A program made the position numbers and the translations under genes. DNA of 64,000 nt, from assembly GCA_977862235.1 (NCBI GenBank), contig OZ374563.1:310001-374000 (forward strand). Reading direction: 5' to 3'. Shown here piece after piece: positions 1 to 64,000 of the stretch (position 1 is the stretch's first letter; each line of letters begins with the position of its first letter). The notes beneath the pieces are model-generated. The model saw only the letters and a program-made list of their open reading frames with translations, ran no database searches and had not been told where the DNA came from. This stretch comes from Dudresnaya verticillata (taxonomy: Eukaryota).

Positions 1-504
1 TCTGATCTGTAGGTTGAATGAGTTCGCGAAAGGAAGCTGGGGCGCTTAAAAGGTCGATTAATCCTTGGTACAAACGTTTGATGCAAACGATTATCAAACG
101 ATGTATGCAACCCTATGGCTCATCGCTCGGGTACAGTACGCCCTGTGCAAAATTTTGCAGCTGCACTACTCATTCAGGTGGAAGGCGCTAGGTGCAACGT
201 ATTGCATGAGATGTAATCGACCCCCTGCATTGTAGAGAGGGCAGGGTATACCCAGATTTTCCTATCTTCAGCACGGACCACGCCCTGCAAATGCGATCAC
301 TGACGGCTGGCTTCGTCTCTCAACTACCTCGGTACCAGGTGTCATCATACTGGCAATCAACCGCCGCCAGCTCGCCTTTTGCTTGCAGTCAGCGCTAAAT
401 GAAACACGGTAATGCCCCTCTATGAAGAGAAGTAAAGCTTCCCATTCGTTCCATTTGTGGCCACTTCAGTTTGACCACTCATTGTGTATAGGTCTCCGCG
501 AGCC

Positions 505-966
505 CATCCTTGCTCACCCGGGCGCGTCCGTGCCGTAGAAGACTCAGCTTCTTGGGCTAAATTCTAAGCTTCTCTGCAGCTCTCAGATCTCCTTGCTTTT
601 CGCAGCATTCCTGAACAGCTGCTCTGCTCGCAGGGCGTCTGCTGGAATATTTCCAGCTCCTTCTTCCAGGAGGATGCCCAAGTAGAACCAGGCTTCCGCG
701 CGTCCGCTCTACGTTGCACACTCAAAGAACTCCTTAGCACGCTGTGGGTCTTTCGGAACCCCCTTGCATCCATTGTCATACGTCAGCGCCAAGTTGACCA
801 GAGCATCACCATAACCGCTTTCGATCGCGCCCTTGTAGAGCCGCACAGCACGCGGGATGTCCCTGCCTAATCCTGGCACATTGTGGAGAAGCTGGCCTGC
901 GAGATTGTTTCTCTCACACAGGTCGCCATTCTCAATGGCGCCCTCGTAGATTTTGGATGACGCGGG
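505..966 (-). pseudogene. 5'-truncated SEL1-repeat protein pseudogene (paralog of 18413..19411)
   Basis: Translation YEGAIENGDLCERNNLAGQLLHNVPGLGRDIPRAVRLY...GVPKDPQRA matches the C-terminal half of the intact SEL1 gene. CAG has become a TAG stop at 709-711 and the 5' half is missing. The 3' flank (~200-500) also resembles 19420-19720 inverted. Ends are approximate. Confidence 0.8.
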
Positions 967-1692
967 AAACATTCCCTTCCACAACGACACTGTACCATGC
1001 AGGGCACAGGCACCTCCGCGTTAAACATCCGTGATTTGTTTGTTTATCATTTTTACGTTTGGCAGCGTTGGCTTCGAATTCTCGTGGAACACGTAATTTG
1101 GTGGTACCGTAGAACATTTGTCGCCGGGGTATTCAACACTAACAAGATGGTGTTGAATACCCCAGCTGAGCATAAGTTCGTCTCATGTCGTGCACGTCGG
1201 TTTAATTTAAATGTTTGTCGTCTCAGTCGCTGAAGTTGTACCCTGCGGGAAAGCCCCTATCAGACTCTAAATAATGTTGCATAGCTGCCATGCTGTAGCA
1301 GCGTGGTTCTATTGAGCGGTTGGAGAGCGGCGTTCTGCAGCAGATCAATCCTTGTCACGATGATGTCGAATGAAGATTTGCCTGGAATGGAGATGACATG
1401 TTTTTTGAACGCGGCGTGCAACAGCAATCCATTCCGGTGACGGGGCCCCATTGTGAAGAATTGGAACTCGAGACAGAAGAACAACAAGGAAGCCACATGA
1501 TCATCACCCATCATACCGAGACCACTGCATCGTTGCCAGTTCGTCCTCGGGCACTTCCTCTCCGCTTTAAACCATCCATGGATATTCGAGCAGACCCTAC
1601 GCTATTCCTAGTCCTACCCCGCACCCGCCGAACCCGAGCCCTTCCCTGCAGCGCAACTGCTCACTTCATTCCCCCGGAAGCTGTCATCCAAC

Positions 1693-3147
1693 ATGCCTTG
1701 CCCTCACTCCTTCACCACGCTCTTCCATCAAACATCCTTCGCCTCCGACGGACCGACCGTGCAGCAAGCGCGCGAGGAGAAGAGCGTGCACGACACACGG
1801 ATGTCGTTAGCACAAGCCCAGCAAATGCAACAGTCTACGATGCAGATGGCTGCCAGCATGCAGGGCGGCATCCCGCTGATTGCCCCGCCGGTCGAGATGC
1901 CGACATTCTCACCGGCCGTTGTGCGGAAGCCCACTGACGCCTCAATGCGCCTCTCCAAGATCAAACCACTGCTGCGCGAGTACGGCTCATACACATGCCC
2001 CCATGAAGAGGTCCTCGATGCGCTCTTGCATTTCCTGGGCGACGCCGTATTTGAACATGACACACGTCCAGCTGATGCCTTCGCCTTTGCCACGGTCACT
2101 GGCACACTGTTTTATTTTGCTGAGCTTTCTGGACTAGCTGAAAGTGCACCATCAGACGCTAGGAAGAAGGCAAAGGTAGCATCGGATATAATCGCTCAAC
2201 TCACGGATGAGGCGGAGGAGAAAGTTAAGCAGAAGCTGCAGCAAAGCAATATATTCCCTCGCTTTTCATTCTTGTACAAATATCTTGTCAACTGCCGGGA
2301 TCTATCCAGCACTGTCTTCACGGACGCTATTTGGACTTTTGGCTTGGTGACTATACTCCAAGCCTTGGATGCGAAATTGGACCACTTGAACACGTTGTGT
2401 AAATCCGTGGTTGGTGACTTTGTAGCTTTCTCTCGGGCTGTGAACGAATTGACCGAGGAATTGGAAAGCCCATACCTCACCCATACAGGGCACCTATATG
2501 AGTCTGGCAGTCTTTACAAAATAGTGGGTTTCTCTCAACAGGGAATAATGGTGACCGTTGTACAAGAGGGTGTGAAAGAGCCAGCAGAAAAACTGGAGAC
2601 CTTCTGCGGCCATTTAAAGGTCGTCAAAAGGCTCAATATTAAAAGCGCAAAAGAAAAATGTGCTGGATGCTGCCTACGCATCGAGGGTAAGGGGGAGAGG
2701 CTATTTTGTTTCACTAACCCTTTGATATCCTGCGACTCTGCAAGCGCGAAGGACTTTTCGATTCAACAAGATGGCATGGTGACGTTCACAGCTGAGAGCT
2801 TCTTGGTCGATAGGCAGACAAGTAAGGTTTTGAGGGCTGGGAGGTCTAGGCATACGGCAGAAGTTTTCGAAATGCATTCTTTGTACGGGTTTGACCTCAA
2901 GAAGTGCAGCAGTGTTTCTTTTCTGGTTGAATCCGTCGAGAAGCCGCTTATCACAAGTGTGGAGTCGAAGGGTGTCGTAGTTCGGAGCATGATCGAGAGA
3001 ATGGATGAGTACGATGCAGACGATCAAGGTCGCATTGTGTCGGTCACATATGGGTCAGTCACTAAAAGGGCCAAAATCCGCTTTGGTTCTCTTTCTTGGG
3101 AAGACACCGGATGCGATGGATTTACTTTGGGCGATATTGTATGCTGA
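1693..3147 (+). CDS. Hypothetical protein, 484 aa (alternative start at ATG 1801); no domain recognised
   Basis: Long uninterrupted ORF with protein-like composition: Q/M-rich N-terminus, helical-looking middle, beta-rich-looking C-terminus. Confidence 0.7.
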   Translation: MPCPHSFTTLFHQTSFASDGPTVQQAREEKSVHDTRMSLAQAQQMQQSTMQMAASMQGGIPLIAPPVEMPTFSPAVVRKPTDASMRLSKIKPLLREYGSYTCPHEEVLDALLHFLGDAVFEHDTRPADAFAFATVTGTLFYFAELSGLAESAPSDARKKAKVASDIIAQLTDEAEEKVKQKLQQSNIFPRFSFLYKYLVNCRDLSSTVFTDAIWTFGLVTILQALDAKLDHLNTLCKSVVGDFVAFSRAVNELTEELESPYLTHTGHLYESGSLYKIVGFSQQGIMVTVVQEGVKEPAEKLETFCGHLKVVKRLNIKSAKEKCAGCCLRIEGKGERLFCFTNPLISCDSASAKDFSIQQDGMVTFTAESFLVDRQTSKVLRAGRSRHTAEVFEMHSLYGFDLKKCSSVSFLVESVEKPLITSVESKGVVVRSMIERMDEYDADDQGRIVSVTYGSVTKRAKIRFGSLSWEDTGCDGFTLGDIVC

Positions 3148-3651
3148 CAGATCCATGACGGTGTTACAGATGGAACTTTATATCGTGTACGACAAAAACT
3201 AGAATCAACATTTGTTCAGTTAGCAGGGCGTTTCCCAGTTTCAAGTAGACCACACACTAAACAATGAAATGCATAATACGAGTCAGGCTTTCCTGCCCAA
3301 TGTTGCGGCCCTTCTCAGGCATTCATACGGTAGTTAGCCTGGTACGACATGTTTCAGGGTTAGGAGACCTCACTTCAACTGCAGTAACGAAAAAGTTCAA
3401 CTGGTATGATGATGAAGAGCTTGCGAATCGAGTGATATCGGAGTGGGAAATAGCGGGAAGCTCAACAGAATGACAGATAAAGGTCGCTCAGCGAGAATCC
3501 AGGGCACACTCCTATGTAAACAGGCTGGTGAAAACGCCCTTCTCCTAAATGTCCTAGATAGAGAGAGTTTGTGGATTTTACGAAAAGAGAGTTTGTAGAG
3601 TTTTACTGGGACCCTGTAAACGGGGAGCAAGGCTAATTCCTTGGATCGCAT

Positions 3652-3654
<3 letters not shown>

Positions 3655-3691
<37 letters not shown>

Positions 3692-3700
3692 AGAGAGAGA
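3655..3700. repeat. (GA)n microsatellite
   Basis: Directly visible run of GA dinucleotides with one interruption. Confidence 0.95.
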
Positions 3701-4429
3701 TTCTGTATTCGTTAGTAGAGTTTACTGAGACAGTTTCCAAGGTGGTAGGCTGCTTTCTTTAATCTAATTTTGGGTGGAGTCAAGATGGGCGTAGAGAAGT
3801 TCGCGTTTCATGGAATAATGCATTATAGTTGCAGGGATTCTATCCAGCCACGGTGGCGAGCAGGCAGCGTGGCTGGATAGAAAGAGAGGGAATTTGTCGA
3901 TTTTACGGAGATCTTATCTGTGGAGGTCAGAGGAGAGATGTGAGGAGAGATGGGGTAGAGAGTTTGTTAAGTTTATTGAGATCCGGAAGATGGAGGGTAG
4001 CAACTTTTTGTGGGTTGGGATGGGGTATTGCAAGGGAATTGATCTAGCTGTGATGATTTCTCTTTTCATAACATACTGTGGTATTATGAAATGACATCAT
4101 CATCATCACCATCAACTTTATTGAAGTAATACGGTTAATGACTGTGCCATCGGATCCCGCTGCGTCTGCAGGCCGCTAAGCTGCCACTTCTTATGCATTA
4201 GTGTGATTTATTTCTTTCTTTATGATATATGATCTATAGTTTATGATTTATTAAATTGACGATTGGCCGTTCTATGACGTTTCTGCTATTCTTGCAAAAG
4301 CTGGTAAAAGGTGAACTGAAAGTGAAACTTTTCGGACATCTGCAGTCTGAGCCAGAGCTGTAGAGGGAGGTTGCGCAGTAACGTGCCCATGACGCGAGAC
4401 TAAGAGCGGGTTTCGCATGGACTTTACGG

Positions 4430-5400
4430 CTTAAAACACTTCGTGCTCTGTTAGCGCTACAGCGCTCATGGATATAAGCTGTTTATCTCTTCTTGGGATT
4501 CTTCTGCATTTAAAATAGCACTCTCTGCCGGCATGGTGCTCAAAGGGAGCTTGTGAGAAACGTGACATGAGCACTTGTGCAAAGATCAATAACAGCGTTG
4601 AGTATAGTTTCCTTGCTTTGGTAGATCTTACCAGCTGCGTCACCCGTGAACTGGTAAAGGTTGAAAAGTCCCAGCCTGATTTGGTGGTCTATCTTCTTCA
4701 TGATACCAACTCTGGGGCTCGTCCTTTCAGAATATTCTGTCCTCTGCATGATAGACGTTTTACGCTTTCAGCTGCTATTAAGCAGGGGTGCGCTAATGAT
4801 CGAATTCGAAACATCGAAGCACCTCAAATATTCAGCCTTAACGAGAGCGACGCAGTTGGAGGGAGTTGTTGGGCGATACATCATTCATCACGATGGACGC
4901 GGGGACGCTTTTGCCGCCGCAAGACCTAGAGTAGTGCTGAAGAAGCGGTTCTAGAGATCAGCAGCCATTATCAAGAGAGTAGGCGAGCGACGGATTAGCA
5001 AGTGTAGAGATGAATCTGATATCTGAAAAATTAGCATGCAATCACCATTCACAACTTCTTCCAGACTACGTCTATCAGGACCTAACGTTCACTCCGAATG
5101 ATGATTATGAAACTGCGTTGAGTCAGCCTTTTTTTAAGACGGTTCTCTGTCGAACATGCACGTCGCCCCATTGCTTTTCTGAGATAGAGATTGTCCGGAA
5201 AGGAATTCTCTCTTCGTGTAGCTTGGTTCAGCAGAAGGATAACTATTAATCCTCAATTTTCGATCCGGTAGACAGCATACCAGCATTCTTGTTGCAAAAG
5301 TCCCCGATTACAGCAGCATTGAACATGGCGGCAGAAAAAGCTGTTAATTCTCCGTGTGCTTTCCTATGAGCCATCGCCTCTCGCACAAGACCACGTTAAT
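4430..5400 (+). mobile_element. Possible highly degenerate 3' relic of a non-LTR retrotransposon
   Basis: Broken reading frames containing a CxxC..H-like segment (CRTCTSPH) of the kind found at LINE ORF2 C-termini. Weak evidence. Confidence 0.25.
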
Positions 5401-6639
5401 CAAACATTAAAATCAAACATCGCATATCCTTTAATGCTCACAAAGTGCATCTTCGAAGGGTGCTGCCCAAAATAAGCACACCCTTTCGGCATCGATTCAG
5501 ATATCGGTTTTTACCCCGTAGACTGCAGGGAAGGTGGCTCTCTTTCCCTCTCTCTCGTCGGCTGACCTCGACACATAGGAACTCCGTATAATCTACAAAC
5601 TCTCTCGTTTGTGAGTAATTTTCGGGCAGCCCTATCAGCTAATTAACTAACACAGGCTGCATGAAAATTACGGCATAGCCCTTGTCCTGTTGATACAATA
5701 CATTAATTAGCAGGCACACCAGCCCTGAGGGCCAAGTGGCGTTACTTTTGGTATCGTTACAGAGCACACAGAAGGGGGTGTCACTGGGGCGGGGAGTGGG
5801 AGGAGGGGGGCGAAGGGGACCAGGGGGCGGGAAAGCAGTCGCGCAGAGATCGCGAATGGCATGGATCGTGGTAGAGATAGCAGCAATATCAAAAGTGGTC
5901 GGGTTGGCCATTGACAATTTGCGCAGGGCCGATGAGTGCGAGCGGAGGGTCACGCGGTGTGATAGGCATTACGGTGGGGTAGGGAAGGTGCAACGGTGCC
6001 AACGGATGGCAAGGAGCCGATCGTGGTAGTCAGGGAGGAGTAGCGCAGGGGGAAGGGCGTTTGGGCGTGGCACAGGTGCAGGGCGGCAACCGCAACCGCA
6101 ACCGCAACTTTCCACTCCTTACAGTTGTCCGCAACTGCTTCAGCTTGGGAGAGCGGGTGTTGCAAGATACGTTGAAGGGAAGGGGAAGGGACTTTGGGAA
6201 GGCCCTGTGGTGTCTTCTGGGCCTCCCAACATGCATGGGAGCCGCGTGTCCTTGCCAGCCGATGCAGAGATGTGACGACTTTGTTCTGTAGTGCCCGCTG
6301 CCGCAGTGTCGGGCTTGTCACAGGCTTTCCATCTGGAAAAGGGCGCGGAGCTTACGCAGGCGCTTTCGAGGCATCCGGGGCGACCGCTGTGGGATGATCA
6401 CGGGGAAGATGTAAGCGTCCAATGCATCGATAGCTCGCAGGACTTCTCCAGTGTAGGCCACAAGCGCGCTTCCATGTTCAGAGAGGGCGGATGAATTACT
6501 TGTGTGATACATGAATGTTACAGCTTTCGGTGGCATCTTCGCAGACAGGAATCCTATGAGTGTGAGGTAGTGCAGGACGTTCCTAGCGGGAGTGAGATGT
6601 GAGATGATTGTAGACCCTTCAGCCCCAGCGGGAGAAATA

Positions 6640-7400
6640 TGCACACTGAGATATCTCGTTGTGGATCGATGTCGGAGGGTTTACCCTACGAGTCGAAAAA
6701 TTGTCGAGCTTGTGCAGTACGTCCGCGATGACGACTTGGTAAGATCACAGCACATTTTCGGATAGACCAGGTCATTCCGGTGTGTTCAGCCCAGTCTTGG
6801 CAAATTTGGAGGGCAGTATAGTACGGAGAGCATGAGACGAGTTGACCTGTAATATGCAGTCATCAGCGAATAGTCGGCCGGGTGGGGAATCTTCAGTACG
6901 ACCAAGTTTCTCGAACAGTGAGTATGCGAGGGAGTCGATAAACAAGTTGAATAGTATTGGTCGTAGGGGGAACCCTGGTTGTGAAGTAAAACGCAAATTA
7001 CTGGATGCACTTGCGAGGGCAGAGAGCAGGCGCGCAGGCGCTTAACAAGTCTCTCGCACACAGACACGTTGAAAAGCACAGGTGGTCGGCCCCATTCTGC
7101 AATGGAGAAAGCTGCTCCTCCGAAGGGTAAGCCAAGGAGTGTCCAACGCGATATTTTCACTTGCCACGGGCTGTACCCAGGTTTAGGGAGTTTTCGGAAC
7201 ATGTCCATTAGAGACCTGAATAGGTGAGGTGCCAGAACACTTGCTCTGCATACGGCTACACTCACTTGAGTGAGCACAGCCGCTTGAAGGGGCAGCGAAT
7301 TCCAATACTGGGTTTTGCTCTAGTCCATTAGCTGTTTGACTTCCAGATTATTGCAAAGTCCATCGTCTTTCCGTATTCGGCTTTAACCTGGGAGCTGTTC
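6640..7400 (-). mobile_element. Degenerate non-LTR (LINE-like) reverse transcriptase relic
   Basis: QPGFPLRPILFNLFIDSL resembles the QGxPLSPxLFN motif and LFADDC resembles the (Y/F)ADD catalytic motif; a downstream RYLSV resembles KYLG. Frameshifts and stops are present. Confidence 0.7.
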
Positions 7401-9034
7401 AGGAGCACAATGTGCCCATAAAACAACGCTCTATAGCGGCTAGCTAATAATCATATTATATTACCTCAATGAATCTCTGCTTTGCAATTATACGGTATTG
7501 CTTCTGGCCTATTGAGCGGTTGTAAATGCAAAGTATCGCTCTCCTAAACGTCGGAGGCTGTCCTCCTCATTATTGGGATCTATGTCTGTTGTAAAGAGCC
7601 TACATGGTTTGATGCATTTATCGGCTGCAGAAGATCACGCGCCCCGCTGTTTCGCTGCTTACTCTTCTCAAAAACAACACATGCAGTTATAATAGACAGA
7701 AGGCAGAACACGCAAAGGAGTGAAGTGACTTACATGACTTAGATCAATAATCGAAAACTGTTATTGGGAAAGAAGGAACACAATTGATTTGACTTGATCC
7801 AAGAGACTGGCGGAGAGTCCATCTCCTTGCTCGGCAGCTCGAAAGGCAACGTCATACCAGCTAGATCGCATTCTCATCCTAGGGAAAATGCCCATGAACA
7901 GAACTACAGTATCCGGGCTTAGGTATCCTGGAGTGTCCGCAGATGTCAAGCTTTCTAGGCTCTGTCTAAGAAAGACGGAGTTGTTCAAGCCGCCAACCAA
8001 ACTGAAGCGAAAAAACGAGAAAATTCCAAGGGCCTCTAGTGTGGAACCTTCAATCTCGGTGGCACAAGTTTATGGACATATCAGCACCGCAGTACAACGT
8101 TTGATATCACAAGCTTGTTGCATGGTTTACTCTGTCTCTGGGCAGAGACATCAGGGCCGATCTGCGCGATAAAAGGGTACATGAGGCGGAGCCGAACTTA
8201 CACATTTATATATCCCTTGTGGGGAATTTTAGAATACCGATACCTCCCTACAATCGTTTCTGCCACAAACAAGACGGAAACGAGTGCGAAGGCCTCAAGA
8301 GAAAAACAAACGTTTCTGGCCACGATTGAGTGCTTTTGGCCAATGATTTGATGCGCCGTGTCGCGCTGGGAAAGGATGCTGCCCCCTCCGCAGAATCGTC
8401 GCGGGAGTCTGCTGTGTTTGTCCATGGTGCAATTTGTTGTAAAGTCTATTGCAATGGTGTGTAGGGACGGCCTCTGCGCAGCCTCAAGTACAGTAGCAAT
8501 GATATCTTCTGTCGGAGTCATACACTGTATCTAAATTGTCGTGACCACGAAGGGCGATCTATTTGCTACGAGTCAATACGTCGAGGTTATTCTCTGTATG
8601 TGGTGCATTCATTAGTCATATTATTATTCATTGTACCCGCACACGCTGAACTTGGAATGAGTTTTCGTACTGCTCGTTGTGAAGTGGCATTGGACCGAGG
8701 GCCATATATTTATTTGGTCCGGGGTGCGGCCGACGGTCTGTAAAATGGCCCGAGTGCCAATGGAGCGCGCACGGTCAGTGTGATAACGCTCATTCCAACA
8801 GAGCAAACTCGAGAGTGATCAGTCATGTGGCTCAACACACACTCGCCCAGAAAATGGCGCAGGCAATAAATCGGAGGTCGAATTTAGCTGCGGACAAAAC
8901 GAGATTGACCAATCAAAGGGCTGGCGACGAAGGTGCTGTACAGTTGTAACTGAGCCGTTGGCACTCCTGGCGCCATAGTGCAATACTGTACTGTATTGTA
9001 CTGTACTGTACAGGTACATACTGTACATGGCCGC

Positions 9035-11722
9035 GTAATCCTCTCGCAGAAGGAATCACTTCTTTCAAGTTCTGGGAAGCACTCCCCATAAGCCCTCCCC
9101 CAGCGTGAAAACATATAAAAGCCCACCACTATCATCCAAGTCTTGATGTGCAACACCAACTGCCACACGGATTGCTCAAGGTGCTCTCTGGCTTTCTAGA
9201 AGGTTTGCAACGTTTCATTCTATCGAGCACGAAATTTCCTTGATATGGCGACCACTGAATTGTTAGGAGCGACACCTGTTGCTGCGGAAGTCCCGCTTAT
9301 TGGAAAAGAATCAACTGATAAGGCTGGATGGCGTCAAACATTCAAGTACTTCGACAGAAATGGGGATGGAACAATAAGCGCGGAAGAACTGAAAAACGCT
9401 CTTTACACTCTAGGTCAAGAAAGAAGTGAAGAGGAAATCGAGAAGATGCTCGTCGGCGTTGGCACTGATTGTGACAATGGCCTTGATTTCACGGCTTTTT
9501 CAAGCTACTCCAGGAAGGCTGTAACTCCGTTAATGAAATCACTCGGACAGAACTCATCCAGATGTACACGACTATCGACATAGATTGTAGTGGATATCTG
9601 ACTGCAGCAGAACTGAAGCAGTTCATGGCCAACATGAACATCGACATGGAAGACAGTGAGATGACGGAGATGATCAGCATGTATGACCTAGACGGAAATG
9701 GTCAAATGACTGCTGCGGAATTTGAGTGCATTCTGACCTCTTTTGGGTATACCGTTGTAGAAGATATTCCGGAGGAAGAAATCAGAGCAGTGCAGCCGTC
9801 GAGTCCGAGTGAGAGAAAGATGCCTCCCACTGGGAAGTGTATCAGGCTAGACACCTTGTCCGGAGATGCGAGGGATGTTCTCAGCCTCTTCGACTATACT
9901 GACTCGGGAGAAGTATACGTCGACGACCTAAAGAATGCAGCTGATGTCATGCGAATGAGCCTCATGACGAAAGCAAAACAGAACGCTGACCTGGATCCTG
10001 CCCTGCACTGGGACGAAAATCGCGAAAAGAGAGGTTTGGGTAAGTACATTTACAAAGCCAACCACATTGCTATTATTGTCAGTGATGTTGGACGGAGCGC
10101 CCAGTTCTATGCCAATATTATAGGCCTGCAACAGATCCGTCGCCCAGACTTCGATAAGCACGGGGCCTGGTTCACTATGGGTAATGTTGAGTTGCATCTG
10201 ATTAAGGGTGTTCCAATCGTTCACACCGGGGACGACTTGATTGTGAACCACATTAGTCTGGAAACATATGATATAGACAAGGTGCCACACATGCTGAGAG
10301 AGCTTGGAATTCCATTCCGGCAAAACGTTTCGGTTCCAAAGGGAGGTCGCGATGGCGGACAAGGCACGAACGATAGTAACAATGACGACAAGATCATACG
10401 GCAGTACTTTTTCCGTGATCCTGATGGCTACTATCTCGAGGTGTGTAACTGCATGCTACTCACAGACTTCTGCCTCGGAAAGGATAATCAACTTCAGGGA
10501 TACCAAGAAGGCGTCGAACCGCTTTCACTTGGAAAAGCCGTAGTTGCAGTGAACCTGATGCAAAAGTGGAGCGGCAAGGCCCAGTCTGGTGTCAAAAATC
10601 GGCAGAAGATCTTGGAAGAAGTCGCCAAGACCGACGGATGTTCCGAAAGTATCGCACGCATTCTTGGATGTGAGAAGGCAGAAGCTGTTGACGAAAATGT
10701 TCTCAAAAACTTAATCATAAGGAGGTCCGTTTACGGAGACATATGCCAAAATGAGACTGAGGAGAGCGTGAAAGAAATATTGCTGCTAAGTGGCAATAGT
10801 GCAGACTTGGCTTGCAAAGTGATGCACATGAAAGCGCTACACGCCGGGAAGCGTATTTTCCAGCCCCCATCATTCTATGAGGAAGGTGAAAACCTCGTTA
10901 AGCCGCCTCCAATTATTGTTAAGACAAACTAGTAAGTTCTGTTAGAGCCGTGCCCATGCCCTGGCTTCATGTAGTACAAAAGAGAGCGCTGAAGATATTA
11001 GCATTCTGTCGCATATTGCAGCTGAAACGTTAACAACCATGCAGTAATTCTTCCAACACCATAGCTGCATTGAATCGACTACACATTTTCTAGATAAAGT
11101 GCACTCTCTCATGAATCCTATATGAGGCCTCCATCTCATGAATCGTCCCAAACGGGAATGTACGGTATTAATAACTTGAACATTAACGAGATTCTGAAGT
11201 ATTCCACATTGTTAATGGGGGGTTCATTTCATGGAGAACAGAATGTGCTCTTTCATTCTTTTTGAATAAAGACGGGGACGATTACAACAGTACAGTCCCT
11301 TGCCTTAGTCAAGCGGTAAATTAGATTACATGGCATACACTGTCTGGAGCGAAGAAATTACATTACATGTACAAGTTGTTGTATATCTGGAGCGAAGAAT
11401 AGCAACAAGCAGCTTTCACTAGTCGACCGCTGCTCTTGCAAATTGGAGAAGGAGCGAAGTAGAGCCATAAATGTTTTTGGAGAGAACAGGAACTTTTACC
11501 GACGTAGCTGAAATTCATACATCTATATTCCAGATTATTATTCGAATACATTTAAGCCCCTTCAAGAGCAATTATTTCCGCAAGTCATTGAATATGTTAT
11601 GTGGGGTTAGGGCTTGCTTCGTGAGGCTAGATTTATTGTCGCTCGGTTTTGACATAATCACTACGTGGCAAGGTCAGCGAGGTTCCTTTCCGTTCACATA
11701 CATATCAAGCTATTATGACATA
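9035..11722 (+). repeat. Left arm of a ~2.7-kb inverted duplication (partner ~19785..22473)
   Basis: Promoter, CDS and 3' flank match the reverse complement of the partner region. Ends are approximate. Confidence 0.9.
9245..10932 (+). pseudogene. EF-hand (calmodulin-like) + VOC/glyoxalase-like fusion gene, copy 1, split by a 1-bp frameshift near 9497-9501
   Basis: 1688 bp versus 1689 bp for the intact inverted copy; GCTTTTTCAAGCTA here versus GCTTTTGTAAAGCTA there. ORFs 9245..9583 and 9562..10932 together give the full protein. Could be a homopolymer sequencing error. Confidence 0.75.
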
Positions 11723-13699
11723 AATTAGAGATAATCCATCTATCAATGCAATACAATTGATTGATAATAGGACGTTAGAAAGCGCTGTGAACAGGTTCCC
11801 GTTGTGTACTGTACGCAGCTGTGTTTCTCCATTCATACTGAGAGCATCCCTCACATCTCCGGACACTATAAGAGATTGGAAGGCCCAGTGGTAGAAATAT
11901 GCTCTACCTTAATCAGCAGGCCTTGCCCGCGTACTTGTAGATGCATTCCTTCTCACGAAAACGAACAGCATGCTGGATTGTGTTGTTCAGCACAAGAACT
12001 GCTCTACAAGCCAGCTACTTTCCCTTTTGCGTACCATACAACTGCTAGCATAGTGAATACAGCGATATATGCAGTAGTTGCATAATAGTGACTACTTGGG
12101 GATCGCTATGCGGCGTCCCGAGAGGTCATGGATCAGAGACGGCGAAAACTAGCTCGCGACGGCAATTTACAGACAACGCCTGGCATTTCCATAAGCAAGC
12201 CTTCATCTTCGCGATCAGACGTTGGGTTTCCGCTCCTGGGCATGAGCCCTTCTGCCTGGCAGCGTATAAGCCCAATGTGCGAAAACATCGGCGTGCACCA
12301 GGTCCCAGGTATGAATATGCGTCCATACCGACTAGGATGAGCTCCAGTACAGACAAGGTGTCTGTTGTATTTATTCCGTCACATACATCAAGAGAACCGT
12401 CGCGTGAGTCTGTTTTGTTTGTCTGTCAAAGCAATTTGTTGCAAGGTCTTTTGGCATGGTGTGGGGATGGGCACAAGCAGCAACGATCCAATCCAATGTG
12501 TTAGAGCCACGGATATGGATAATACCTGCACACGCTGAACTCGTTGAAAGGAAAATAGATACAAGCTCTTGATAGCATTTGTGGACAGCTGATTACCATT
12601 CGTTAGTTTCACCACTGGTTTCCCGCATTCTCCAGCTCACCGCCCTCGCAATGAATCGTAGAGGTCCAGTTTGTCCAGGCCTTCCAATAGTCATCAGCGG
12701 CTAAGTCATGAGGGGTTTCCGCTGTTCGTCTTACATAAATAAAGTTGTGATGATAATGATGTCGACAGCCGTCCATCAAAAACTATCCGTACCGTATTGC
12801 ACGGTAGGAAAGCTAGTCTTGAAATGATAACAAACAACGAACGTCTAAATAATGTGGTTTCAACAGCCGCAACAGCTGCCGAAGCCGTTCCAAGCATTCC
12901 CCTGTGTGTATTACAACAATCCACATCCCACTGGCAACAAAAGCATGAAGACCAAAAGTCTATTGAATCACTTCCCAGGACAAACTAACCCTCTGGCAAC
13001 ACTCTGCCGTTCAACAGTGCGTTATTCGTGACCTCTAGGGCAGGCTTTATAAAGCCTTTTATGCAACACCATCTGCATTTATCGGCAGCTAGTAGCAGGA
13101 GGGATGCGTCTACTGTATTGTTCGAAGAGCCGGATGCCAGGGTCCGGCAGCCAGGCAGCAGGGTATGTATTGTTGTGTGGTGCACGTGCACCGAGGGTCA
13201 CGTACATAATTGTTGCGGCAAGCGGCGGTCACCACGCTTGGCGACTCAACAGTGAGGAAGAGAACTCAGCACCTTCTTGAAGAGACCATTTTCGTACAAA
13301 AATCTCTCTCCGACCGAGCACAAACGATTTCTAATGGGATCACAAATCGATACCTTGTCCCTTCATACAACCACATTGCTGCCTTCGAAGATGAAAGGTG
13401 GCACCTGTGTAAATAAGTGTCACCACCCGCCGGTGGAAGTATGCAGGTCTCTTTTCAACCCCAGTCCTTACAACGTGGCACCTCCGCACGAGCTGATCCA
13501 GACACCCCGCGCTCCAGCGGCAGTCTCCACGCGGGAAGCCCAGGCTCAACATATCCAGTCGCGTACATAAGCGGAAGTGCGCATCACCCACGATCCTTGA
13601 CACCTAGACGAATTGCGGCCAGCACACACCTCACAAAGCTCGACCGTCTTATTGCGTGCGCTTACCCCCGTATCCCCCAGTTCAAGTCAACCTGCCAAC

Positions 13700-14035
13700 A
13701 TGCCCCGCCTGCTCCCCCTCTTCGTGTTGCTAGCTCTGCTCTCGCTTGTCCGAGCCCGCTGTGCAGGGACTTGCAGCTGCAAGAACAATGTCGCTGTTAT
13801 TGGCTACGGGACTACTGAGAAGGCTGCCAAGGACAATGTTGGAGTCAAGTGCATCCGGAAGAACAAGTGCTTCTCGTCGTGCTGCTGCCGCTGCCCGACG
13901 CAGAGAATTCATTGCCGTCCAGTCGGGCACAGCTGGTTCTGCTACAGCGTGTGTATCTCCAAGCCTGGTTATACTGTCCAGTGTATCTACTGCCGTATCT
14001 TCGGGTTGGGAACCGAGCCTCGTTCTGAGGCTTAA
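13700..14035 (+). CDS. Small secreted cysteine-rich protein (111 aa, 14 Cys)
   Basis: ATG at 13700 gives a signal-peptide-like MPRLLPLFVLLALLSLVRA followed by a basic mature region with 14 Cys, including CCCRC. Confidence 0.75.
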   Translation: MPRLLPLFVLLALLSLVRARCAGTCSCKNNVAVIGYGTTEKAAKDNVGVKCIRKNKCFSSCCCRCPTQRIHCRPVGHSWFCYSVCISKPGYTVQCIYCRIFGLGTEPRSEA

Positions 14036-16536
14036 GTGCTGAGCACATTTCAGGCAAGGTAGCCGGTAGGTTGAGAACATTCCCCTCACGGCACGATTGC
14101 ATTCAGTACCTTTCTTTCCAACCGTTTTCAGTTCTTCACGGCAGAATTTCAAGGAATGCACGACACCGACGTTGCGATGAGGCACTTTGATTGAGCAAAT
14201 GCACTGTAACAACACGTAAGTGTTAACCCCCAACCATGTATTCAGCTTTAACCTAGGCATCTCTTAGTGAGGCTTATGCTCGGGTCAGGGGCAAGAGCAA
14301 GTGTTACTTTGCTGGATCTAGCCAATAGCAGCTCGTATTGTTGCACTAAAGACTCCGACAACAAGACGAACATCAGTAGAATTCTCTTTAAAAGTCCCTC
14401 CTAAGTAGAACCAATTTCTAGACCGCACTGTCACTCGTATGGTACACCTGCAGCCGCGAATGGTGATTCTCTGCATCTTTGAATCCACATGAACGATTCT
14501 TTTCATGTTGTGTGACTATGAATCATCCATGATGATGATGAATCACCATGATTAACGTCAACTTTACTTATCAGTCGTTATCAAGACTTCTAGTGTGTCC
14601 TCCTCTACGATAAGTAAGAAGCTCTTATGGAGAGTATTCCTTCTGATAGAGACTGCAACAAGTCTTACCATCAATATCCATATAGTGCTGTTTGCGCTGT
14701 TTGCTGAAACACTATTCGATCTATTTATTGTTCTTCTATTAGATTTGCCCGGTGGCAAAGCATATGTCCCTTCAAGGATGCCTCCATCCCCAGGGGCAGC
14801 AACAGTCCCGCTAGGATCGAAGACCTGTAATTACGTTGGCGTTGGCGCTGTGCAGTTTAGAGTCGCAGTCATGCAAGACAATTGTGGACGGATATACTAG
14901 AGCGAGGGTTTTCGAACCGTTTGGTGAAGGAGTAACGAATGGTATCCGCCACCATCACATTACCTTGAATCTTCTCTCTCTCCCACTACCTTCTTTGAAG
15001 CTGCCGCCTTCCCTCGCCGCATCCGCCGCCATTACAGCCCCGATATGCACACTATAGTAGTGTATTCGTGCTATTCGGACTGTCATACACAAAGCGCATA
15101 TACTCATAGGCGTATGTATGCGTTTGCCAACCACTTATCCAAGTACTGTAGTGTACTTAGATTCTGTAGTAAAGGCAGCGCGACGAGCCCAAACAGAGAG
15201 CTTCCAGAAGGGGAGGAGCTGTGGAACAGAGTTCAGCGAGCTTGTCATCCCCGAGCACCATTCTACCTCCATTGACCACGCTACCGGGATCCGGCGGCTA
15301 AAGAGCCAGAGGATGCCGCAATACTCGAAACGCCCACTGCCACACGACGATGCTAGCGTCAGGTGTAAGCCCGCAAGCTAAAGTACCTTTGCTATACGTT
15401 GATCCATTGGTGTTTGATTGGTCTCCCGTTCCCTTTTCCTGCAAGTTGCCATTCGGGCACTCTCTCATGAAACGTTGCGATTACTCCGGATCTATCACAA
15501 GGACTGTCTTCCACTATTGTCACGGAGAAGCAAGCCGCAGGATCATCGCCTTCCAAAAGCGGCTCAAGATGGTCTATCTCGAGATGCACGCTGCTACACG
15601 ACTATACTAGCCTCAGCTGAATGGAATTCCTCAAGCAGCTATTTAACGATATGCTGTGGCGAACCAGCTCTGTATGTTATTCCCGAAGCTAAATTGTGGT
15701 TTATAGTCAATACGAGGAACTCCTCTAAAACAATCCTAGCAGGCACAAGACTATAAGGAAGCCCTCCTGGGACTGCGTTTGCACGGAATTGAAGTACTGT
15801 GCGAATAGGTTCACATCGTTATGGGACTCCTAGAAATCTGAATCAGGCTTTTCTCCTGTAGCTCTACAACCTCAAGATACAGTACAGGCCATATTGCATT
15901 TGCCCTAAGATAATAAGATACTTGTGGCACAGTGTGTCCGAGCGATATCAATGCTTTTCCTCATTACCAAGTATCGTACGGTACAATCCTTCCGTACTTC
16001 AATAGTATCCTGTTTTCTGCCAGGGTTGGTCATATCCAATTGTCACATTTTGCTCACTGATAGTAAACATTTACTAATTGTTTCGTTTGATCCCGCTCGG
16101 GAAACTACTGACCCAATAGCTGGCGCATCAACACAAAGTGCCATAAACACAAGGGGGCTACGTATGGAGTAGGCTAATCTGCGAGTGTGACAAACATAGA
16201 ACCGTCGCGTATGTAGTGTATCTGCCTATAGGCCCTCGCCGTTGATGCAGCTGCCAATCTAGACCCCGTCTCGTAAAGCTACGCATCGCATGACCATCAC
16301 TCATCATTACGAAACCACTGCATCGTTACCAATTCATCTTCGGATAGTTCCTCTCGGTTGTATCTCCGAATAATACAAAAAACCAGCAATGTGGCAAATG
16401 GGCCCGTCCGTTTCCGAGACAGTCTCGCGTACGCGAAAGTAGAAGCGAAAGAGAAAGAGAAGGGGGAAGCGAGTGGATGGATACACCACGCTGATAGGGC
16501 CTTATGCAGGTTTGCATGCCCTTCGCCATCGTCCGG

Positions 16537-16578
16537 CGCCAACGGGTCGACGCCAACGGGTCGACGCCAACGGGTCGA
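16537..16578. repeat. 14-bp tandem repeat (CGCCAACGGGTCGA) x3
   Basis: Three exact copies starting at 16537, 16551 and 16565. Confidence 0.9.
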
Positions 16579-17335
16579 ATATATTTATTCTACAGCTGGA
16601 CAGCTGTGTGCAATCCACAGCATATCCTGTGACTTGCGTCCACAAGCAAGGACTTCGACCCTTCCTCCAGGCGGGGGACCTGGTAGCAGGCCAATCATGT
16701 AGACAGGCGTGGCAGCCCATCGCATATGCGCAAGAGCACCAATGAAAATGTGAGCATACGCTACGATAGAACGCACCCAATACTTCAACGCATCACTCAG
16801 AGCATCAGCTCGGCGTGTCGGCCGAGTGCTCAACAGGCCCCCGTACTCTGTACTGAGCTCACCTCTCGACGCCTTGCTGGGTCGGGCATTGGGGCTATTG
16901 GCTTGCGGACGCTACGGCGTATCGAGCGCCCAGGAGTTAAAACCATCATTTGCTCAGCTTGCAGGGCTTTTCCCACTTTCTAGTAGATCGCACACTAAAA
17001 GATAAAATGTATACGAGCGAGCATTTCCTCCACACTGTTGCGACCGTTCCCGCGTTCATACGGTAGATGGCCCGATACGACTTGCTTCAGGCTTTGGGAA
17101 TCTCTGTTCTATTATGGCAAGCGAAGATGTTCAATTGAACCCAGATAACTGGAACGATAATGAAGAGCGTCCAATCGAGTTCCGTTGTGGGTGGGAAATG
17201 GCGGGCAACAATTCAAACGAAAGACCAGAACAGGACGATCAGCAAAAATCGTGGGCACACTAGACACTGCCTTGTCAACAGATTTGTGGTGCTTTAGTAA
17301 TATATAACGCCTGTCTCCTAAATGGAGAACCTCTT

Positions 17336-17400
17336 CTATATATAGATAGAAGGTATAGAACGTATTTATATATATAGAAGGGGTATATATATATATATAT
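17336..17400. repeat. Imperfect (TA)n-rich tract
   Basis: Visible TA dinucleotide runs. Confidence 0.8.
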
Positions 17401-18412
17401 CCCCTCGATAAACCGTTCTCGTCGTATCTGACCATGTTTACCAAGTTGCACTTTTAAATGCGCAATTGCGCTGGTATTACACCCGGGAAGGAAACGAATA
17501 CGTCGAGTGAATATTGTCAGTGAGGAGGCAACCGTTGGATAACATTTTTGCGCAGCGAGGGAGAAGACCGTTTACTGTACTGCCGGCGCTGCGATCAAAA
17601 GGAAGCCTTTTTATATGGGAACAGTATCCTGAACACTCAAAGACCTCTCGCTGCGCCGAGTAGAACGTCACAGAACCTTCCCGTAACCTCGGCCCGGCTT
17701 TTTGGCGTATACTCTTCCGGATACCAAGACCAGGACTCTTCCTTGGAAGATTTGTGGTCCTCTGAATGACCGGCTTTGCAACTTGAAATAGTTCGTACTC
17801 TGTTAGCGCTCTTGCCAATGAGCGGCTGATCTCTGCAAGGGCTTCTTCTGCATGCCAGTAGTTCCCTCGACCCCCTCACAGTCGATAGCAGTGAATTTGA
17901 ATGACATATCGTAGACCAGTTCCCTTCACCCAGGTGCTCTTGTTGAGACTGGATATTGCAGGCGACCTAGTTTTTCGAATTCGATAAATGCCATAGATCA
18001 ATTTCCACCCTGCCGGAAAGCATACGGGATGCTAACGATATCATCATCTCTACTTTCTGTCGATCCAGTGGACGATACATGTACATTCTTCTTGTAGCAG
18101 TCCGTCTATTCTGTCATATCGAGTCACGGGTCAGCAAAAGCTGATACTTTTCTGTGTACGCCGTCACTTGCATCTTCGAAACGTGATCTTCGAGAGGCGG
18201 TTCCCACTGCAAGTAGCAGCATCGATGGAGACACTAGTGTAAAGAAGGATTGGCTTCTTTTCAGCAATTTCCAGGTCGCCCCTTTTTAGACAAACACACA
18301 CTGGCGAGAAAACATATTGGAGTCCCTTCTTGTCTAGGGGTCGAAAAGACGAGAAAGCCATGTATAGTTACTTTTTGGAACGAGCCACGCTCACCCTATT
18401 TTAGAGAGCGAA

Positions 18413-19411
18413 ATGGAGCACAGCGCTACAGAAACTGACGCTAATTACGTATTTCTCCAAGCGATGGACCTTTTTGAGGGGACAAATGGCGTTGAGAAAG
18501 ACATTATCCGCGCTAAAGAGCTTTTCGAACTCGCTGTAGAAGACGGCCATGTTGACGCGACGTTCATGCTGGGCTGGCTGCTTCACCAGGGATGTGACGG
18601 GGTAACCGAAGACAAGCTTCGGGCCAAGGAGCTGTACGAGAGAGCGGTGAGCGAAGGCTGCGTCGAGGCAATGATGCAGTTAGGCTGCCTCTTGCACGCT
18701 GGAGCGCGCGAAGTGCCCAAGAATCTTCCGAAGGCCAAGACGCTTTACGAGAGCGCCATTAGCGGCGGAAAGTTTGAAGCGATTTACCACTTGGGCCATT
18801 TGCTTTCTATTGGTGGAGAAGGAGTGGAAAAGGATGCGCCGAGAGCTGTCGAGCTTTTCGAACAGGATGTAGAAAGGGGGAACGCCAGTGCGATGAATTC
18901 CTTAGCAATTCTCCTGGTGAGCGGTGAAGATGGGGTCTCAAAAGATGTTCCGCGTGCCGTCCAACTCTACGAGAGTGCCATTGAGAAAGGCGACCCCTGC
19001 GCGAGGAACAATCTCGCCGGCCTGCTTCTCCACTCTGTGTCTGGAGTAGACAGGGACATACCGCGTGCCATGCGGCTTTACGAGGTTGCGATCGAGAGCG
19101 GAGATGTCGATGCTATGATCAGCTTGGGGCTGCTGTATGAAAATGGATGTAAGGGAGTTCCGAAAGACCCACAGCGTGCTAGAGGGTTCTATGAACGTGC
19201 AGCGCAGAGCGGGCGCGCGGAAGCCATGTTCTACTTGGGCGTTCTTCTGGAAGGCGGAGTTGAAAATATTCCAAGAGACTTCCGGCGAGCAGAACAGCTC
19301 TTCAGGAAAGCTGCACAAAGAGGAGACCCGAGAGCTACAGAGAAGCTTCGAATTTTAGCGCAAGAAGTTGAGTCTTCTACGACACTGACACACACGAGTG
19401 GGCAAGGATGA
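18413..19411 (+). CDS. SEL1-like (TPR-type) repeat protein, 332 aa
   Basis: About 8 repeats of A(M/I)xxLGxLxxxGxxGVxKDxxRAxxL(Y/F)ExAxxxG. Confidence 0.92.
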   Translation: MEHSATETDANYVFLQAMDLFEGTNGVEKDIIRAKELFELAVEDGHVDATFMLGWLLHQGCDGVTEDKLRAKELYERAVSEGCVEAMMQLGCLLHAGAREVPKNLPKAKTLYESAISGGKFEAIYHLGHLLSIGGEGVEKDAPRAVELFEQDVERGNASAMNSLAILLVSGEDGVSKDVPRAVQLYESAIEKGDPCARNNLAGLLLHSVSGVDRDIPRAMRLYEVAIESGDVDAMISLGLLYENGCKGVPKDPQRARGFYERAAQSGRAEAMFYLGVLLEGGVENIPRDFRRAEQLFRKAAQRGDPRATEKLRILAQEVESSTTLTHTSGQG

Positions 19412-19784
19412 ATGCAAGGCACCTATGCGGCAATGAGAGGTCAACCTGAAGTGGACACAGATGCAATGAACGGAAAGCTGTACTTCTCTTCACAGAGGGG
19501 TTTTGTAAAGGACTTTTATTGTGTCTCTTCTAACAGATGATTGCAGGTAAAGAGCGAAGCGGCGGCGGTGGATCTCCAGTGTCAAGATACCTGATAGCGA
19601 GGTAGCTGAGAGAAGAACAGGTCCTTGATGGACCACGTTTCCAGGGCTGGGTCTGTGTTTGAAGAAATGAAAAGCTAGGTATGCTCTAATCTGTTACCCT
19701 CTCTATTATCCAGGGGGTCGATTTTCTAACCAACTGGAAATATGTAAGGTCGTTCTAATAGGATGGCAGCGCGCTGATGCATCT

Positions 19785-22473
19785 ATTACCATAACAGCTT
19801 GATATGTACGTGAACGGAAAGGAACCTCGCTGGCGTTGCCACATCGTCATTATGTCAAAACCGAGCGACAATAAATCTAGCCTCACAAAGCAAGCCCTAA
19901 CCCCACATAACATATTCAATGACTTGCGGAAATAATTGCTCTTGAAGGGGCTTAAATGTATTCGAATAATAATCTGGAATAATAGATGTATGAATTTCAG
20001 CTACGTCGGTAAAAGTTCTTGTTCTCTCTCCAAAACCATTTATGGCTCTACGCCGCTTCTCCTCCAATTTGCAAGAGCAGCGGTCGACTAGTAAGCTGCT
20101 TGGTGCTAGTCTTCGCTCCAGATATACAACAACTTGTGCATGTAATCCAATTTCTGCGCTGCAGATAGTGTATATCATGTAATCTAATTTACCGCTTGAC
20201 TAAGGCAAGGGACCGTACTGTAGCAATGGGTCCCGTTTTTATTCAAAAAGAATGAAAGAGAACATTCTGTTCTCCATGAAATGAACCCCTCAACAATGTG
20301 GAATACTTCAAAATCTCGTTATTGTTCCAGTTATTAATACCGTACATTCCCATTTGGGACGATTCATGAGATGGAGGCCTCGTATAGGAGTCATGAGAGA
20401 GCACACTTTATCTAGAAAATTTGTAGTCGATTCAATGCAGCTATGGTGCTGGAAGAATTACTGCATGGTTGTTAACGTTGCAGCTGCAATATGCGACAGA
20501 ATGCTAATGTCTTCAGCGCTCTCTTTTGTACTACATGAAGCCAGGGCATGGGCACGGCTCTAACAGACCTTACTAGTTTGTCTTAAAAATAATTGGAGGT
20601 GGCTTAACGAGGGCGTCACCTTCCTCATAGAACGCTGGAGGCTGGAAAATACGCTGCCCGGCGTGTAGCGCTTTCATGTGCATCACTTCACAAGCCAAAT
20701 CTGCACTATTGCCACTTAGCAGCAATATTTCTTTCACGCTCTCCTCAGTCTCATTTTGGCATATGTCTCCGTAAACGGACCTCCTTATGATTAAGTTTTT
20801 GAGAACATTTTCGTCAACAGCTTCTGCCTTCTCACATCCAAGAATGCGTGCGATACTTTCGGAACATCCGTCGGTCTTGGCGACTTCTTCCAAGATCTTC
20901 TGCCGATTTTTGACACCAGACTGGGCCTTGCCGCTCCACTTTTGCATCAGGTTCACTGCAACTACGGCTTTTCCAAGTGAAAGCGGTTCGACGCCTTCTT
21001 GGTATCCCTGAAGTTGATTATCCTTTCCGAGGCAGAAGTCTGTGAGTAGCATGCAGTTACACACCTCGAGATAGTAGCCATCAGGATCACGGAAAAAGTA
21101 CTGCCGTATGATCTTGTCGTCATTGTTACTATCGTTCGTGCCTTGTCCGCCATCGCGACCTCCCTTTGGAACCGAAACGTTTTGCCGGAATGGAATTCCA
21201 AGCTCTCTCAGCATGTGTGGCACCTTGTCTATATCATATGTTTCCAGACTAATGTGGTTCACAATCAAGTCGTCCCCGGTGTGAACGATTGGAACGCCCT
21301 TAATCAGATGCAACTCAACATTACCCATAGTGAACCAGGCCCCATGCTTATCGAAGTCTGGACGGCGGATCTGTTGCAGGCCTATAACATTGGCATAGAA
21401 CTGGGCGCTCCGTCCAACATCACTGACAATAATAGCGATGTGGTTGGCTTTGTAAATATACTTGCCCAAACCTCTCTTTTCGCGATTTTCGTCCCAGTGC
21501 AGGGCAGGATCCAGGTCAGCGTTCCGTGTTGCTTTCGTCATGAGGCTCATTCGCATGACATCAGCTGCATTCTTTAGGTCGTCGACGTACACTTCTCCCG
21601 AGTCAGTATAGTCGAAGAGGCTGAGAACATCCCTCGCATCTCCGGACAAGGTGTCTAGCCTGATACACTTCCCAGTGGGAGGCATCTTTCTCTCACTCGG
21701 ACTCGGCGGCTGCACTGCTCTGATTTCTTCCTCCGGAATATCTTCTACAATGGTATACCCAAAAGAGGTCAGAATGCACTCAAATTCCGAAGCTGAGATT
21801 TGACCATTTCCGTCTAGGTCATACATGCTGATCATCTCCGTCATCTCACTGTCTTCCATGTCGATGTTCATGTTGGCCATGAACTGCTTCAGTTCTGCTG
21901 CAGTCAGATATCCACTGCAATCTATGTCGATAGTCGTGTACATCTGGACGAGTTCTGTCCGAGTGATTTCATTAACGGAGTTACAGCCTTCCTGGAGTAG
22001 CTTTACAAAAGCCGTGAAATCAAGCCCATCGTGACAATCAGAGCCAACGCCGACAAGCATCTGCTTGATTTCCTCTTCACTTCGTTCTTGACCTAGCGTG
22101 TAAAGAGCTTGTTTCAGTTCTTCCGCGCTTATTGTTCCATCCCCATTTCTGTCGAAGTACTTGAACGTTTGACGCCATCCAGCCTTATCAGTTGATTCTC
22201 TTCGAATAAGCCGACTTTCCGCAGCAACAGGTGTCACTCCTAACAATTCGGAGCTCCCCATCTCAACGAAATTTCGTACTCAATACAATCAAACGTTGCA
22301 AACCTTCTAGAGCCTCAGAGAGCACCTTGAGAAATCCGTGTGACGGTTGGTGGTGCACAGCGAAACTTGGGTGATAGTGGTGGGCTTTTATACCTTTTTT
22401 TTCTCTAGGGGAGGGCTTATGGGGAGTGCTTCCCATGACTTCAAAGAACTGATTTACCTGCGGGAGGGATTAC
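19785..22473 (-). repeat. Right arm of the ~2.7-kb inverted duplication
   Basis: Reverse complement of ~9035..11722. Ends are approximate. Confidence 0.9.
20573..22261 (-). CDS. EF-hand (calmodulin-like) + VOC/glyoxalase-I-like fusion protein, 562 aa, intact copy
   Basis: EF loops DRNGDGTISAEE, DIDCSGYLTAAE, DLDGNGQISASE and DYTDSGEVYVDD, plus one degenerate loop. VOC motifs NHIAIIVSDVGRSAQFY, GAWF..VELHL, NHISL and QYFFRDPDGYYLEVCNC. Confidence 0.9.
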   Translation of the reverse strand: MGSSELLGVTPVAAESRLIRRESTDKAGWRQTFKYFDRNGDGTISAEELKQALYTLGQERSEEEIKQMLVGVGSDCHDGLDFTAFVKLLQEGCNSVNEITRTELVQMYTTIDIDCSGYLTAAELKQFMANMNIDMEDSEMTEMISMYDLDGNGQISASEFECILTSFGYTIVEDIPEEEIRAVQPPSPSERKMPPTGKCIRLDTLSGDARDVLSLFDYTDSGEVYVDDLKNAADVMRMSLMTKATRNADLDPALHWDENREKRGLGKYIYKANHIAIIVSDVGRSAQFYANVIGLQQIRRPDFDKHGAWFTMGNVELHLIKGVPIVHTGDDLIVNHISLETYDIDKVPHMLRELGIPFRQNVSVPKGGRDGGQGTNDSNNDDKIIRQYFFRDPDGYYLEVCNCMLLTDFCLGKDNQLQGYQEGVEPLSLGKAVVAVNLMQKWSGKAQSGVKNRQKILEEVAKTDGCSESIARILGCEKAEAVDENVLKNLIIRRSVYGDICQNETEESVKEILLLSGNSADLACEVMHMKALHAGQRIFQPPAFYEEGDALVKPPPIIFKTN

Positions 22474-22572
22474 CCACCCGATCAAAACAAATAAATAATT
22501 TTGGTGCTCAGGTCACAGGTTTCTTCTATCATAACCGAAGCGAGCAAAAGTATTGGTGCCTCTGTATGCGGC

Positions 22573-22627
22573 CTCAATTGCCATCAAGCGTACCCAGACG
22601 GCTCAATTGCCATCAAGCGTACCCAGA
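22573..22627. repeat. Direct duplication with 29-bp period (CTCAATTGCCATCAAGCGTACCCAGA x2)
   Basis: Two copies visible at 22573 and 22602. Confidence 0.85.
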
Positions 22628-25103
22628 TTGCACCGAAACCAACTAGTGTACGAGGATTGGTGTCAGGGATGCACAGCCGTTGGAGCTAGCTGTCCATCAG
22701 CTCCGAGAGCCACACAGAAGGAGTAGGATCATGATTTTTGCAGCGGTGCTTGTACTTTCAAAACACCTGCCCACCACTAATGGGCCTGTGACTGCATCAA
22801 AAAAGGCCCTTGCTTGTAGCATCAGTGTTGGCTCTTTTCTGCAAGTGCGGCACGCTTTCTTGGCTACCTGCAATTGCATCTCGACCACTCGGTAGTAATA
22901 AGGTGAAGCTCTAGATGTGGAAGCCGTTATTGGGCCTCATACCGAGTGCTCAAACTTCGTCACTACGAGAAGGTGAGCAGAACCAACAGAGATGGCTGTC
23001 GCGAAGGGTGTTGTATGTTGCTGTGGACTTTCCTGTCAAATCACAGAGGCTAGCAGTTGACCCCCCCCCCCCCCCCCCCCATTTCAGTGTGCTTCTTCCC
23101 TTTGATAGAAGTGCTTTGCTTTTTAAGTGGCAGCGCTGGCTGAGCAATTTGACTCGGGATTGTCAGCTTCTTCTGGCGAGTAGAGTGACTCAGGAAGCAT
23201 TTGCGCGACTCTTGCATGCGCAGGCGTTGAGAACTCGTCGGGCACTGTATTCTGCTAAGCCCCAAAGCTCCAAAGCGCAGCTGTCAGAAGCTTCGCATTC
23301 ACTCACGTTTGCGGTTGACTGCTTTTTTTGGGACATGTACTGTATACATGACCACTCACATTTCTGCTATGTATTAGAATCGTCATCATTCTCTAACAGA
23401 GTCCCTCTTCTCTTTGGTGCAACACTCTTGTTCGAATCTGGTTGAAGCAGGCGTGCGATTTTCTTAAAAATTTTGATTCAGAGTCCGCAGTGTCTCCTTC
23501 TGCAATCTCAGTGGGGCACATTTAGCCACATACACATCAGAGTTATTGACAACTTCGCAATTCTATTCGGCAGGCCATTATTGGCAGCGCAATGGAGTGG
23601 AGAAGAGTGCACTCAGTTTGAGAGTCCCCTTCCTACCCAGGCTTCCGTTATGGATGTTGTTGTTTTGTGCAATGGAGCCAATAAACAGTTTGCCGGACTG
23701 TGTTCTACATATTCTGACGTGCAGCCATGGCGGCATGGTGCAAGTGAGGCTGGCCTTGTATCTATGGACTCCTTGCACCTACGACACCAACGCCGAGCGT
23801 GTCCCAGTAGGGCACTGTCTGCAGAAGGCAATGTCATCGCCATCTTGATGCCATCCTGGTCAGTTCAGCACTTCCCCGTGGATTTTTTTCGTAGATGTTT
23901 CCTGGGTTGCTGGGGCGCTACCGCCCCACCCTGGGTAAGAGGGGTGAGACGTTCTGCCACCTGAATGGTCCCCGTACGCCAATAGAAAATCGTTTTTGCC
24001 ATCGGTCTCCACCTCCATATTACTTGGCACCTCCCCATTGGCCCGGAATTTGAATGGTGAAAATCGCTTATTACGGAATGCTGGGTCTGAAGCATTTCCT
24101 TTCCCACCTGCACCTACGGGACTCGCAGCATGCGACGAGTATGAACTTTCAGCCAGAAGGTTTTTGATTTTGATCCGACTTATTGTTTTAGGAGTGTACG
24201 CAACAGAAGGAATTTCCCGTAGAAGCAGGTATTAGGGACACAGCCTTCGTAGCCGCAAAATAAAGAAGTTGGGCACGAGAACCTTATTCCTGTGGTGCTC
24301 ATCGACAGATGTGTGATCCAACCTCCTTTGTGCGCCAGGCCCGCTAATTACAGTGGCACTAGCTCCTGACCTCCACGGAGGATACGCTCTCAACAAACCA
24401 TAAGTAGAGGTTGCCACCCTGTCTGAGGGGCTGATATGAGCACGAGGGTTGTTATTGGCCCGGGGTGTAGACGAGGGCCAATAACAAGCCAGGGCGCTGT
24501 GAATAGATTTAATAGAAATAGAAGTATTTTCCGGGCCAAGCTTGATAACCTGATGCAGTGCTCATAACCTACTCCAGACCCAGTGCGGTTAATCTGCATT
24601 TGCACTGGATGCGCAGCGACAATATCTCAGATTTTTTCTTATAAAAGGATTTAAAGCTCACTGTTATGTAACTCTACGAAGGTTGCGATAGTGCTTTCCG
24701 TACAGCATTATAGATACCGCTCTAAATACTGTTCCTCAACAAGCACTGGCAAGTTTTCCATATATTTCCCATCAAGATGCAGACACAACGGCTGTGGCGG
24801 CGTGCGAAGCCATCTTTGGAAACTCGACGGCTTGCAAATGTTGGTGCACTCGTCAATACGTATCGACGACGGTGATGACCGAGTCGTTTCAGAGTCGATT
24901 GCTTTGGCGTTTGTCTTTGCCCAATCACGAGATTGTCTCATCAAAACCCTCAAGTTCTTTAGAGCACCGGCAGCTTTGGGGACACATTTTATTGGCGCAA
25001 AAGACAAAGACCAACAAAACAAGCTACAGACCAACTCTTGGCCGTAAAGAGTGCGCATTCGTCACAGCTACCACCTCCTTGGCGTGAAAAAAGAGCCCTC
25101 GCG

Positions 25104-26519
25104 TCAACGCCTCTCCACGCGCACCTTGCACTTGCCGCAGTAAAGCACAGTCGCGGCCATCTGCCTAAACTCAAAGTGGCCGTTGCCAACCTCGGTCAAC
25201 TTGTAGTCCCTGAGCAGCTTGCCCATCAGCGTGCGGAGGATGTGCACATTGTGGTACCTGGCGCCGCACGGCCGCCCACCGAGCTCGTACGCAACGCCGA
25301 GCGGCGCAAAGCCGCGCTGCGTCATGAAGCCCATCTCCTCGGTACCGTCAAAGCGCTCCGGCTTGAACTCGAGCGGGTCGTCCCAGGTGCGCGGGTCGGT
25401 CTGCATGCCGTACGTCGACAGAATCACCGATGCACCCGCCTCCAGCTTCTTTCCCGGCTCATACTCAAAGCCGTCCTCCTCCTGCACGTAGCGCGCGGCC
25501 GGGATCGACGTGTACAGACGCAGCGACTCCTTGAAGATCTTGTCGATGTTGTCCGGCGCCTGGGTCATGTACTTGTACACCGAGTCGTCGGTCTTCGCGT
25601 TGTGGATGAGCATGCCCACGACGGACGTGTGCGTGTTGTTAATGCCGCCCGTGAAGCCGCCCCGCAGCGCGCCCTCCGACTTTGCAAGGTCGATCTCCGG
25701 GTAGCGGCGCACAATGGTGTCGGTGAGGACGTCGACCATGTCCTGCTTGGTAGCGATGTTGCGCAGACGGTCGTTGGCGACGCGCCAGCACCAGTCGCCC
25801 ATGCCGTACACCTCGCTGTCCAGCTTTGGCGACCAGGTGTACGGGATGTTCTGCGTGACCATGCGCAGGGCGTAGTCAAACTCGCCATAGTGGTCCTCGA
25901 ACAGCTGCAGGGTGTTGCGCGAGCCCTCGTCCGGCCACACGCCGTAGCTAGACAGGACCCAGACGTCCCACACGAGCGCGCGCAGCAGACGGCCCACCTC
26001 GACGACGGTGCCCACGTGGTCGGCCATGTACTTGTCGATGAGGTCCTCCAGCATGGGGACCTGCTCGAGGAAGATGTCGCGCGACATGAGATGCGGCTCG
26101 AGCGGGGCATAGTCCTCCCACTTTCCAAACGGGCACACGCCGCCGTCGTAGCGCTCCGGCTGGGCGTTGAGGCACGAGCCCTGGAACCACTTGTCGAACA
26201 GGACGGACGAGCCGAGACCGCGGTGGCTGAGCTCCGTGGAGCAGCGGACCCAGAGATCAAAGTCGCGCGGCATGAAGTTGGCGCCGCCTAGGAAGGTGTA
26301 GTCGCCCTCGATGGACGTGAAGACCTTGCGGAGCACATACGGGTCGACGGCGACCGGGGTGACGATGGAGGCTAGGCGCTCCTGGTTGCTCGACGCCGTG
26401 ACGAAGCGCTTCAGACTGCGCGGGGTTAGGCCCTCCGGGACTGAGGTCTTCGCCATGTGCGCGGCGATCTTCAGCACAAAGCCGATGTCGGCCAGGGAGA
26501 ACGCGGGCGGGACCGGCAT
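25104..26519 (-). CDS. Cytochrome P450, atypical (predicted fatty-acid hydroperoxide-metabolising type), 471 aa
   Basis: K-helix KESLR (ExxR), PERF (FKPERF) and heme Cys motif FAPLGVAYELGGRPCGA. The I-helix GGINNT lacks the acid-Thr pair. Strong GC3 codon bias. Confidence 0.93.
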   Translation of the reverse strand: MPVPPAFSLADIGFVLKIAAHMAKTSVPEGLTPRSLKRFVTASSNQERLASIVTPVAVDPYVLRKVFTSIEGDYTFLGGANFMPRDFDLWVRCSTELSHRGLGSSVLFDKWFQGSCLNAQPERYDGGVCPFGKWEDYAPLEPHLMSRDIFLEQVPMLEDLIDKYMADHVGTVVEVGRLLRALVWDVWVLSSYGVWPDEGSRNTLQLFEDHYGEFDYALRMVTQNIPYTWSPKLDSEVYGMGDWCWRVANDRLRNIATKQDMVDVLTDTIVRRYPEIDLAKSEGALRGGFTGGINNTHTSVVGMLIHNAKTDDSVYKYMTQAPDNIDKIFKESLRLYTSIPAARYVQEEDGFEYEPGKKLEAGASVILSTYGMQTDPRTWDDPLEFKPERFDGTEEMGFMTQRGFAPLGVAYELGGRPCGARYHNVHILRTLMGKLLRDYKLTEVGNGHFEFRQMAATVLYCGKCKVRVERR

Positions 26520-27921
26520 TTTGGCGGGCGGGTGGGGGAGGAGTGGTGGTGGTCTGGGAATGGGAGGGGGATGGGGGGGGGGGGGGGGGGGGGGGGGCGG
26601 GGCGGGTTTAGGGGTGTTCTGCCTTCGTTTTGGGCGAAGGATTGCGGTTCGCGATCGAGGGTGGTGGTGGGTGAATCACCTTGTTCAGAAGGCGCTATCT
26701 ACAGCATGTCACTAGTATGTTGGTTGACTGTATGCCTTTGGGATATCTGCTAAAGTCGCACTTGGTGGCGGTCCAGGACTCGAGGGCGCGGGGAGGTGTC
26801 GTGGGGTGCGGTGATTGTATTTTGGCGACAGAGAAGGGACGCAGGCGCGGGCCGAGTGAGAGAGATTACGCGAGCTGCAAGGGAAAGGGAGAACGACAGC
26901 GTCAGGCGTTTGCCTGTCGGCGGACGCTTTCCGTTCGACGCGGGAGCAGTAGTATGCATTTACTGAGAGCTACCGGACGAGGTCGGGGCGTTTTTGTCAG
27001 TTTCTGAACAGTTTCCTCAGAGAGGGAGAGAGACGCCGCAGCGCCTTACTACAGCCTATGCAGCAAAGCGCGCTTGCAGATCGGACCGCGACGTCGCGCA
27101 TGTTGCGAGTGGCTGCGCCCCAAAGGCCCACGCGCTTGCGACTTTGCGAGTCTCCGCACTGCCTGCAAGACAAGCAGTTCGCCTGGCGGCGAGATGCATC
27201 CGACTGTGTGTCCTTTCGTTTCGGGCACTGCGACTTCCTTGGAGTGCGCACACACACGCGTCATTGACATCCAAAGTCGCGCGCGCGCACACGTGACGCG
27301 CGTGCAAATGTTTGCATCCCGCGCCAGATATTTGCGCAGCTCCGCGCGCAGATCACCCAATCGCGCGCAGCGCGCCCGACGCCGCGCGACGCGCGCGTCG
27401 CTCCCGAACCACGTGACGCCGCGCCCATTGCGCAGTGCTCTGCACGCCCTCGCGATCCGAGTCCGAAATCGCAATCCGCGCGTGTCCCCAACACCAACAC
27501 CGCACCACATCTCCGCCATCCTATCCCGTACCACCGCACCGCCTCATTCGCGCACAATCCGCAAAGCAACGCCATACATCAGCTCATAACAACTGCGAAA
27601 ACAACCGTACTGTAACATGATGCCGCAGGCACGCGCTGCGCAGCCCGACCCGACGCCACACCGACACCGACACCGGCACCGACCCGCGCGGTTCGCTTCC
27701 AGCCTGGCACGAACCGCAACCGCGTTACGTCCATATAAGAAGCACCACACCACCGCACCACTGCACCACTGCGCCGCCGCCCCGCGCACGCTGCGCTAGT
27801 CCGACACTACCAAACTCTGCCCGCACCGCGCACTCCGCCCCCCACCCGCCGCTGCGCAACCCACCCACCCACCGCACGCACGCACGCACGCACCCCAACA
27901 GGCCGCCCCACTAGCCGCACC
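26520..27921. promoter_or_regulatory. Divergent (bidirectional) promoter region between the P450 and the lipoxygenase
   Basis: Head-to-head start codons 1.4 kb apart; TATA-like CATATAAG near 27732; poly-G tract near 26573-26597. Confidence 0.55.
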
Positions 27922-29958
27922 ATGCCGCCCGCCTTCGTCTCCACGTTCGCCGCGCCGTCGCGCGCGGCATCGCCGCCGCTGCGCCGCACGTCGTTCCAGG
28001 GCGGCGCCGTGGCGCCCGCGCCGCGCGCCGCGGCCCCATCGCAGCGCGCGCGCAGCGCGCGCACGCACGCCCCGGCCATGTTCTTCGACTTCTTCAAGCC
28101 GTTTCAGCGCAAGGACCGCGTCGCCCTGCCGCAGAACGACCGCGAGCACGCGACGCAGCGCGCGGAAAGCGTCGCCGCGAACCGCGCAAAGTACGAGTGG
28201 ACCAACGACGCCATCGGCGACGCCTCGCTCATCAAGGGGCTGCCGGACGGCGAGAACCCCAATCTGGGCTGGATTGAGGACCTTGCCTTCATTGTCATCC
28301 GCGTCGCCCTGAACTCCATCTCCAATTCCACGGAAGAGGCCACTGACGCCGTCGAGGAGAACATCCTCGCAGCCGTGTCGGGCCTCGTCTCCCCCGTTCT
28401 GTACAAGCTCGCTACGGCACAGTTTAGCCCGGAAGACGCACGGGAGGCGAATGAAAAGCTCAAGGACATTGTCAGGTCGAGGGCGTCGGGTACCGGCGTT
28501 ACGATCGAAGACTACAAGGACCTCTTTTCCAACATCAAGCTCGATACCGTTGCAAAGCTCGACCAGTTTCTGCGCGACGACATTTTCGGCTGGTATCGCG
28601 TTGCCGGCCCCAACCCGATGCGCCTCACCAAGCTGAACGGTAAGGCCACCGATATGTTTCCAGAGCTCACCAACGACGTTTTCAAAGGCATTGTCGGCTT
28701 TTCCGGAGACACGTTGGAGGCAGCCGCCGCCGACGGCAGGCTCTACTATGTCGACTACCCCGAGTTCGACGGCCTGCCCGTTGGGAAGGACGCCGACGGC
28801 AACCTCAAGGGCAGCTTCAACTATGCGTCGAAATGCCTTCTGGCCGTCCCGCTCAACGTCACCGACCGCCTCACCGTCCTGCCGATCGCCATCCGCTGCG
28901 GCCAAGACTCGACCTTCCCAATGTTCACGGCAAACCCAGACCACACCGACCCGGTCACTTGGCTCGCCTGCAAGCTCACCATCCAGGTGTCGGATTCTGT
29001 CATCCACGAGACGGTGTACCATCTTGGGCGCACGCATTTGATGCTTGAGGTCTTTGTTTGTTCGACGTATCGCACGCTGCCGGAACAGCACCCGCTGCAT
29101 CGCTTGCTCAAGATCCACTTTTACGGGACGGCGTTTATCAACAATGCGGCTGTGTCCTCTCTGATCAACGACAATGGGACGATCGACCAGATCACGGCGC
29201 CGCCCGTGTCGATTTCGCGGCAGATCTCAGCCAGCGCTGTCAACGACAAAAACTTTTCGTTCAATGACTGGATGCCGGACAAGGAGTTGGCGTCACGCGG
29301 GGTGATGGACGGGCAGCTCAAGTATCCGTACCGCGACGACGCGCTGGTGCTGTGGCCGGCGCTGAACAAGTGGGTGCGGGCGTTTGTAACGGCTTACTAC
29401 AAGAGCGACGCGGACGTGGCAGGCGACAACGAACTGGCCAACTGGTGCAAGGAGATTGTGGGGCCCGGGCAGCTGCACGGGTTTGGCGAGACGGCGGACG
29501 GGAGGATTTTGACGGTTGACTACCTGGTGCGGGCCGTGTCCATGGTGATCTTCACGGCGTCGGTGCAGCACGCGGCGGTGAACTTTCCGCAGTCGACGAT
29601 GATGCAGTTTGCGCCGGCGATGCCGCTGGGCGGGTACGCGCCGGCGCCAACGGAGGCCAAGCCGTTTTCGAGCGTGAACGACTGGGTGACGAAGATGATG
29701 CCCAACCTGGAGAAGGCCGAGAGGCAGCTGACTACGGCCGAGCTGATTGGGGTGCTCAAGTATTCGACGTTTGGGGAGTATGGGAAGAGCCTGCAGTTTG
29801 CACCCGACGAGGTGGACGACGCGCTCGAGGAGTTCCAGGAGGACCTGGGGATTATTGGGGCGCGGATTCAGGAGCGGAATGTGGTGGAGAGGCGCGCGGG
29901 ACTGCCGGTTTACAACTATCTAGTGCCGAAGAACATCCCGCAGTCGATTAACATCTAG
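27922..29958 (+). CDS. LOX: Lipoxygenase with N-terminal plastid transit peptide (LOX-A), 678 aa
   Basis: H-x4-H-x4-H-x17-H-x8-H motif (HETVYHLGRTH...HPLHRLLKIH), QHAAVNF, YPYRDDA, WLACK and C-terminal PQSINI (iron-binding Ile). The first 52 aa (MPPAFV...) are rich in Ala/Ser/Pro/Arg. Confidence 0.97.
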   Translation: MPPAFVSTFAAPSRAASPPLRRTSFQGGAVAPAPRAAAPSQRARSARTHAPAMFFDFFKPFQRKDRVALPQNDREHATQRAESVAANRAKYEWTNDAIGDASLIKGLPDGENPNLGWIEDLAFIVIRVALNSISNSTEEATDAVEENILAAVSGLVSPVLYKLATAQFSPEDAREANEKLKDIVRSRASGTGVTIEDYKDLFSNIKLDTVAKLDQFLRDDIFGWYRVAGPNPMRLTKLNGKATDMFPELTNDVFKGIVGFSGDTLEAAAADGRLYYVDYPEFDGLPVGKDADGNLKGSFNYASKCLLAVPLNVTDRLTVLPIAIRCGQDSTFPMFTANPDHTDPVTWLACKLTIQVSDSVIHETVYHLGRTHLMLEVFVCSTYRTLPEQHPLHRLLKIHFYGTAFINNAAVSSLINDNGTIDQITAPPVSISRQISASAVNDKNFSFNDWMPDKELASRGVMDGQLKYPYRDDALVLWPALNKWVRAFVTAYYKSDADVAGDNELANWCKEIVGPGQLHGFGETADGRILTVDYLVRAVSMVIFTASVQHAAVNFPQSTMMQFAPAMPLGGYAPAPTEAKPFSSVNDWVTKMMPNLEKAERQLTTAELIGVLKYSTFGEYGKSLQFAPDEVDDALEEFQEDLGIIGARIQERNVVERRAGLPVYNYLVPKNIPQSINI

Positions 29959-30927
29959 AGGCAGTATTGGGGATTGGAGAAAGTTTGTCATTGTTGGTAG
30001 GTACAGAACAGATCAATAGTCTACCATAAAGAAAGGCACGCCATCACCGTGTGCAACTATTTGCAGTTGTCAAGTCACACCAAAGCTAACGCGTTTCTAC
30101 TGCTGAGATATTCAATGGACGCTAAACCAGCTATGCCGTACACTTCAAGAGTGCAATAAAACGTCTTTGGGTGGTAAAGACATGAGTTTGTTCAGCGACC
30201 GCAACTGTAGGCCTACTGCTTGCTGCTATTATGCCGAAATGCCGACACAGAGTTTGCACAAAGCTTTATATCACATACGGCACTCTGCGTAGCGGATTAA
30301 CGAAACCGACCTTGGAATGGTGAAGTAAAAAGTAGTCTTTTAAGATTACTTTCGCAAATCTACGCACTGTGCCAGCGGAGCGAACTCTATACTTTGCTGT
30401 ACGAGCAAACAAGCAGCTGACTACTCCAAAACTACCGAACCGCGGTCTTCCAAGATAACATTGCCTCTTCCGAACATGTCCAGCGCCTCTTCTTCTGTTG
30501 AGGACATGGTCGCTGGCGCCTCACGTCACGGGTCAGGCACCCCAGATGGCACCCTGGCACGCTGTCACCAAACCTTCCGGAGACGACAGCCCTTTTTCCG
30601 GGCTTCCAAAATCACGGCGCATTTAGGCCTTTTGCAAAAGCAACGTGAAACGGGCTTCTGATTGGTTGTTACAAACCGCCTCCATGGTCTATATGGCTTA
30701 CAAGTGTTGTGCTGGAATTGGCGGTTATAACAGGAACGGCCAAGTGGAACGATCTGATTGGACCACATGGATGCACGTGGTATGGCATGGAATGGTGTTG
30801 GTATGACTCGCACTGTACTCCACAAGTACACATGAACGTGCCATGCAATGTGCTGATGGCGTCCGAGTTGGTACTGCAGGGACTTGCGCTACGTGGAGCC
30901 TGACTTGTGATATCAGCAGATGCAGTT

Positions 30928-31088
30928 GTTGTGCGGCCGACACGTTGGTTTACAGTTGGCACGTAGCTGTTGTGCGGCCGACACGTTGGTTTACAGTTGG
31001 CACGTAGCTGTCGTGCGGCCGACACGTTGGTTTACAGTTATCACGTAGCTGTCGTGCGGCCGATACGTTGGTTTACAGCTGCCACGTA
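30928..31088 (+). repeat. 41-bp tandem repeat x4 within the copia LTR (present in all four LTR copies)
   Basis: GTGCGGCCGA recurs at 30931, 30972, 31013 and 31054. Confidence 0.9.
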
Positions 31089-32505
31089 GGCAAATCTGGG
31101 TGATTACGTGGTCAATGATCCAAGTTGGATATTCATGGACGGACTTGAGCTGGTAAGTGCGGCCACGTGGTGTGCAGTGTTGTCCGACAGCAGCCATGCG
31201 GGGACACTCGATACTTTCACGTTCCCGCCCAAAGTTGGAGTACATATGGGTGGCAGGAAATGCGGTCGCAAGAGGGATTGCTGATGTCAGCAGTTAGCAA
31301 CACTGGTGTGCAAGTTCCCGCCCATTTTGGTGGCGGATGTGAGTGTGCTGAGAGCATGATTTGGTAGATTTAATTGCTTTACTTTTTCCCGCCCATTTGA
31401 TGATAGGGACTTTGGGCGTATCTTTAATGATTTGTTTTGTTTGTGTTCACGCAGCAACTCATCCGAAAAGCTGATATAAGCCTTGTCGGATGGTCGACTG
31501 CAGTAAACGAAGTCAAGCGACTTCCATTTCTCATCTTGTTCAACTTCAACCTCTCCATATTCCTTTACAGGTTATGGGCCCAGAAGGTCGACCTACGCAG
31601 ACTTCATCGCTTCGCTGCAACCTTCTTCCTTTTTCTTTTCATTCTTGATACTGTCCGGTCCCGTCCTGGCCTGTCCTGTCTGCTTGTGTCCTGTCCTGTC
31701 GGCTTGTGTCCTGTCCTGTCTGCTTGTTGTCTGTTGAAAGTGGTCCCTATCCCACTGTGTTGGCTTGTGTCTCTGATTTTGTGAGAGAGTTCTCGAGGCT
31801 CTCGTCCGCTGTTGTCTTGGTCCGTGAGCTTGCTGAGAGGTTGAGTGTTGTGCGTGGTGACTCTCGTTAAGTCAGGACCTCGTTGGCCTAGGGGAGCAGC
31901 CTCCAGTAAGATCCAGAACCTTGACACGGTTGGGCCTAGTTCCATTCCTGCAAGAGACTGGACCTGTTCGTGTGGTGAACACTCGTTTTGAGTTAGTACC
32001 CATAAGGTGGACGTCTCGTAAGGATTGCATACTTCGTGTCTGTGTGCGCACGACACGAAAGGGCTGCTGAAAGACGCATTTCACCCGGAGAATCATATCC
32101 GGGGGCCAGGAGTCCGACTCCTAGGGGTGACTAGGTAGAACCTGGTGCCAGAACATCCCGCGTCAAAAAGACGTTCAACTATCAAGAATCAACTTTTCAA
32201 CTTCAAGTTTCAACTTTTCTTCTTCAGTCCAGGTGATCCCATCATCACCTGAGAGTTTCATTACTCCAAGCGTGGGAGCTACTTGGCAAAGTGTGCTCCG
32301 CTTGTGACTGTATTATATTACCGACGTGTTCGACACATTTCTCAGTTTCGTCGTCACGTCTTCGTTGTGTGAGCTGCACTGCTCTGCTTAACACGACTAT
32401 TACCCTCTGGGCATCGACACTGTTGCACTAACAGCACTGCCCCAAGTTCACCAAGCTTTCTAAAACTATTCAAGTCATCTCTTCTCACCATCAGTCCCAA
32501 CAGCT

Positions 32506-35500
32506 ATGACTGATACCGAAGCCGAGATGGATACTTCGAGCGGGGTCAAGATACCCCGTTTCCACGGCAGGAGAGGTGACGACTACAGTCTCTGGCGTCA
32601 TCGCCTTCGTGCCGCATGCCGCATCAAAGGGGTTTGGAATGTTGTCCACACCTCAAACGACACACCGAGCAGCTCACAGTCAACTGGAGAGGCCTCAGCG
32701 GATACTTCCATTCTTCACGCCAGAACCTTGGCCAAACGTGAGAAGGCTTGCGGGATCATTATCTCCGCACTTGGTGATGCTCCGCTTCGTGTCGTTATGG
32801 AGGTTGATGATGACCCCAAACGCATGCTGGAGCTATTGGACTCGCGCTATGCGTCCAGTCGAACCGTATCCCGTATCGCCGTACAGACCAAGCTATTCCG
32901 TATGACGTACACCGGTCAGAATATGTCCAACTATGTCGACCAGTACACGTCACTGTTCGCCCAACTCGACCGCATGGGCAACGACTCGGCGATACCGGAG
33001 ACACATAAGGCACCTATGCTGCTTGCTTCCATTGATCCGTCCTGCCACCTGGAGTCAACAGCTGCAGCTCTTCGCACCAAAGATGCTGCTGAGCTGACTT
33101 GGGACTACGTCGCAACCACGCTGATCGATGAGTACAACGCCAAAGATTCTCATGGATCAAACGCAGGTGGGAGATCCAGTAAGTCGAAGAGTCGTCGGAA
33201 GAAGAAAAAGAAGTCCGCGTCGTCAGGTTCTCGCCAGCAACACAACCCGCTGGATGACAACGACGACTCCGATGACTCTTCTGATATTGAATCCACCGTC
33301 CGTGCGTTGGCGGTTGCACTCAAGTCCGCCAAGCAGGCTCACTCCACCCCGAACCGGCACCTTCACTGTGATGTTTGCGACAAGGATGGACACACCGCGG
33401 ATCGATGCTATCTAAATCCGGAAAATCCTAACAACAAGCTTCCTCCAAAGGTGCGACAGATGTTCACCAACCAGGGCAAAAAGGGCAACGCCAACTCGGC
33501 GGTAGCTGCATCTGGTAAGAATAATGGTAAATCTGCAAAGGTAGAAATCGCCGGTGCATCGGTTGAGATGACTACTGTTGTTCCTCCGAACGACCAAGGA
33601 ACGTATGCCGACAGTGGAGCAACTGTGCATTGCTTCCACTCAATGACTTCTTTTGTACCGAGCTCAGTATCGCGCTGCGAAAAGCGTACTGTAGTGCTTG
33701 CGGACAAGTCGTCTGTCACCTCAGACCTATGTGGAGATGTGATTCTGCCGTTTGAGCATGCCAATATTCGGCTCAAGAAGGCCCTCTTCATCCCGCATAT
33801 GGGATACAATCTTGTCTCTACTGGGCGTTTGGCAGATAAAGGAATTGAATCCCACTTTCGCCGCTTGGACGTGCGCTTGGTACTCGACTCTGATGGGTAC
33901 TATATTGGATCCGGTGTTCGCGATGCGAGTTCTGGAATGTACATGCTACCAGAACCCGAGCCGCACACTTCGGAGGAGCAACTACTGGCTGTCCCCAGCA
34001 CGCAGCAAACTACTGAGCTCTGGCATCGACGTCTTGCCCACATTAATTTTCGGGACTTGGCCAAAGTGCACGAGCATGTTGAGGGTGTTCCGGAGTTGGG
34101 CTCCACTCATGAAGTGTGTCGGGCTTGTAGGCTTGGGAAAGCACACAAACAATCATTCCCAGGGCACTTCCGCCCGGCCAAAGCTGTCGGTGATCTCGTG
34201 CATTCCGACATTGTGGGTCCAATCCAGATCTCCTTTCCCGATCGTTTCCGGTATGCCACGACGTTTCTGGATGATAAATCCCGTTTCTTGGTCGTCGCAT
34301 GTATGAGAAGTCGCCGTATGTTGAGTGCAGCATTTGATCAAGCTTCAGCAAAGTTTATCGAGCTTGGAGGAGCGGAAATAACAAAACTCCACTCAGACGG
34401 GGCTCAGGAGTATTTGGCTTTGCAGAAAGATTTGGGAGGAGTTGGAGACAGTGGCAAATCCTTCTCCCCACCTTATACTCCGGAGCTCAATGGAATCGCG
34501 GAAAGGGTGAACCGAACCATGGTGGAAGCTGCCCTGACTTTGCTGATCCAGGCTGATCTACCGGGATGTTTGTGGCCGTTTGCACTGAAGCATGTCAACT
34601 ACGTGCGCAATCGGGTACCACACTCAACCGTTGGGGCTACGCCATACTCGGTCATGACAGGTGATGTTCCTGATTTAAAACATTTAAGAGTGTTTGGATG
34701 TGCTGCATATGTCCTAAGGCTCCCACGCGGATCCAAGTTCGAGTCTCGTGCACTTGAGGGGGTGCACTTGGAGACTCTAGAGCATGGGATCTACAGGATA
34801 TTGGTCACTGGCGGTGACGGTATACCTCGTGTGGTTGAGTCGCGGCATGTCACATTCGACGAGTCCAAATTCCCGGGTGCTCCAAGCCTGTTGGAATATG
34901 GGCAGGACGAGGCAGATTCGGATGAAGATTACGAGTCTAACTCAGAGGCCTCTATTTGCAACTCGGACTCTGATGACGATGTATCGCTTGGTAACTTTGA
35001 GGATGAAGAGGATGCAATTGAAGTTGACACACCTTCTTCACCTCCACTACCTCCATCAGAACCCAGCTCATTCGAATCTGATGACACGGCTGAGGAAGAA
35101 AACGTCTCTGACAGTCCTCCGGCTGGTGTGAGTTCAGATCCAGAACGCCAGCAACAGAGTCGATATCCTCGTCGCCAACGTCGCCAGACGTCGAAATGGT
35201 TTATGGCAAGCTCTGCACAAGCTGAACAACAGGTTGCCCTCACAACGGGAGATGAGCCAACTCTTCGAGAGGCCATGTCTGCCACTCCGGAGGAGCGCGG
35301 GTTGTGGCAATCTGCCATTGATGATGAGTTCGCATCCTTGGAATCCAAAGGCACTTGGGTCCGTGATGACAGTCCCGGTGCACAGCCGCTTCCAACGCAC
35401 GCCGTGCTGAAAGTTAAACGCAAGTCCGACGGGACCGTCGAGCGCTTCAAAGCGCGGGTCGTCGCTGGTGGAAACTTCCAGACGTATGGTGAAGACTACA

Positions 35501-36828
35501 TGGAAACATACGCCCCAGTTGTGTCGTTCTCGCTGGTGCGCATGTTCCTATACTTGGTACTGTGTTTGAACCTGTTTGTTGCACAGCTAGACGTGAAGAC
35601 GGCTTTCCTGAATGGTGATCTGGCAGAACACGTGTGGGTAATGTCACCGCGTGGGATTCCTGGAAGGGAATCTCTCTGTTACAAACTTCTGAAAGCTATG
35701 TATGGGCTAAAACAGGCTCACCTAGCTTGGCACACCAAGCTGTGTGGTGACCTTGCTAGGATGATGTTTGAGGAATTGCCAAGTGCACCTTGCGTGTTTC
35801 GTCGCAAATCCAAGTCTTCTGGATACGCATACATCTTGGTGTACGTTGATGACTTGCTCATCCTCGCGCCCACAAAGGCGGAGAGAGACGCCATTGTTAA
35901 GGAGCTGCAGGGCCTCTACGATCTACGGCTGTCTGAAGGGGTTGACCTCTTCCTCGGAGTCGAGCTTGGATGGAAGCTAGACTCTGATGGCAGATTTGTG
36001 TCCCTCAAGATGACTCAACAGGTCTACACGGAAAGTGTTCTTCGTCGATTTGGACTTCAGAACTCTAAGCCGGCTTGTACGCCGATGGTTGAGTCTTTCT
36101 TCACTGGACTTGCCGCCGAAGAGGACAAGGCCGTCGTGTCGGTTGAGACGTACCAGCAGATGATCGGGTCACTTCTGTACTTGGGGCTTCGCACAAGGCT
36201 GGATATTTTGGCCTCTGTGCTTATCCTCGCACGGTTCCAGAAGGCTCCAACTGCGTACTGTCACCGTGGTGTAAAGAGGGTTCTGCGATATCTTCGAGGC
36301 ACTCACAAGCATGGAGTTACGTACCAGTCCGGAACCACTCGTATCCAAGCTTATGTGGACGCTGACTATGCCGGTGACACCACAGACCGAAAATCTATGT
36401 CTGGTTACATGGTGAAACTGGGAGATGCAGTGTGTATTTGGGGATCCAAGAAGCAGTCAACTGTTGCTCTCTCAACTTGCGAGTCGGAGTACTATGCAAT
36501 GACTCTGGCTGCGAAAGAGACGGTTTGGGTCACGCGAGTGCTGAAGGAGGCCGATTTGAACGTCGAAGGCCCGGTTCCATTGAGATCAGACAACCAGTCT
36601 GCCATCAATTGGGCTACTGGAGAACGCTGTCCGTCTGGTCGTGCCAAGCACATCGACGTTCGTGTACACTTCATTCGCGAACTTGTCGCCGACTCTGTTC
36701 TGGAAGTGGTGTATGTGCCGTCAGAAGACAACGACGCGGACTTGCTGACAAAGCCACTCGGGCCCACTTTGCTCAATAGGATTCTACCAAGGGTTGGACT
36801 TGGAGGAGCCATCGAGGAGGAGTGTTGA
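32506..36828 (+). CDS. Copia gag-pol polyprotein, 1440 aa
   Basis: Zinc knuckle CDVCDKDGHTADRC, protease ADSGA, integrase WHRRLAH/CRAC plus DDE core, RT YVDDLL, RNase H YVDAD/KHID, in the order PR-IN-RT-RH. Confidence 0.97.
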   Translation: MTDTEAEMDTSSGVKIPRFHGRRGDDYSLWRHRLRAACRIKGVWNVVHTSNDTPSSSQSTGEASADTSILHARTLAKREKACGIIISALGDAPLRVVMEVDDDPKRMLELLDSRYASSRTVSRIAVQTKLFRMTYTGQNMSNYVDQYTSLFAQLDRMGNDSAIPETHKAPMLLASIDPSCHLESTAAALRTKDAAELTWDYVATTLIDEYNAKDSHGSNAGGRSSKSKSRRKKKKKSASSGSRQQHNPLDDNDDSDDSSDIESTVRALAVALKSAKQAHSTPNRHLHCDVCDKDGHTADRCYLNPENPNNKLPPKVRQMFTNQGKKGNANSAVAASGKNNGKSAKVEIAGASVEMTTVVPPNDQGTYADSGATVHCFHSMTSFVPSSVSRCEKRTVVLADKSSVTSDLCGDVILPFEHANIRLKKALFIPHMGYNLVSTGRLADKGIESHFRRLDVRLVLDSDGYYIGSGVRDASSGMYMLPEPEPHTSEEQLLAVPSTQQTTELWHRRLAHINFRDLAKVHEHVEGVPELGSTHEVCRACRLGKAHKQSFPGHFRPAKAVGDLVHSDIVGPIQISFPDRFRYATTFLDDKSRFLVVACMRSRRMLSAAFDQASAKFIELGGAEITKLHSDGAQEYLALQKDLGGVGDSGKSFSPPYTPELNGIAERVNRTMVEAALTLLIQADLPGCLWPFALKHVNYVRNRVPHSTVGATPYSVMTGDVPDLKHLRVFGCAAYVLRLPRGSKFESRALEGVHLETLEHGIYRILVTGGDGIPRVVESRHVTFDESKFPGAPSLLEYGQDEADSDEDYESNSEASICNSDSDDDVSLGNFEDEEDAIEVDTPSSPPLPPSEPSSFESDDTAEEENVSDSPPAGVSSDPERQQQSRYPRRQRRQTSKWFMASSAQAEQQVALTTGDEPTLREAMSATPEERGLWQSAIDDEFASLESKGTWVRDDSPGAQPLPTHAVLKVKRKSDGTVERFKARVVAGGNFQTYGEDYMETYAPVVSFSLVRMFLYLVLCLNLFVAQLDVKTAFLNGDLAEHVWVMSPRGIPGRESLCYKLLKAMYGLKQAHLAWHTKLCGDLARMMFEELPSAPCVFRRKSKSSGYAYILVYVDDLLILAPTKAERDAIVKELQGLYDLRLSEGVDLFLGVELGWKLDSDGRFVSLKMTQQVYTESVLRRFGLQNSKPACTPMVESFFTGLAAEEDKAVVSVETYQQMIGSLLYLGLRTRLDILASVLILARFQKAPTAYCHRGVKRVLRYLRGTHKHGVTYQSGTTRIQAYVDADYAGDTTDRKSMSGYMVKLGDAVCIWGSKKQSTVALSTCESEYYAMTLAAKETVWVTRVLKEADLNVEGPVPLRSDNQSAINWATGERCPSGRAKHIDVRVHFIRELVADSVLEVVYVPSEDNDADLLTKPLGPTLLNRILPRVGLGGAIEEEC

Positions 36829-37933
36829 GGACATGGTCGCTGGCGCCTCACGTCACGGGTCAGGCACCCCAGATGGCACCCTGGCACGCTGTCACCAAAC
36901 CTTCCGGAGACGACAGCCCTTTTTCCGGGCTTCCAAAATCACGGCGCATTTAGGCCTTTTGCAAAAGCAACGTGAAACGGGCTTCTGATTGGTTGTTACA
37001 AACCGCCTCCATGGTCTATATGGCTTACAAGTGTTGTGCTGGAATTGGCGGTTATAACAGGAACGGCCAAGTGGAACGATCTGATTGGACCACATGGATG
37101 CACGTGGTATGGCATGGAATGGTGTTGGTATGACTCGCACTGTACTCCACAAGTACACATGAACGTGCCATGCAATGTGCTGATGGCGTCCGAGTTGGTA
37201 CTGCAGGGACTTGCGCTACGTGGAGCCTGACTTGTGATATCAGCAGATGCAGTTGTTGTGCGGCCGACACGTTGGTTTACAGTTGGCACGTAGCTGTTGT
37301 GCGGCCGACACGTTGGTTTACAGTTGGCACGTAGCTGTCGTGCGGCCGACACGTTGGTTTACAGTTATCACGTAGCTGTCGTGCGGCCGATACGTTGGTT
37401 TACAGCTGCCACGTAGGCAAATCTGGGTGATTACGTGGTCAATGATCCAAGTTGGATATTCATGGACGGACTTGAGCTGGTAAGTGCGGCCACGTGGTGT
37501 GCAGTGTTGTCCGACAGCAGCCATGCGGGGACACTCGATACTTTCACGTTCCCGCCCAAAGTTGGAGTACATATGGGTGGCAGGAAATGCGGTCGCAAGA
37601 GGGATTGCTGATGTCAGCAGTTAGCAACACTGGTGTGCAAGTTCCCGCCCATTTTGGTGGCGGATGTGAGTGTGCTGAGAGCATGATCTGGTAGATTTAA
37701 TTGCTTTACTTTTTCCCGCCCATTTGATGATAGGGACTTTGGGCGTATCTTTAATGATTTGTTTTGTTTGTGTTCACGCAGCAACTCATCCGAAAAGCTG
37801 ATATAAGCCTTGTCGGATGGTCGACTGCAGTAAACGAAGTCAAGCGACTTCCATTTCTCATCTTGTTCAACTTCAACCTCTCCATATTCCTTTACATCTT
37901 CTTCGACCAAACGGCCCAGCCTCACATTCAGAT

Positions 37934-38308
37934 TCACTTTCCGTCCTTCCCGCCTTTCGCGGCAGCGCGCATATGAGTGACTTGCAGCCAAGCAGCCGCA
38001 GCAACAAGCCCAAACAAGCCCAGCGTGAAGAGCCAGCGGCACCACGGGTCCATCACGCTGTACAGAATGACAAAGCCGGTGGAGAGGATGCCGGTGGCCG
38101 CCAGGCACACGTTGCGGCGGTGGCGCAAGTCGGCCATGAACAGGTAGAGCTGCATCATGCGCGCGTCGTGCGCGCGCTGGGCGTTGCCGCTAGTGATGAG
38201 GTAGGGCAGCACTAACGGAACCGCGGCGAGCACCGCGGATACCGCCGCTATCGCCGGGTTTGTGCTGCCGGCTATAAGCGTGATCACCTTCACGAAAGCG
38301 GCATCCAT
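37934..38308 (-). CDS. Small multi-pass membrane protein, 124 aa (possibly MAPEG-like)
   Basis: GC-rich ORF from ATG 38308 (MDAAFVKV...) with 3-4 hydrophobic segments and a basic tail. The family assignment is speculative. Confidence 0.65.
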   Translation of the reverse strand: MDAAFVKVITLIAGSTNPAIAAVSAVLAAVPLVLPYLITSGNAQRAHDARMMQLYLFMADLRHRRNVCLAATGILSTGFVILYSVMDPWCRWLFTLGLFGLVAAAAWLQVTHMRAAAKGGKDGK

Positions 38309-39792
38309 GGTTTCGAGTGTGGTGGAGAGCAGCGGGTCTGCGCGCGCTGGGAGATGATGTTGCGGCGCAGGGCAGACTTGGCGCAGTGTTTCGCTGCGAC
38401 TGCGGCTCGCATTCTTAACGAGGCGTTCCTCGGTGCGCGATGCGCGATGCAAGTGCGATGGGCACGGAGTGGGTGTGCCACGCTATGCAGCTGTACTTTC
38501 GAATGGCGCGAAAATTGCGCTCGTGGCTCACATGTACTGTGAATCACCTTGTTCAGACATACTGTACTGTTGTGTACGTACATTACGCCAAGCGCGAGGC
38601 CCCCAATAAAGCTCGAATTGTCGTCCGTAGCCGGTCGACACGCGCGCGCGGCGTGAGAGTGGTGTACAATCACCGCTCTGCGGGCACGGCGCGCAGGGTC
38701 GCGGAACGCGGGGAAAGGGGCGCGAGCGGGGCGAAGCGGGGCGCGAGCGGAGCGAGGCGGGGCGCGAGGGGAGCGAGCGGGTCAGAGAGGCGGGCGAGGT
38801 TTATCGAAGCAAGGGAAGAGGGCTACGGCAGACCACCGCGGCTGACGCAACGGACGTTCTCGTCAACGCTGCTTACTCTTCTACTTCGATCGTGCTCTCT
38901 CGGAGCGGCGGTGGTCTGCAATGGTCGGCGGGGCTTGAAGTAGCCCAACCAGTTGCAGTCGGGCGCGCGCGTCGCGCGCGGACGGCGCGTTGGTCGCCGA
39001 CGGCGGGAGCACTGTAAGGTATCTTACAGTGCGACTCTGCGACACAGATGGGTCCAAATCGACACTCCCCCCTGTCGCAGAACGGTCGTCGGCGATGCGC
39101 GCATATCTAATTTGCATTAGACATAGGCGGGAAGAAAAGGCGGGCGCAGGGCGGCAATTTCCGGGCCAAAAATCTGGCACCGAAATCGTCGGGTAGAAAT
39201 TGCACACTATGATAATCATGAGGCGGGCAGATAAATCGGGCCCAGGGCGGCAATTTCGGGGCGGGAAATCGTGCCCCAAATGGTCGGGTAGAAAATATCA
39301 ACTGTGATAATCATCAGGCGGGATATAAGAGGCCACTGGGTGTGCCTTCCTTCCCCTCCCCTGCCCTGCTCACGAACCAACCTGACCGCGCAGCACCCTA
39401 TGGCGTCCTGGTTCGCTTGTGGACTCGTCTTCACTCAAATGGTAGTTTGCTACCACTCCTTCTTGCCGATTGACCCATGCGGCGGGCTACAAGACACATT
39501 TGTTGTGCCGGTCCGCAGCTTCGCGCTCAACCTTGCGGGGGAAACCCCAATGGGAGAGGTCCAATTCTCTACGCCATCCAAACGTCGTATGGGTCGGGAC
39601 CCAAAAGGCTTCGTGCCGGGTCCCAGTTGCAAGGTGGGGGGCTTCAACCATCTTGGACGCTTGGGGTGTTTGCAACGTCTTCTTCTTGTTCGTGGGTATG
39701 CGAAACAATGCGAGACTTGCGAAAATGCCTCAGAATACTGCCAGTTTCTTTCTTCTTTGCGCGAACGGTAATGCGGCCATCGTGCGTCTCTG

Positions 39793-42700
39793 CTATTTGC
39801 GAACGATCCACTGCTCCGGCTGAATGTTTAGCGAACCGGAAACAACAACTTCTCGCAACTGTGCTTGACTCATCATCTTCGTCAAGCCATCAGCTATGTT
39901 GGAGCTACTGCGGACAAACCCGATGTCCGAGATCGTCTTATCGCGGAACCCTTCGCGTGCCGCAGCGATGTCAAGCATCATCCTCTTCTCAGATGTTCTG
40001 GAGCCCTTGGATATGACGTCGAAGAGACTCTTGCTGTCGGTTAGAAGTTGGACCGGGACAGTCTTGTTGAGAAGAACTCCAAGCTCACCTGCGACGGCGA
40101 TGGCGATGTCGAACATGTCGGAGAATGCTATAACTTCCCCGGACATTGCTGAGCGAGTCACCCGTCTTGACTTGTACGACTTGAAGCTGACCGGGACTGA
40201 AGATCCACTGTCGTCAGTGAGAAGTACAACGTGGCCAAGCTGGGAACTGAGATCCCTGTTGTTAGCGAACGAGGCATCAGAGAATCCAACCACCTTAATG
40301 GTGTCTGCCTTCAACCTTCGGACGCGTAGGCGGACTCGATGGTCAACCGCGTACGTTACAGCCTTGTTGAGACGTCGGATATTGGCTTGCCTGTTCTTGA
40401 AGAAGTCTTCCTCTGTGACTTGTGCGAGCTGAGATACTTCGAAAAGGCAGTCAGGGCGTGAGTTAGACAACCACGCCAGCTTCATGCGCACGGACCGGAA
40501 TTCGCGAAAGGTTGCATCTGGATGCAGACATTCCAGCTTGCGGAGGTACGCGTTCTGGTCGATGTACATCGTGCCATCCTTATCGCGATCGATGACAAAT
40601 CCTGTGAATTCTGCGGGAAGCTTGGACTCGTCCGTCATCTCGAAGCGTGCGTTGGTTTTCTGCGAGATTTTTCGAAACCTTTCGCTTCCGCAGCGGATGA
40701 GGTCGTCAACATAGCACCCACTCAAGCCTTGTAGTACTCCTTCACTCAGCAGGTAGTACAGTGCGGGATCAATGCGCATCGGCTTCATTCCCAACTCATG
40801 GCGGTGGTGCTTGTCAAGCGTGATATGCCACAGATCTCCTGCATCGCATAGTCCATATGGCGGCTTCAAGAGTTGAAGACACTGGTCAGGCTCAAGTTCA
40901 AACTCTGCAGCGGGCTTGCCGATGAACACATCTCGTGCCAATGGTTCGGAAGCTTGAAGGTAGGCTTGCCTGATATCTGCTGCCCAGATGTCAAAGCCAA
41001 AGATGCCTGCCAACGCAAGAAGCAGTCTTACTGACTGAGGTTGCAAGGTTGTCGTGGAGTGCACCATCATGTCCTTCATCTTGTCTCGATGGCCTCCAAT
41101 GACGTATCGGGCCTTATACTTGATCTTGCCGTCCAGCGAGGACTTGATCGCGAGTACAAATCTGCCGGGAAGAACATTCGCGTCTCTTGGGATGTCCTCC
41201 TTGAGTATCACCTTGAACGTACCGCGCTGCATGAGGTTGCGGAGTTCTACCTTCTTGGCTTCAGTCATCTCGTAGTGCTTGGCTCGTTCATCGTTCGGAT
41301 CAAGCACTTCCGTCATGAATATCCCATGGTCTTCCATCTTCGGGGACTTGAACGGGTTCAGACTTTTGTCGATGTCTGCCATGAAGGTTTGTGCAAGAAG
41401 TTCGGGGGTGAAGTATGGTTTCACCTGCGTGACGCTGAAGGGCCGAGCGGGACTTCCTTCGATGTCTCGGATGAACACAAGCTTCTTGTAGTAGTCAACT
41501 GATTCTACTTCGAAGGGTCCGAGCCATTCTCCAATGCGGTTGGCAATGGTCTTCTCGCGAAATACGAGCACGCGATCACCAGGCTCATAGCTACGCTCGG
41601 AAGCAGGTGGGACAGCGTAGTGAAGTGCTCGTCTGACCTTGAGCTCAGCCATCCGCTTCTTCATCTCCTCACGAGCAGCTGTAGCAATAGAAGCGCGTTC
41701 AGCTACCGTGGGTCGAGGTCCGGGCTCTTCAGACAAGGTGGCAATTTGTGGAAATTCTCCGAAGACAAGAGCAGAAGGTACTAGGCCTTCCGGCCCAAGG
41801 GTGTCGTTCATTGCCTTCACAGATGAAGCTAGAAGAATCTCCTTGCCTGCATGCGGGTAAGCATGTCGGAGCTTGCGGTATGTCGTTCGCAGCGGCTCAT
41901 GGTACCTCTCGCACAGTCCAAGACTGGAGTGGGCTTCAATGCCGGTGCGGTTGACTTCAACGTTGTTGACTTGGGCTATGTGGATGAACTGTTGTCCAAA
42001 CTGTGAGCCTTGGTCAGTGAGAATCCTGTTCGGAAGTCCACAGTAGACGAGAGCCCAGCATGACATCAAGGTTGTCCAGATCGTCTGCGTCGACACATCA
42101 GGGAGGAATCGTGCGGCGCTGAACTTCGTGGCTTCGTCAACGATGTGGAGAACAGGCACTGATTCAAGTGACATGATGTCAATGAGGATGAGTTCATTGA
42201 ATCTTAAGTCTTCGGCACCAAACGATACACGGAAACGATGAGGAGCGTGTTGTATTCGTTGACACGGGTCGCAACGTTTCGCGATGTCTTTGAGCGTTTC
42301 CAGTGTTTGAGGTGTAGCTTCCTCTGGACGTGCTCGCTTAATAAGGTTGTACAGCTTCTGTGCGCTTACATGGAAGAACTGTCGGTGAAGTCTTCGCAAC
42401 TGTGGACGCGTGAAGTAGCTGGCTGTCGAGAAGTGCATTTGAGCATACAAGTGGTTGCTTCCAGAGCGGGTCAACGGCACCTGCCATTCATTGAGGTGCA
42501 CCAGCTTCCCTTCTTTGTCGGTGTGTCTCGTACGCTTGATGAGTTGGTTCGAGACAGTGCATGGAGTCAAGGAGTGTTTGTCCAGTACGTCCATGCCAAG
42601 AAGTGCGGGGATGTCGGCTTCGACAATGTCCATTTCAACGTCGATGTTCCTTATGCCTGGTGGGGTCAACAGCGGTATGGAAATGCGACCCAGTGACTCG

Positions 42701-43026
42701 TACGTGGCGTCGGCAAAGCGAAACCTGTTGCGCGAGGGCATGAGTCTTCTGGAATGTATGCCTGCAGCAGTGAGGATGCGTTGCATCTCTTTGCGTCCTA
42801 CGACAGACTTTGGAGCCCCAATGTCCACACAGAAGCCAGCTGGTCTTGTATTACGTATCTCCTTTCCAAGAGAACCAACTTGGATGTCTATCATGAAGGT
42901 GTCTGGTGGCTTGTTGCTTTGGGATGGGTGGGAGTGCCTCGGGACTGCTTTGCGATGATGCTTCTGCCATCGCTTGTTCGGTCGGCGACAAGGCTGAGGC
43001 ATTACATGCTCTTGTCGCCTATCCAA
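39793..43026 (-). CDS. Pol (PR-IN-RT-RH), in the -1 frame relative to gag
   Basis: VDIGA and LLGMD (protease); LHRQFFH, CDPC, DDE core and WLGPF (integrase); YVDDLI (RT); FSDAS and IADGLTK (RNase H). There is no ATG at the ORF start. Confidence 0.93.
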   Translation of the reverse strand: MDRRQEHVMPQPCRRPNKRWQKHHRKAVPRHSHPSQSNKPPDTFMIDIQVGSLGKEIRNTRPAGFCVDIGAPKSVVGRKEMQRILTAAGIHSRRLMPSRNRFRFADATYESLGRISIPLLTPPGIRNIDVEMDIVEADIPALLGMDVLDKHSLTPCTVSNQLIKRTRHTDKEGKLVHLNEWQVPLTRSGSNHLYAQMHFSTASYFTRPQLRRLHRQFFHVSAQKLYNLIKRARPEEATPQTLETLKDIAKRCDPCQRIQHAPHRFRVSFGAEDLRFNELILIDIMSLESVPVLHIVDEATKFSAARFLPDVSTQTIWTTLMSCWALVYCGLPNRILTDQGSQFGQQFIHIAQVNNVEVNRTGIEAHSSLGLCERYHEPLRTTYRKLRHAYPHAGKEILLASSVKAMNDTLGPEGLVPSALVFGEFPQIATLSEEPGPRPTVAERASIATAAREEMKKRMAELKVRRALHYAVPPASERSYEPGDRVLVFREKTIANRIGEWLGPFEVESVDYYKKLVFIRDIEGSPARPFSVTQVKPYFTPELLAQTFMADIDKSLNPFKSPKMEDHGIFMTEVLDPNDERAKHYEMTEAKKVELRNLMQRGTFKVILKEDIPRDANVLPGRFVLAIKSSLDGKIKYKARYVIGGHRDKMKDMMVHSTTTLQPQSVRLLLALAGIFGFDIWAADIRQAYLQASEPLARDVFIGKPAAEFELEPDQCLQLLKPPYGLCDAGDLWHITLDKHHRHELGMKPMRIDPALYYLLSEGVLQGLSGCYVDDLIRCGSERFRKISQKTNARFEMTDESKLPAEFTGFVIDRDKDGTMYIDQNAYLRKLECLHPDATFREFRSVRMKLAWLSNSRPDCLFEVSQLAQVTEEDFFKNRQANIRRLNKAVTYAVDHRVRLRVRRLKADTIKVVGFSDASFANNRDLSSQLGHVVLLTDDSGSSVPVSFKSYKSRRVTRSAMSGEVIAFSDMFDIAIAVAGELGVLLNKTVPVQLLTDSKSLFDVISKGSRTSEKRMMLDIAAAREGFRDKTISDIGFVRSSSNIADGLTKMMSQAQLREVVVSGSLNIQPEQWIVRK

Positions 43027-43032
43027 AAATCC
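42984..43032 (-). other. Predicted -1 programmed ribosomal frameshift signal
   Basis: In-phase G_GAT_TTT heptamer (43032-43026), a 6-nt spacer, then a 9-bp stem GGCGACAAG/CTTGTCGCC. Confidence 0.75.
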
Positions 43033-45146
43033 TGTGGCATACCAGCCGAGATGTGGTTGGTTACAATCTCCCCTTCCAAGTTCTCGATAGGGTCTACGAA
43101 GTTGGTCTGGATTCCGGTGTTGGCTAGAGCTGCGTCGAAGCGATCTAGTTCAGACTCCCCGGGTTCTCCATAGTGGACGTCCGCATCTTCCTGATCCTGA
43201 GAGCTGGTGAGTTCCTCCTCCATGTCTCCGACAAGAGAAGCAACGATGTGCGTGGCATCTTCACCACGAGCAATACGGCCCCGGATGTTGGACTGTATGG
43301 CTCCTTTCGCGCAACGATGCCCTGGCTTCCAATTGGCAGCACCACAGCGGAAGCACTCATTGCGACGTCTAGCATCAGCGAATGTGCGTGCAGCATTGTT
43401 TCGTTGCTGGCTCCGAAGTTGTGCACCAGGATCACCACCTTTGGAACTGTAGCGCGAGAGTTTGCGCGGGTTCCGACCGTACTGAAGCATATGAGTCTGG
43501 ACACTGTTGCTATGCCGAAGGTTGTCTTCTTCGGTGAGTCCTGTGAAGGTAGACTGGCGCGCATCTCCACTTGTGAGCAACTCCAGCTGACGAAGATTCT
43601 GGATGGACTCGTGAAGCGTGGTGACGAACGCGTTGAAGCTGTAACCTTGCGACGTGATGTTCTGTATCGGAATGCGGGGCCATTCTTGGAACTCAATCAC
43701 TGCTCGGCGGAGGTAGTCAACCTTATGAGCATCAGAGCGAAAGTCCTTGGGGCATTGCGGTACAAGCTCGTTGATTGTCTCAACTAGCTTCGTCAAGCCA
43801 TGTGCGACATCAGAAATGTCGTTCTTGGTCATGAAGGTCCGGAGACGAAGAGTCTCAAGAGTTCCTTTGACTTGGAGCTGGCGAGCGTCGGAAACATACT
43901 CCTTCATCATGACTTGTGTCTTCTCTTGATATGACATGTCCTCTCGCGTGTGTTCAAAGTAGAACTTACGCGCAGCGCCATCGAATGCATGAACAAGAAG
44001 TTCTGCCTTGTGTGCCTGAGAGAGGTTGTACTGCTTTGAGCAGACTGCGTACAGCTTGAAGGTTTGATGGATGTCTTGAGTCAGGTGTCCGGAGAACTTG
44101 TATCCCTTGAACATCTGCTGGACATAGTTAACCTTGCGAGGGTCATCGCGCTGGTCACGATCATCGTTGGCAGTGTAGCCTCGACGTTGACCTGGGAAGC
44201 GGGTGGGAGGGTTTTGACCTCGGTCGTTGTGACCTGCTCCATCTTCGAAGTTGTTCAGCGGGGGTCCCCTGTTCGGGCGATGAGAACCTCTTCCAAAACC
44301 TTGAAACGGCGGACCATGAGGCTGATCGCCACTACCGGGCTCGGGAGGTGACGGGCCGTACTTCTTTGGACCTTCATAGGATCCATACTGATGCTGTACC
44401 ATGTTCGGATAACCGTGATACTGGTTGTTTCCCGGGGTATGGCGGGGACGATCAGCGGCGTTGGTGGTAACACCATGCATTGTAACGTGGTTGTTGTCCA
44501 CTCGGATATCTTGTCGCATCGGAGCTTCTTGGTCTTGACGGGAGATGGTATCTTCTCTCTCCTCAGCAACTGAGCTTTTCACAGTATTAATCTGGAAAGG
44601 AAGGTGCATGAGTGGGTTCGGAGATCCACGACAAGCCTTGAACTGGCGTACAGCATCGATGGAGAACTCAGCCGTGCATCCAGTGAAGAAGCATAACCAA
44701 ACGAGACTGACAAGCCCTTTGTTCTTCTGCTCAGTGTCTGAGAGGCTGACTTTGTCCCAATACTGTTGGGGGACATCATCAAACTCGTACAGTCGGGCCA
44801 CCTCAAACAGACTGTTGACTGGGAAAGTAGGCACCTCGAAGAAGTCTTCTGTGAAGATCTTCTTGGGAAGCGGTAGAAGCTCCATCGCAAATCTTGCGGC
44901 CTTCTCGGTAGGAGGCTTGGCTTCCACGTCTTCGTAATCTCCTGTACTGCTCCCTGGGATATCTGAAAGCGGGTAGGAAGAGAGAACAGAAATGGCAACG
45001 TTGATCAGCTTCTGCGAAAGCTCATCAGTAAGGTTGGAATTCCTGAGGCAGCGGAGTAGGTTGGCAGCCTTCGTCTTGAACTCCTTCCTTGAGGTCTTCT
45101 TTTCTGCGGCCGAAGCCTTGGTATGACTGCGTGTGCTCGCAGTCAT
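43002..45146 (-). CDS. Gag-like protein, 714 aa
   Basis: Lies just after the 5' LTR, has the knuckle CFRCGAANWKPGHRC and overlaps the start of pol. Confidence 0.85.
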   Translation of the reverse strand: MTASTRSHTKASAAEKKTSRKEFKTKAANLLRCLRNSNLTDELSQKLINVAISVLSSYPLSDIPGSSTGDYEDVEAKPPTEKAARFAMELLPLPKKIFTEDFFEVPTFPVNSLFEVARLYEFDDVPQQYWDKVSLSDTEQKNKGLVSLVWLCFFTGCTAEFSIDAVRQFKACRGSPNPLMHLPFQINTVKSSVAEEREDTISRQDQEAPMRQDIRVDNNHVTMHGVTTNAADRPRHTPGNNQYHGYPNMVQHQYGSYEGPKKYGPSPPEPGSGDQPHGPPFQGFGRGSHRPNRGPPLNNFEDGAGHNDRGQNPPTRFPGQRRGYTANDDRDQRDDPRKVNYVQQMFKGYKFSGHLTQDIHQTFKLYAVCSKQYNLSQAHKAELLVHAFDGAARKFYFEHTREDMSYQEKTQVMMKEYVSDARQLQVKGTLETLRLRTFMTKNDISDVAHGLTKLVETINELVPQCPKDFRSDAHKVDYLRRAVIEFQEWPRIPIQNITSQGYSFNAFVTTLHESIQNLRQLELLTSGDARQSTFTGLTEEDNLRHSNSVQTHMLQYGRNPRKLSRYSSKGGDPGAQLRSQQRNNAARTFADARRRNECFRCGAANWKPGHRCAKGAIQSNIRGRIARGEDATHIVASLVGDMEEELTSSQDQEDADVHYGEPGESELDRFDAALANTGIQTNFVDPIENLEGEIVTNHISAGMPQDFWIGDKSM

Positions 45147-45778
45147 TTGTTTAGACGGTGTGGGTTACGATCGTAACAAATTCTTGAGCAACGAAGTCGG
45201 CGCGTGGAACCGGGTAGGAATCCGGATTGTCGTCCGTAGCCGGTCGACACGCGCGCGCGGCGTGAGAGTGGTGTGCAATCACCGCTCTGCGGGCACGGCG
45301 CGCAGGGTCGCGGAACGCGGGGAAAGGGGCGCGAGCGGGGCGAAGCGGGGCGCGAGCGGAGCGAGGCGGGGCGCGAGGGGAGCGAGCGGGTCAGAGAGGT
45401 GGGCGAGGTTTATCGAAGCAAGGGAAGAGGGCTACGGCAGACCACCGCGGCTGACGCAACGGACGTTCTCGTCAACGCTGCTTACTCTTCTACTTCGATC
45501 GTGCTCTCTCGGAGCGGCGGTGGTCTGCAGTGGTCGGCGGGGCTTGAAGTAGCCCAACCAGTTGCAGTCGGGCGCGCGCGTCGCGCGCGGACGGCGCGTT
45601 GGTCGCCGACGGCGGGAGCACTGTAATGTATCTTACAGTGCGACTCTGCGATACAGATGGGTCCAAATCGACACGAATCACGTACGTACATTACACATTA
45701 TATTGTACAGTATCTACGACCGCCGAAGGTAAACCGCCGGAGCAGTATGTCACTACCGCCGCCATACAGTGCCGTCGT

Positions 45779-46235
45779 TGTCGATTTGCACCCATCTGTG
45801 TCGCAGAGTTGCACTGTAAGATACCTTACAGTGCTCCCGCCGTCGGCGACCAACGCGCCGTCCGCGCGCGACGCGCGCGCCCGACTGCAACTGGCTGGGC
45901 TACTTCAAGCCCCGCTGACCACTGCAGACCACCCCCGCTCCTCGAGAGCACGATCGAAGTAGAAGAGTAAGCAGCGTTGACGAGAACGTCCGTTGCGTCA
46001 GCCGCGGTGGTCTGCCGTAGCCCTCTTCCCTTGCTTCGATAAGCCTCGCCCGCCTCTCTGACCCGCTCGCTCCGCTCGCGCCCCGCCTCGCTCCGCTCGC
46101 GCTCCGCTCGCGCCCCGCTTCGCCCCGCTCGCGCCCCTTTCCCCGCGTTCCGCGACCCTGCGCGCCGTGCCCGCAGAGCGGTGATTGTACACCACTCTCA
46201 CGCCGCGCGCGCGTGTCGACCGGCTACGGACGACA
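45779..46235 (+). mobile_element. Solo LTR of the same family, in opposite orientation (TSD GTCGT)
   Basis: Reverse complement of 45228..45673 with a small indel; GTCGT at 45774-45778 and 46236-46240. Confidence 0.92.
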
Positions 46236-47234
46236 GTCGTCAAAGATAGGCCACAGTCCCATAGCACGCAACAAAACATATATATAAGTCCGCAAGCCGC
46301 TTTTTTTGCGCCTGCACATGGGCCTAAGCTGCACCTGTAGGACCACTATAAACAACAATTAAAGAACAACATCACTATATGTCATTCTTAATTGTATTTT
46401 GGCGACAGAAAGGGAAAGGGAGAACGACAGCGTCAGCAGTAGTATGCATTTACTGAGAGCTACCGGACGAGGTCGGAGCGTTTTTGTCAGTTTCTGAACC
46501 GTTTCCTCAGAGAGGGAGAGAGACGCCCGCAGCGCCTTACTACAGCCTATGCAGCAAAGCGATGTTGCGACTGGTTGCGCCGCAAAGGCCCACGCGCTTG
46601 CGATTCGCGACTTGTTGCGGGACGCATCTGACTGTGTGTCGTTTCGTTTCCCGCGCTGCGCCCACGCGGCGCGCGTGCAAATGTTGGCATCTGCGACGAC
46701 CACTCACTTACGACAGCCACGGCACAACGCTCACCACAACACCAACATTCCCGCACAATTCGTAAAGCAACATCGAAAACAACCACGACATGATGCCGCA
46801 GGCACGCGCTGCACAGCCCGACCCGACGCCACACCGACACCGACCCGCCCGCGCGCTTCGCTTCCTGTTGTCGTTTAAACTTTATTTCAGAAAGCCCTTG
46901 TGCTGCACCACATGGAGCAGCTCTACTCTTTCAAGGAGGCGACCTTTGATAACACCGCGTATACCACATTCGCTCTGAGATGGACGTGATGACGCTCAAC
47001 GTTGGATATAACAAGCACCACTGCGCTAGTCCGACACTACCAAACTCGGCACGCACCGCGCACTCCGCCCCCCACCCGCACCCCAACAGCCCGCCCCACT
47101 AGCCGCACCATGCCGCCCGCCTTTGTCTCCACGTTCGCCGCGCCGTCGCGCGCGCCATCGCCGCCGCTGCGCCGCACGTCGTTCCAGGGCGGCCCCGTCG
47201 CGCCCGCGCCGCGGCCCCATCGCGCGCCCCGTCC

Positions 47235-49115
47235 ATGCTCTTCGCCTTCTTCAACCTGTTCCACCACAAACACCGCGTGGCGCTGCCGCAGAACGACCAC
47301 GAGCACGCGGCGCAGCGTGCGGAAAGCGTCGCCGCGAACCGCGCAAAGTACGAGTGGACCAACGACGCTATCGGCGACGCCTCGCTCATCAAGGGGCTGC
47401 CGCACGGCGAGAACCCCACCCTGGGCTGGATCGAGCACATTGCTTTCATTGTCACCCGCGTCGCCCTCAACACCATCTCCGATACCACGGAAAAGGTCGC
47501 CGCCGACGTCGAGGCGAGCATCCTCTCAGCCGTGTCCGGCATCGTCTCCCCCATTCTGCACAAGCTCACCACTGCACAGTTTGGTCCAGAAGACGCACGG
47601 GAGGCGAATGAAAAGCTCAAGGACATTGTCAGGTCGAGGGCGTCGGGCACCGGCGTTACAATCGACGAATACAAGGACCTCTTCTCCAACATCAAGCTCA
47701 ATACCGTTGCAAAGCTCGACCAGTTTCTGCGCGACGACATTTTCGGCTGGTATCGAGTTGCCGGCCCCAACCCGATGCGCCTCACCAAGCTGAACGGTAA
47801 GGCCACCGATATGTTTCCAGAGCTCACCAACGACGTTTTCAAAGGCATTGTCGGCTTTTCCGGAGACACGTTGGAGGCAGCCGCCGCCGACGGCAGGCTC
47901 TACTATGTCGACTACCCCGAGTTCGACGGCCTGCCCGTTGGGAAGGACGCCGACGGCAACCTCAAGCGGAGCTTCAACTATGCGTCGAAATGCCTGCTGG
48001 CCGTCCCGCGCAACGTCACCGACCGCCTCACCGTCCTGCCGATCGCCATCCGCTGCGGCCAAGACTCGACCTTCCCAATGTTCACGGCAAACCCAGACCA
48101 CACCGACCCGGTCACTTGGCTCGCCTGCAAGCTCACCATCCAGGTGTCGGATTCTGTCATCCACGAGACGGTGTACCATCTTGGGCGCACGCATTTGATG
48201 CTTGAGGTCTTTGTTTGTTCGACGTATCGCACGCTGCCGGAACAGCACCCGCTGCATCGCTTGCTCAAGATCTACTTTTACGGGACGGCGTTTATCAACA
48301 ATGCGGCTGTGTCCTCTCTGATCAACGACAATGGGACGATCGACCAGATCACGGCGCCGCCCGTGTCGATTTCGCGGCAGATCTCAGCCAGCGCTGTCAA
48401 TGACAAAAACTTTTCGTTCAACGACTGGATGCCGGACAAGGAGTTGGCGTCACGCGGGGTGATGGACGGGCAGCTCAAGTATCCGTACCGCGACGACGCG
48501 CTGGTGCTGTGGCCGGCGCTGAACAAGTGGGTGCGGGCGTTTGTAACGGCTTACTACAAGAGCGACGCGGACGTGGCAGGCGACAACGAACTGGCCAACT
48601 GGTGCAAGGAGATTGTGGGGCCCGGGCAGCTGCACGGGTTTGGCGAGACGGCGGACGGGAGGATTTTGACGGTTGACTACCTGGTGCGGGCCGTGTCCAT
48701 GGTGATCTTCACGGCGTCGGTGCAGCACGCGGCGGTGAACTTTCCGCAGTCGACGATGATGCAGTTTGCGCCGGCGATGCCGCTGGGCGGGTACGCGCCG
48801 GCGCCAACGGAGGCCAAGCCGTTTTCGAGCGTGAACGACTGGGTGACGAAGATGATGCCCAACCTGGAGAAGGCCGAGAGGCAGCTGACTACGGCCGAGC
48901 TGATTGGGGTGCTCAAGTATTCGACGTTTGGGGAGTATGGGAAGAGCCTGCAGTTTGCACCCGACGAGGTGGACGACGCGCTCGAGGAGTTCCAGGAGGA
49001 CCTGGGGATTATTGGGGCGCGGATTCAGGAGCGGAATGTGGTGGAGAGGCGCGCGGGACTGCCGGTTTACAACTATCTAGTGCCGAAGAACATCCCGCAG
49101 TCGATTAACATCTAG
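47235..49115 (+). CDS. LOX: Lipoxygenase copy 2 (LOX-B, chimeric), 626 aa; the transit-peptide ATG at 47110 is out of frame; possible pseudogene
   Basis: Same motifs as LOX-A. 125 nt separate the two ATGs versus 156 nt in LOX-A. The fifth motif His is Tyr (48273-48275). The 5' part is diverged and the 3' part appears identical to LOX-A. Confidence 0.85.
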   Translation: MLFAFFNLFHHKHRVALPQNDHEHAAQRAESVAANRAKYEWTNDAIGDASLIKGLPHGENPTLGWIEHIAFIVTRVALNTISDTTEKVAADVEASILSAVSGIVSPILHKLTTAQFGPEDAREANEKLKDIVRSRASGTGVTIDEYKDLFSNIKLNTVAKLDQFLRDDIFGWYRVAGPNPMRLTKLNGKATDMFPELTNDVFKGIVGFSGDTLEAAAADGRLYYVDYPEFDGLPVGKDADGNLKRSFNYASKCLLAVPRNVTDRLTVLPIAIRCGQDSTFPMFTANPDHTDPVTWLACKLTIQVSDSVIHETVYHLGRTHLMLEVFVCSTYRTLPEQHPLHRLLKIYFYGTAFINNAAVSSLINDNGTIDQITAPPVSISRQISASAVNDKNFSFNDWMPDKELASRGVMDGQLKYPYRDDALVLWPALNKWVRAFVTAYYKSDADVAGDNELANWCKEIVGPGQLHGFGETADGRILTVDYLVRAVSMVIFTASVQHAAVNFPQSTMMQFAPAMPLGGYAPAPTEAKPFSSVNDWVTKMMPNLEKAERQLTTAELIGVLKYSTFGEYGKSLQFAPDEVDDALEEFQEDLGIIGARIQERNVVERRAGLPVYNYLVPKNIPQSINI

Positions 49116-49652
49116 AGGCAGTATTGGGGATTGGAGAAAGTTTGTCATTGTTGGTAGGTACAGAACAGATCAATAGTCTACCATAAAGAAAGGCACGCCA
49201 TCACCGTGTGCAACTATTTGCAGTTGTCAAGTCACACCAAAGCTAACGCGTTTCTACTGCTGAGATATTCAATGGACGCTAAACCAGCTATGCCGTACAC
49301 TTCAAGAGTGCAATAAAACGTCTTTGGGTGGTAAAGACATGAGTTTGTTCAGCGACCGCAACTGTAGGCCTACTGCTTGCTGCTATTATGCCGAAATGCC
49401 GACACAGAGTTTGCACAAAGCTTTATATCACATACGGCACTCTGCGTAGCGGATTAACGAAACCGACCTTGGAATGGTGAAGTAAAAAGTAGTCTTTTAA
49501 GATTACTTTCGCAAATCTACGCACTGTGCCAGCGGAGCGAACTCTATACTTTGCTGTACGAGCAAACAAGCAGCTGACTACTCCAAAACTACCGAACCGC
49601 GGTCTTCCAAGATAACATTGCCTCTTCCGAACATGTCCAGCGCCTCTTCTTC

Positions 49653-52600
49653 TGTTGAGGACATGGTCGCTGGCGCCTCACGTCACGGGTCAGGCACCCC
49701 AGATGGCACCCTGGCACGCTGTCACCAAACCTTCCGGAGACGACAGCCCTTTTTCCGGGCTTCCAAAATCACGGCGCATTTAGGCCTTTTGCAAAAGCAA
49801 CGTGAAACGGGCTTCTGATTGGTTGTTACAAACCGCCTCCATGGTCTATATGGCTTACAAGTGTTGTGCTGGAATTGGCGGTTATAACAGGAACGGCCAA
49901 GTGGAACGATCTGATTGGACCACATGGATGCACGTGGTATGGCATGGAATGGTGTTGGTATGACTCGCACTGTACTCCACAAGTACACATGAACGTGCCA
50001 TGCAATGTGCTGATGGCGTCCGAGTTGGTACTGCAGGGACTTGCGCTACGTGGAGCCTGACTTGTGATATCAGCAGATGCAGTTGTTGTGCGGCCGACAC
50101 GTTGGTTTACAGTTGGCACGTAGCTGTTGTGCGGCCGACACGTTGGTTTACAGTTGGCACGTAGCTGTCGTGCGGCCGACACGTTGGTTTACAGTTATCA
50201 CGTAGCTGTCGTGCGGCCGATACGTTGGTTTACAGCTGCCACGTAGGCAAATCTGGGTGATTACGTGGTCAATGATCCAAGTTGGATATTCATGGACGGA
50301 CTTGAGCTGGTAAGTGCGGCCACGTGGTGTGCAGTGTTGTCCGACAGCAGCCATGCGGGGACACTCGATACTTTCACGTTCCCGCCCAAAGTTGGAGTAC
50401 ATATGGGTGGCAGGAAATGCGGTCGCAAGAGGGATTGCTGATGTCAGCAGTTAGCAACACTGGTGTGCAAGTTCCCGCCCATTTTGGTGGCGGATGTGAG
50501 TGTGCTGAGAGCATGATTTGGTAGATTTAATTGCTTTACTTTTTCCCGCCCATTTGATGATAGGGACTTTGGGCGTATCTTTAATGATTTGTTTTGTTTG
50601 TGTTCACGCAGCAACTCATCCGAAAAGCTGATATAAGCCTTGTCGGATGGTCGACTGCAGTAAACGAAGTCAAGCGACTTCCATTTCTCATCTTGTTCAA
50701 CTTCAACCTCTCCATATTCCTTTACAGGTTATGGGCCCAGAAGGTCGACCTACGCAGACTTCATCGCTTCGCTGCAACCTTCTTCCTTTTTCTTTTCATT
50801 CTTGATACTGTCCGGTCCCGTCCTGGCCTGTCCTGTCTGCTTGTGTCCTGTCCTGTCGGCTTGTGTCCTGTCCTGTCTGCTTGTTGTCTGTTGAAAGTGG
50901 TCCCTATCCCACTGTGTTGGCTTGTGTCTCTGATTTTGTGAGAGAGTTCTCGAGGCTCTCGTCCGCTGTTGTCTTGGTCCGTGAGCTTGCTGAGAGGTTG
51001 AGTGTTGTGCGTGGTGACTCTCGTTAAGTCAGGACCTCGTTGGCCTAGGGGAGCAGCCTCCAGTAAGATCCAGAACCTTGACACGGTTGGGCCTAGTTCC
51101 ATTCCTGCAAGAGACTGGACCTGTTCGTGTGGTGAACACTCGTTTTGAGTTAGTACCCATAAGGTGGACGTCTCGTAAGGATTGCATACTTCGTGTCTGT
51201 GTGCGCACGACACGAAAGGGCTGCTGAAAGACGCATTTCACCCGGAGAATCATATCCGGGGGCCAGGAGTCCGACTCCTAGGGGTGACTAGGTAGAACCT
51301 GGTGCCAGAACATCCCGCGTCAAAAAGACGTTCAACTATCAAGAATCAACTTTTCAACTTCAAGTTTCAACTTTTCTTCTTCAGTCCAGGTGATCCCATC
51401 ATCACCTGAGAGTTTCATTACTCCAAGCGTGGGAGCTACTTGGCAAAGTGTGCTCCGCTTGTGACTGTATTATATTACCGACGTGTTCGACACATTTCTC
51501 AGTTTCGTCGTCACGTCTTCGTTGTGTGAGCTGCACTGCTCTGCTTAACACGACTATTACCCTCTGGGCATCGACACTGTTGCACTAACAGCACTGCCCC
51601 AAGTTCACCAAGCTTTCTAAAACTATTCAAGTCATCTCTTCTCACCATCAGTCCCAACAGCTATGACTGATACCGAAGCCGAGATGGATACTTCGAGCGG
51701 GGTCAAGATACCCCGTTTCCACGGCAGGAGAGGTGACGACTACAGTCTCTGGCGTCATCGCCTTCGTGCCGCATGCCGCATCAAAGGGGTTTGGAATGTT
51801 GTCCACACCTCAAACGACACACCGAGCAGCTCACAGTCAACTGGAGAGGCCTCAGCGGATACTTCCATTCTTCACGCCAGAACCTTGGCCAAACGTGAGA
51901 AGGCTTGCGGGATCATTATCTCCGCACTTGGTGATGCTCCGCTTCGTGTCGTTATGGAGGTTGATGATGACCCCAAACGCATGCTGGAGCTATTGGACTC
52001 GCGCTATGCGTCCAGTCGAACCGTATCCCGTATCGCCGTACAGACCAAGCTATTCCGTATGACGTACACCGGTCAGAATATGTCCAACTATGTCGACCAG
52101 TACACGTCACTGTTCGCCCAACTCGACCGCATGGGCAACGACTCGGCGATACCGGAGACACATAAGGCACCTATGCTGCTTGCTTCCATTGATCCGTCCT
52201 GCCACCTGGAGTCAACAGCTGCAGCTCTTCGCACCAAAGATGCTGCTGAGCTGACTTGGGACTACGTCGCAACCACGCTGATCGATGAGTACAACGCCAA
52301 AGATTCTCATGGATCAAACGCAGGTGGGAGATCCAGTAAGTCGAAGAGTCGTCGGAAGAAGAAAAAGAAGTCCGCGTCGTCAGGTTCTCGCCAGCAACAC
52401 AACCCGCTGGATGACAACGACGACTCCGATGACTCTTCTGATATTGAATCCACCGTCCGTGCGTTGGCGGTTGCACTCAAGTCCGCCAAGCAGGCTCACT
52501 CCACCCCGAACCGGCACCTTCACTGTGATGTTTGCGACAAGGATGGACACACCGCGGATCGATGCTATCTAAATCCGGAAAATCCTAACAACAAGCTTCC

Positions 52601-55600
52601 TCCAAAGGTGCGACAGATGTTCACCAACCAGGGCAAAAAGGGCAACGCCAACTCGGCGGTAGCTGCATCTGGTAAGAATAATGGTAAATCTGCAAAGGTA
52701 GAAATCGCCGGTGCATCGGTTGAGATGACTACTGTTGTTCCTCCGAACGACCAAGGAACGTATGCCGACAGTGGAGCAACTGTGCATTGCTTCCACTCAA
52801 TGACTTCTTTTGTACCGAGCTCAGTATCGCGCTGCGAAAAGCGTACTGTAGTGCTTGCGGACAAGTCGTCTGTCACCTCAGACCTATGTGGAGATGTGAT
52901 TCTGCCGTTTGAGCATGCCAATATTCGGCTCAAGAAGGCCCTCTTCATCCCGCATATGGGATACAATCTTGTCTCTACTGGGCGTTTGGCAGATAAAGGA
53001 ATTGAATCCCACTTTCGCCGCTTGGACGTGCGCTTGGTACTCGACTCTGATGGGTACTATATTGGATCCGGTGTTCGCGATGCGAGTTCTGGAATGTACA
53101 TGCTACCAGAACCCGAGCCGCACACTTCGGAGGAGCAACTACTGGCTGTCCCCAGCACGCAGCAAACTACTGAGCTCTGGCATCGACGTCTTGCCCACAT
53201 TAATTTTCGGGACTTGGCCAAAGTGCACGAGCATGTTGAGGGTGTTCCGGAGTTGGGCTCCACTCATGAAGTGTGTCGGGCTTGTAGGCTTGGGAAAGCA
53301 CACAAACAATCATTCCCAGGGCACTTCCGCCCGGCCAAAGCTGTCGGTGATCTCGTGCATTCCGACATTGTGGGTCCAATCCAGATCTCCTTTCCCGATC
53401 GTTTCCGGTATGCCACGACGTTTCTGGATGATAAATCCCGTTTCTTGGTCGTCGCATGTATGAGAAGTCGCCGTATGTTGAGTGCAGCATTTGATCAAGC
53501 TTCAGCAAAGTTTATCGAGCTTGGAGGAGCGGAAATAACAAAACTCCACTCAGACGGGGCTCAGGAGTATTTGGCTTTGCAGAAAGATTTGGGAGGAGTT
53601 GGAGACAGTGGCAAATCCTTCTCCCCACCTTATACTCCGGAGCTCAATGGAATCGCGGAAAGGGTGAACCGAACCATGGTGGAAGCTGCCCTGACTTTGC
53701 TGATCCAGGCTGATCTACCGGGATGTTTGTGGCCGTTTGCACTGAAGCATGTCAACTACGTGCGCAATCGGGTACCACACTCAACCGTTGGGGCTACGCC
53801 ATACTCGGTCATGACAGGTGATGTTCCTGATTTAAAACATTTAAGAGTGTTTGGATGTGCTGCATATGTCCTAAGGCTCCCACGCGGATCCAAGTTCGAG
53901 TCTCGTGCACTTGAGGGGGTGCACTTGGAGACTCTAGAGCATGGGATCTACAGGATATTGGTCACTGGCGGTGACGGTATACCTCGTGTGGTTGAGTCGC
54001 GGCATGTCACATTCGACGAGTCCAAATTCCCGGGTGCTCCAAGCCTGTTGGAATATGGGCAGGACGAGGCAGATTCGGATGAAGATTACGAGTCTAACTC
54101 AGAGGCCTCTATTTGCAACTCGGACTCTGATGACGATGTATCGCTTGGTAACTTTGAGGATGAAGAGGATGCAATTGAAGTTGACACACCTTCTTCACCT
54201 CCACTACCTCCATCAGAACCCAGCTCATTCGAATCTGATGACACGGCTGAGGAAGAAAACGTCTCTGACAGTCCTCCGGCTGGTGTGAGTTCAGATCCAG
54301 AACGCCAGCAACAGAGTCGATATCCTCGTCGCCAACGTCGCCAGACGTCGAAATGGTTTATGGCAAGCTCTGCACAAGCTGAACAACAGGTTGCCCTCAC
54401 AACGGGAGATGAGCCAACTCTTCGAGAGGCCATGTCTGCCACTCCGGAGGAGCGCGGGTTGTGGCAATCTGCCATTGATGATGAGTTCGCATCCTTGGAA
54501 TCCAAAGGCACTTGGGTCCGTGATGACAGTCCCGGTGCACAGCCGCTTCCAACGCACGCCGTGCTGAAAGTTAAACGCAAGTCCGACGGGACCGTCGAGC
54601 GCTTCAAAGCGCGGGTCGTCGCTGGTGGAAACTTCCAGACGTATGGTGAAGACTACATGGAAACATACGCCCCAGTTGTGTCGTTCTCGCTGGTGCGCAT
54701 GTTCCTATACTTGGTACTGTGTTTGAACCTGTTTGTTGCACAGCTAGACGTGAAGACGGCTTTCCTGAATGGTGATCTGGCAGAACACGTGTGGGTAATG
54801 TCACCGCGTGGGATTCCTGGAAGGGAATCTCTCTGTTACAAACTTCTGAAAGCTATGTATGGGCTAAAACAGGCTCACCTAGCTTGGCACACCAAGCTGT
54901 GTGGTGACCTTGCTAGGATGATGTTTGAGGAATTGCCAAGTGCACCTTGCGTGTTTCGTCGCAAATCCAAGTCTTCTGGATACGCATACATCTTGGTGTA
55001 CGTTGATGACTTGCTCATCCTCGCGCCCACAAAGGCGGAGAGAGACGCCATTGTTAAGGAGCTGCAGGGCCTCTACGATCTACGGCTGTCTGAAGGGGTT
55101 GACCTCTTCCTCGGAGTCGAGCTTGGATGGAAGCTAGACTCTGATGGCAGATTTGTGTCCCTCAAGATGACTCAACAGGTCTACACGGAAAGTGTTCTTC
55201 GTCGATTTGGACTTCAGAACTCTAAGCCGGCTTGTACGCCGATGGTTGAGTCTTTCTTCACTGGACTTGCCGCCGAAGAGGACAAGGCCGTCGTGTCGGT
55301 TGAGACGTACCAGCAGATGATCGGGTCACTTCTGTACTTGGGGCTTCGCACAAGGCTGGATATTTTGGCCTCTGTGCTTATCCTCGCACGGTTCCAGAAG
55401 GCTCCAACTGCGTACTGTCACCGTGGTGTAAAGAGGGTTCTGCGATATCTTCGAGGCACTCACAAGCATGGAGTTACGTACCAGTCCGGAACCACTCGTA
55501 TCCAAGCTTATGTGGACGCTGACTATGCCGGTGACACCACAGACCGAAAATCTATGTCTGGTTACATGGTGAAACTGGGAGATGCAGTGTGTATTTGGGG

Positions 55601-57053
55601 ATCCAAGAAGCAGTCAACTGTTGCTCTCTCAACTTGCGAGTCGGAGTACTATGCAATGACTCTGGCTGCGAAAGAGACGGTTTGGGTCACGCGAGTGCTG
55701 AAGGAGGCCGATTTGAACGTCGAAGGCCCGGTTCCATTGAGATCAGACAACCAGTCTGCCATCAATTGGGCTACTGGAGAACGCTGTCCGTCTGGTCGTG
55801 CCAAGCACATCGACGTTCGTGTACACTTCATTCGCGAACTTGTCGCCGACTCTGTTCTGGAAGTGGTGTATGTGCCGTCAGAAGACAACGACGCGGACTT
55901 GCTGACAAAGCCACTCGGGCCCACTTTGCTCAATAGGATTCTACCAAGGGTTGGACTTGGAGGAGCCATCGAGGAGGAGTGTTGAGGACATGGTCGCTGG
56001 CGCCTCACGTCACGGGTCAGGCACCCCAGATGGCACCCTGGCACGCTGTCACCAAACCTTCCGGAGACGACAGCCCTTTTTCCGGGCTTCCAAAATCACG
56101 GCGCATTTAGGCCTTTTGCAAAAGCAACGTGAAACGGGCTTCTGATTGGTTGTTACAAACCGCCTCCATGGTCTATATGGCTTACAAGTGTTGTGCTGGA
56201 ATTGGCGGTTATAACAGGAACGGCCAAGTGGAACGATCTGATTGGACCACATGGATGCACGTGGTATGGCATGGAATGGTGTTGGTATGACTCGCACTGT
56301 ACTCCACAAGTACACATGAACGTGCCATGCAATGTGCTGATGGCGTCCGAGTTGGTACTGCAGGGACTTGCGCTACGTGGAGCCTGACTTGTGATATCAG
56401 CAGATGCAGTTGTTGTGCGGCCGACACGTTGGTTTACAGTTGGCACGTAGCTGTTGTGCGGCCGACACGTTGGTTTACAGTTGGCACGTAGCTGTCGTGC
56501 GGCCGACACGTTGGTTTACAGTTATCACGTAGCTGTCGTGCGGCCGATACGTTGGTTTACAGCTGCCACGTAGGCAAATCTGGGTGATTACGTGGTCAAT
56601 GATCCAAGTTGGATATTCATGGACGGACTTGAGCTGGTAAGTGCGGCCACGTGGTGTGCAGTGTTGTCCGACAGCAGCCATGCGGGGACACTCGATACTT
56701 TCACGTTCCCGCCCAAAGTTGGAGTACATATGGGTGGCAGGAAATGCGGTCGCAAGAGGGATTGCTGATGTCAGCAGTTAGCAACACTGGTGTGCAAGTT
56801 CCCGCCCATTTTGGTGGCGGATGTGAGTGTGCTGAGAGCATGATCTGGTAGATTTAATTGCTTTACTTTTTCCCGCCCATTTGATGATAGGGACTTTGGG
56901 CGTATCTTTAATGATTTGTTTTGTTTGTGTTCACGCAGCAACTCATCCGAAAAGCTGATATAAGCCTTGTCGGATGGTCGACTGCAGTAAACGAAGTCAA
57001 GCGACTTCCATTTCTCATCTTGTTCAACTTCAACCTCTCCATATTCCTTTACA
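49653..57053 (+). mobile_element. Ty1/copia element, duplicate copy (LTRs 49653..50726 and 55980..57053; TSD TCTTC)
   Basis: Matches copy 1, including the TSD and the same LTR mismatch. Confidence 0.97.
51663..55985 (+). CDS. Copia gag-pol polyprotein, 1440 aa (duplicate)
   Basis: Same translation as 32506..36828. Confidence 0.97.
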   Translation: MTDTEAEMDTSSGVKIPRFHGRRGDDYSLWRHRLRAACRIKGVWNVVHTSNDTPSSSQSTGEASADTSILHARTLAKREKACGIIISALGDAPLRVVMEVDDDPKRMLELLDSRYASSRTVSRIAVQTKLFRMTYTGQNMSNYVDQYTSLFAQLDRMGNDSAIPETHKAPMLLASIDPSCHLESTAAALRTKDAAELTWDYVATTLIDEYNAKDSHGSNAGGRSSKSKSRRKKKKKSASSGSRQQHNPLDDNDDSDDSSDIESTVRALAVALKSAKQAHSTPNRHLHCDVCDKDGHTADRCYLNPENPNNKLPPKVRQMFTNQGKKGNANSAVAASGKNNGKSAKVEIAGASVEMTTVVPPNDQGTYADSGATVHCFHSMTSFVPSSVSRCEKRTVVLADKSSVTSDLCGDVILPFEHANIRLKKALFIPHMGYNLVSTGRLADKGIESHFRRLDVRLVLDSDGYYIGSGVRDASSGMYMLPEPEPHTSEEQLLAVPSTQQTTELWHRRLAHINFRDLAKVHEHVEGVPELGSTHEVCRACRLGKAHKQSFPGHFRPAKAVGDLVHSDIVGPIQISFPDRFRYATTFLDDKSRFLVVACMRSRRMLSAAFDQASAKFIELGGAEITKLHSDGAQEYLALQKDLGGVGDSGKSFSPPYTPELNGIAERVNRTMVEAALTLLIQADLPGCLWPFALKHVNYVRNRVPHSTVGATPYSVMTGDVPDLKHLRVFGCAAYVLRLPRGSKFESRALEGVHLETLEHGIYRILVTGGDGIPRVVESRHVTFDESKFPGAPSLLEYGQDEADSDEDYESNSEASICNSDSDDDVSLGNFEDEEDAIEVDTPSSPPLPPSEPSSFESDDTAEEENVSDSPPAGVSSDPERQQQSRYPRRQRRQTSKWFMASSAQAEQQVALTTGDEPTLREAMSATPEERGLWQSAIDDEFASLESKGTWVRDDSPGAQPLPTHAVLKVKRKSDGTVERFKARVVAGGNFQTYGEDYMETYAPVVSFSLVRMFLYLVLCLNLFVAQLDVKTAFLNGDLAEHVWVMSPRGIPGRESLCYKLLKAMYGLKQAHLAWHTKLCGDLARMMFEELPSAPCVFRRKSKSSGYAYILVYVDDLLILAPTKAERDAIVKELQGLYDLRLSEGVDLFLGVELGWKLDSDGRFVSLKMTQQVYTESVLRRFGLQNSKPACTPMVESFFTGLAAEEDKAVVSVETYQQMIGSLLYLGLRTRLDILASVLILARFQKAPTAYCHRGVKRVLRYLRGTHKHGVTYQSGTTRIQAYVDADYAGDTTDRKSMSGYMVKLGDAVCIWGSKKQSTVALSTCESEYYAMTLAAKETVWVTRVLKEADLNVEGPVPLRSDNQSAINWATGERCPSGRAKHIDVRVHFIRELVADSVLEVVYVPSEDNDADLLTKPLGPTLLNRILPRVGLGGAIEEEC

Positions 57054-57090
57054 TCTTCTTCGACCAAACGGCCCAGCCTCACATTCAGAT

Positions 57091-57465
57091 TCACTTTCCG
57101 TCCTTCCCGCCTTTCGCGGCAGCGCGCATATGAGTGACTTGCAGCCAAGCAGCCGCAGCAACAAGCCCAAACAAGCCCAGCGTGAAGAGCCAGCGGCACC
57201 ACGGGTCCATCACGCTGTACAGAATGACAAAGCCGGTGGAGAGGATGCCGGTGGCCGCCAGGCACACGTTGCGGCGGTGGCGCAAGTCGGCCATGAACAG
57301 GTAGAGCTGCATCATGCGCGCGTCGTGCGCGCGCTGGGCGTTGCCGCTAGTGATGAGGTAGGGCAGCACTAACGGAACCGCGGCGAGCACCGCGGATACC
57401 GCCGCTATCGCCGGGTTTGTGCTGCCGGCTATAAGCGTGATCACCTTCACGAAAGCGGCATCCAT
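57091..57465 (-). CDS. Small multi-pass membrane protein, 124 aa (duplicate)
   Basis: Same as 37934..38308, shifted by 19,157. Confidence 0.65.
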   Translation of the reverse strand: MDAAFVKVITLIAGSTNPAIAAVSAVLAAVPLVLPYLITSGNAQRAHDARMMQLYLFMADLRHRRNVCLAATGILSTGFVILYSVMDPWCRWLFTLGLFGLVAAAAWLQVTHMRAAAKGGKDGK

Positions 57466-58949
57466 GGTTTCGAGTGTGGTGGAGAGCAGCGGGTCTGCGC
57501 GCGCTGGGAGATGATGTTGCGGCGCAGGGCAGACTTGGCGCAGTGTTTCGCTGCGACTGCGGCTCGCATTCTTAACGAGGCGTTCCTCGGTGCGCGATGC
57601 GCGATGCAAGTGCGATGGGCACGGAGTGGGTGTGCCACGCTATGCAGCTGTACTTTCGAATGGCGCGAAAATTGCGCTCGTGGCTCACATGTACTGTGAA
57701 TCACCTTGTTCAGACATACTGTACTGTTGTGTACGTACATTACGCCAAGCGCGAGGCCCCCAATAAAGCTCGAATTGTCGTCCGTAGCCGGTCGACACGC
57801 GCGCGCGGCGTGAGAGTGGTGTACAATCACCGCTCTGCGGGCACGGCGCGCAGGGTCGCGGAACGCGGGGAAAGGGGCGCGAGCGGGGCGAAGCGGGGCG
57901 CGAGCGGAGCGAGGCGGGGCGCGAGGGGAGCGAGCGGGTCAGAGAGGCGGGCGAGGTTTATCGAAGCAAGGGAAGAGGGCTACGGCAGACCACCGCGGCT
58001 GACGCAACGGACGTTCTCGTCAACGCTGCTTACTCTTCTACTTCGATCGTGCTCTCTCGGAGCGGCGGTGGTCTGCAATGGTCGGCGGGGCTTGAAGTAG
58101 CCCAACCAGTTGCAGTCGGGCGCGCGCGTCGCGCGCGGACGGCGCGTTGGTCGCCGACGGCGGGAGCACTGTAAGGTATCTTACAGTGCGACTCTGCGAC
58201 ACAGATGGGTCCAAATCGACACTCCCCCCTGTCGCAGAACGGTCGTCGGCGATGCGCGCATATCTAATTTGCATTAGACATAGGCGGGAAGAAAAGGCGG
58301 GCGCAGGGCGGCAATTTCCGGGCCAAAAATCTGGCACCGAAATCGTCGGGTAGAAATTGCACACTATGATAATCATGAGGCGGGCAGATAAATCGGGCCC
58401 AGGGCGGCAATTTCGGGGCGGGAAATCGTGCCCCAAATGGTCGGGTAGAAAATATCAACTGTGATAATCATCAGGCGGGATATAAGAGGCCACTGGGTGT
58501 GCCTTCCTTCCCCTCCCCTGCCCTGCTCACGAACCAACCTGACCGCGCAGCACCCTATGGCGTCCTGGTTCGCTTGTGGACTCGTCTTCACTCAAATGGT
58601 AGTTTGCTACCACTCCTTCTTGCCGATTGACCCATGCGGCGGGCTACAAGACACATTTGTTGTGCCGGTCCGCAGCTTCGCGCTCAACCTTGCGGGGGAA
58701 ACCCCAATGGGAGAGGTCCAATTCTCTACGCCATCCAAACGTCGTATGGGTCGGGACCCAAAAGGCTTCGTGCCGGGTCCCAGTTGCAAGGTGGGGGGCT
58801 TCAACCATCTTGGACGCTTGGGGTGTTTGCAACGTCTTCTTCTTGTTCGTGGGTATGCGAAACAATGCGAGACTTGCGAAAATGCCTCAGAATACTGCCA
58901 GTTTCTTTCTTCTTTGCGCGAACGGTAATGCGGCCATCGTGCGTCTCTG

Positions 58950-61900
58950 CTATTTGCGAACGATCCACTGCTCCGGCTGAATGTTTAGCGAACCGGAAAC
59001 AACAACTTCTCGCAACTGTGCTTGACTCATCATCTTCGTCAAGCCATCAGCTATGTTGGAGCTACTGCGGACAAACCCGATGTCCGAGATCGTCTTATCG
59101 CGGAACCCTTCGCGTGCCGCAGCGATGTCAAGCATCATCCTCTTCTCAGATGTTCTGGAGCCCTTGGATATGACGTCGAAGAGACTCTTGCTGTCGGTTA
59201 GAAGTTGGACCGGGACAGTCTTGTTGAGAAGAACTCCAAGCTCACCTGCGACGGCGATGGCGATGTCGAACATGTCGGAGAATGCTATAACTTCCCCGGA
59301 CATTGCTGAGCGAGTCACCCGTCTTGACTTGTACGACTTGAAGCTGACCGGGACTGAAGATCCACTGTCGTCAGTGAGAAGTACAACGTGGCCAAGCTGG
59401 GAACTGAGATCCCTGTTGTTAGCGAACGAGGCATCAGAGAATCCAACCACCTTAATGGTGTCTGCCTTCAACCTTCGGACGCGTAGGCGGACTCGATGGT
59501 CAACCGCGTACGTTACAGCCTTGTTGAGACGTCGGATATTGGCTTGCCTGTTCTTGAAGAAGTCTTCCTCTGTGACTTGTGCGAGCTGAGATACTTCGAA
59601 AAGGCAGTCAGGGCGTGAGTTAGACAACCACGCCAGCTTCATGCGCACGGACCGGAATTCGCGAAAGGTTGCATCTGGATGCAGACATTCCAGCTTGCGG
59701 AGGTACGCGTTCTGGTCGATGTACATCGTGCCATCCTTATCGCGATCGATGACAAATCCTGTGAATTCTGCGGGAAGCTTGGACTCGTCCGTCATCTCGA
59801 AGCGTGCGTTGGTTTTCTGCGAGATTTTTCGAAACCTTTCGCTTCCGCAGCGGATGAGGTCGTCAACATAGCACCCACTCAAGCCTTGTAGTACTCCTTC
59901 ACTCAGCAGGTAGTACAGTGCGGGATCAATGCGCATCGGCTTCATTCCCAACTCATGGCGGTGGTGCTTGTCAAGCGTGATATGCCACAGATCTCCTGCA
60001 TCGCATAGTCCATATGGCGGCTTCAAGAGTTGAAGACACTGGTCAGGCTCAAGTTCAAACTCTGCAGCGGGCTTGCCGATGAACACATCTCGTGCCAATG
60101 GTTCGGAAGCTTGAAGGTAGGCTTGCCTGATATCTGCTGCCCAGATGTCAAAGCCAAAGATGCCTGCCAACGCAAGAAGCAGTCTTACTGACTGAGGTTG
60201 CAAGGTTGTCGTGGAGTGCACCATCATGTCCTTCATCTTGTCTCGATGGCCTCCAATGACGTATCGGGCCTTATACTTGATCTTGCCGTCCAGCGAGGAC
60301 TTGATCGCGAGTACAAATCTGCCGGGAAGAACATTCGCGTCTCTTGGGATGTCCTCCTTGAGTATCACCTTGAACGTACCGCGCTGCATGAGGTTGCGGA
60401 GTTCTACCTTCTTGGCTTCAGTCATCTCGTAGTGCTTGGCTCGTTCATCGTTCGGATCAAGCACTTCCGTCATGAATATCCCATGGTCTTCCATCTTCGG
60501 GGACTTGAACGGGTTCAGACTTTTGTCGATGTCTGCCATGAAGGTTTGTGCAAGAAGTTCGGGGGTGAAGTATGGTTTCACCTGCGTGACGCTGAAGGGC
60601 CGAGCGGGACTTCCTTCGATGTCTCGGATGAACACAAGCTTCTTGTAGTAGTCAACTGATTCTACTTCGAAGGGTCCGAGCCATTCTCCAATGCGGTTGG
60701 CAATGGTCTTCTCGCGAAATACGAGCACGCGATCACCAGGCTCATAGCTACGCTCGGAAGCAGGTGGGACAGCGTAGTGAAGTGCTCGTCTGACCTTGAG
60801 CTCAGCCATCCGCTTCTTCATCTCCTCACGAGCAGCTGTAGCAATAGAAGCGCGTTCAGCTACCGTGGGTCGAGGTCCGGGCTCTTCAGACAAGGTGGCA
60901 ATTTGTGGAAATTCTCCGAAGACAAGAGCAGAAGGTACTAGGCCTTCCGGCCCAAGGGTGTCGTTCATTGCCTTCACAGATGAAGCTAGAAGAATCTCCT
61001 TGCCTGCATGCGGGTAAGCATGTCGGAGCTTGCGGTATGTCGTTCGCAGCGGCTCATGGTACCTCTCGCACAGTCCAAGACTGGAGTGGGCTTCAATGCC
61101 GGTGCGGTTGACTTCAACGTTGTTGACTTGGGCTATGTGGATGAACTGTTGTCCAAACTGTGAGCCTTGGTCAGTGAGAATCCTGTTCGGAAGTCCACAG
61201 TAGACGAGAGCCCAGCATGACATCAAGGTTGTCCAGATCGTCTGCGTCGACACATCAGGGAGGAATCGTGCGGCGCTGAACTTCGTGGCTTCGTCAACGA
61301 TGTGGAGAACAGGCACTGATTCAAGTGACATGATGTCAATGAGGATGAGTTCATTGAATCTTAAGTCTTCGGCACCAAACGATACACGGAAACGATGAGG
61401 AGCGTGTTGTATTCGTTGACACGGGTCGCAACGTTTCGCGATGTCTTTGAGCGTTTCCAGTGTTTGAGGTGTAGCTTCCTCTGGACGTGCTCGCTTAATA
61501 AGGTTGTACAGCTTCTGTGCGCTTACATGGAAGAACTGTCGGTGAAGTCTTCGCAACTGTGGACGCGTGAAGTAGCTGGCTGTCGAGAAGTGCATTTGAG
61601 CATACAAGTGGTTGCTTCCAGAGCGGGTCAACGGCACCTGCCATTCATTGAGGTGCACCAGCTTCCCTTCTTTGTCGGTGTGTCTCGTACGCTTGATGAG
61701 TTGGTTCGAGACAGTGCATGGAGTCAAGGAGTGTTTGTCCAGTACGTCCATGCCAAGAAGTGCGGGGATGTCGGCTTCGACAATGTCCATTTCAACGTCG
61801 ATGTTCCTTATGCCTGGTGGGGTCAACAGCGGTATGGAAATGCGACCCAGTGACTCGTACGTGGCGTCGGCAAAGCGAAACCTGTTGCGCGAGGGCATGA

Positions 61901-62183
61901 GTCTTCTGGAATGTATGCCTGCAGCAGTGAGGATGCGTTGCATCTCTTTGCGTCCTACGACAGACTTTGGAGCCCCAATGTCCACACAGAAGCCAGCTGG
62001 TCTTGTATTACGTATCTCCTTTCCAAGAGAACCAACTTGGATGTCTATCATGAAGGTGTCTGGTGGCTTGTTGCTTTGGGATGGGTGGGAGTGCCTCGGG
62101 ACTGCTTTGCGATGATGCTTCTGCCATCGCTTGTTCGGTCGGCGACAAGGCTGAGGCATTACATGCTCTTGTCGCCTATCCAA
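58950..62183 (-). CDS. Pol (duplicate)
   Basis: Same translation as 39793..43026. Confidence 0.93.
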   Translation of the reverse strand: MDRRQEHVMPQPCRRPNKRWQKHHRKAVPRHSHPSQSNKPPDTFMIDIQVGSLGKEIRNTRPAGFCVDIGAPKSVVGRKEMQRILTAAGIHSRRLMPSRNRFRFADATYESLGRISIPLLTPPGIRNIDVEMDIVEADIPALLGMDVLDKHSLTPCTVSNQLIKRTRHTDKEGKLVHLNEWQVPLTRSGSNHLYAQMHFSTASYFTRPQLRRLHRQFFHVSAQKLYNLIKRARPEEATPQTLETLKDIAKRCDPCQRIQHAPHRFRVSFGAEDLRFNELILIDIMSLESVPVLHIVDEATKFSAARFLPDVSTQTIWTTLMSCWALVYCGLPNRILTDQGSQFGQQFIHIAQVNNVEVNRTGIEAHSSLGLCERYHEPLRTTYRKLRHAYPHAGKEILLASSVKAMNDTLGPEGLVPSALVFGEFPQIATLSEEPGPRPTVAERASIATAAREEMKKRMAELKVRRALHYAVPPASERSYEPGDRVLVFREKTIANRIGEWLGPFEVESVDYYKKLVFIRDIEGSPARPFSVTQVKPYFTPELLAQTFMADIDKSLNPFKSPKMEDHGIFMTEVLDPNDERAKHYEMTEAKKVELRNLMQRGTFKVILKEDIPRDANVLPGRFVLAIKSSLDGKIKYKARYVIGGHRDKMKDMMVHSTTTLQPQSVRLLLALAGIFGFDIWAADIRQAYLQASEPLARDVFIGKPAAEFELEPDQCLQLLKPPYGLCDAGDLWHITLDKHHRHELGMKPMRIDPALYYLLSEGVLQGLSGCYVDDLIRCGSERFRKISQKTNARFEMTDESKLPAEFTGFVIDRDKDGTMYIDQNAYLRKLECLHPDATFREFRSVRMKLAWLSNSRPDCLFEVSQLAQVTEEDFFKNRQANIRRLNKAVTYAVDHRVRLRVRRLKADTIKVVGFSDASFANNRDLSSQLGHVVLLTDDSGSSVPVSFKSYKSRRVTRSAMSGEVIAFSDMFDIAIAVAGELGVLLNKTVPVQLLTDSKSLFDVISKGSRTSEKRMMLDIAAAREGFRDKTISDIGFVRSSSNIADGLTKMMSQAQLREVVVSGSLNIQPEQWIVRK

Positions 62184-64000
62184 AAATCCTGTGGCATACC
62201 AGCCGAGATGTGGTTGGTTACAATCTCCCCTTCCAAGTTCTCGATAGGGTCTACGAAGTTGGTCTGGATTCCGGTGTTGGCTAGAGCTGCGTCGAAGCGA
62301 TCTAGTTCAGACTCCCCGGGTTCTCCATAGTGGACGTCCGCATCTTCCTGATCCTGAGAGCTGGTGAGTTCCTCCTCCATGTCTCCGACAAGAGAAGCAA
62401 CGATGTGCGTGGCATCTTCACCACGAGCAATACGGCCCCGGATGTTGGACTGTATGGCTCCTTTCGCGCAACGATGCCCTGGCTTCCAATTGGCAGCACC
62501 ACAGCGGAAGCACTCATTGCGACGTCTAGCATCAGCGAATGTGCGTGCAGCATTGTTTCGTTGCTGGCTCCGAAGTTGTGCACCAGGATCACCACCTTTG
62601 GAACTGTAGCGCGAGAGTTTGCGCGGGTTCCGACCGTACTGAAGCATATGAGTCTGGACACTGTTGCTATGCCGAAGGTTGTCTTCTTCGGTGAGTCCTG
62701 TGAAGGTAGACTGGCGCGCATCTCCACTTGTGAGCAACTCCAGCTGACGAAGATTCTGGATGGACTCGTGAAGCGTGGTGACGAACGCGTTGAAGCTGTA
62801 ACCTTGCGACGTGATGTTCTGTATCGGAATGCGGGGCCATTCTTGGAACTCAATCACTGCTCGGCGGAGGTAGTCAACCTTATGAGCATCAGAGCGAAAG
62901 TCCTTGGGGCATTGCGGTACAAGCTCGTTGATTGTCTCAACTAGCTTCGTCAAGCCATGTGCGACATCAGAAATGTCGTTCTTGGTCATGAAGGTCCGGA
63001 GACGAAGAGTCTCAAGAGTTCCTTTGACTTGGAGCTGGCGAGCGTCGGAAACATACTCCTTCATCATGACTTGTGTCTTCTCTTGATATGACATGTCCTC
63101 TCGCGTGTGTTCAAAGTAGAACTTACGCGCAGCGCCATCGAATGCATGAACAAGAAGTTCTGCCTTGTGTGCCTGAGAGAGGTTGTACTGCTTTGAGCAG
63201 ACTGCGTACAGCTTGAAGGTTTGATGGATGTCTTGAGTCAGGTGTCCGGAGAACTTGTATCCCTTGAACATCTGCTGGACATAGTTAACCTTGCGAGGGT
63301 CATCGCGCTGGTCACGATCATCGTTGGCAGTGTAGCCTCGACGTTGACCTGGGAAGCGGGTGGGAGGGTTTTGACCTCGGTCGTTGTGACCTGCTCCATC
63401 TTCGAAGTTGTTCAGCGGGGGTCCCCTGTTCGGGCGATGAGAACCTCTTCCAAAACCTTGAAACGGCGGACCATGAGGCTGATCGCCACTACCGGGCTCG
63501 GGAGGTGACGGGCCGTACTTCTTTGGACCTTCATAGGATCCATACTGATGCTGTACCATGTTCGGATAACCGTGATACTGGTTGTTTCCCGGGGTATGGC
63601 GGGGACGATCAGCGGCGTTGGTGGTAACACCATGCATTGTAACGTGGTTGTTGTCCACTCGGATATCTTGTCGCATCGGAGCTTCTTGGTCTTGACGGGA
63701 GATGGTATCTTCTCTCTCCTCAGCAACTGAGCTTTTCACAGTATTAATCTGGAAAGGAAGGTGCATGAGTGGGTTCGGAGATCCACGACAAGCCTTGAAC
63801 TGGCGTACAGCATCGATGGAGAACTCAGCCGTGCATCCAGTGAAGAAGCATAACCAAACGAGACTGACAAGCCCTTTGTTCTTCTGCTCAGTGTCTGAGA
63901 GGCTGACTTTGTCCCAATACTGTTGGGGGACATCATCAAACTCGTACAGTCGGGCCACCTCAAACAGACTGTTGACTGGGAAAGTAGGCACCTCGAAGAA
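62159..64000 (-). CDS. Gag-like protein (duplicate; 5' end outside the window)
   Basis: Same as the C-terminal part of 43002..45146. Confidence 0.85.
   Translation of the reverse strand, partial: FFEVPTFPVNSLFEVARLYEFDDVPQQYWDKVSLSDTEQKNKGLVSLVWLCFFTGCTAEFSIDAVRQFKACRGSPNPLMHLPFQINTVKSSVAEEREDTISRQDQEAPMRQDIRVDNNHVTMHGVTTNAADRPRHTPGNNQYHGYPNMVQHQYGSYEGPKKYGPSPPEPGSGDQPHGPPFQGFGRGSHRPNRGPPLNNFEDGAGHNDRGQNPPTRFPGQRRGYTANDDRDQRDDPRKVNYVQQMFKGYKFSGHLTQDIHQTFKLYAVCSKQYNLSQAHKAELLVHAFDGAARKFYFEHTREDMSYQEKTQVMMKEYVSDARQLQVKGTLETLRLRTFMTKNDISDVAHGLTKLVETINELVPQCPKDFRSDAHKVDYLRRAVIEFQEWPRIPIQNITSQGYSFNAFVTTLHESIQNLRQLELLTSGDARQSTFTGLTEEDNLRHSNSVQTHMLQYGRNPRKLSRYSSKGGDPGAQLRSQQRNNAARTFADARRRNECFRCGAANWKPGHRCAKGAIQSNIRGRIARGEDATHIVASLVGDMEEELTSSQDQEDADVHYGEPGESELDRFDAALANTGIQTNFVDPIENLEGEIVTNHISAGMPQDFWIGDKSM

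Follow-up and report, generated by a model that had tools for sequence, protein, structure and literature searches.

A divergent lipoxygenase–P450 gene pair in Dudresnaya verticillata, a candidate two-step oxylipin pathway of red algae

The window analysed is a 64-kb stretch of genomic DNA from Dudresnaya verticillata, which contains a cytochrome P450 gene and a lipoxygenase (LOX) gene arranged head-to-head (Table 1). The ORF check confirmed the first-pass annotation in this respect: both reading frames are intact and diverge, and their start codons are separated by 1,402 bp. The sign of the GC skew flips across the intergenic region, in which the repeat scan found low-complexity matches only. 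Judged from its geometry, this region is a putative bidirectional promoter, from which the two genes might be co-regulated. The closest named relatives of the window genes are from red algae.

Table 1. Positions of the LOX–P450 gene pair and associated features in the window
Feature	Position	Strand	Remarks
P450 ORF	25104..26519	-	471 aa, uninterrupted, intron-less
P450 heme-binding loop, F404-C418	25266..25310	-	4 inserted residues; predicted thiolate ligand Cys418
P450 I-helix groove, G291-H297	25629..25649	-	Asn294 replaces the usual Asp/Glu, Asn295 the usual Thr
Divergent intergenic region	26520..27921	.	1,402 bp, GC 0.64
LOX ORF	27922..29958	+	678 aa, uninterrupted
Predicted LOX plastid transit peptide, residues 1-52	27922..28077	+	Ala/Ser/Pro/Arg-rich, not conserved
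Ala410, LOX stereo-determinant (Coffa) site	29149..29151	+	position by alignment
Second LOX copy	about 47110..49115	+	no accompanying P450

The high-GC codon usage that had been thought to set the pair apart was also recovered: GC3 is 0.907 for the P450 and 0.841 for the LOX, against 0.520-0.580 for seven other long ORFs measured in the window (the second LOX copy was left out). Around the pair are an EF-hand/glyoxalase gene, a Sel1-repeat gene, one unassigned ORF, and copia-type retroelements. Given the nature of these neighbours, the GC3 contrast does not demonstrate co-regulation, and it was rejected as proof thereof. A biosynthetic gene cluster consists of three or more linked pathway genes. 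No further pathway gene was found among the window neighbours; the LOX and the P450 are a two-gene pair and no larger cluster, so the term "gene cluster" used earlier is given up here.

The LOX matched the Pfam Lipoxygenase profile with 169.2 bits (cut-off 23.6). It is a Pseudomonas-type LOX, in which no PLAT domain was found; the best PDB match is the P. aeruginosa LOX (E 6e-88), and it shares 55% sequence identity with LOX2 of Gp. lemaneiformis. The motif check showed that the iron ligands are intact (His367, His372, His550, Asn554, and the C-terminal Ile678). At the Coffa site of LOX enzymes, Ala is associated with S-hydroperoxides and Gly with R-hydroperoxides; Ala410 predicts that the window LOX forms S-hydroperoxides. 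The same site is Ala in Gracilariopsis and Gly in Agarophyton chilense, which matches the known chemistry. The LOX is probably plastid-targeted, as judged from its N-terminal extension, and several relatives are annotated from the equivalent of Met53. The second LOX copy, which went unmentioned in the first-pass annotation, sits inside an apparent 19.2-kb tandem duplication. It contains a frameshift in the transit-peptide region, with an open frame from 47235, and 36 substitutions, most of which affect the first ~120 residues of the mature protein.

The P450 has the hallmarks of its superfamily (ExxR, PERF, the heme Cys, and the P450 fold), and matched the Pfam p450 profile with 45.3 bits (cut-off 22.8). 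Its AlphaFold2 model (pLDDT 78.9, pTM 0.83) was aligned to CYP175A1 over 363 residues in the fold search (Z 28.3, rmsd 3.8). Among the matches listed, the closest folds are ordinary monooxygenases, all at 10-18% identity; CYP74, CYP152, and PGIS structures were absent from the best 50-60 matches listed, which bears on no class assignment. The sequence search identified 16 relatives with 42-74% identity to the window P450. The family is small and isolated, and its named members are red algal.

Family sequences (22) were aligned with 28 canonical P450s. Asn294 is conserved in 22/22 and Asn295 in 21/22 family members, whereas the canonical sequences have Asp/Glu at the acid site (19/28) and Thr at the alcohol site (22/28). 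The acid-alcohol pair (Asp/Glu-Thr) of conventional monooxygenases is missing from every one of the 22 sequences. Asn also occurs at this site in the sterol monooxygenases CYP7A1 and CYP8B1, and is thus no diagnostic feature. Cys418 is invariant (22/22), and two residues after it the usual Gly is replaced by Ala in 19/22. The heme-loop insertion, which has four residues in 19/22 and seven in 3/22, is common to the family and eight sequences of a sister family. The Asn-Asn I helix and the heme-loop insertion bear out the earlier view that this P450 is atypical in the manner of the peroxide-rearranging P450s.

The CYP152 peroxygenases contain an Arg-Pro pair, whereas the window P450 has Asn-Asn. 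They gave the best single-sequence PDB match (E 1.4e-9), and the heme-loop insertion has the same length as the loop of the peroxygenase CYP152B1; the likeness is confined to the C-terminal ~120 residues. CYP152 membership was rejected, with 36.2 bits for NCBIfam NF053744 against a cut-off of 600. The CYP74 and the brown-algal CYP5164 clans (AOS, HPL, DES, EAS, and hydroperoxide bicyclase) share an atypical I-helix groove and a heme-loop insertion with the window P450, and act on LOX products without a redox partner, as is predicted here. However, the insertion of the CYP74s is of nine residues, according to the available part of PMC10813956, and the window P450 falls outside CYP74 because its own has four (seven in 3/22 of the family); an assignment to CYP74 was rejected. 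An I-helix Asn above the heme is a CYP74 feature that the window P450 does contain. The accessible portion of PMC13049297 describes such an Asn in PGIS, plant AOS, and fungal LDS/EAS alike, so it is not CYP74-specific; according to the same portion, it is dispensable in LDS/EAS.

The fungal linoleate diol synthases (7,8-LDS and 5,8-LDS) also combine a dioxygenase with a P450 containing the I-helix Asn. For these, an intramolecular hydroxylation of the hydroperoxide to the diol by a self-sufficient P450 was proposed (PMC13049297, accessible portion). They are fusions with a heme dioxygenase, whereas the window has separate genes and a non-heme-iron LOX. Their motifs are given there as NQxQ in SRS4 and H-x-C at the heme Cys, while the window enzyme is a stand-alone 471-aa P450 with N-N-x-H and R-x-C, and has no established close sequence relationship to them. 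The coral and cyanobacterial catalase-like AOS-LOX fusions likewise couple a LOX genetically to a hydroperoxide-metabolising hemoprotein; their partner is fused and catalase-like, whereas in the window it is a P450 in divergent adjacency.

Coupled LOX systems had been described beforehand as known from fusions, and one such fusion lies in the sister P450 family. Of 1.84 billion representatives searched, P0165 was the best single-stretch match outside the red-algal family; this 912-aa P450-LOX fusion was found as one record on one contig. Its P450 family likewise lacks the acid-alcohol pair, and is the sister of the red-algal family (FastTree 0.947, SH-aLRT 97), although long-branch attraction could inflate this grouping. 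In these trees, which were reconstructed without any CYP74 or CYP5164 sequence, the two families group with a bacterial-looking clade. The LOX part of P0165 is a remote relative (23% over 259 residues). When 4,776 candidates of 501-1,596 aa were screened, no further P450-LOX fusion was identified; P0165 and two stand-alone LOXs were the only finds. A search for the bacterial-looking clade beside a LOX yielded on plasmids only generic P450s (the best listed 24-27% identical) and matched 0/401 genomes at 1e-60; the Pfam LOX control gave no match either. A viral origin of P0165 and the sister family, guessed from composition, was unsupported, with no relative in IMG/VR. The IMG/VR pattern matches L020 and L021 were due to chance.

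The LOX-P450 linkage was found in several relatives. The Gp. chorda P450 PXF40672.1 and LOX PXF40671.1 have consecutive accessions on a 112,517-bp contig, and the G. domingensis pair KAI0559272.1/KAI0559269.1 is located on one 143,844-bp contig. Four further pairs were assigned to contigs of 4,672, 5,275, 6,388, and 7,802 bp, with linkage read from P450 and LOX contigs of identical size. Six exact contig-size matches were observed among 22 x 38 P450/LOX records, with 0.07 expected, and 0/200,000 jittered sets reached four; the six are not independent, as two pairs of P450 records fall within the same 90% clusters. On contigs of at least 3.5 kb, 6/13 P450 records and 6/27 LOX records were matched to a partner. 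The head-to-head orientation was read in this window. The linkage that the first-pass annotation proposed to look for recurs in these relatives but is not universal: 1.5 kb upstream of the family P450 L001 lies a GMC oxidoreductase gene, and no LOX occurs in 7,003 bp. L001 is the sole true family member among the four loci of the metagenome scan with the family alignment, and 0/4 of these P450 loci have a LOX beside them. The GTDB scan returned 15 loci, all weak C-terminal matches (25-43%) and none of them family members. The P450 and LOX trees (the latter a quick tree) are congruent, with a Mantel r of 0.93; this was rejected as proof of co-evolution. The sole linked Gly-type LOX (P0038) is the partner of a long-branched P450 (P0018). 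Among the relatives retrieved, no family P450 bears the name of A. chilense or Gp. lemaneiformis; LOX2 of the latter species (AWH98081.1) clusters at 90% with the linked Gp. chorda LOX.

A hydroperoxide isomerase activity of Gracilariopsis lemaneiformis was reportedly described by Gerwick in 1991, and by Hamberg and Gerwick in 1993. According to the available parts of PMC4728519 and PMC7700177, a 12-LOX and a hydroperoxide isomerase of this species produce 12R,13S-diHETE via 12-HPETE. No gene for this isomerase was found in the literature; the reports of the 1990s describe it as an activity. The isomerase acts after the 12-LOX, and the LOX-P450 pair is adjacent in the same genus; the one is known as an activity and the other from sequence, and the P450 is a candidate for the isomerase. 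The named lineages with the linked pair belong to the Gracilariales, which are known for vicinal diols. For G. vermiculophylla, PMC7496315 proposes an 8R-LOX/isomerase route. PMC11507377 describes some red-algal LOXs as multifunctional by themselves, and reports no AOS, HPL, or DES candidates for the red algal genomes that it discusses.

These analyses suggest a two-step pathway. The LOX would oxygenate C20 or C18 PUFA freed on wounding, for example to 12S-HPETE; an S-hydroperoxide is suggested because the iron ligands are intact and residue 410 is Ala. The hydroperoxide would bind to the ferric heme of the P450, with no NADPH or reductase. The I-helix Asn pair might position it and help cleave the O-O bond, and a heme-oxo species might return the oxygen to the adjacent carbon, in the manner of the fungal LDS P450 domains, to give a vicinal diol. 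The P450 probably acts on the LOX hydroperoxide in such a reductase-independent rearrangement. About two thirds of that expectation falls to a vicinal diol, which overall stands a little below an even chance; among the four product types named at first (allene oxides, epoxyalcohols, vicinal diols, and aldehydes), it fits best. If the P450 forms the diol, its family would be the Gp. lemaneiformis hydroperoxide isomerase. A transit peptide is apparent in the LOX but not in the P450, so the two enzymes may occupy different compartments.

Action on the LOX product also covers a CYP74-like homolytic chemistry, which would lead to epoxyalcohols, allene oxides/ketols, aldehydes, or carbocyclic oxylipins. 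Homolytic AOS and PGIS employ this I-helix Asn too (PMC13049297, accessible portion), epoxyalcohol- and allene-oxide-derived products occur in several red algae (available part of PMC12843491), and an epoxide intermediate was proposed for 5R,8S-diHETE (PMC7496315). However, the Gracilariales are known for diols and the P450 family lacks the CYP74 motif lengths; such products appear unlikely, though worth keeping in view. The P450 might otherwise act in the same lipid pathway as a peroxygenase or as an ordinary monooxygenase that depends on a reductase, hydroxylating for example a fatty acid or HETE. CYP152 peroxygenases gave the best single-sequence PDB and NCBIfam matches, ordinary monooxygenases are the best fold matches among those listed, and Arg286, conserved in 21/22 family P450s, could anchor a fatty-acid carboxylate. 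This is quite unlikely in view of the CYP152 score far below its cut-off, the low identity of all fold matches listed, and the absence of the acid-alcohol pair for O2 activation throughout the family.

The least probable reading is that the LOX and the P450 are neighbours by inheritance alone, through an old joint transfer or microsynteny, with unrelated functions. Tree congruence of this degree is expected of any pair of orthologues, L001 is without the arrangement, 21/27 LOX records on long contigs have no matched P450, and the tandem LOX copy of the window has no P450 either. On the other hand, the linkage holds across P450s merely 43-57% identical to the window P450, the active-site changes suggest peroxide chemistry, and the fusion in the sister family involves another LOX lineage.

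In its broadest form, the diol-forming reading would make this family the missing red-algal hydroperoxide isomerase, with an origin separate from CYP74, CYP5164, and the fungal fusions. It would have been kept beside the LOX across florideophytes, co-duplicated and retuned (12,13-diols with an S-LOX, 7,8-diols with an R-LOX), and would derive from a wider LOX-associated P450 lineage that includes the fusion. This is proposed tentatively, and with more reserve than the diol itself. Red algae contain many oxylipins, yet the isomerase behind their vicinal diols entered the literature of 1991-1993 as an enzyme activity. With the pair, a particular gene is available for expression and assay, along with public accessions (Gp. 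chorda PXF40672.1 with PXF40671.1). If the proposal is true, the small number of P450 lineages driven by fatty-acid peroxides would gain a new member; it would provide a cofactor-free catalyst for stereospecific diols, and would account for the defence lipids that commercially farmed agar seaweeds activate on wounding.

Both genes that the first-pass annotation had described as transcribed divergently across about 1.4 kb, a lipoxygenase (LOX) and an atypical cytochrome P450, were found as intact ORFs, and their starts are separated by 1,402 bp. Their high-GC codon usage was also confirmed, with a GC3 of 0.907 for the P450 and 0.841 for the LOX versus 0.520-0.580 for seven other long ORFs of the window. 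These seven comprise an EF-hand/glyoxalase gene in two inverted copies, frames of retroelements, a Sel1-repeat gene and one ORF without assignment; the contrast is therefore real, yet uninformative on co-regulation. The proposed gene cluster was not borne out, as no third pathway gene was found among the window ORFs of at least 200 aa. The EF-hand/glyoxalase copies are 94.6% identical over 2.7 kb, and a calcium-regulated glyoxalase-like protein (EF-hand and VOC) is encoded 2.8 kb from the P450.

Coordinates of the gene pair, the duplication and neighbouring elements in the window
Feature	Position	Strand	Remarks
P450	25104-26519	minus	uninterrupted ORF, 471 aa; Pfam p450 45.3 bits (cut-off 22.8)
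P450 residues 93-130	26130-26243	minus	B'-C region
LOX	27922-29958	plus	ORF of 678 aa; Pfam Lipoxygenase 169.2 bits (cut-off 23.6)
Second LOX copy	47110-49115		transit peptide frameshifted; open from second ATG at 47235
Tandem duplication	27791-44843 and 47021-64000		19.2 kb, begins at LOX
Identical part of the duplication	30000-44843 and 49157-64000		100.000% identity over 14,844 bp
EF-hand + glyoxalase/VOC-domain fusion gene	20573-22261	minus	
Inverted copy of the fusion gene	9487-10932	plus	
Copia-type retrotransposon	30496-37896 and 49653-57053		intact; LTRs 1,074 bp, 99.9% identical; open polyprotein of 1,440 aa
Second RVT_2/integrase element	39793-45164	minus	gag-like and pol frames overlap
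Palindromic element	45225-46238		~1 kb, fold-back, MITE-like; related to 38614-39065 and 57771-58222

The best solved relative of the LOX is the Pseudomonas aeruginosa enzyme (E 6e-88), and all the iron ligands (His367, His372, His550, Asn554, and Ile678) are intact. The nearest relatives form 31 clusters at 36-69% identity, followed by bacteria; those with species names are from Gracilaria domingensis, Agarophyton chilense, Gracilariopsis (Gp.) chorda, and Gp. lemaneiformis, so a florideophyte red alga is the most probable source of the window. Residues 1-52 resemble a plastid transit peptide. In LOXs, Ala at the stereo-determining site gives S products and Gly gives R products; in the window LOX this site is Ala410, which would predict S-hydroperoxides. 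Gp. lemaneiformis LOX2, which shares one 90% cluster with the P450-linked Gp. chorda LOX, also has Ala; the A. chilense LOX has Gly.

The two LOX copies of the window differ by ~11% across the first ~400 bp of the mature coding sequence. Either a very recent unequal crossover, with a chimeric LOX as its outcome, or a mis-joined assembly would account for the duplication. The second copy carries H399Y, G297R and L311R, and might be a pseudogene or a cytosolic isoform. The palindromic element occupies the place expected for its P450, beside remnants of the intergenic region.

The P450 contains the ExxR and PERF motifs and Cys418. Its predicted fold is that of a P450 (pLDDT 78.9, pTM 0.83), which matches CYP175A1 with Z 28.3 and rmsd 3.8 over 363 aligned residues; identities are 10-18% among the fold matches listed. 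The family is small and isolated: 16 clusters are at 42-74% identity, after which matches weaken to E 1e-5 (7,995 candidates scored), and 6 proteins among 1.84 billion representatives had E <1e-30 in a profile search. In databases, members carry generic labels ('81D11', 'flavonoid 3'-monooxygenase'). One member, P0012, is from a Rhodochaete pulchella transcriptome, beyond the florideophytes, and could reflect a wider family range or contamination. Alignment of 22 family P450s with 28 canonical P450s showed that the I-helix acid (Asp/Glu in 19/28 canonical) is Asn294 in all 22, and the alcohol (Thr in 22/28) is Asn295 in 21. An Asn above the heme has been described in prostacyclin synthase, in plant AOS and in the fungal synthases of diols and epoxyalcohols, some of which can do without it (PMC13049297). 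Arg286 and His297 are each conserved in 21/22, and Ala replaces Gly at Cys+2 in 19/22. Cys93, His99 and the Cys of a C-P-F/Y-G motif are near-invariant, a possible disulfide or metal site.

The best single-stretch match outside this family is P0165 (E 6e-25), a P450-LOX fusion of 912 aa known from a single record (ENA; contig of 7,348 bp), whose Pfam p450 domain spans 36-381 and whose Lipoxygenase domain spans 623-733. Its LOX part has apparently intact iron-ligand motifs and is 23% identical to the window LOX; a second fusion was not found among 4,776 candidates of 501-1,596 aa. The eight P450s of the P0165 group have the 4-residue heme-loop insertion in common with the window P450's family, with the acid replaced by a non-acidic, mostly hydrophobic residue and Thr by Ser. 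When their profiles were compared, the two families matched with 99.9% probability across 326 columns, and trees with long branches and without CYP74 joined them in one clade (FastTree 0.947, SH-aLRT 97). Stand-alone LOXs related to P0165 (P0309 and P0310) belong to a very divergent group. A bacterial-looking P450 group (P0195, P0251, P0271, P0298, and P0302) adjoins both families; it also lacks the acid-alcohol pair and has Asn at the Thr site in 3/5. A giant-viral origin of the P0165 group, a guess, had no support in IMG/VR scans.

Adjacency in related algae, which the first-pass annotation had put forward as a check, was matched by linkage on shared contigs in several relatives but not in all. 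The accessions of the two Gp. chorda genes (P450, PXF40672.1; LOX, PXF40671.1) run consecutively on a single 112,517-bp contig. For G. domingensis, the two genes (KAI0559272.1 and KAI0559269.1) lie on a common 143,844-bp contig, where numbering may not reflect gene order. Four more pairs, matched by identical contig size and source, are on contigs of 4,672, 5,275, 6,388 and 7,802 bp, which leave 1.1-4.4 kb outside the two genes. These 6 exact size matches among 22 P450 and 38 LOX records compare with 0.07 expected under 5% jitter, and a count of 4 was not reached in any of 200,000 trials. At L001, a metagenome locus and the sole relative locus whose DNA was read, the 7,003 bp hold no LOX; a GMC oxidoreductase lies upstream of the family P450 in the same direction. 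On contigs of at least 3.5 kb, 7/13 P450 and 21/27 LOX records lacked a match, which is explained in part by the expansion of some clusters only. As two pairs of linked P450 records fall in common 90% clusters, the seven pairs, counting that of the window, amount to about five lineages. Their P450 and LOX trees agree (a quick tree for LOX; Mantel r 0.93), for which shared ancestry alone would suffice. More telling is the Gly-type LOX clade (A. chilense P0032, P0034 and P0038), which lies outside the G. domingensis and Gracilariopsis clade; the P450 linked to P0038, the long-branched P0018, is likewise outside. This arrangement, seen in one pair, fits a scenario in which the whole pair was duplicated and then retuned. 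The LOX-P450 pair is real and conserved.

In the proposed mechanism, the LOX would make an S-hydroperoxide, which would bind the P450 at the ferric heme; the P450 would cleave the O-O bond with the help of the Asn pair and return the oxygen to the substrate, reductase-free. Such a rearrangement is considered probable. A vicinal diol is the leading predicted product, held overall at slightly less than even confidence; with this activity, the pair would resemble a split, LOX-based version of the fungal diol synthase. In Gp. lemaneiformis, a separate hydroperoxide isomerase is reported to turn 12-HPETE into 12R,13S-diHETE (PMC4728519, PMC7700177). Production of 8-HETE and 7,8-diHETE after wounding is reported for A. 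chilense and G. vermiculophylla (PMC6410328, PMC3244454), and an 8R-LOX/isomerase route was proposed for the latter (PMC7496315).

CYP74-like products, a lesser possibility, are counted within this rearrangement reading. The CYP74s are described as having a 9-residue heme-loop insertion (PMC10813956), versus 4 residues here (7 in 3/22), so the window P450 is not a CYP74. Action as a peroxygenase or monooxygenase is rather unlikely; CYP152 is the best single-sequence match and its heme loop is equally long, but the score was 36.2 versus a cut-off of 600. The P450 is outside CYP74, CYP152 and LDS. Least likely, the conserved pair might be uncoupled neighbours. Against the proposed mechanism, the relatives retrieved included no family P450 under the name of A. 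chilense or Gp. lemaneiformis, the P450 has no evident transit peptide, and some red-algal LOXs are reported to carry out downstream chemistry alone (PMC11507377).

Searches of the openly accessible full-text literature found no description of a red-algal LOX-P450 pair or of a cloned red-algal hydroperoxide isomerase. Passages of an algal P450 review name KfAOS and CYP5164B1, and no red-algal oxylipin P450. A family name may already exist in P450 nomenclature lists, subscription papers or genome supplements. The LOX-P450 pair brings an enzyme question open for three decades within reach of a single assay.
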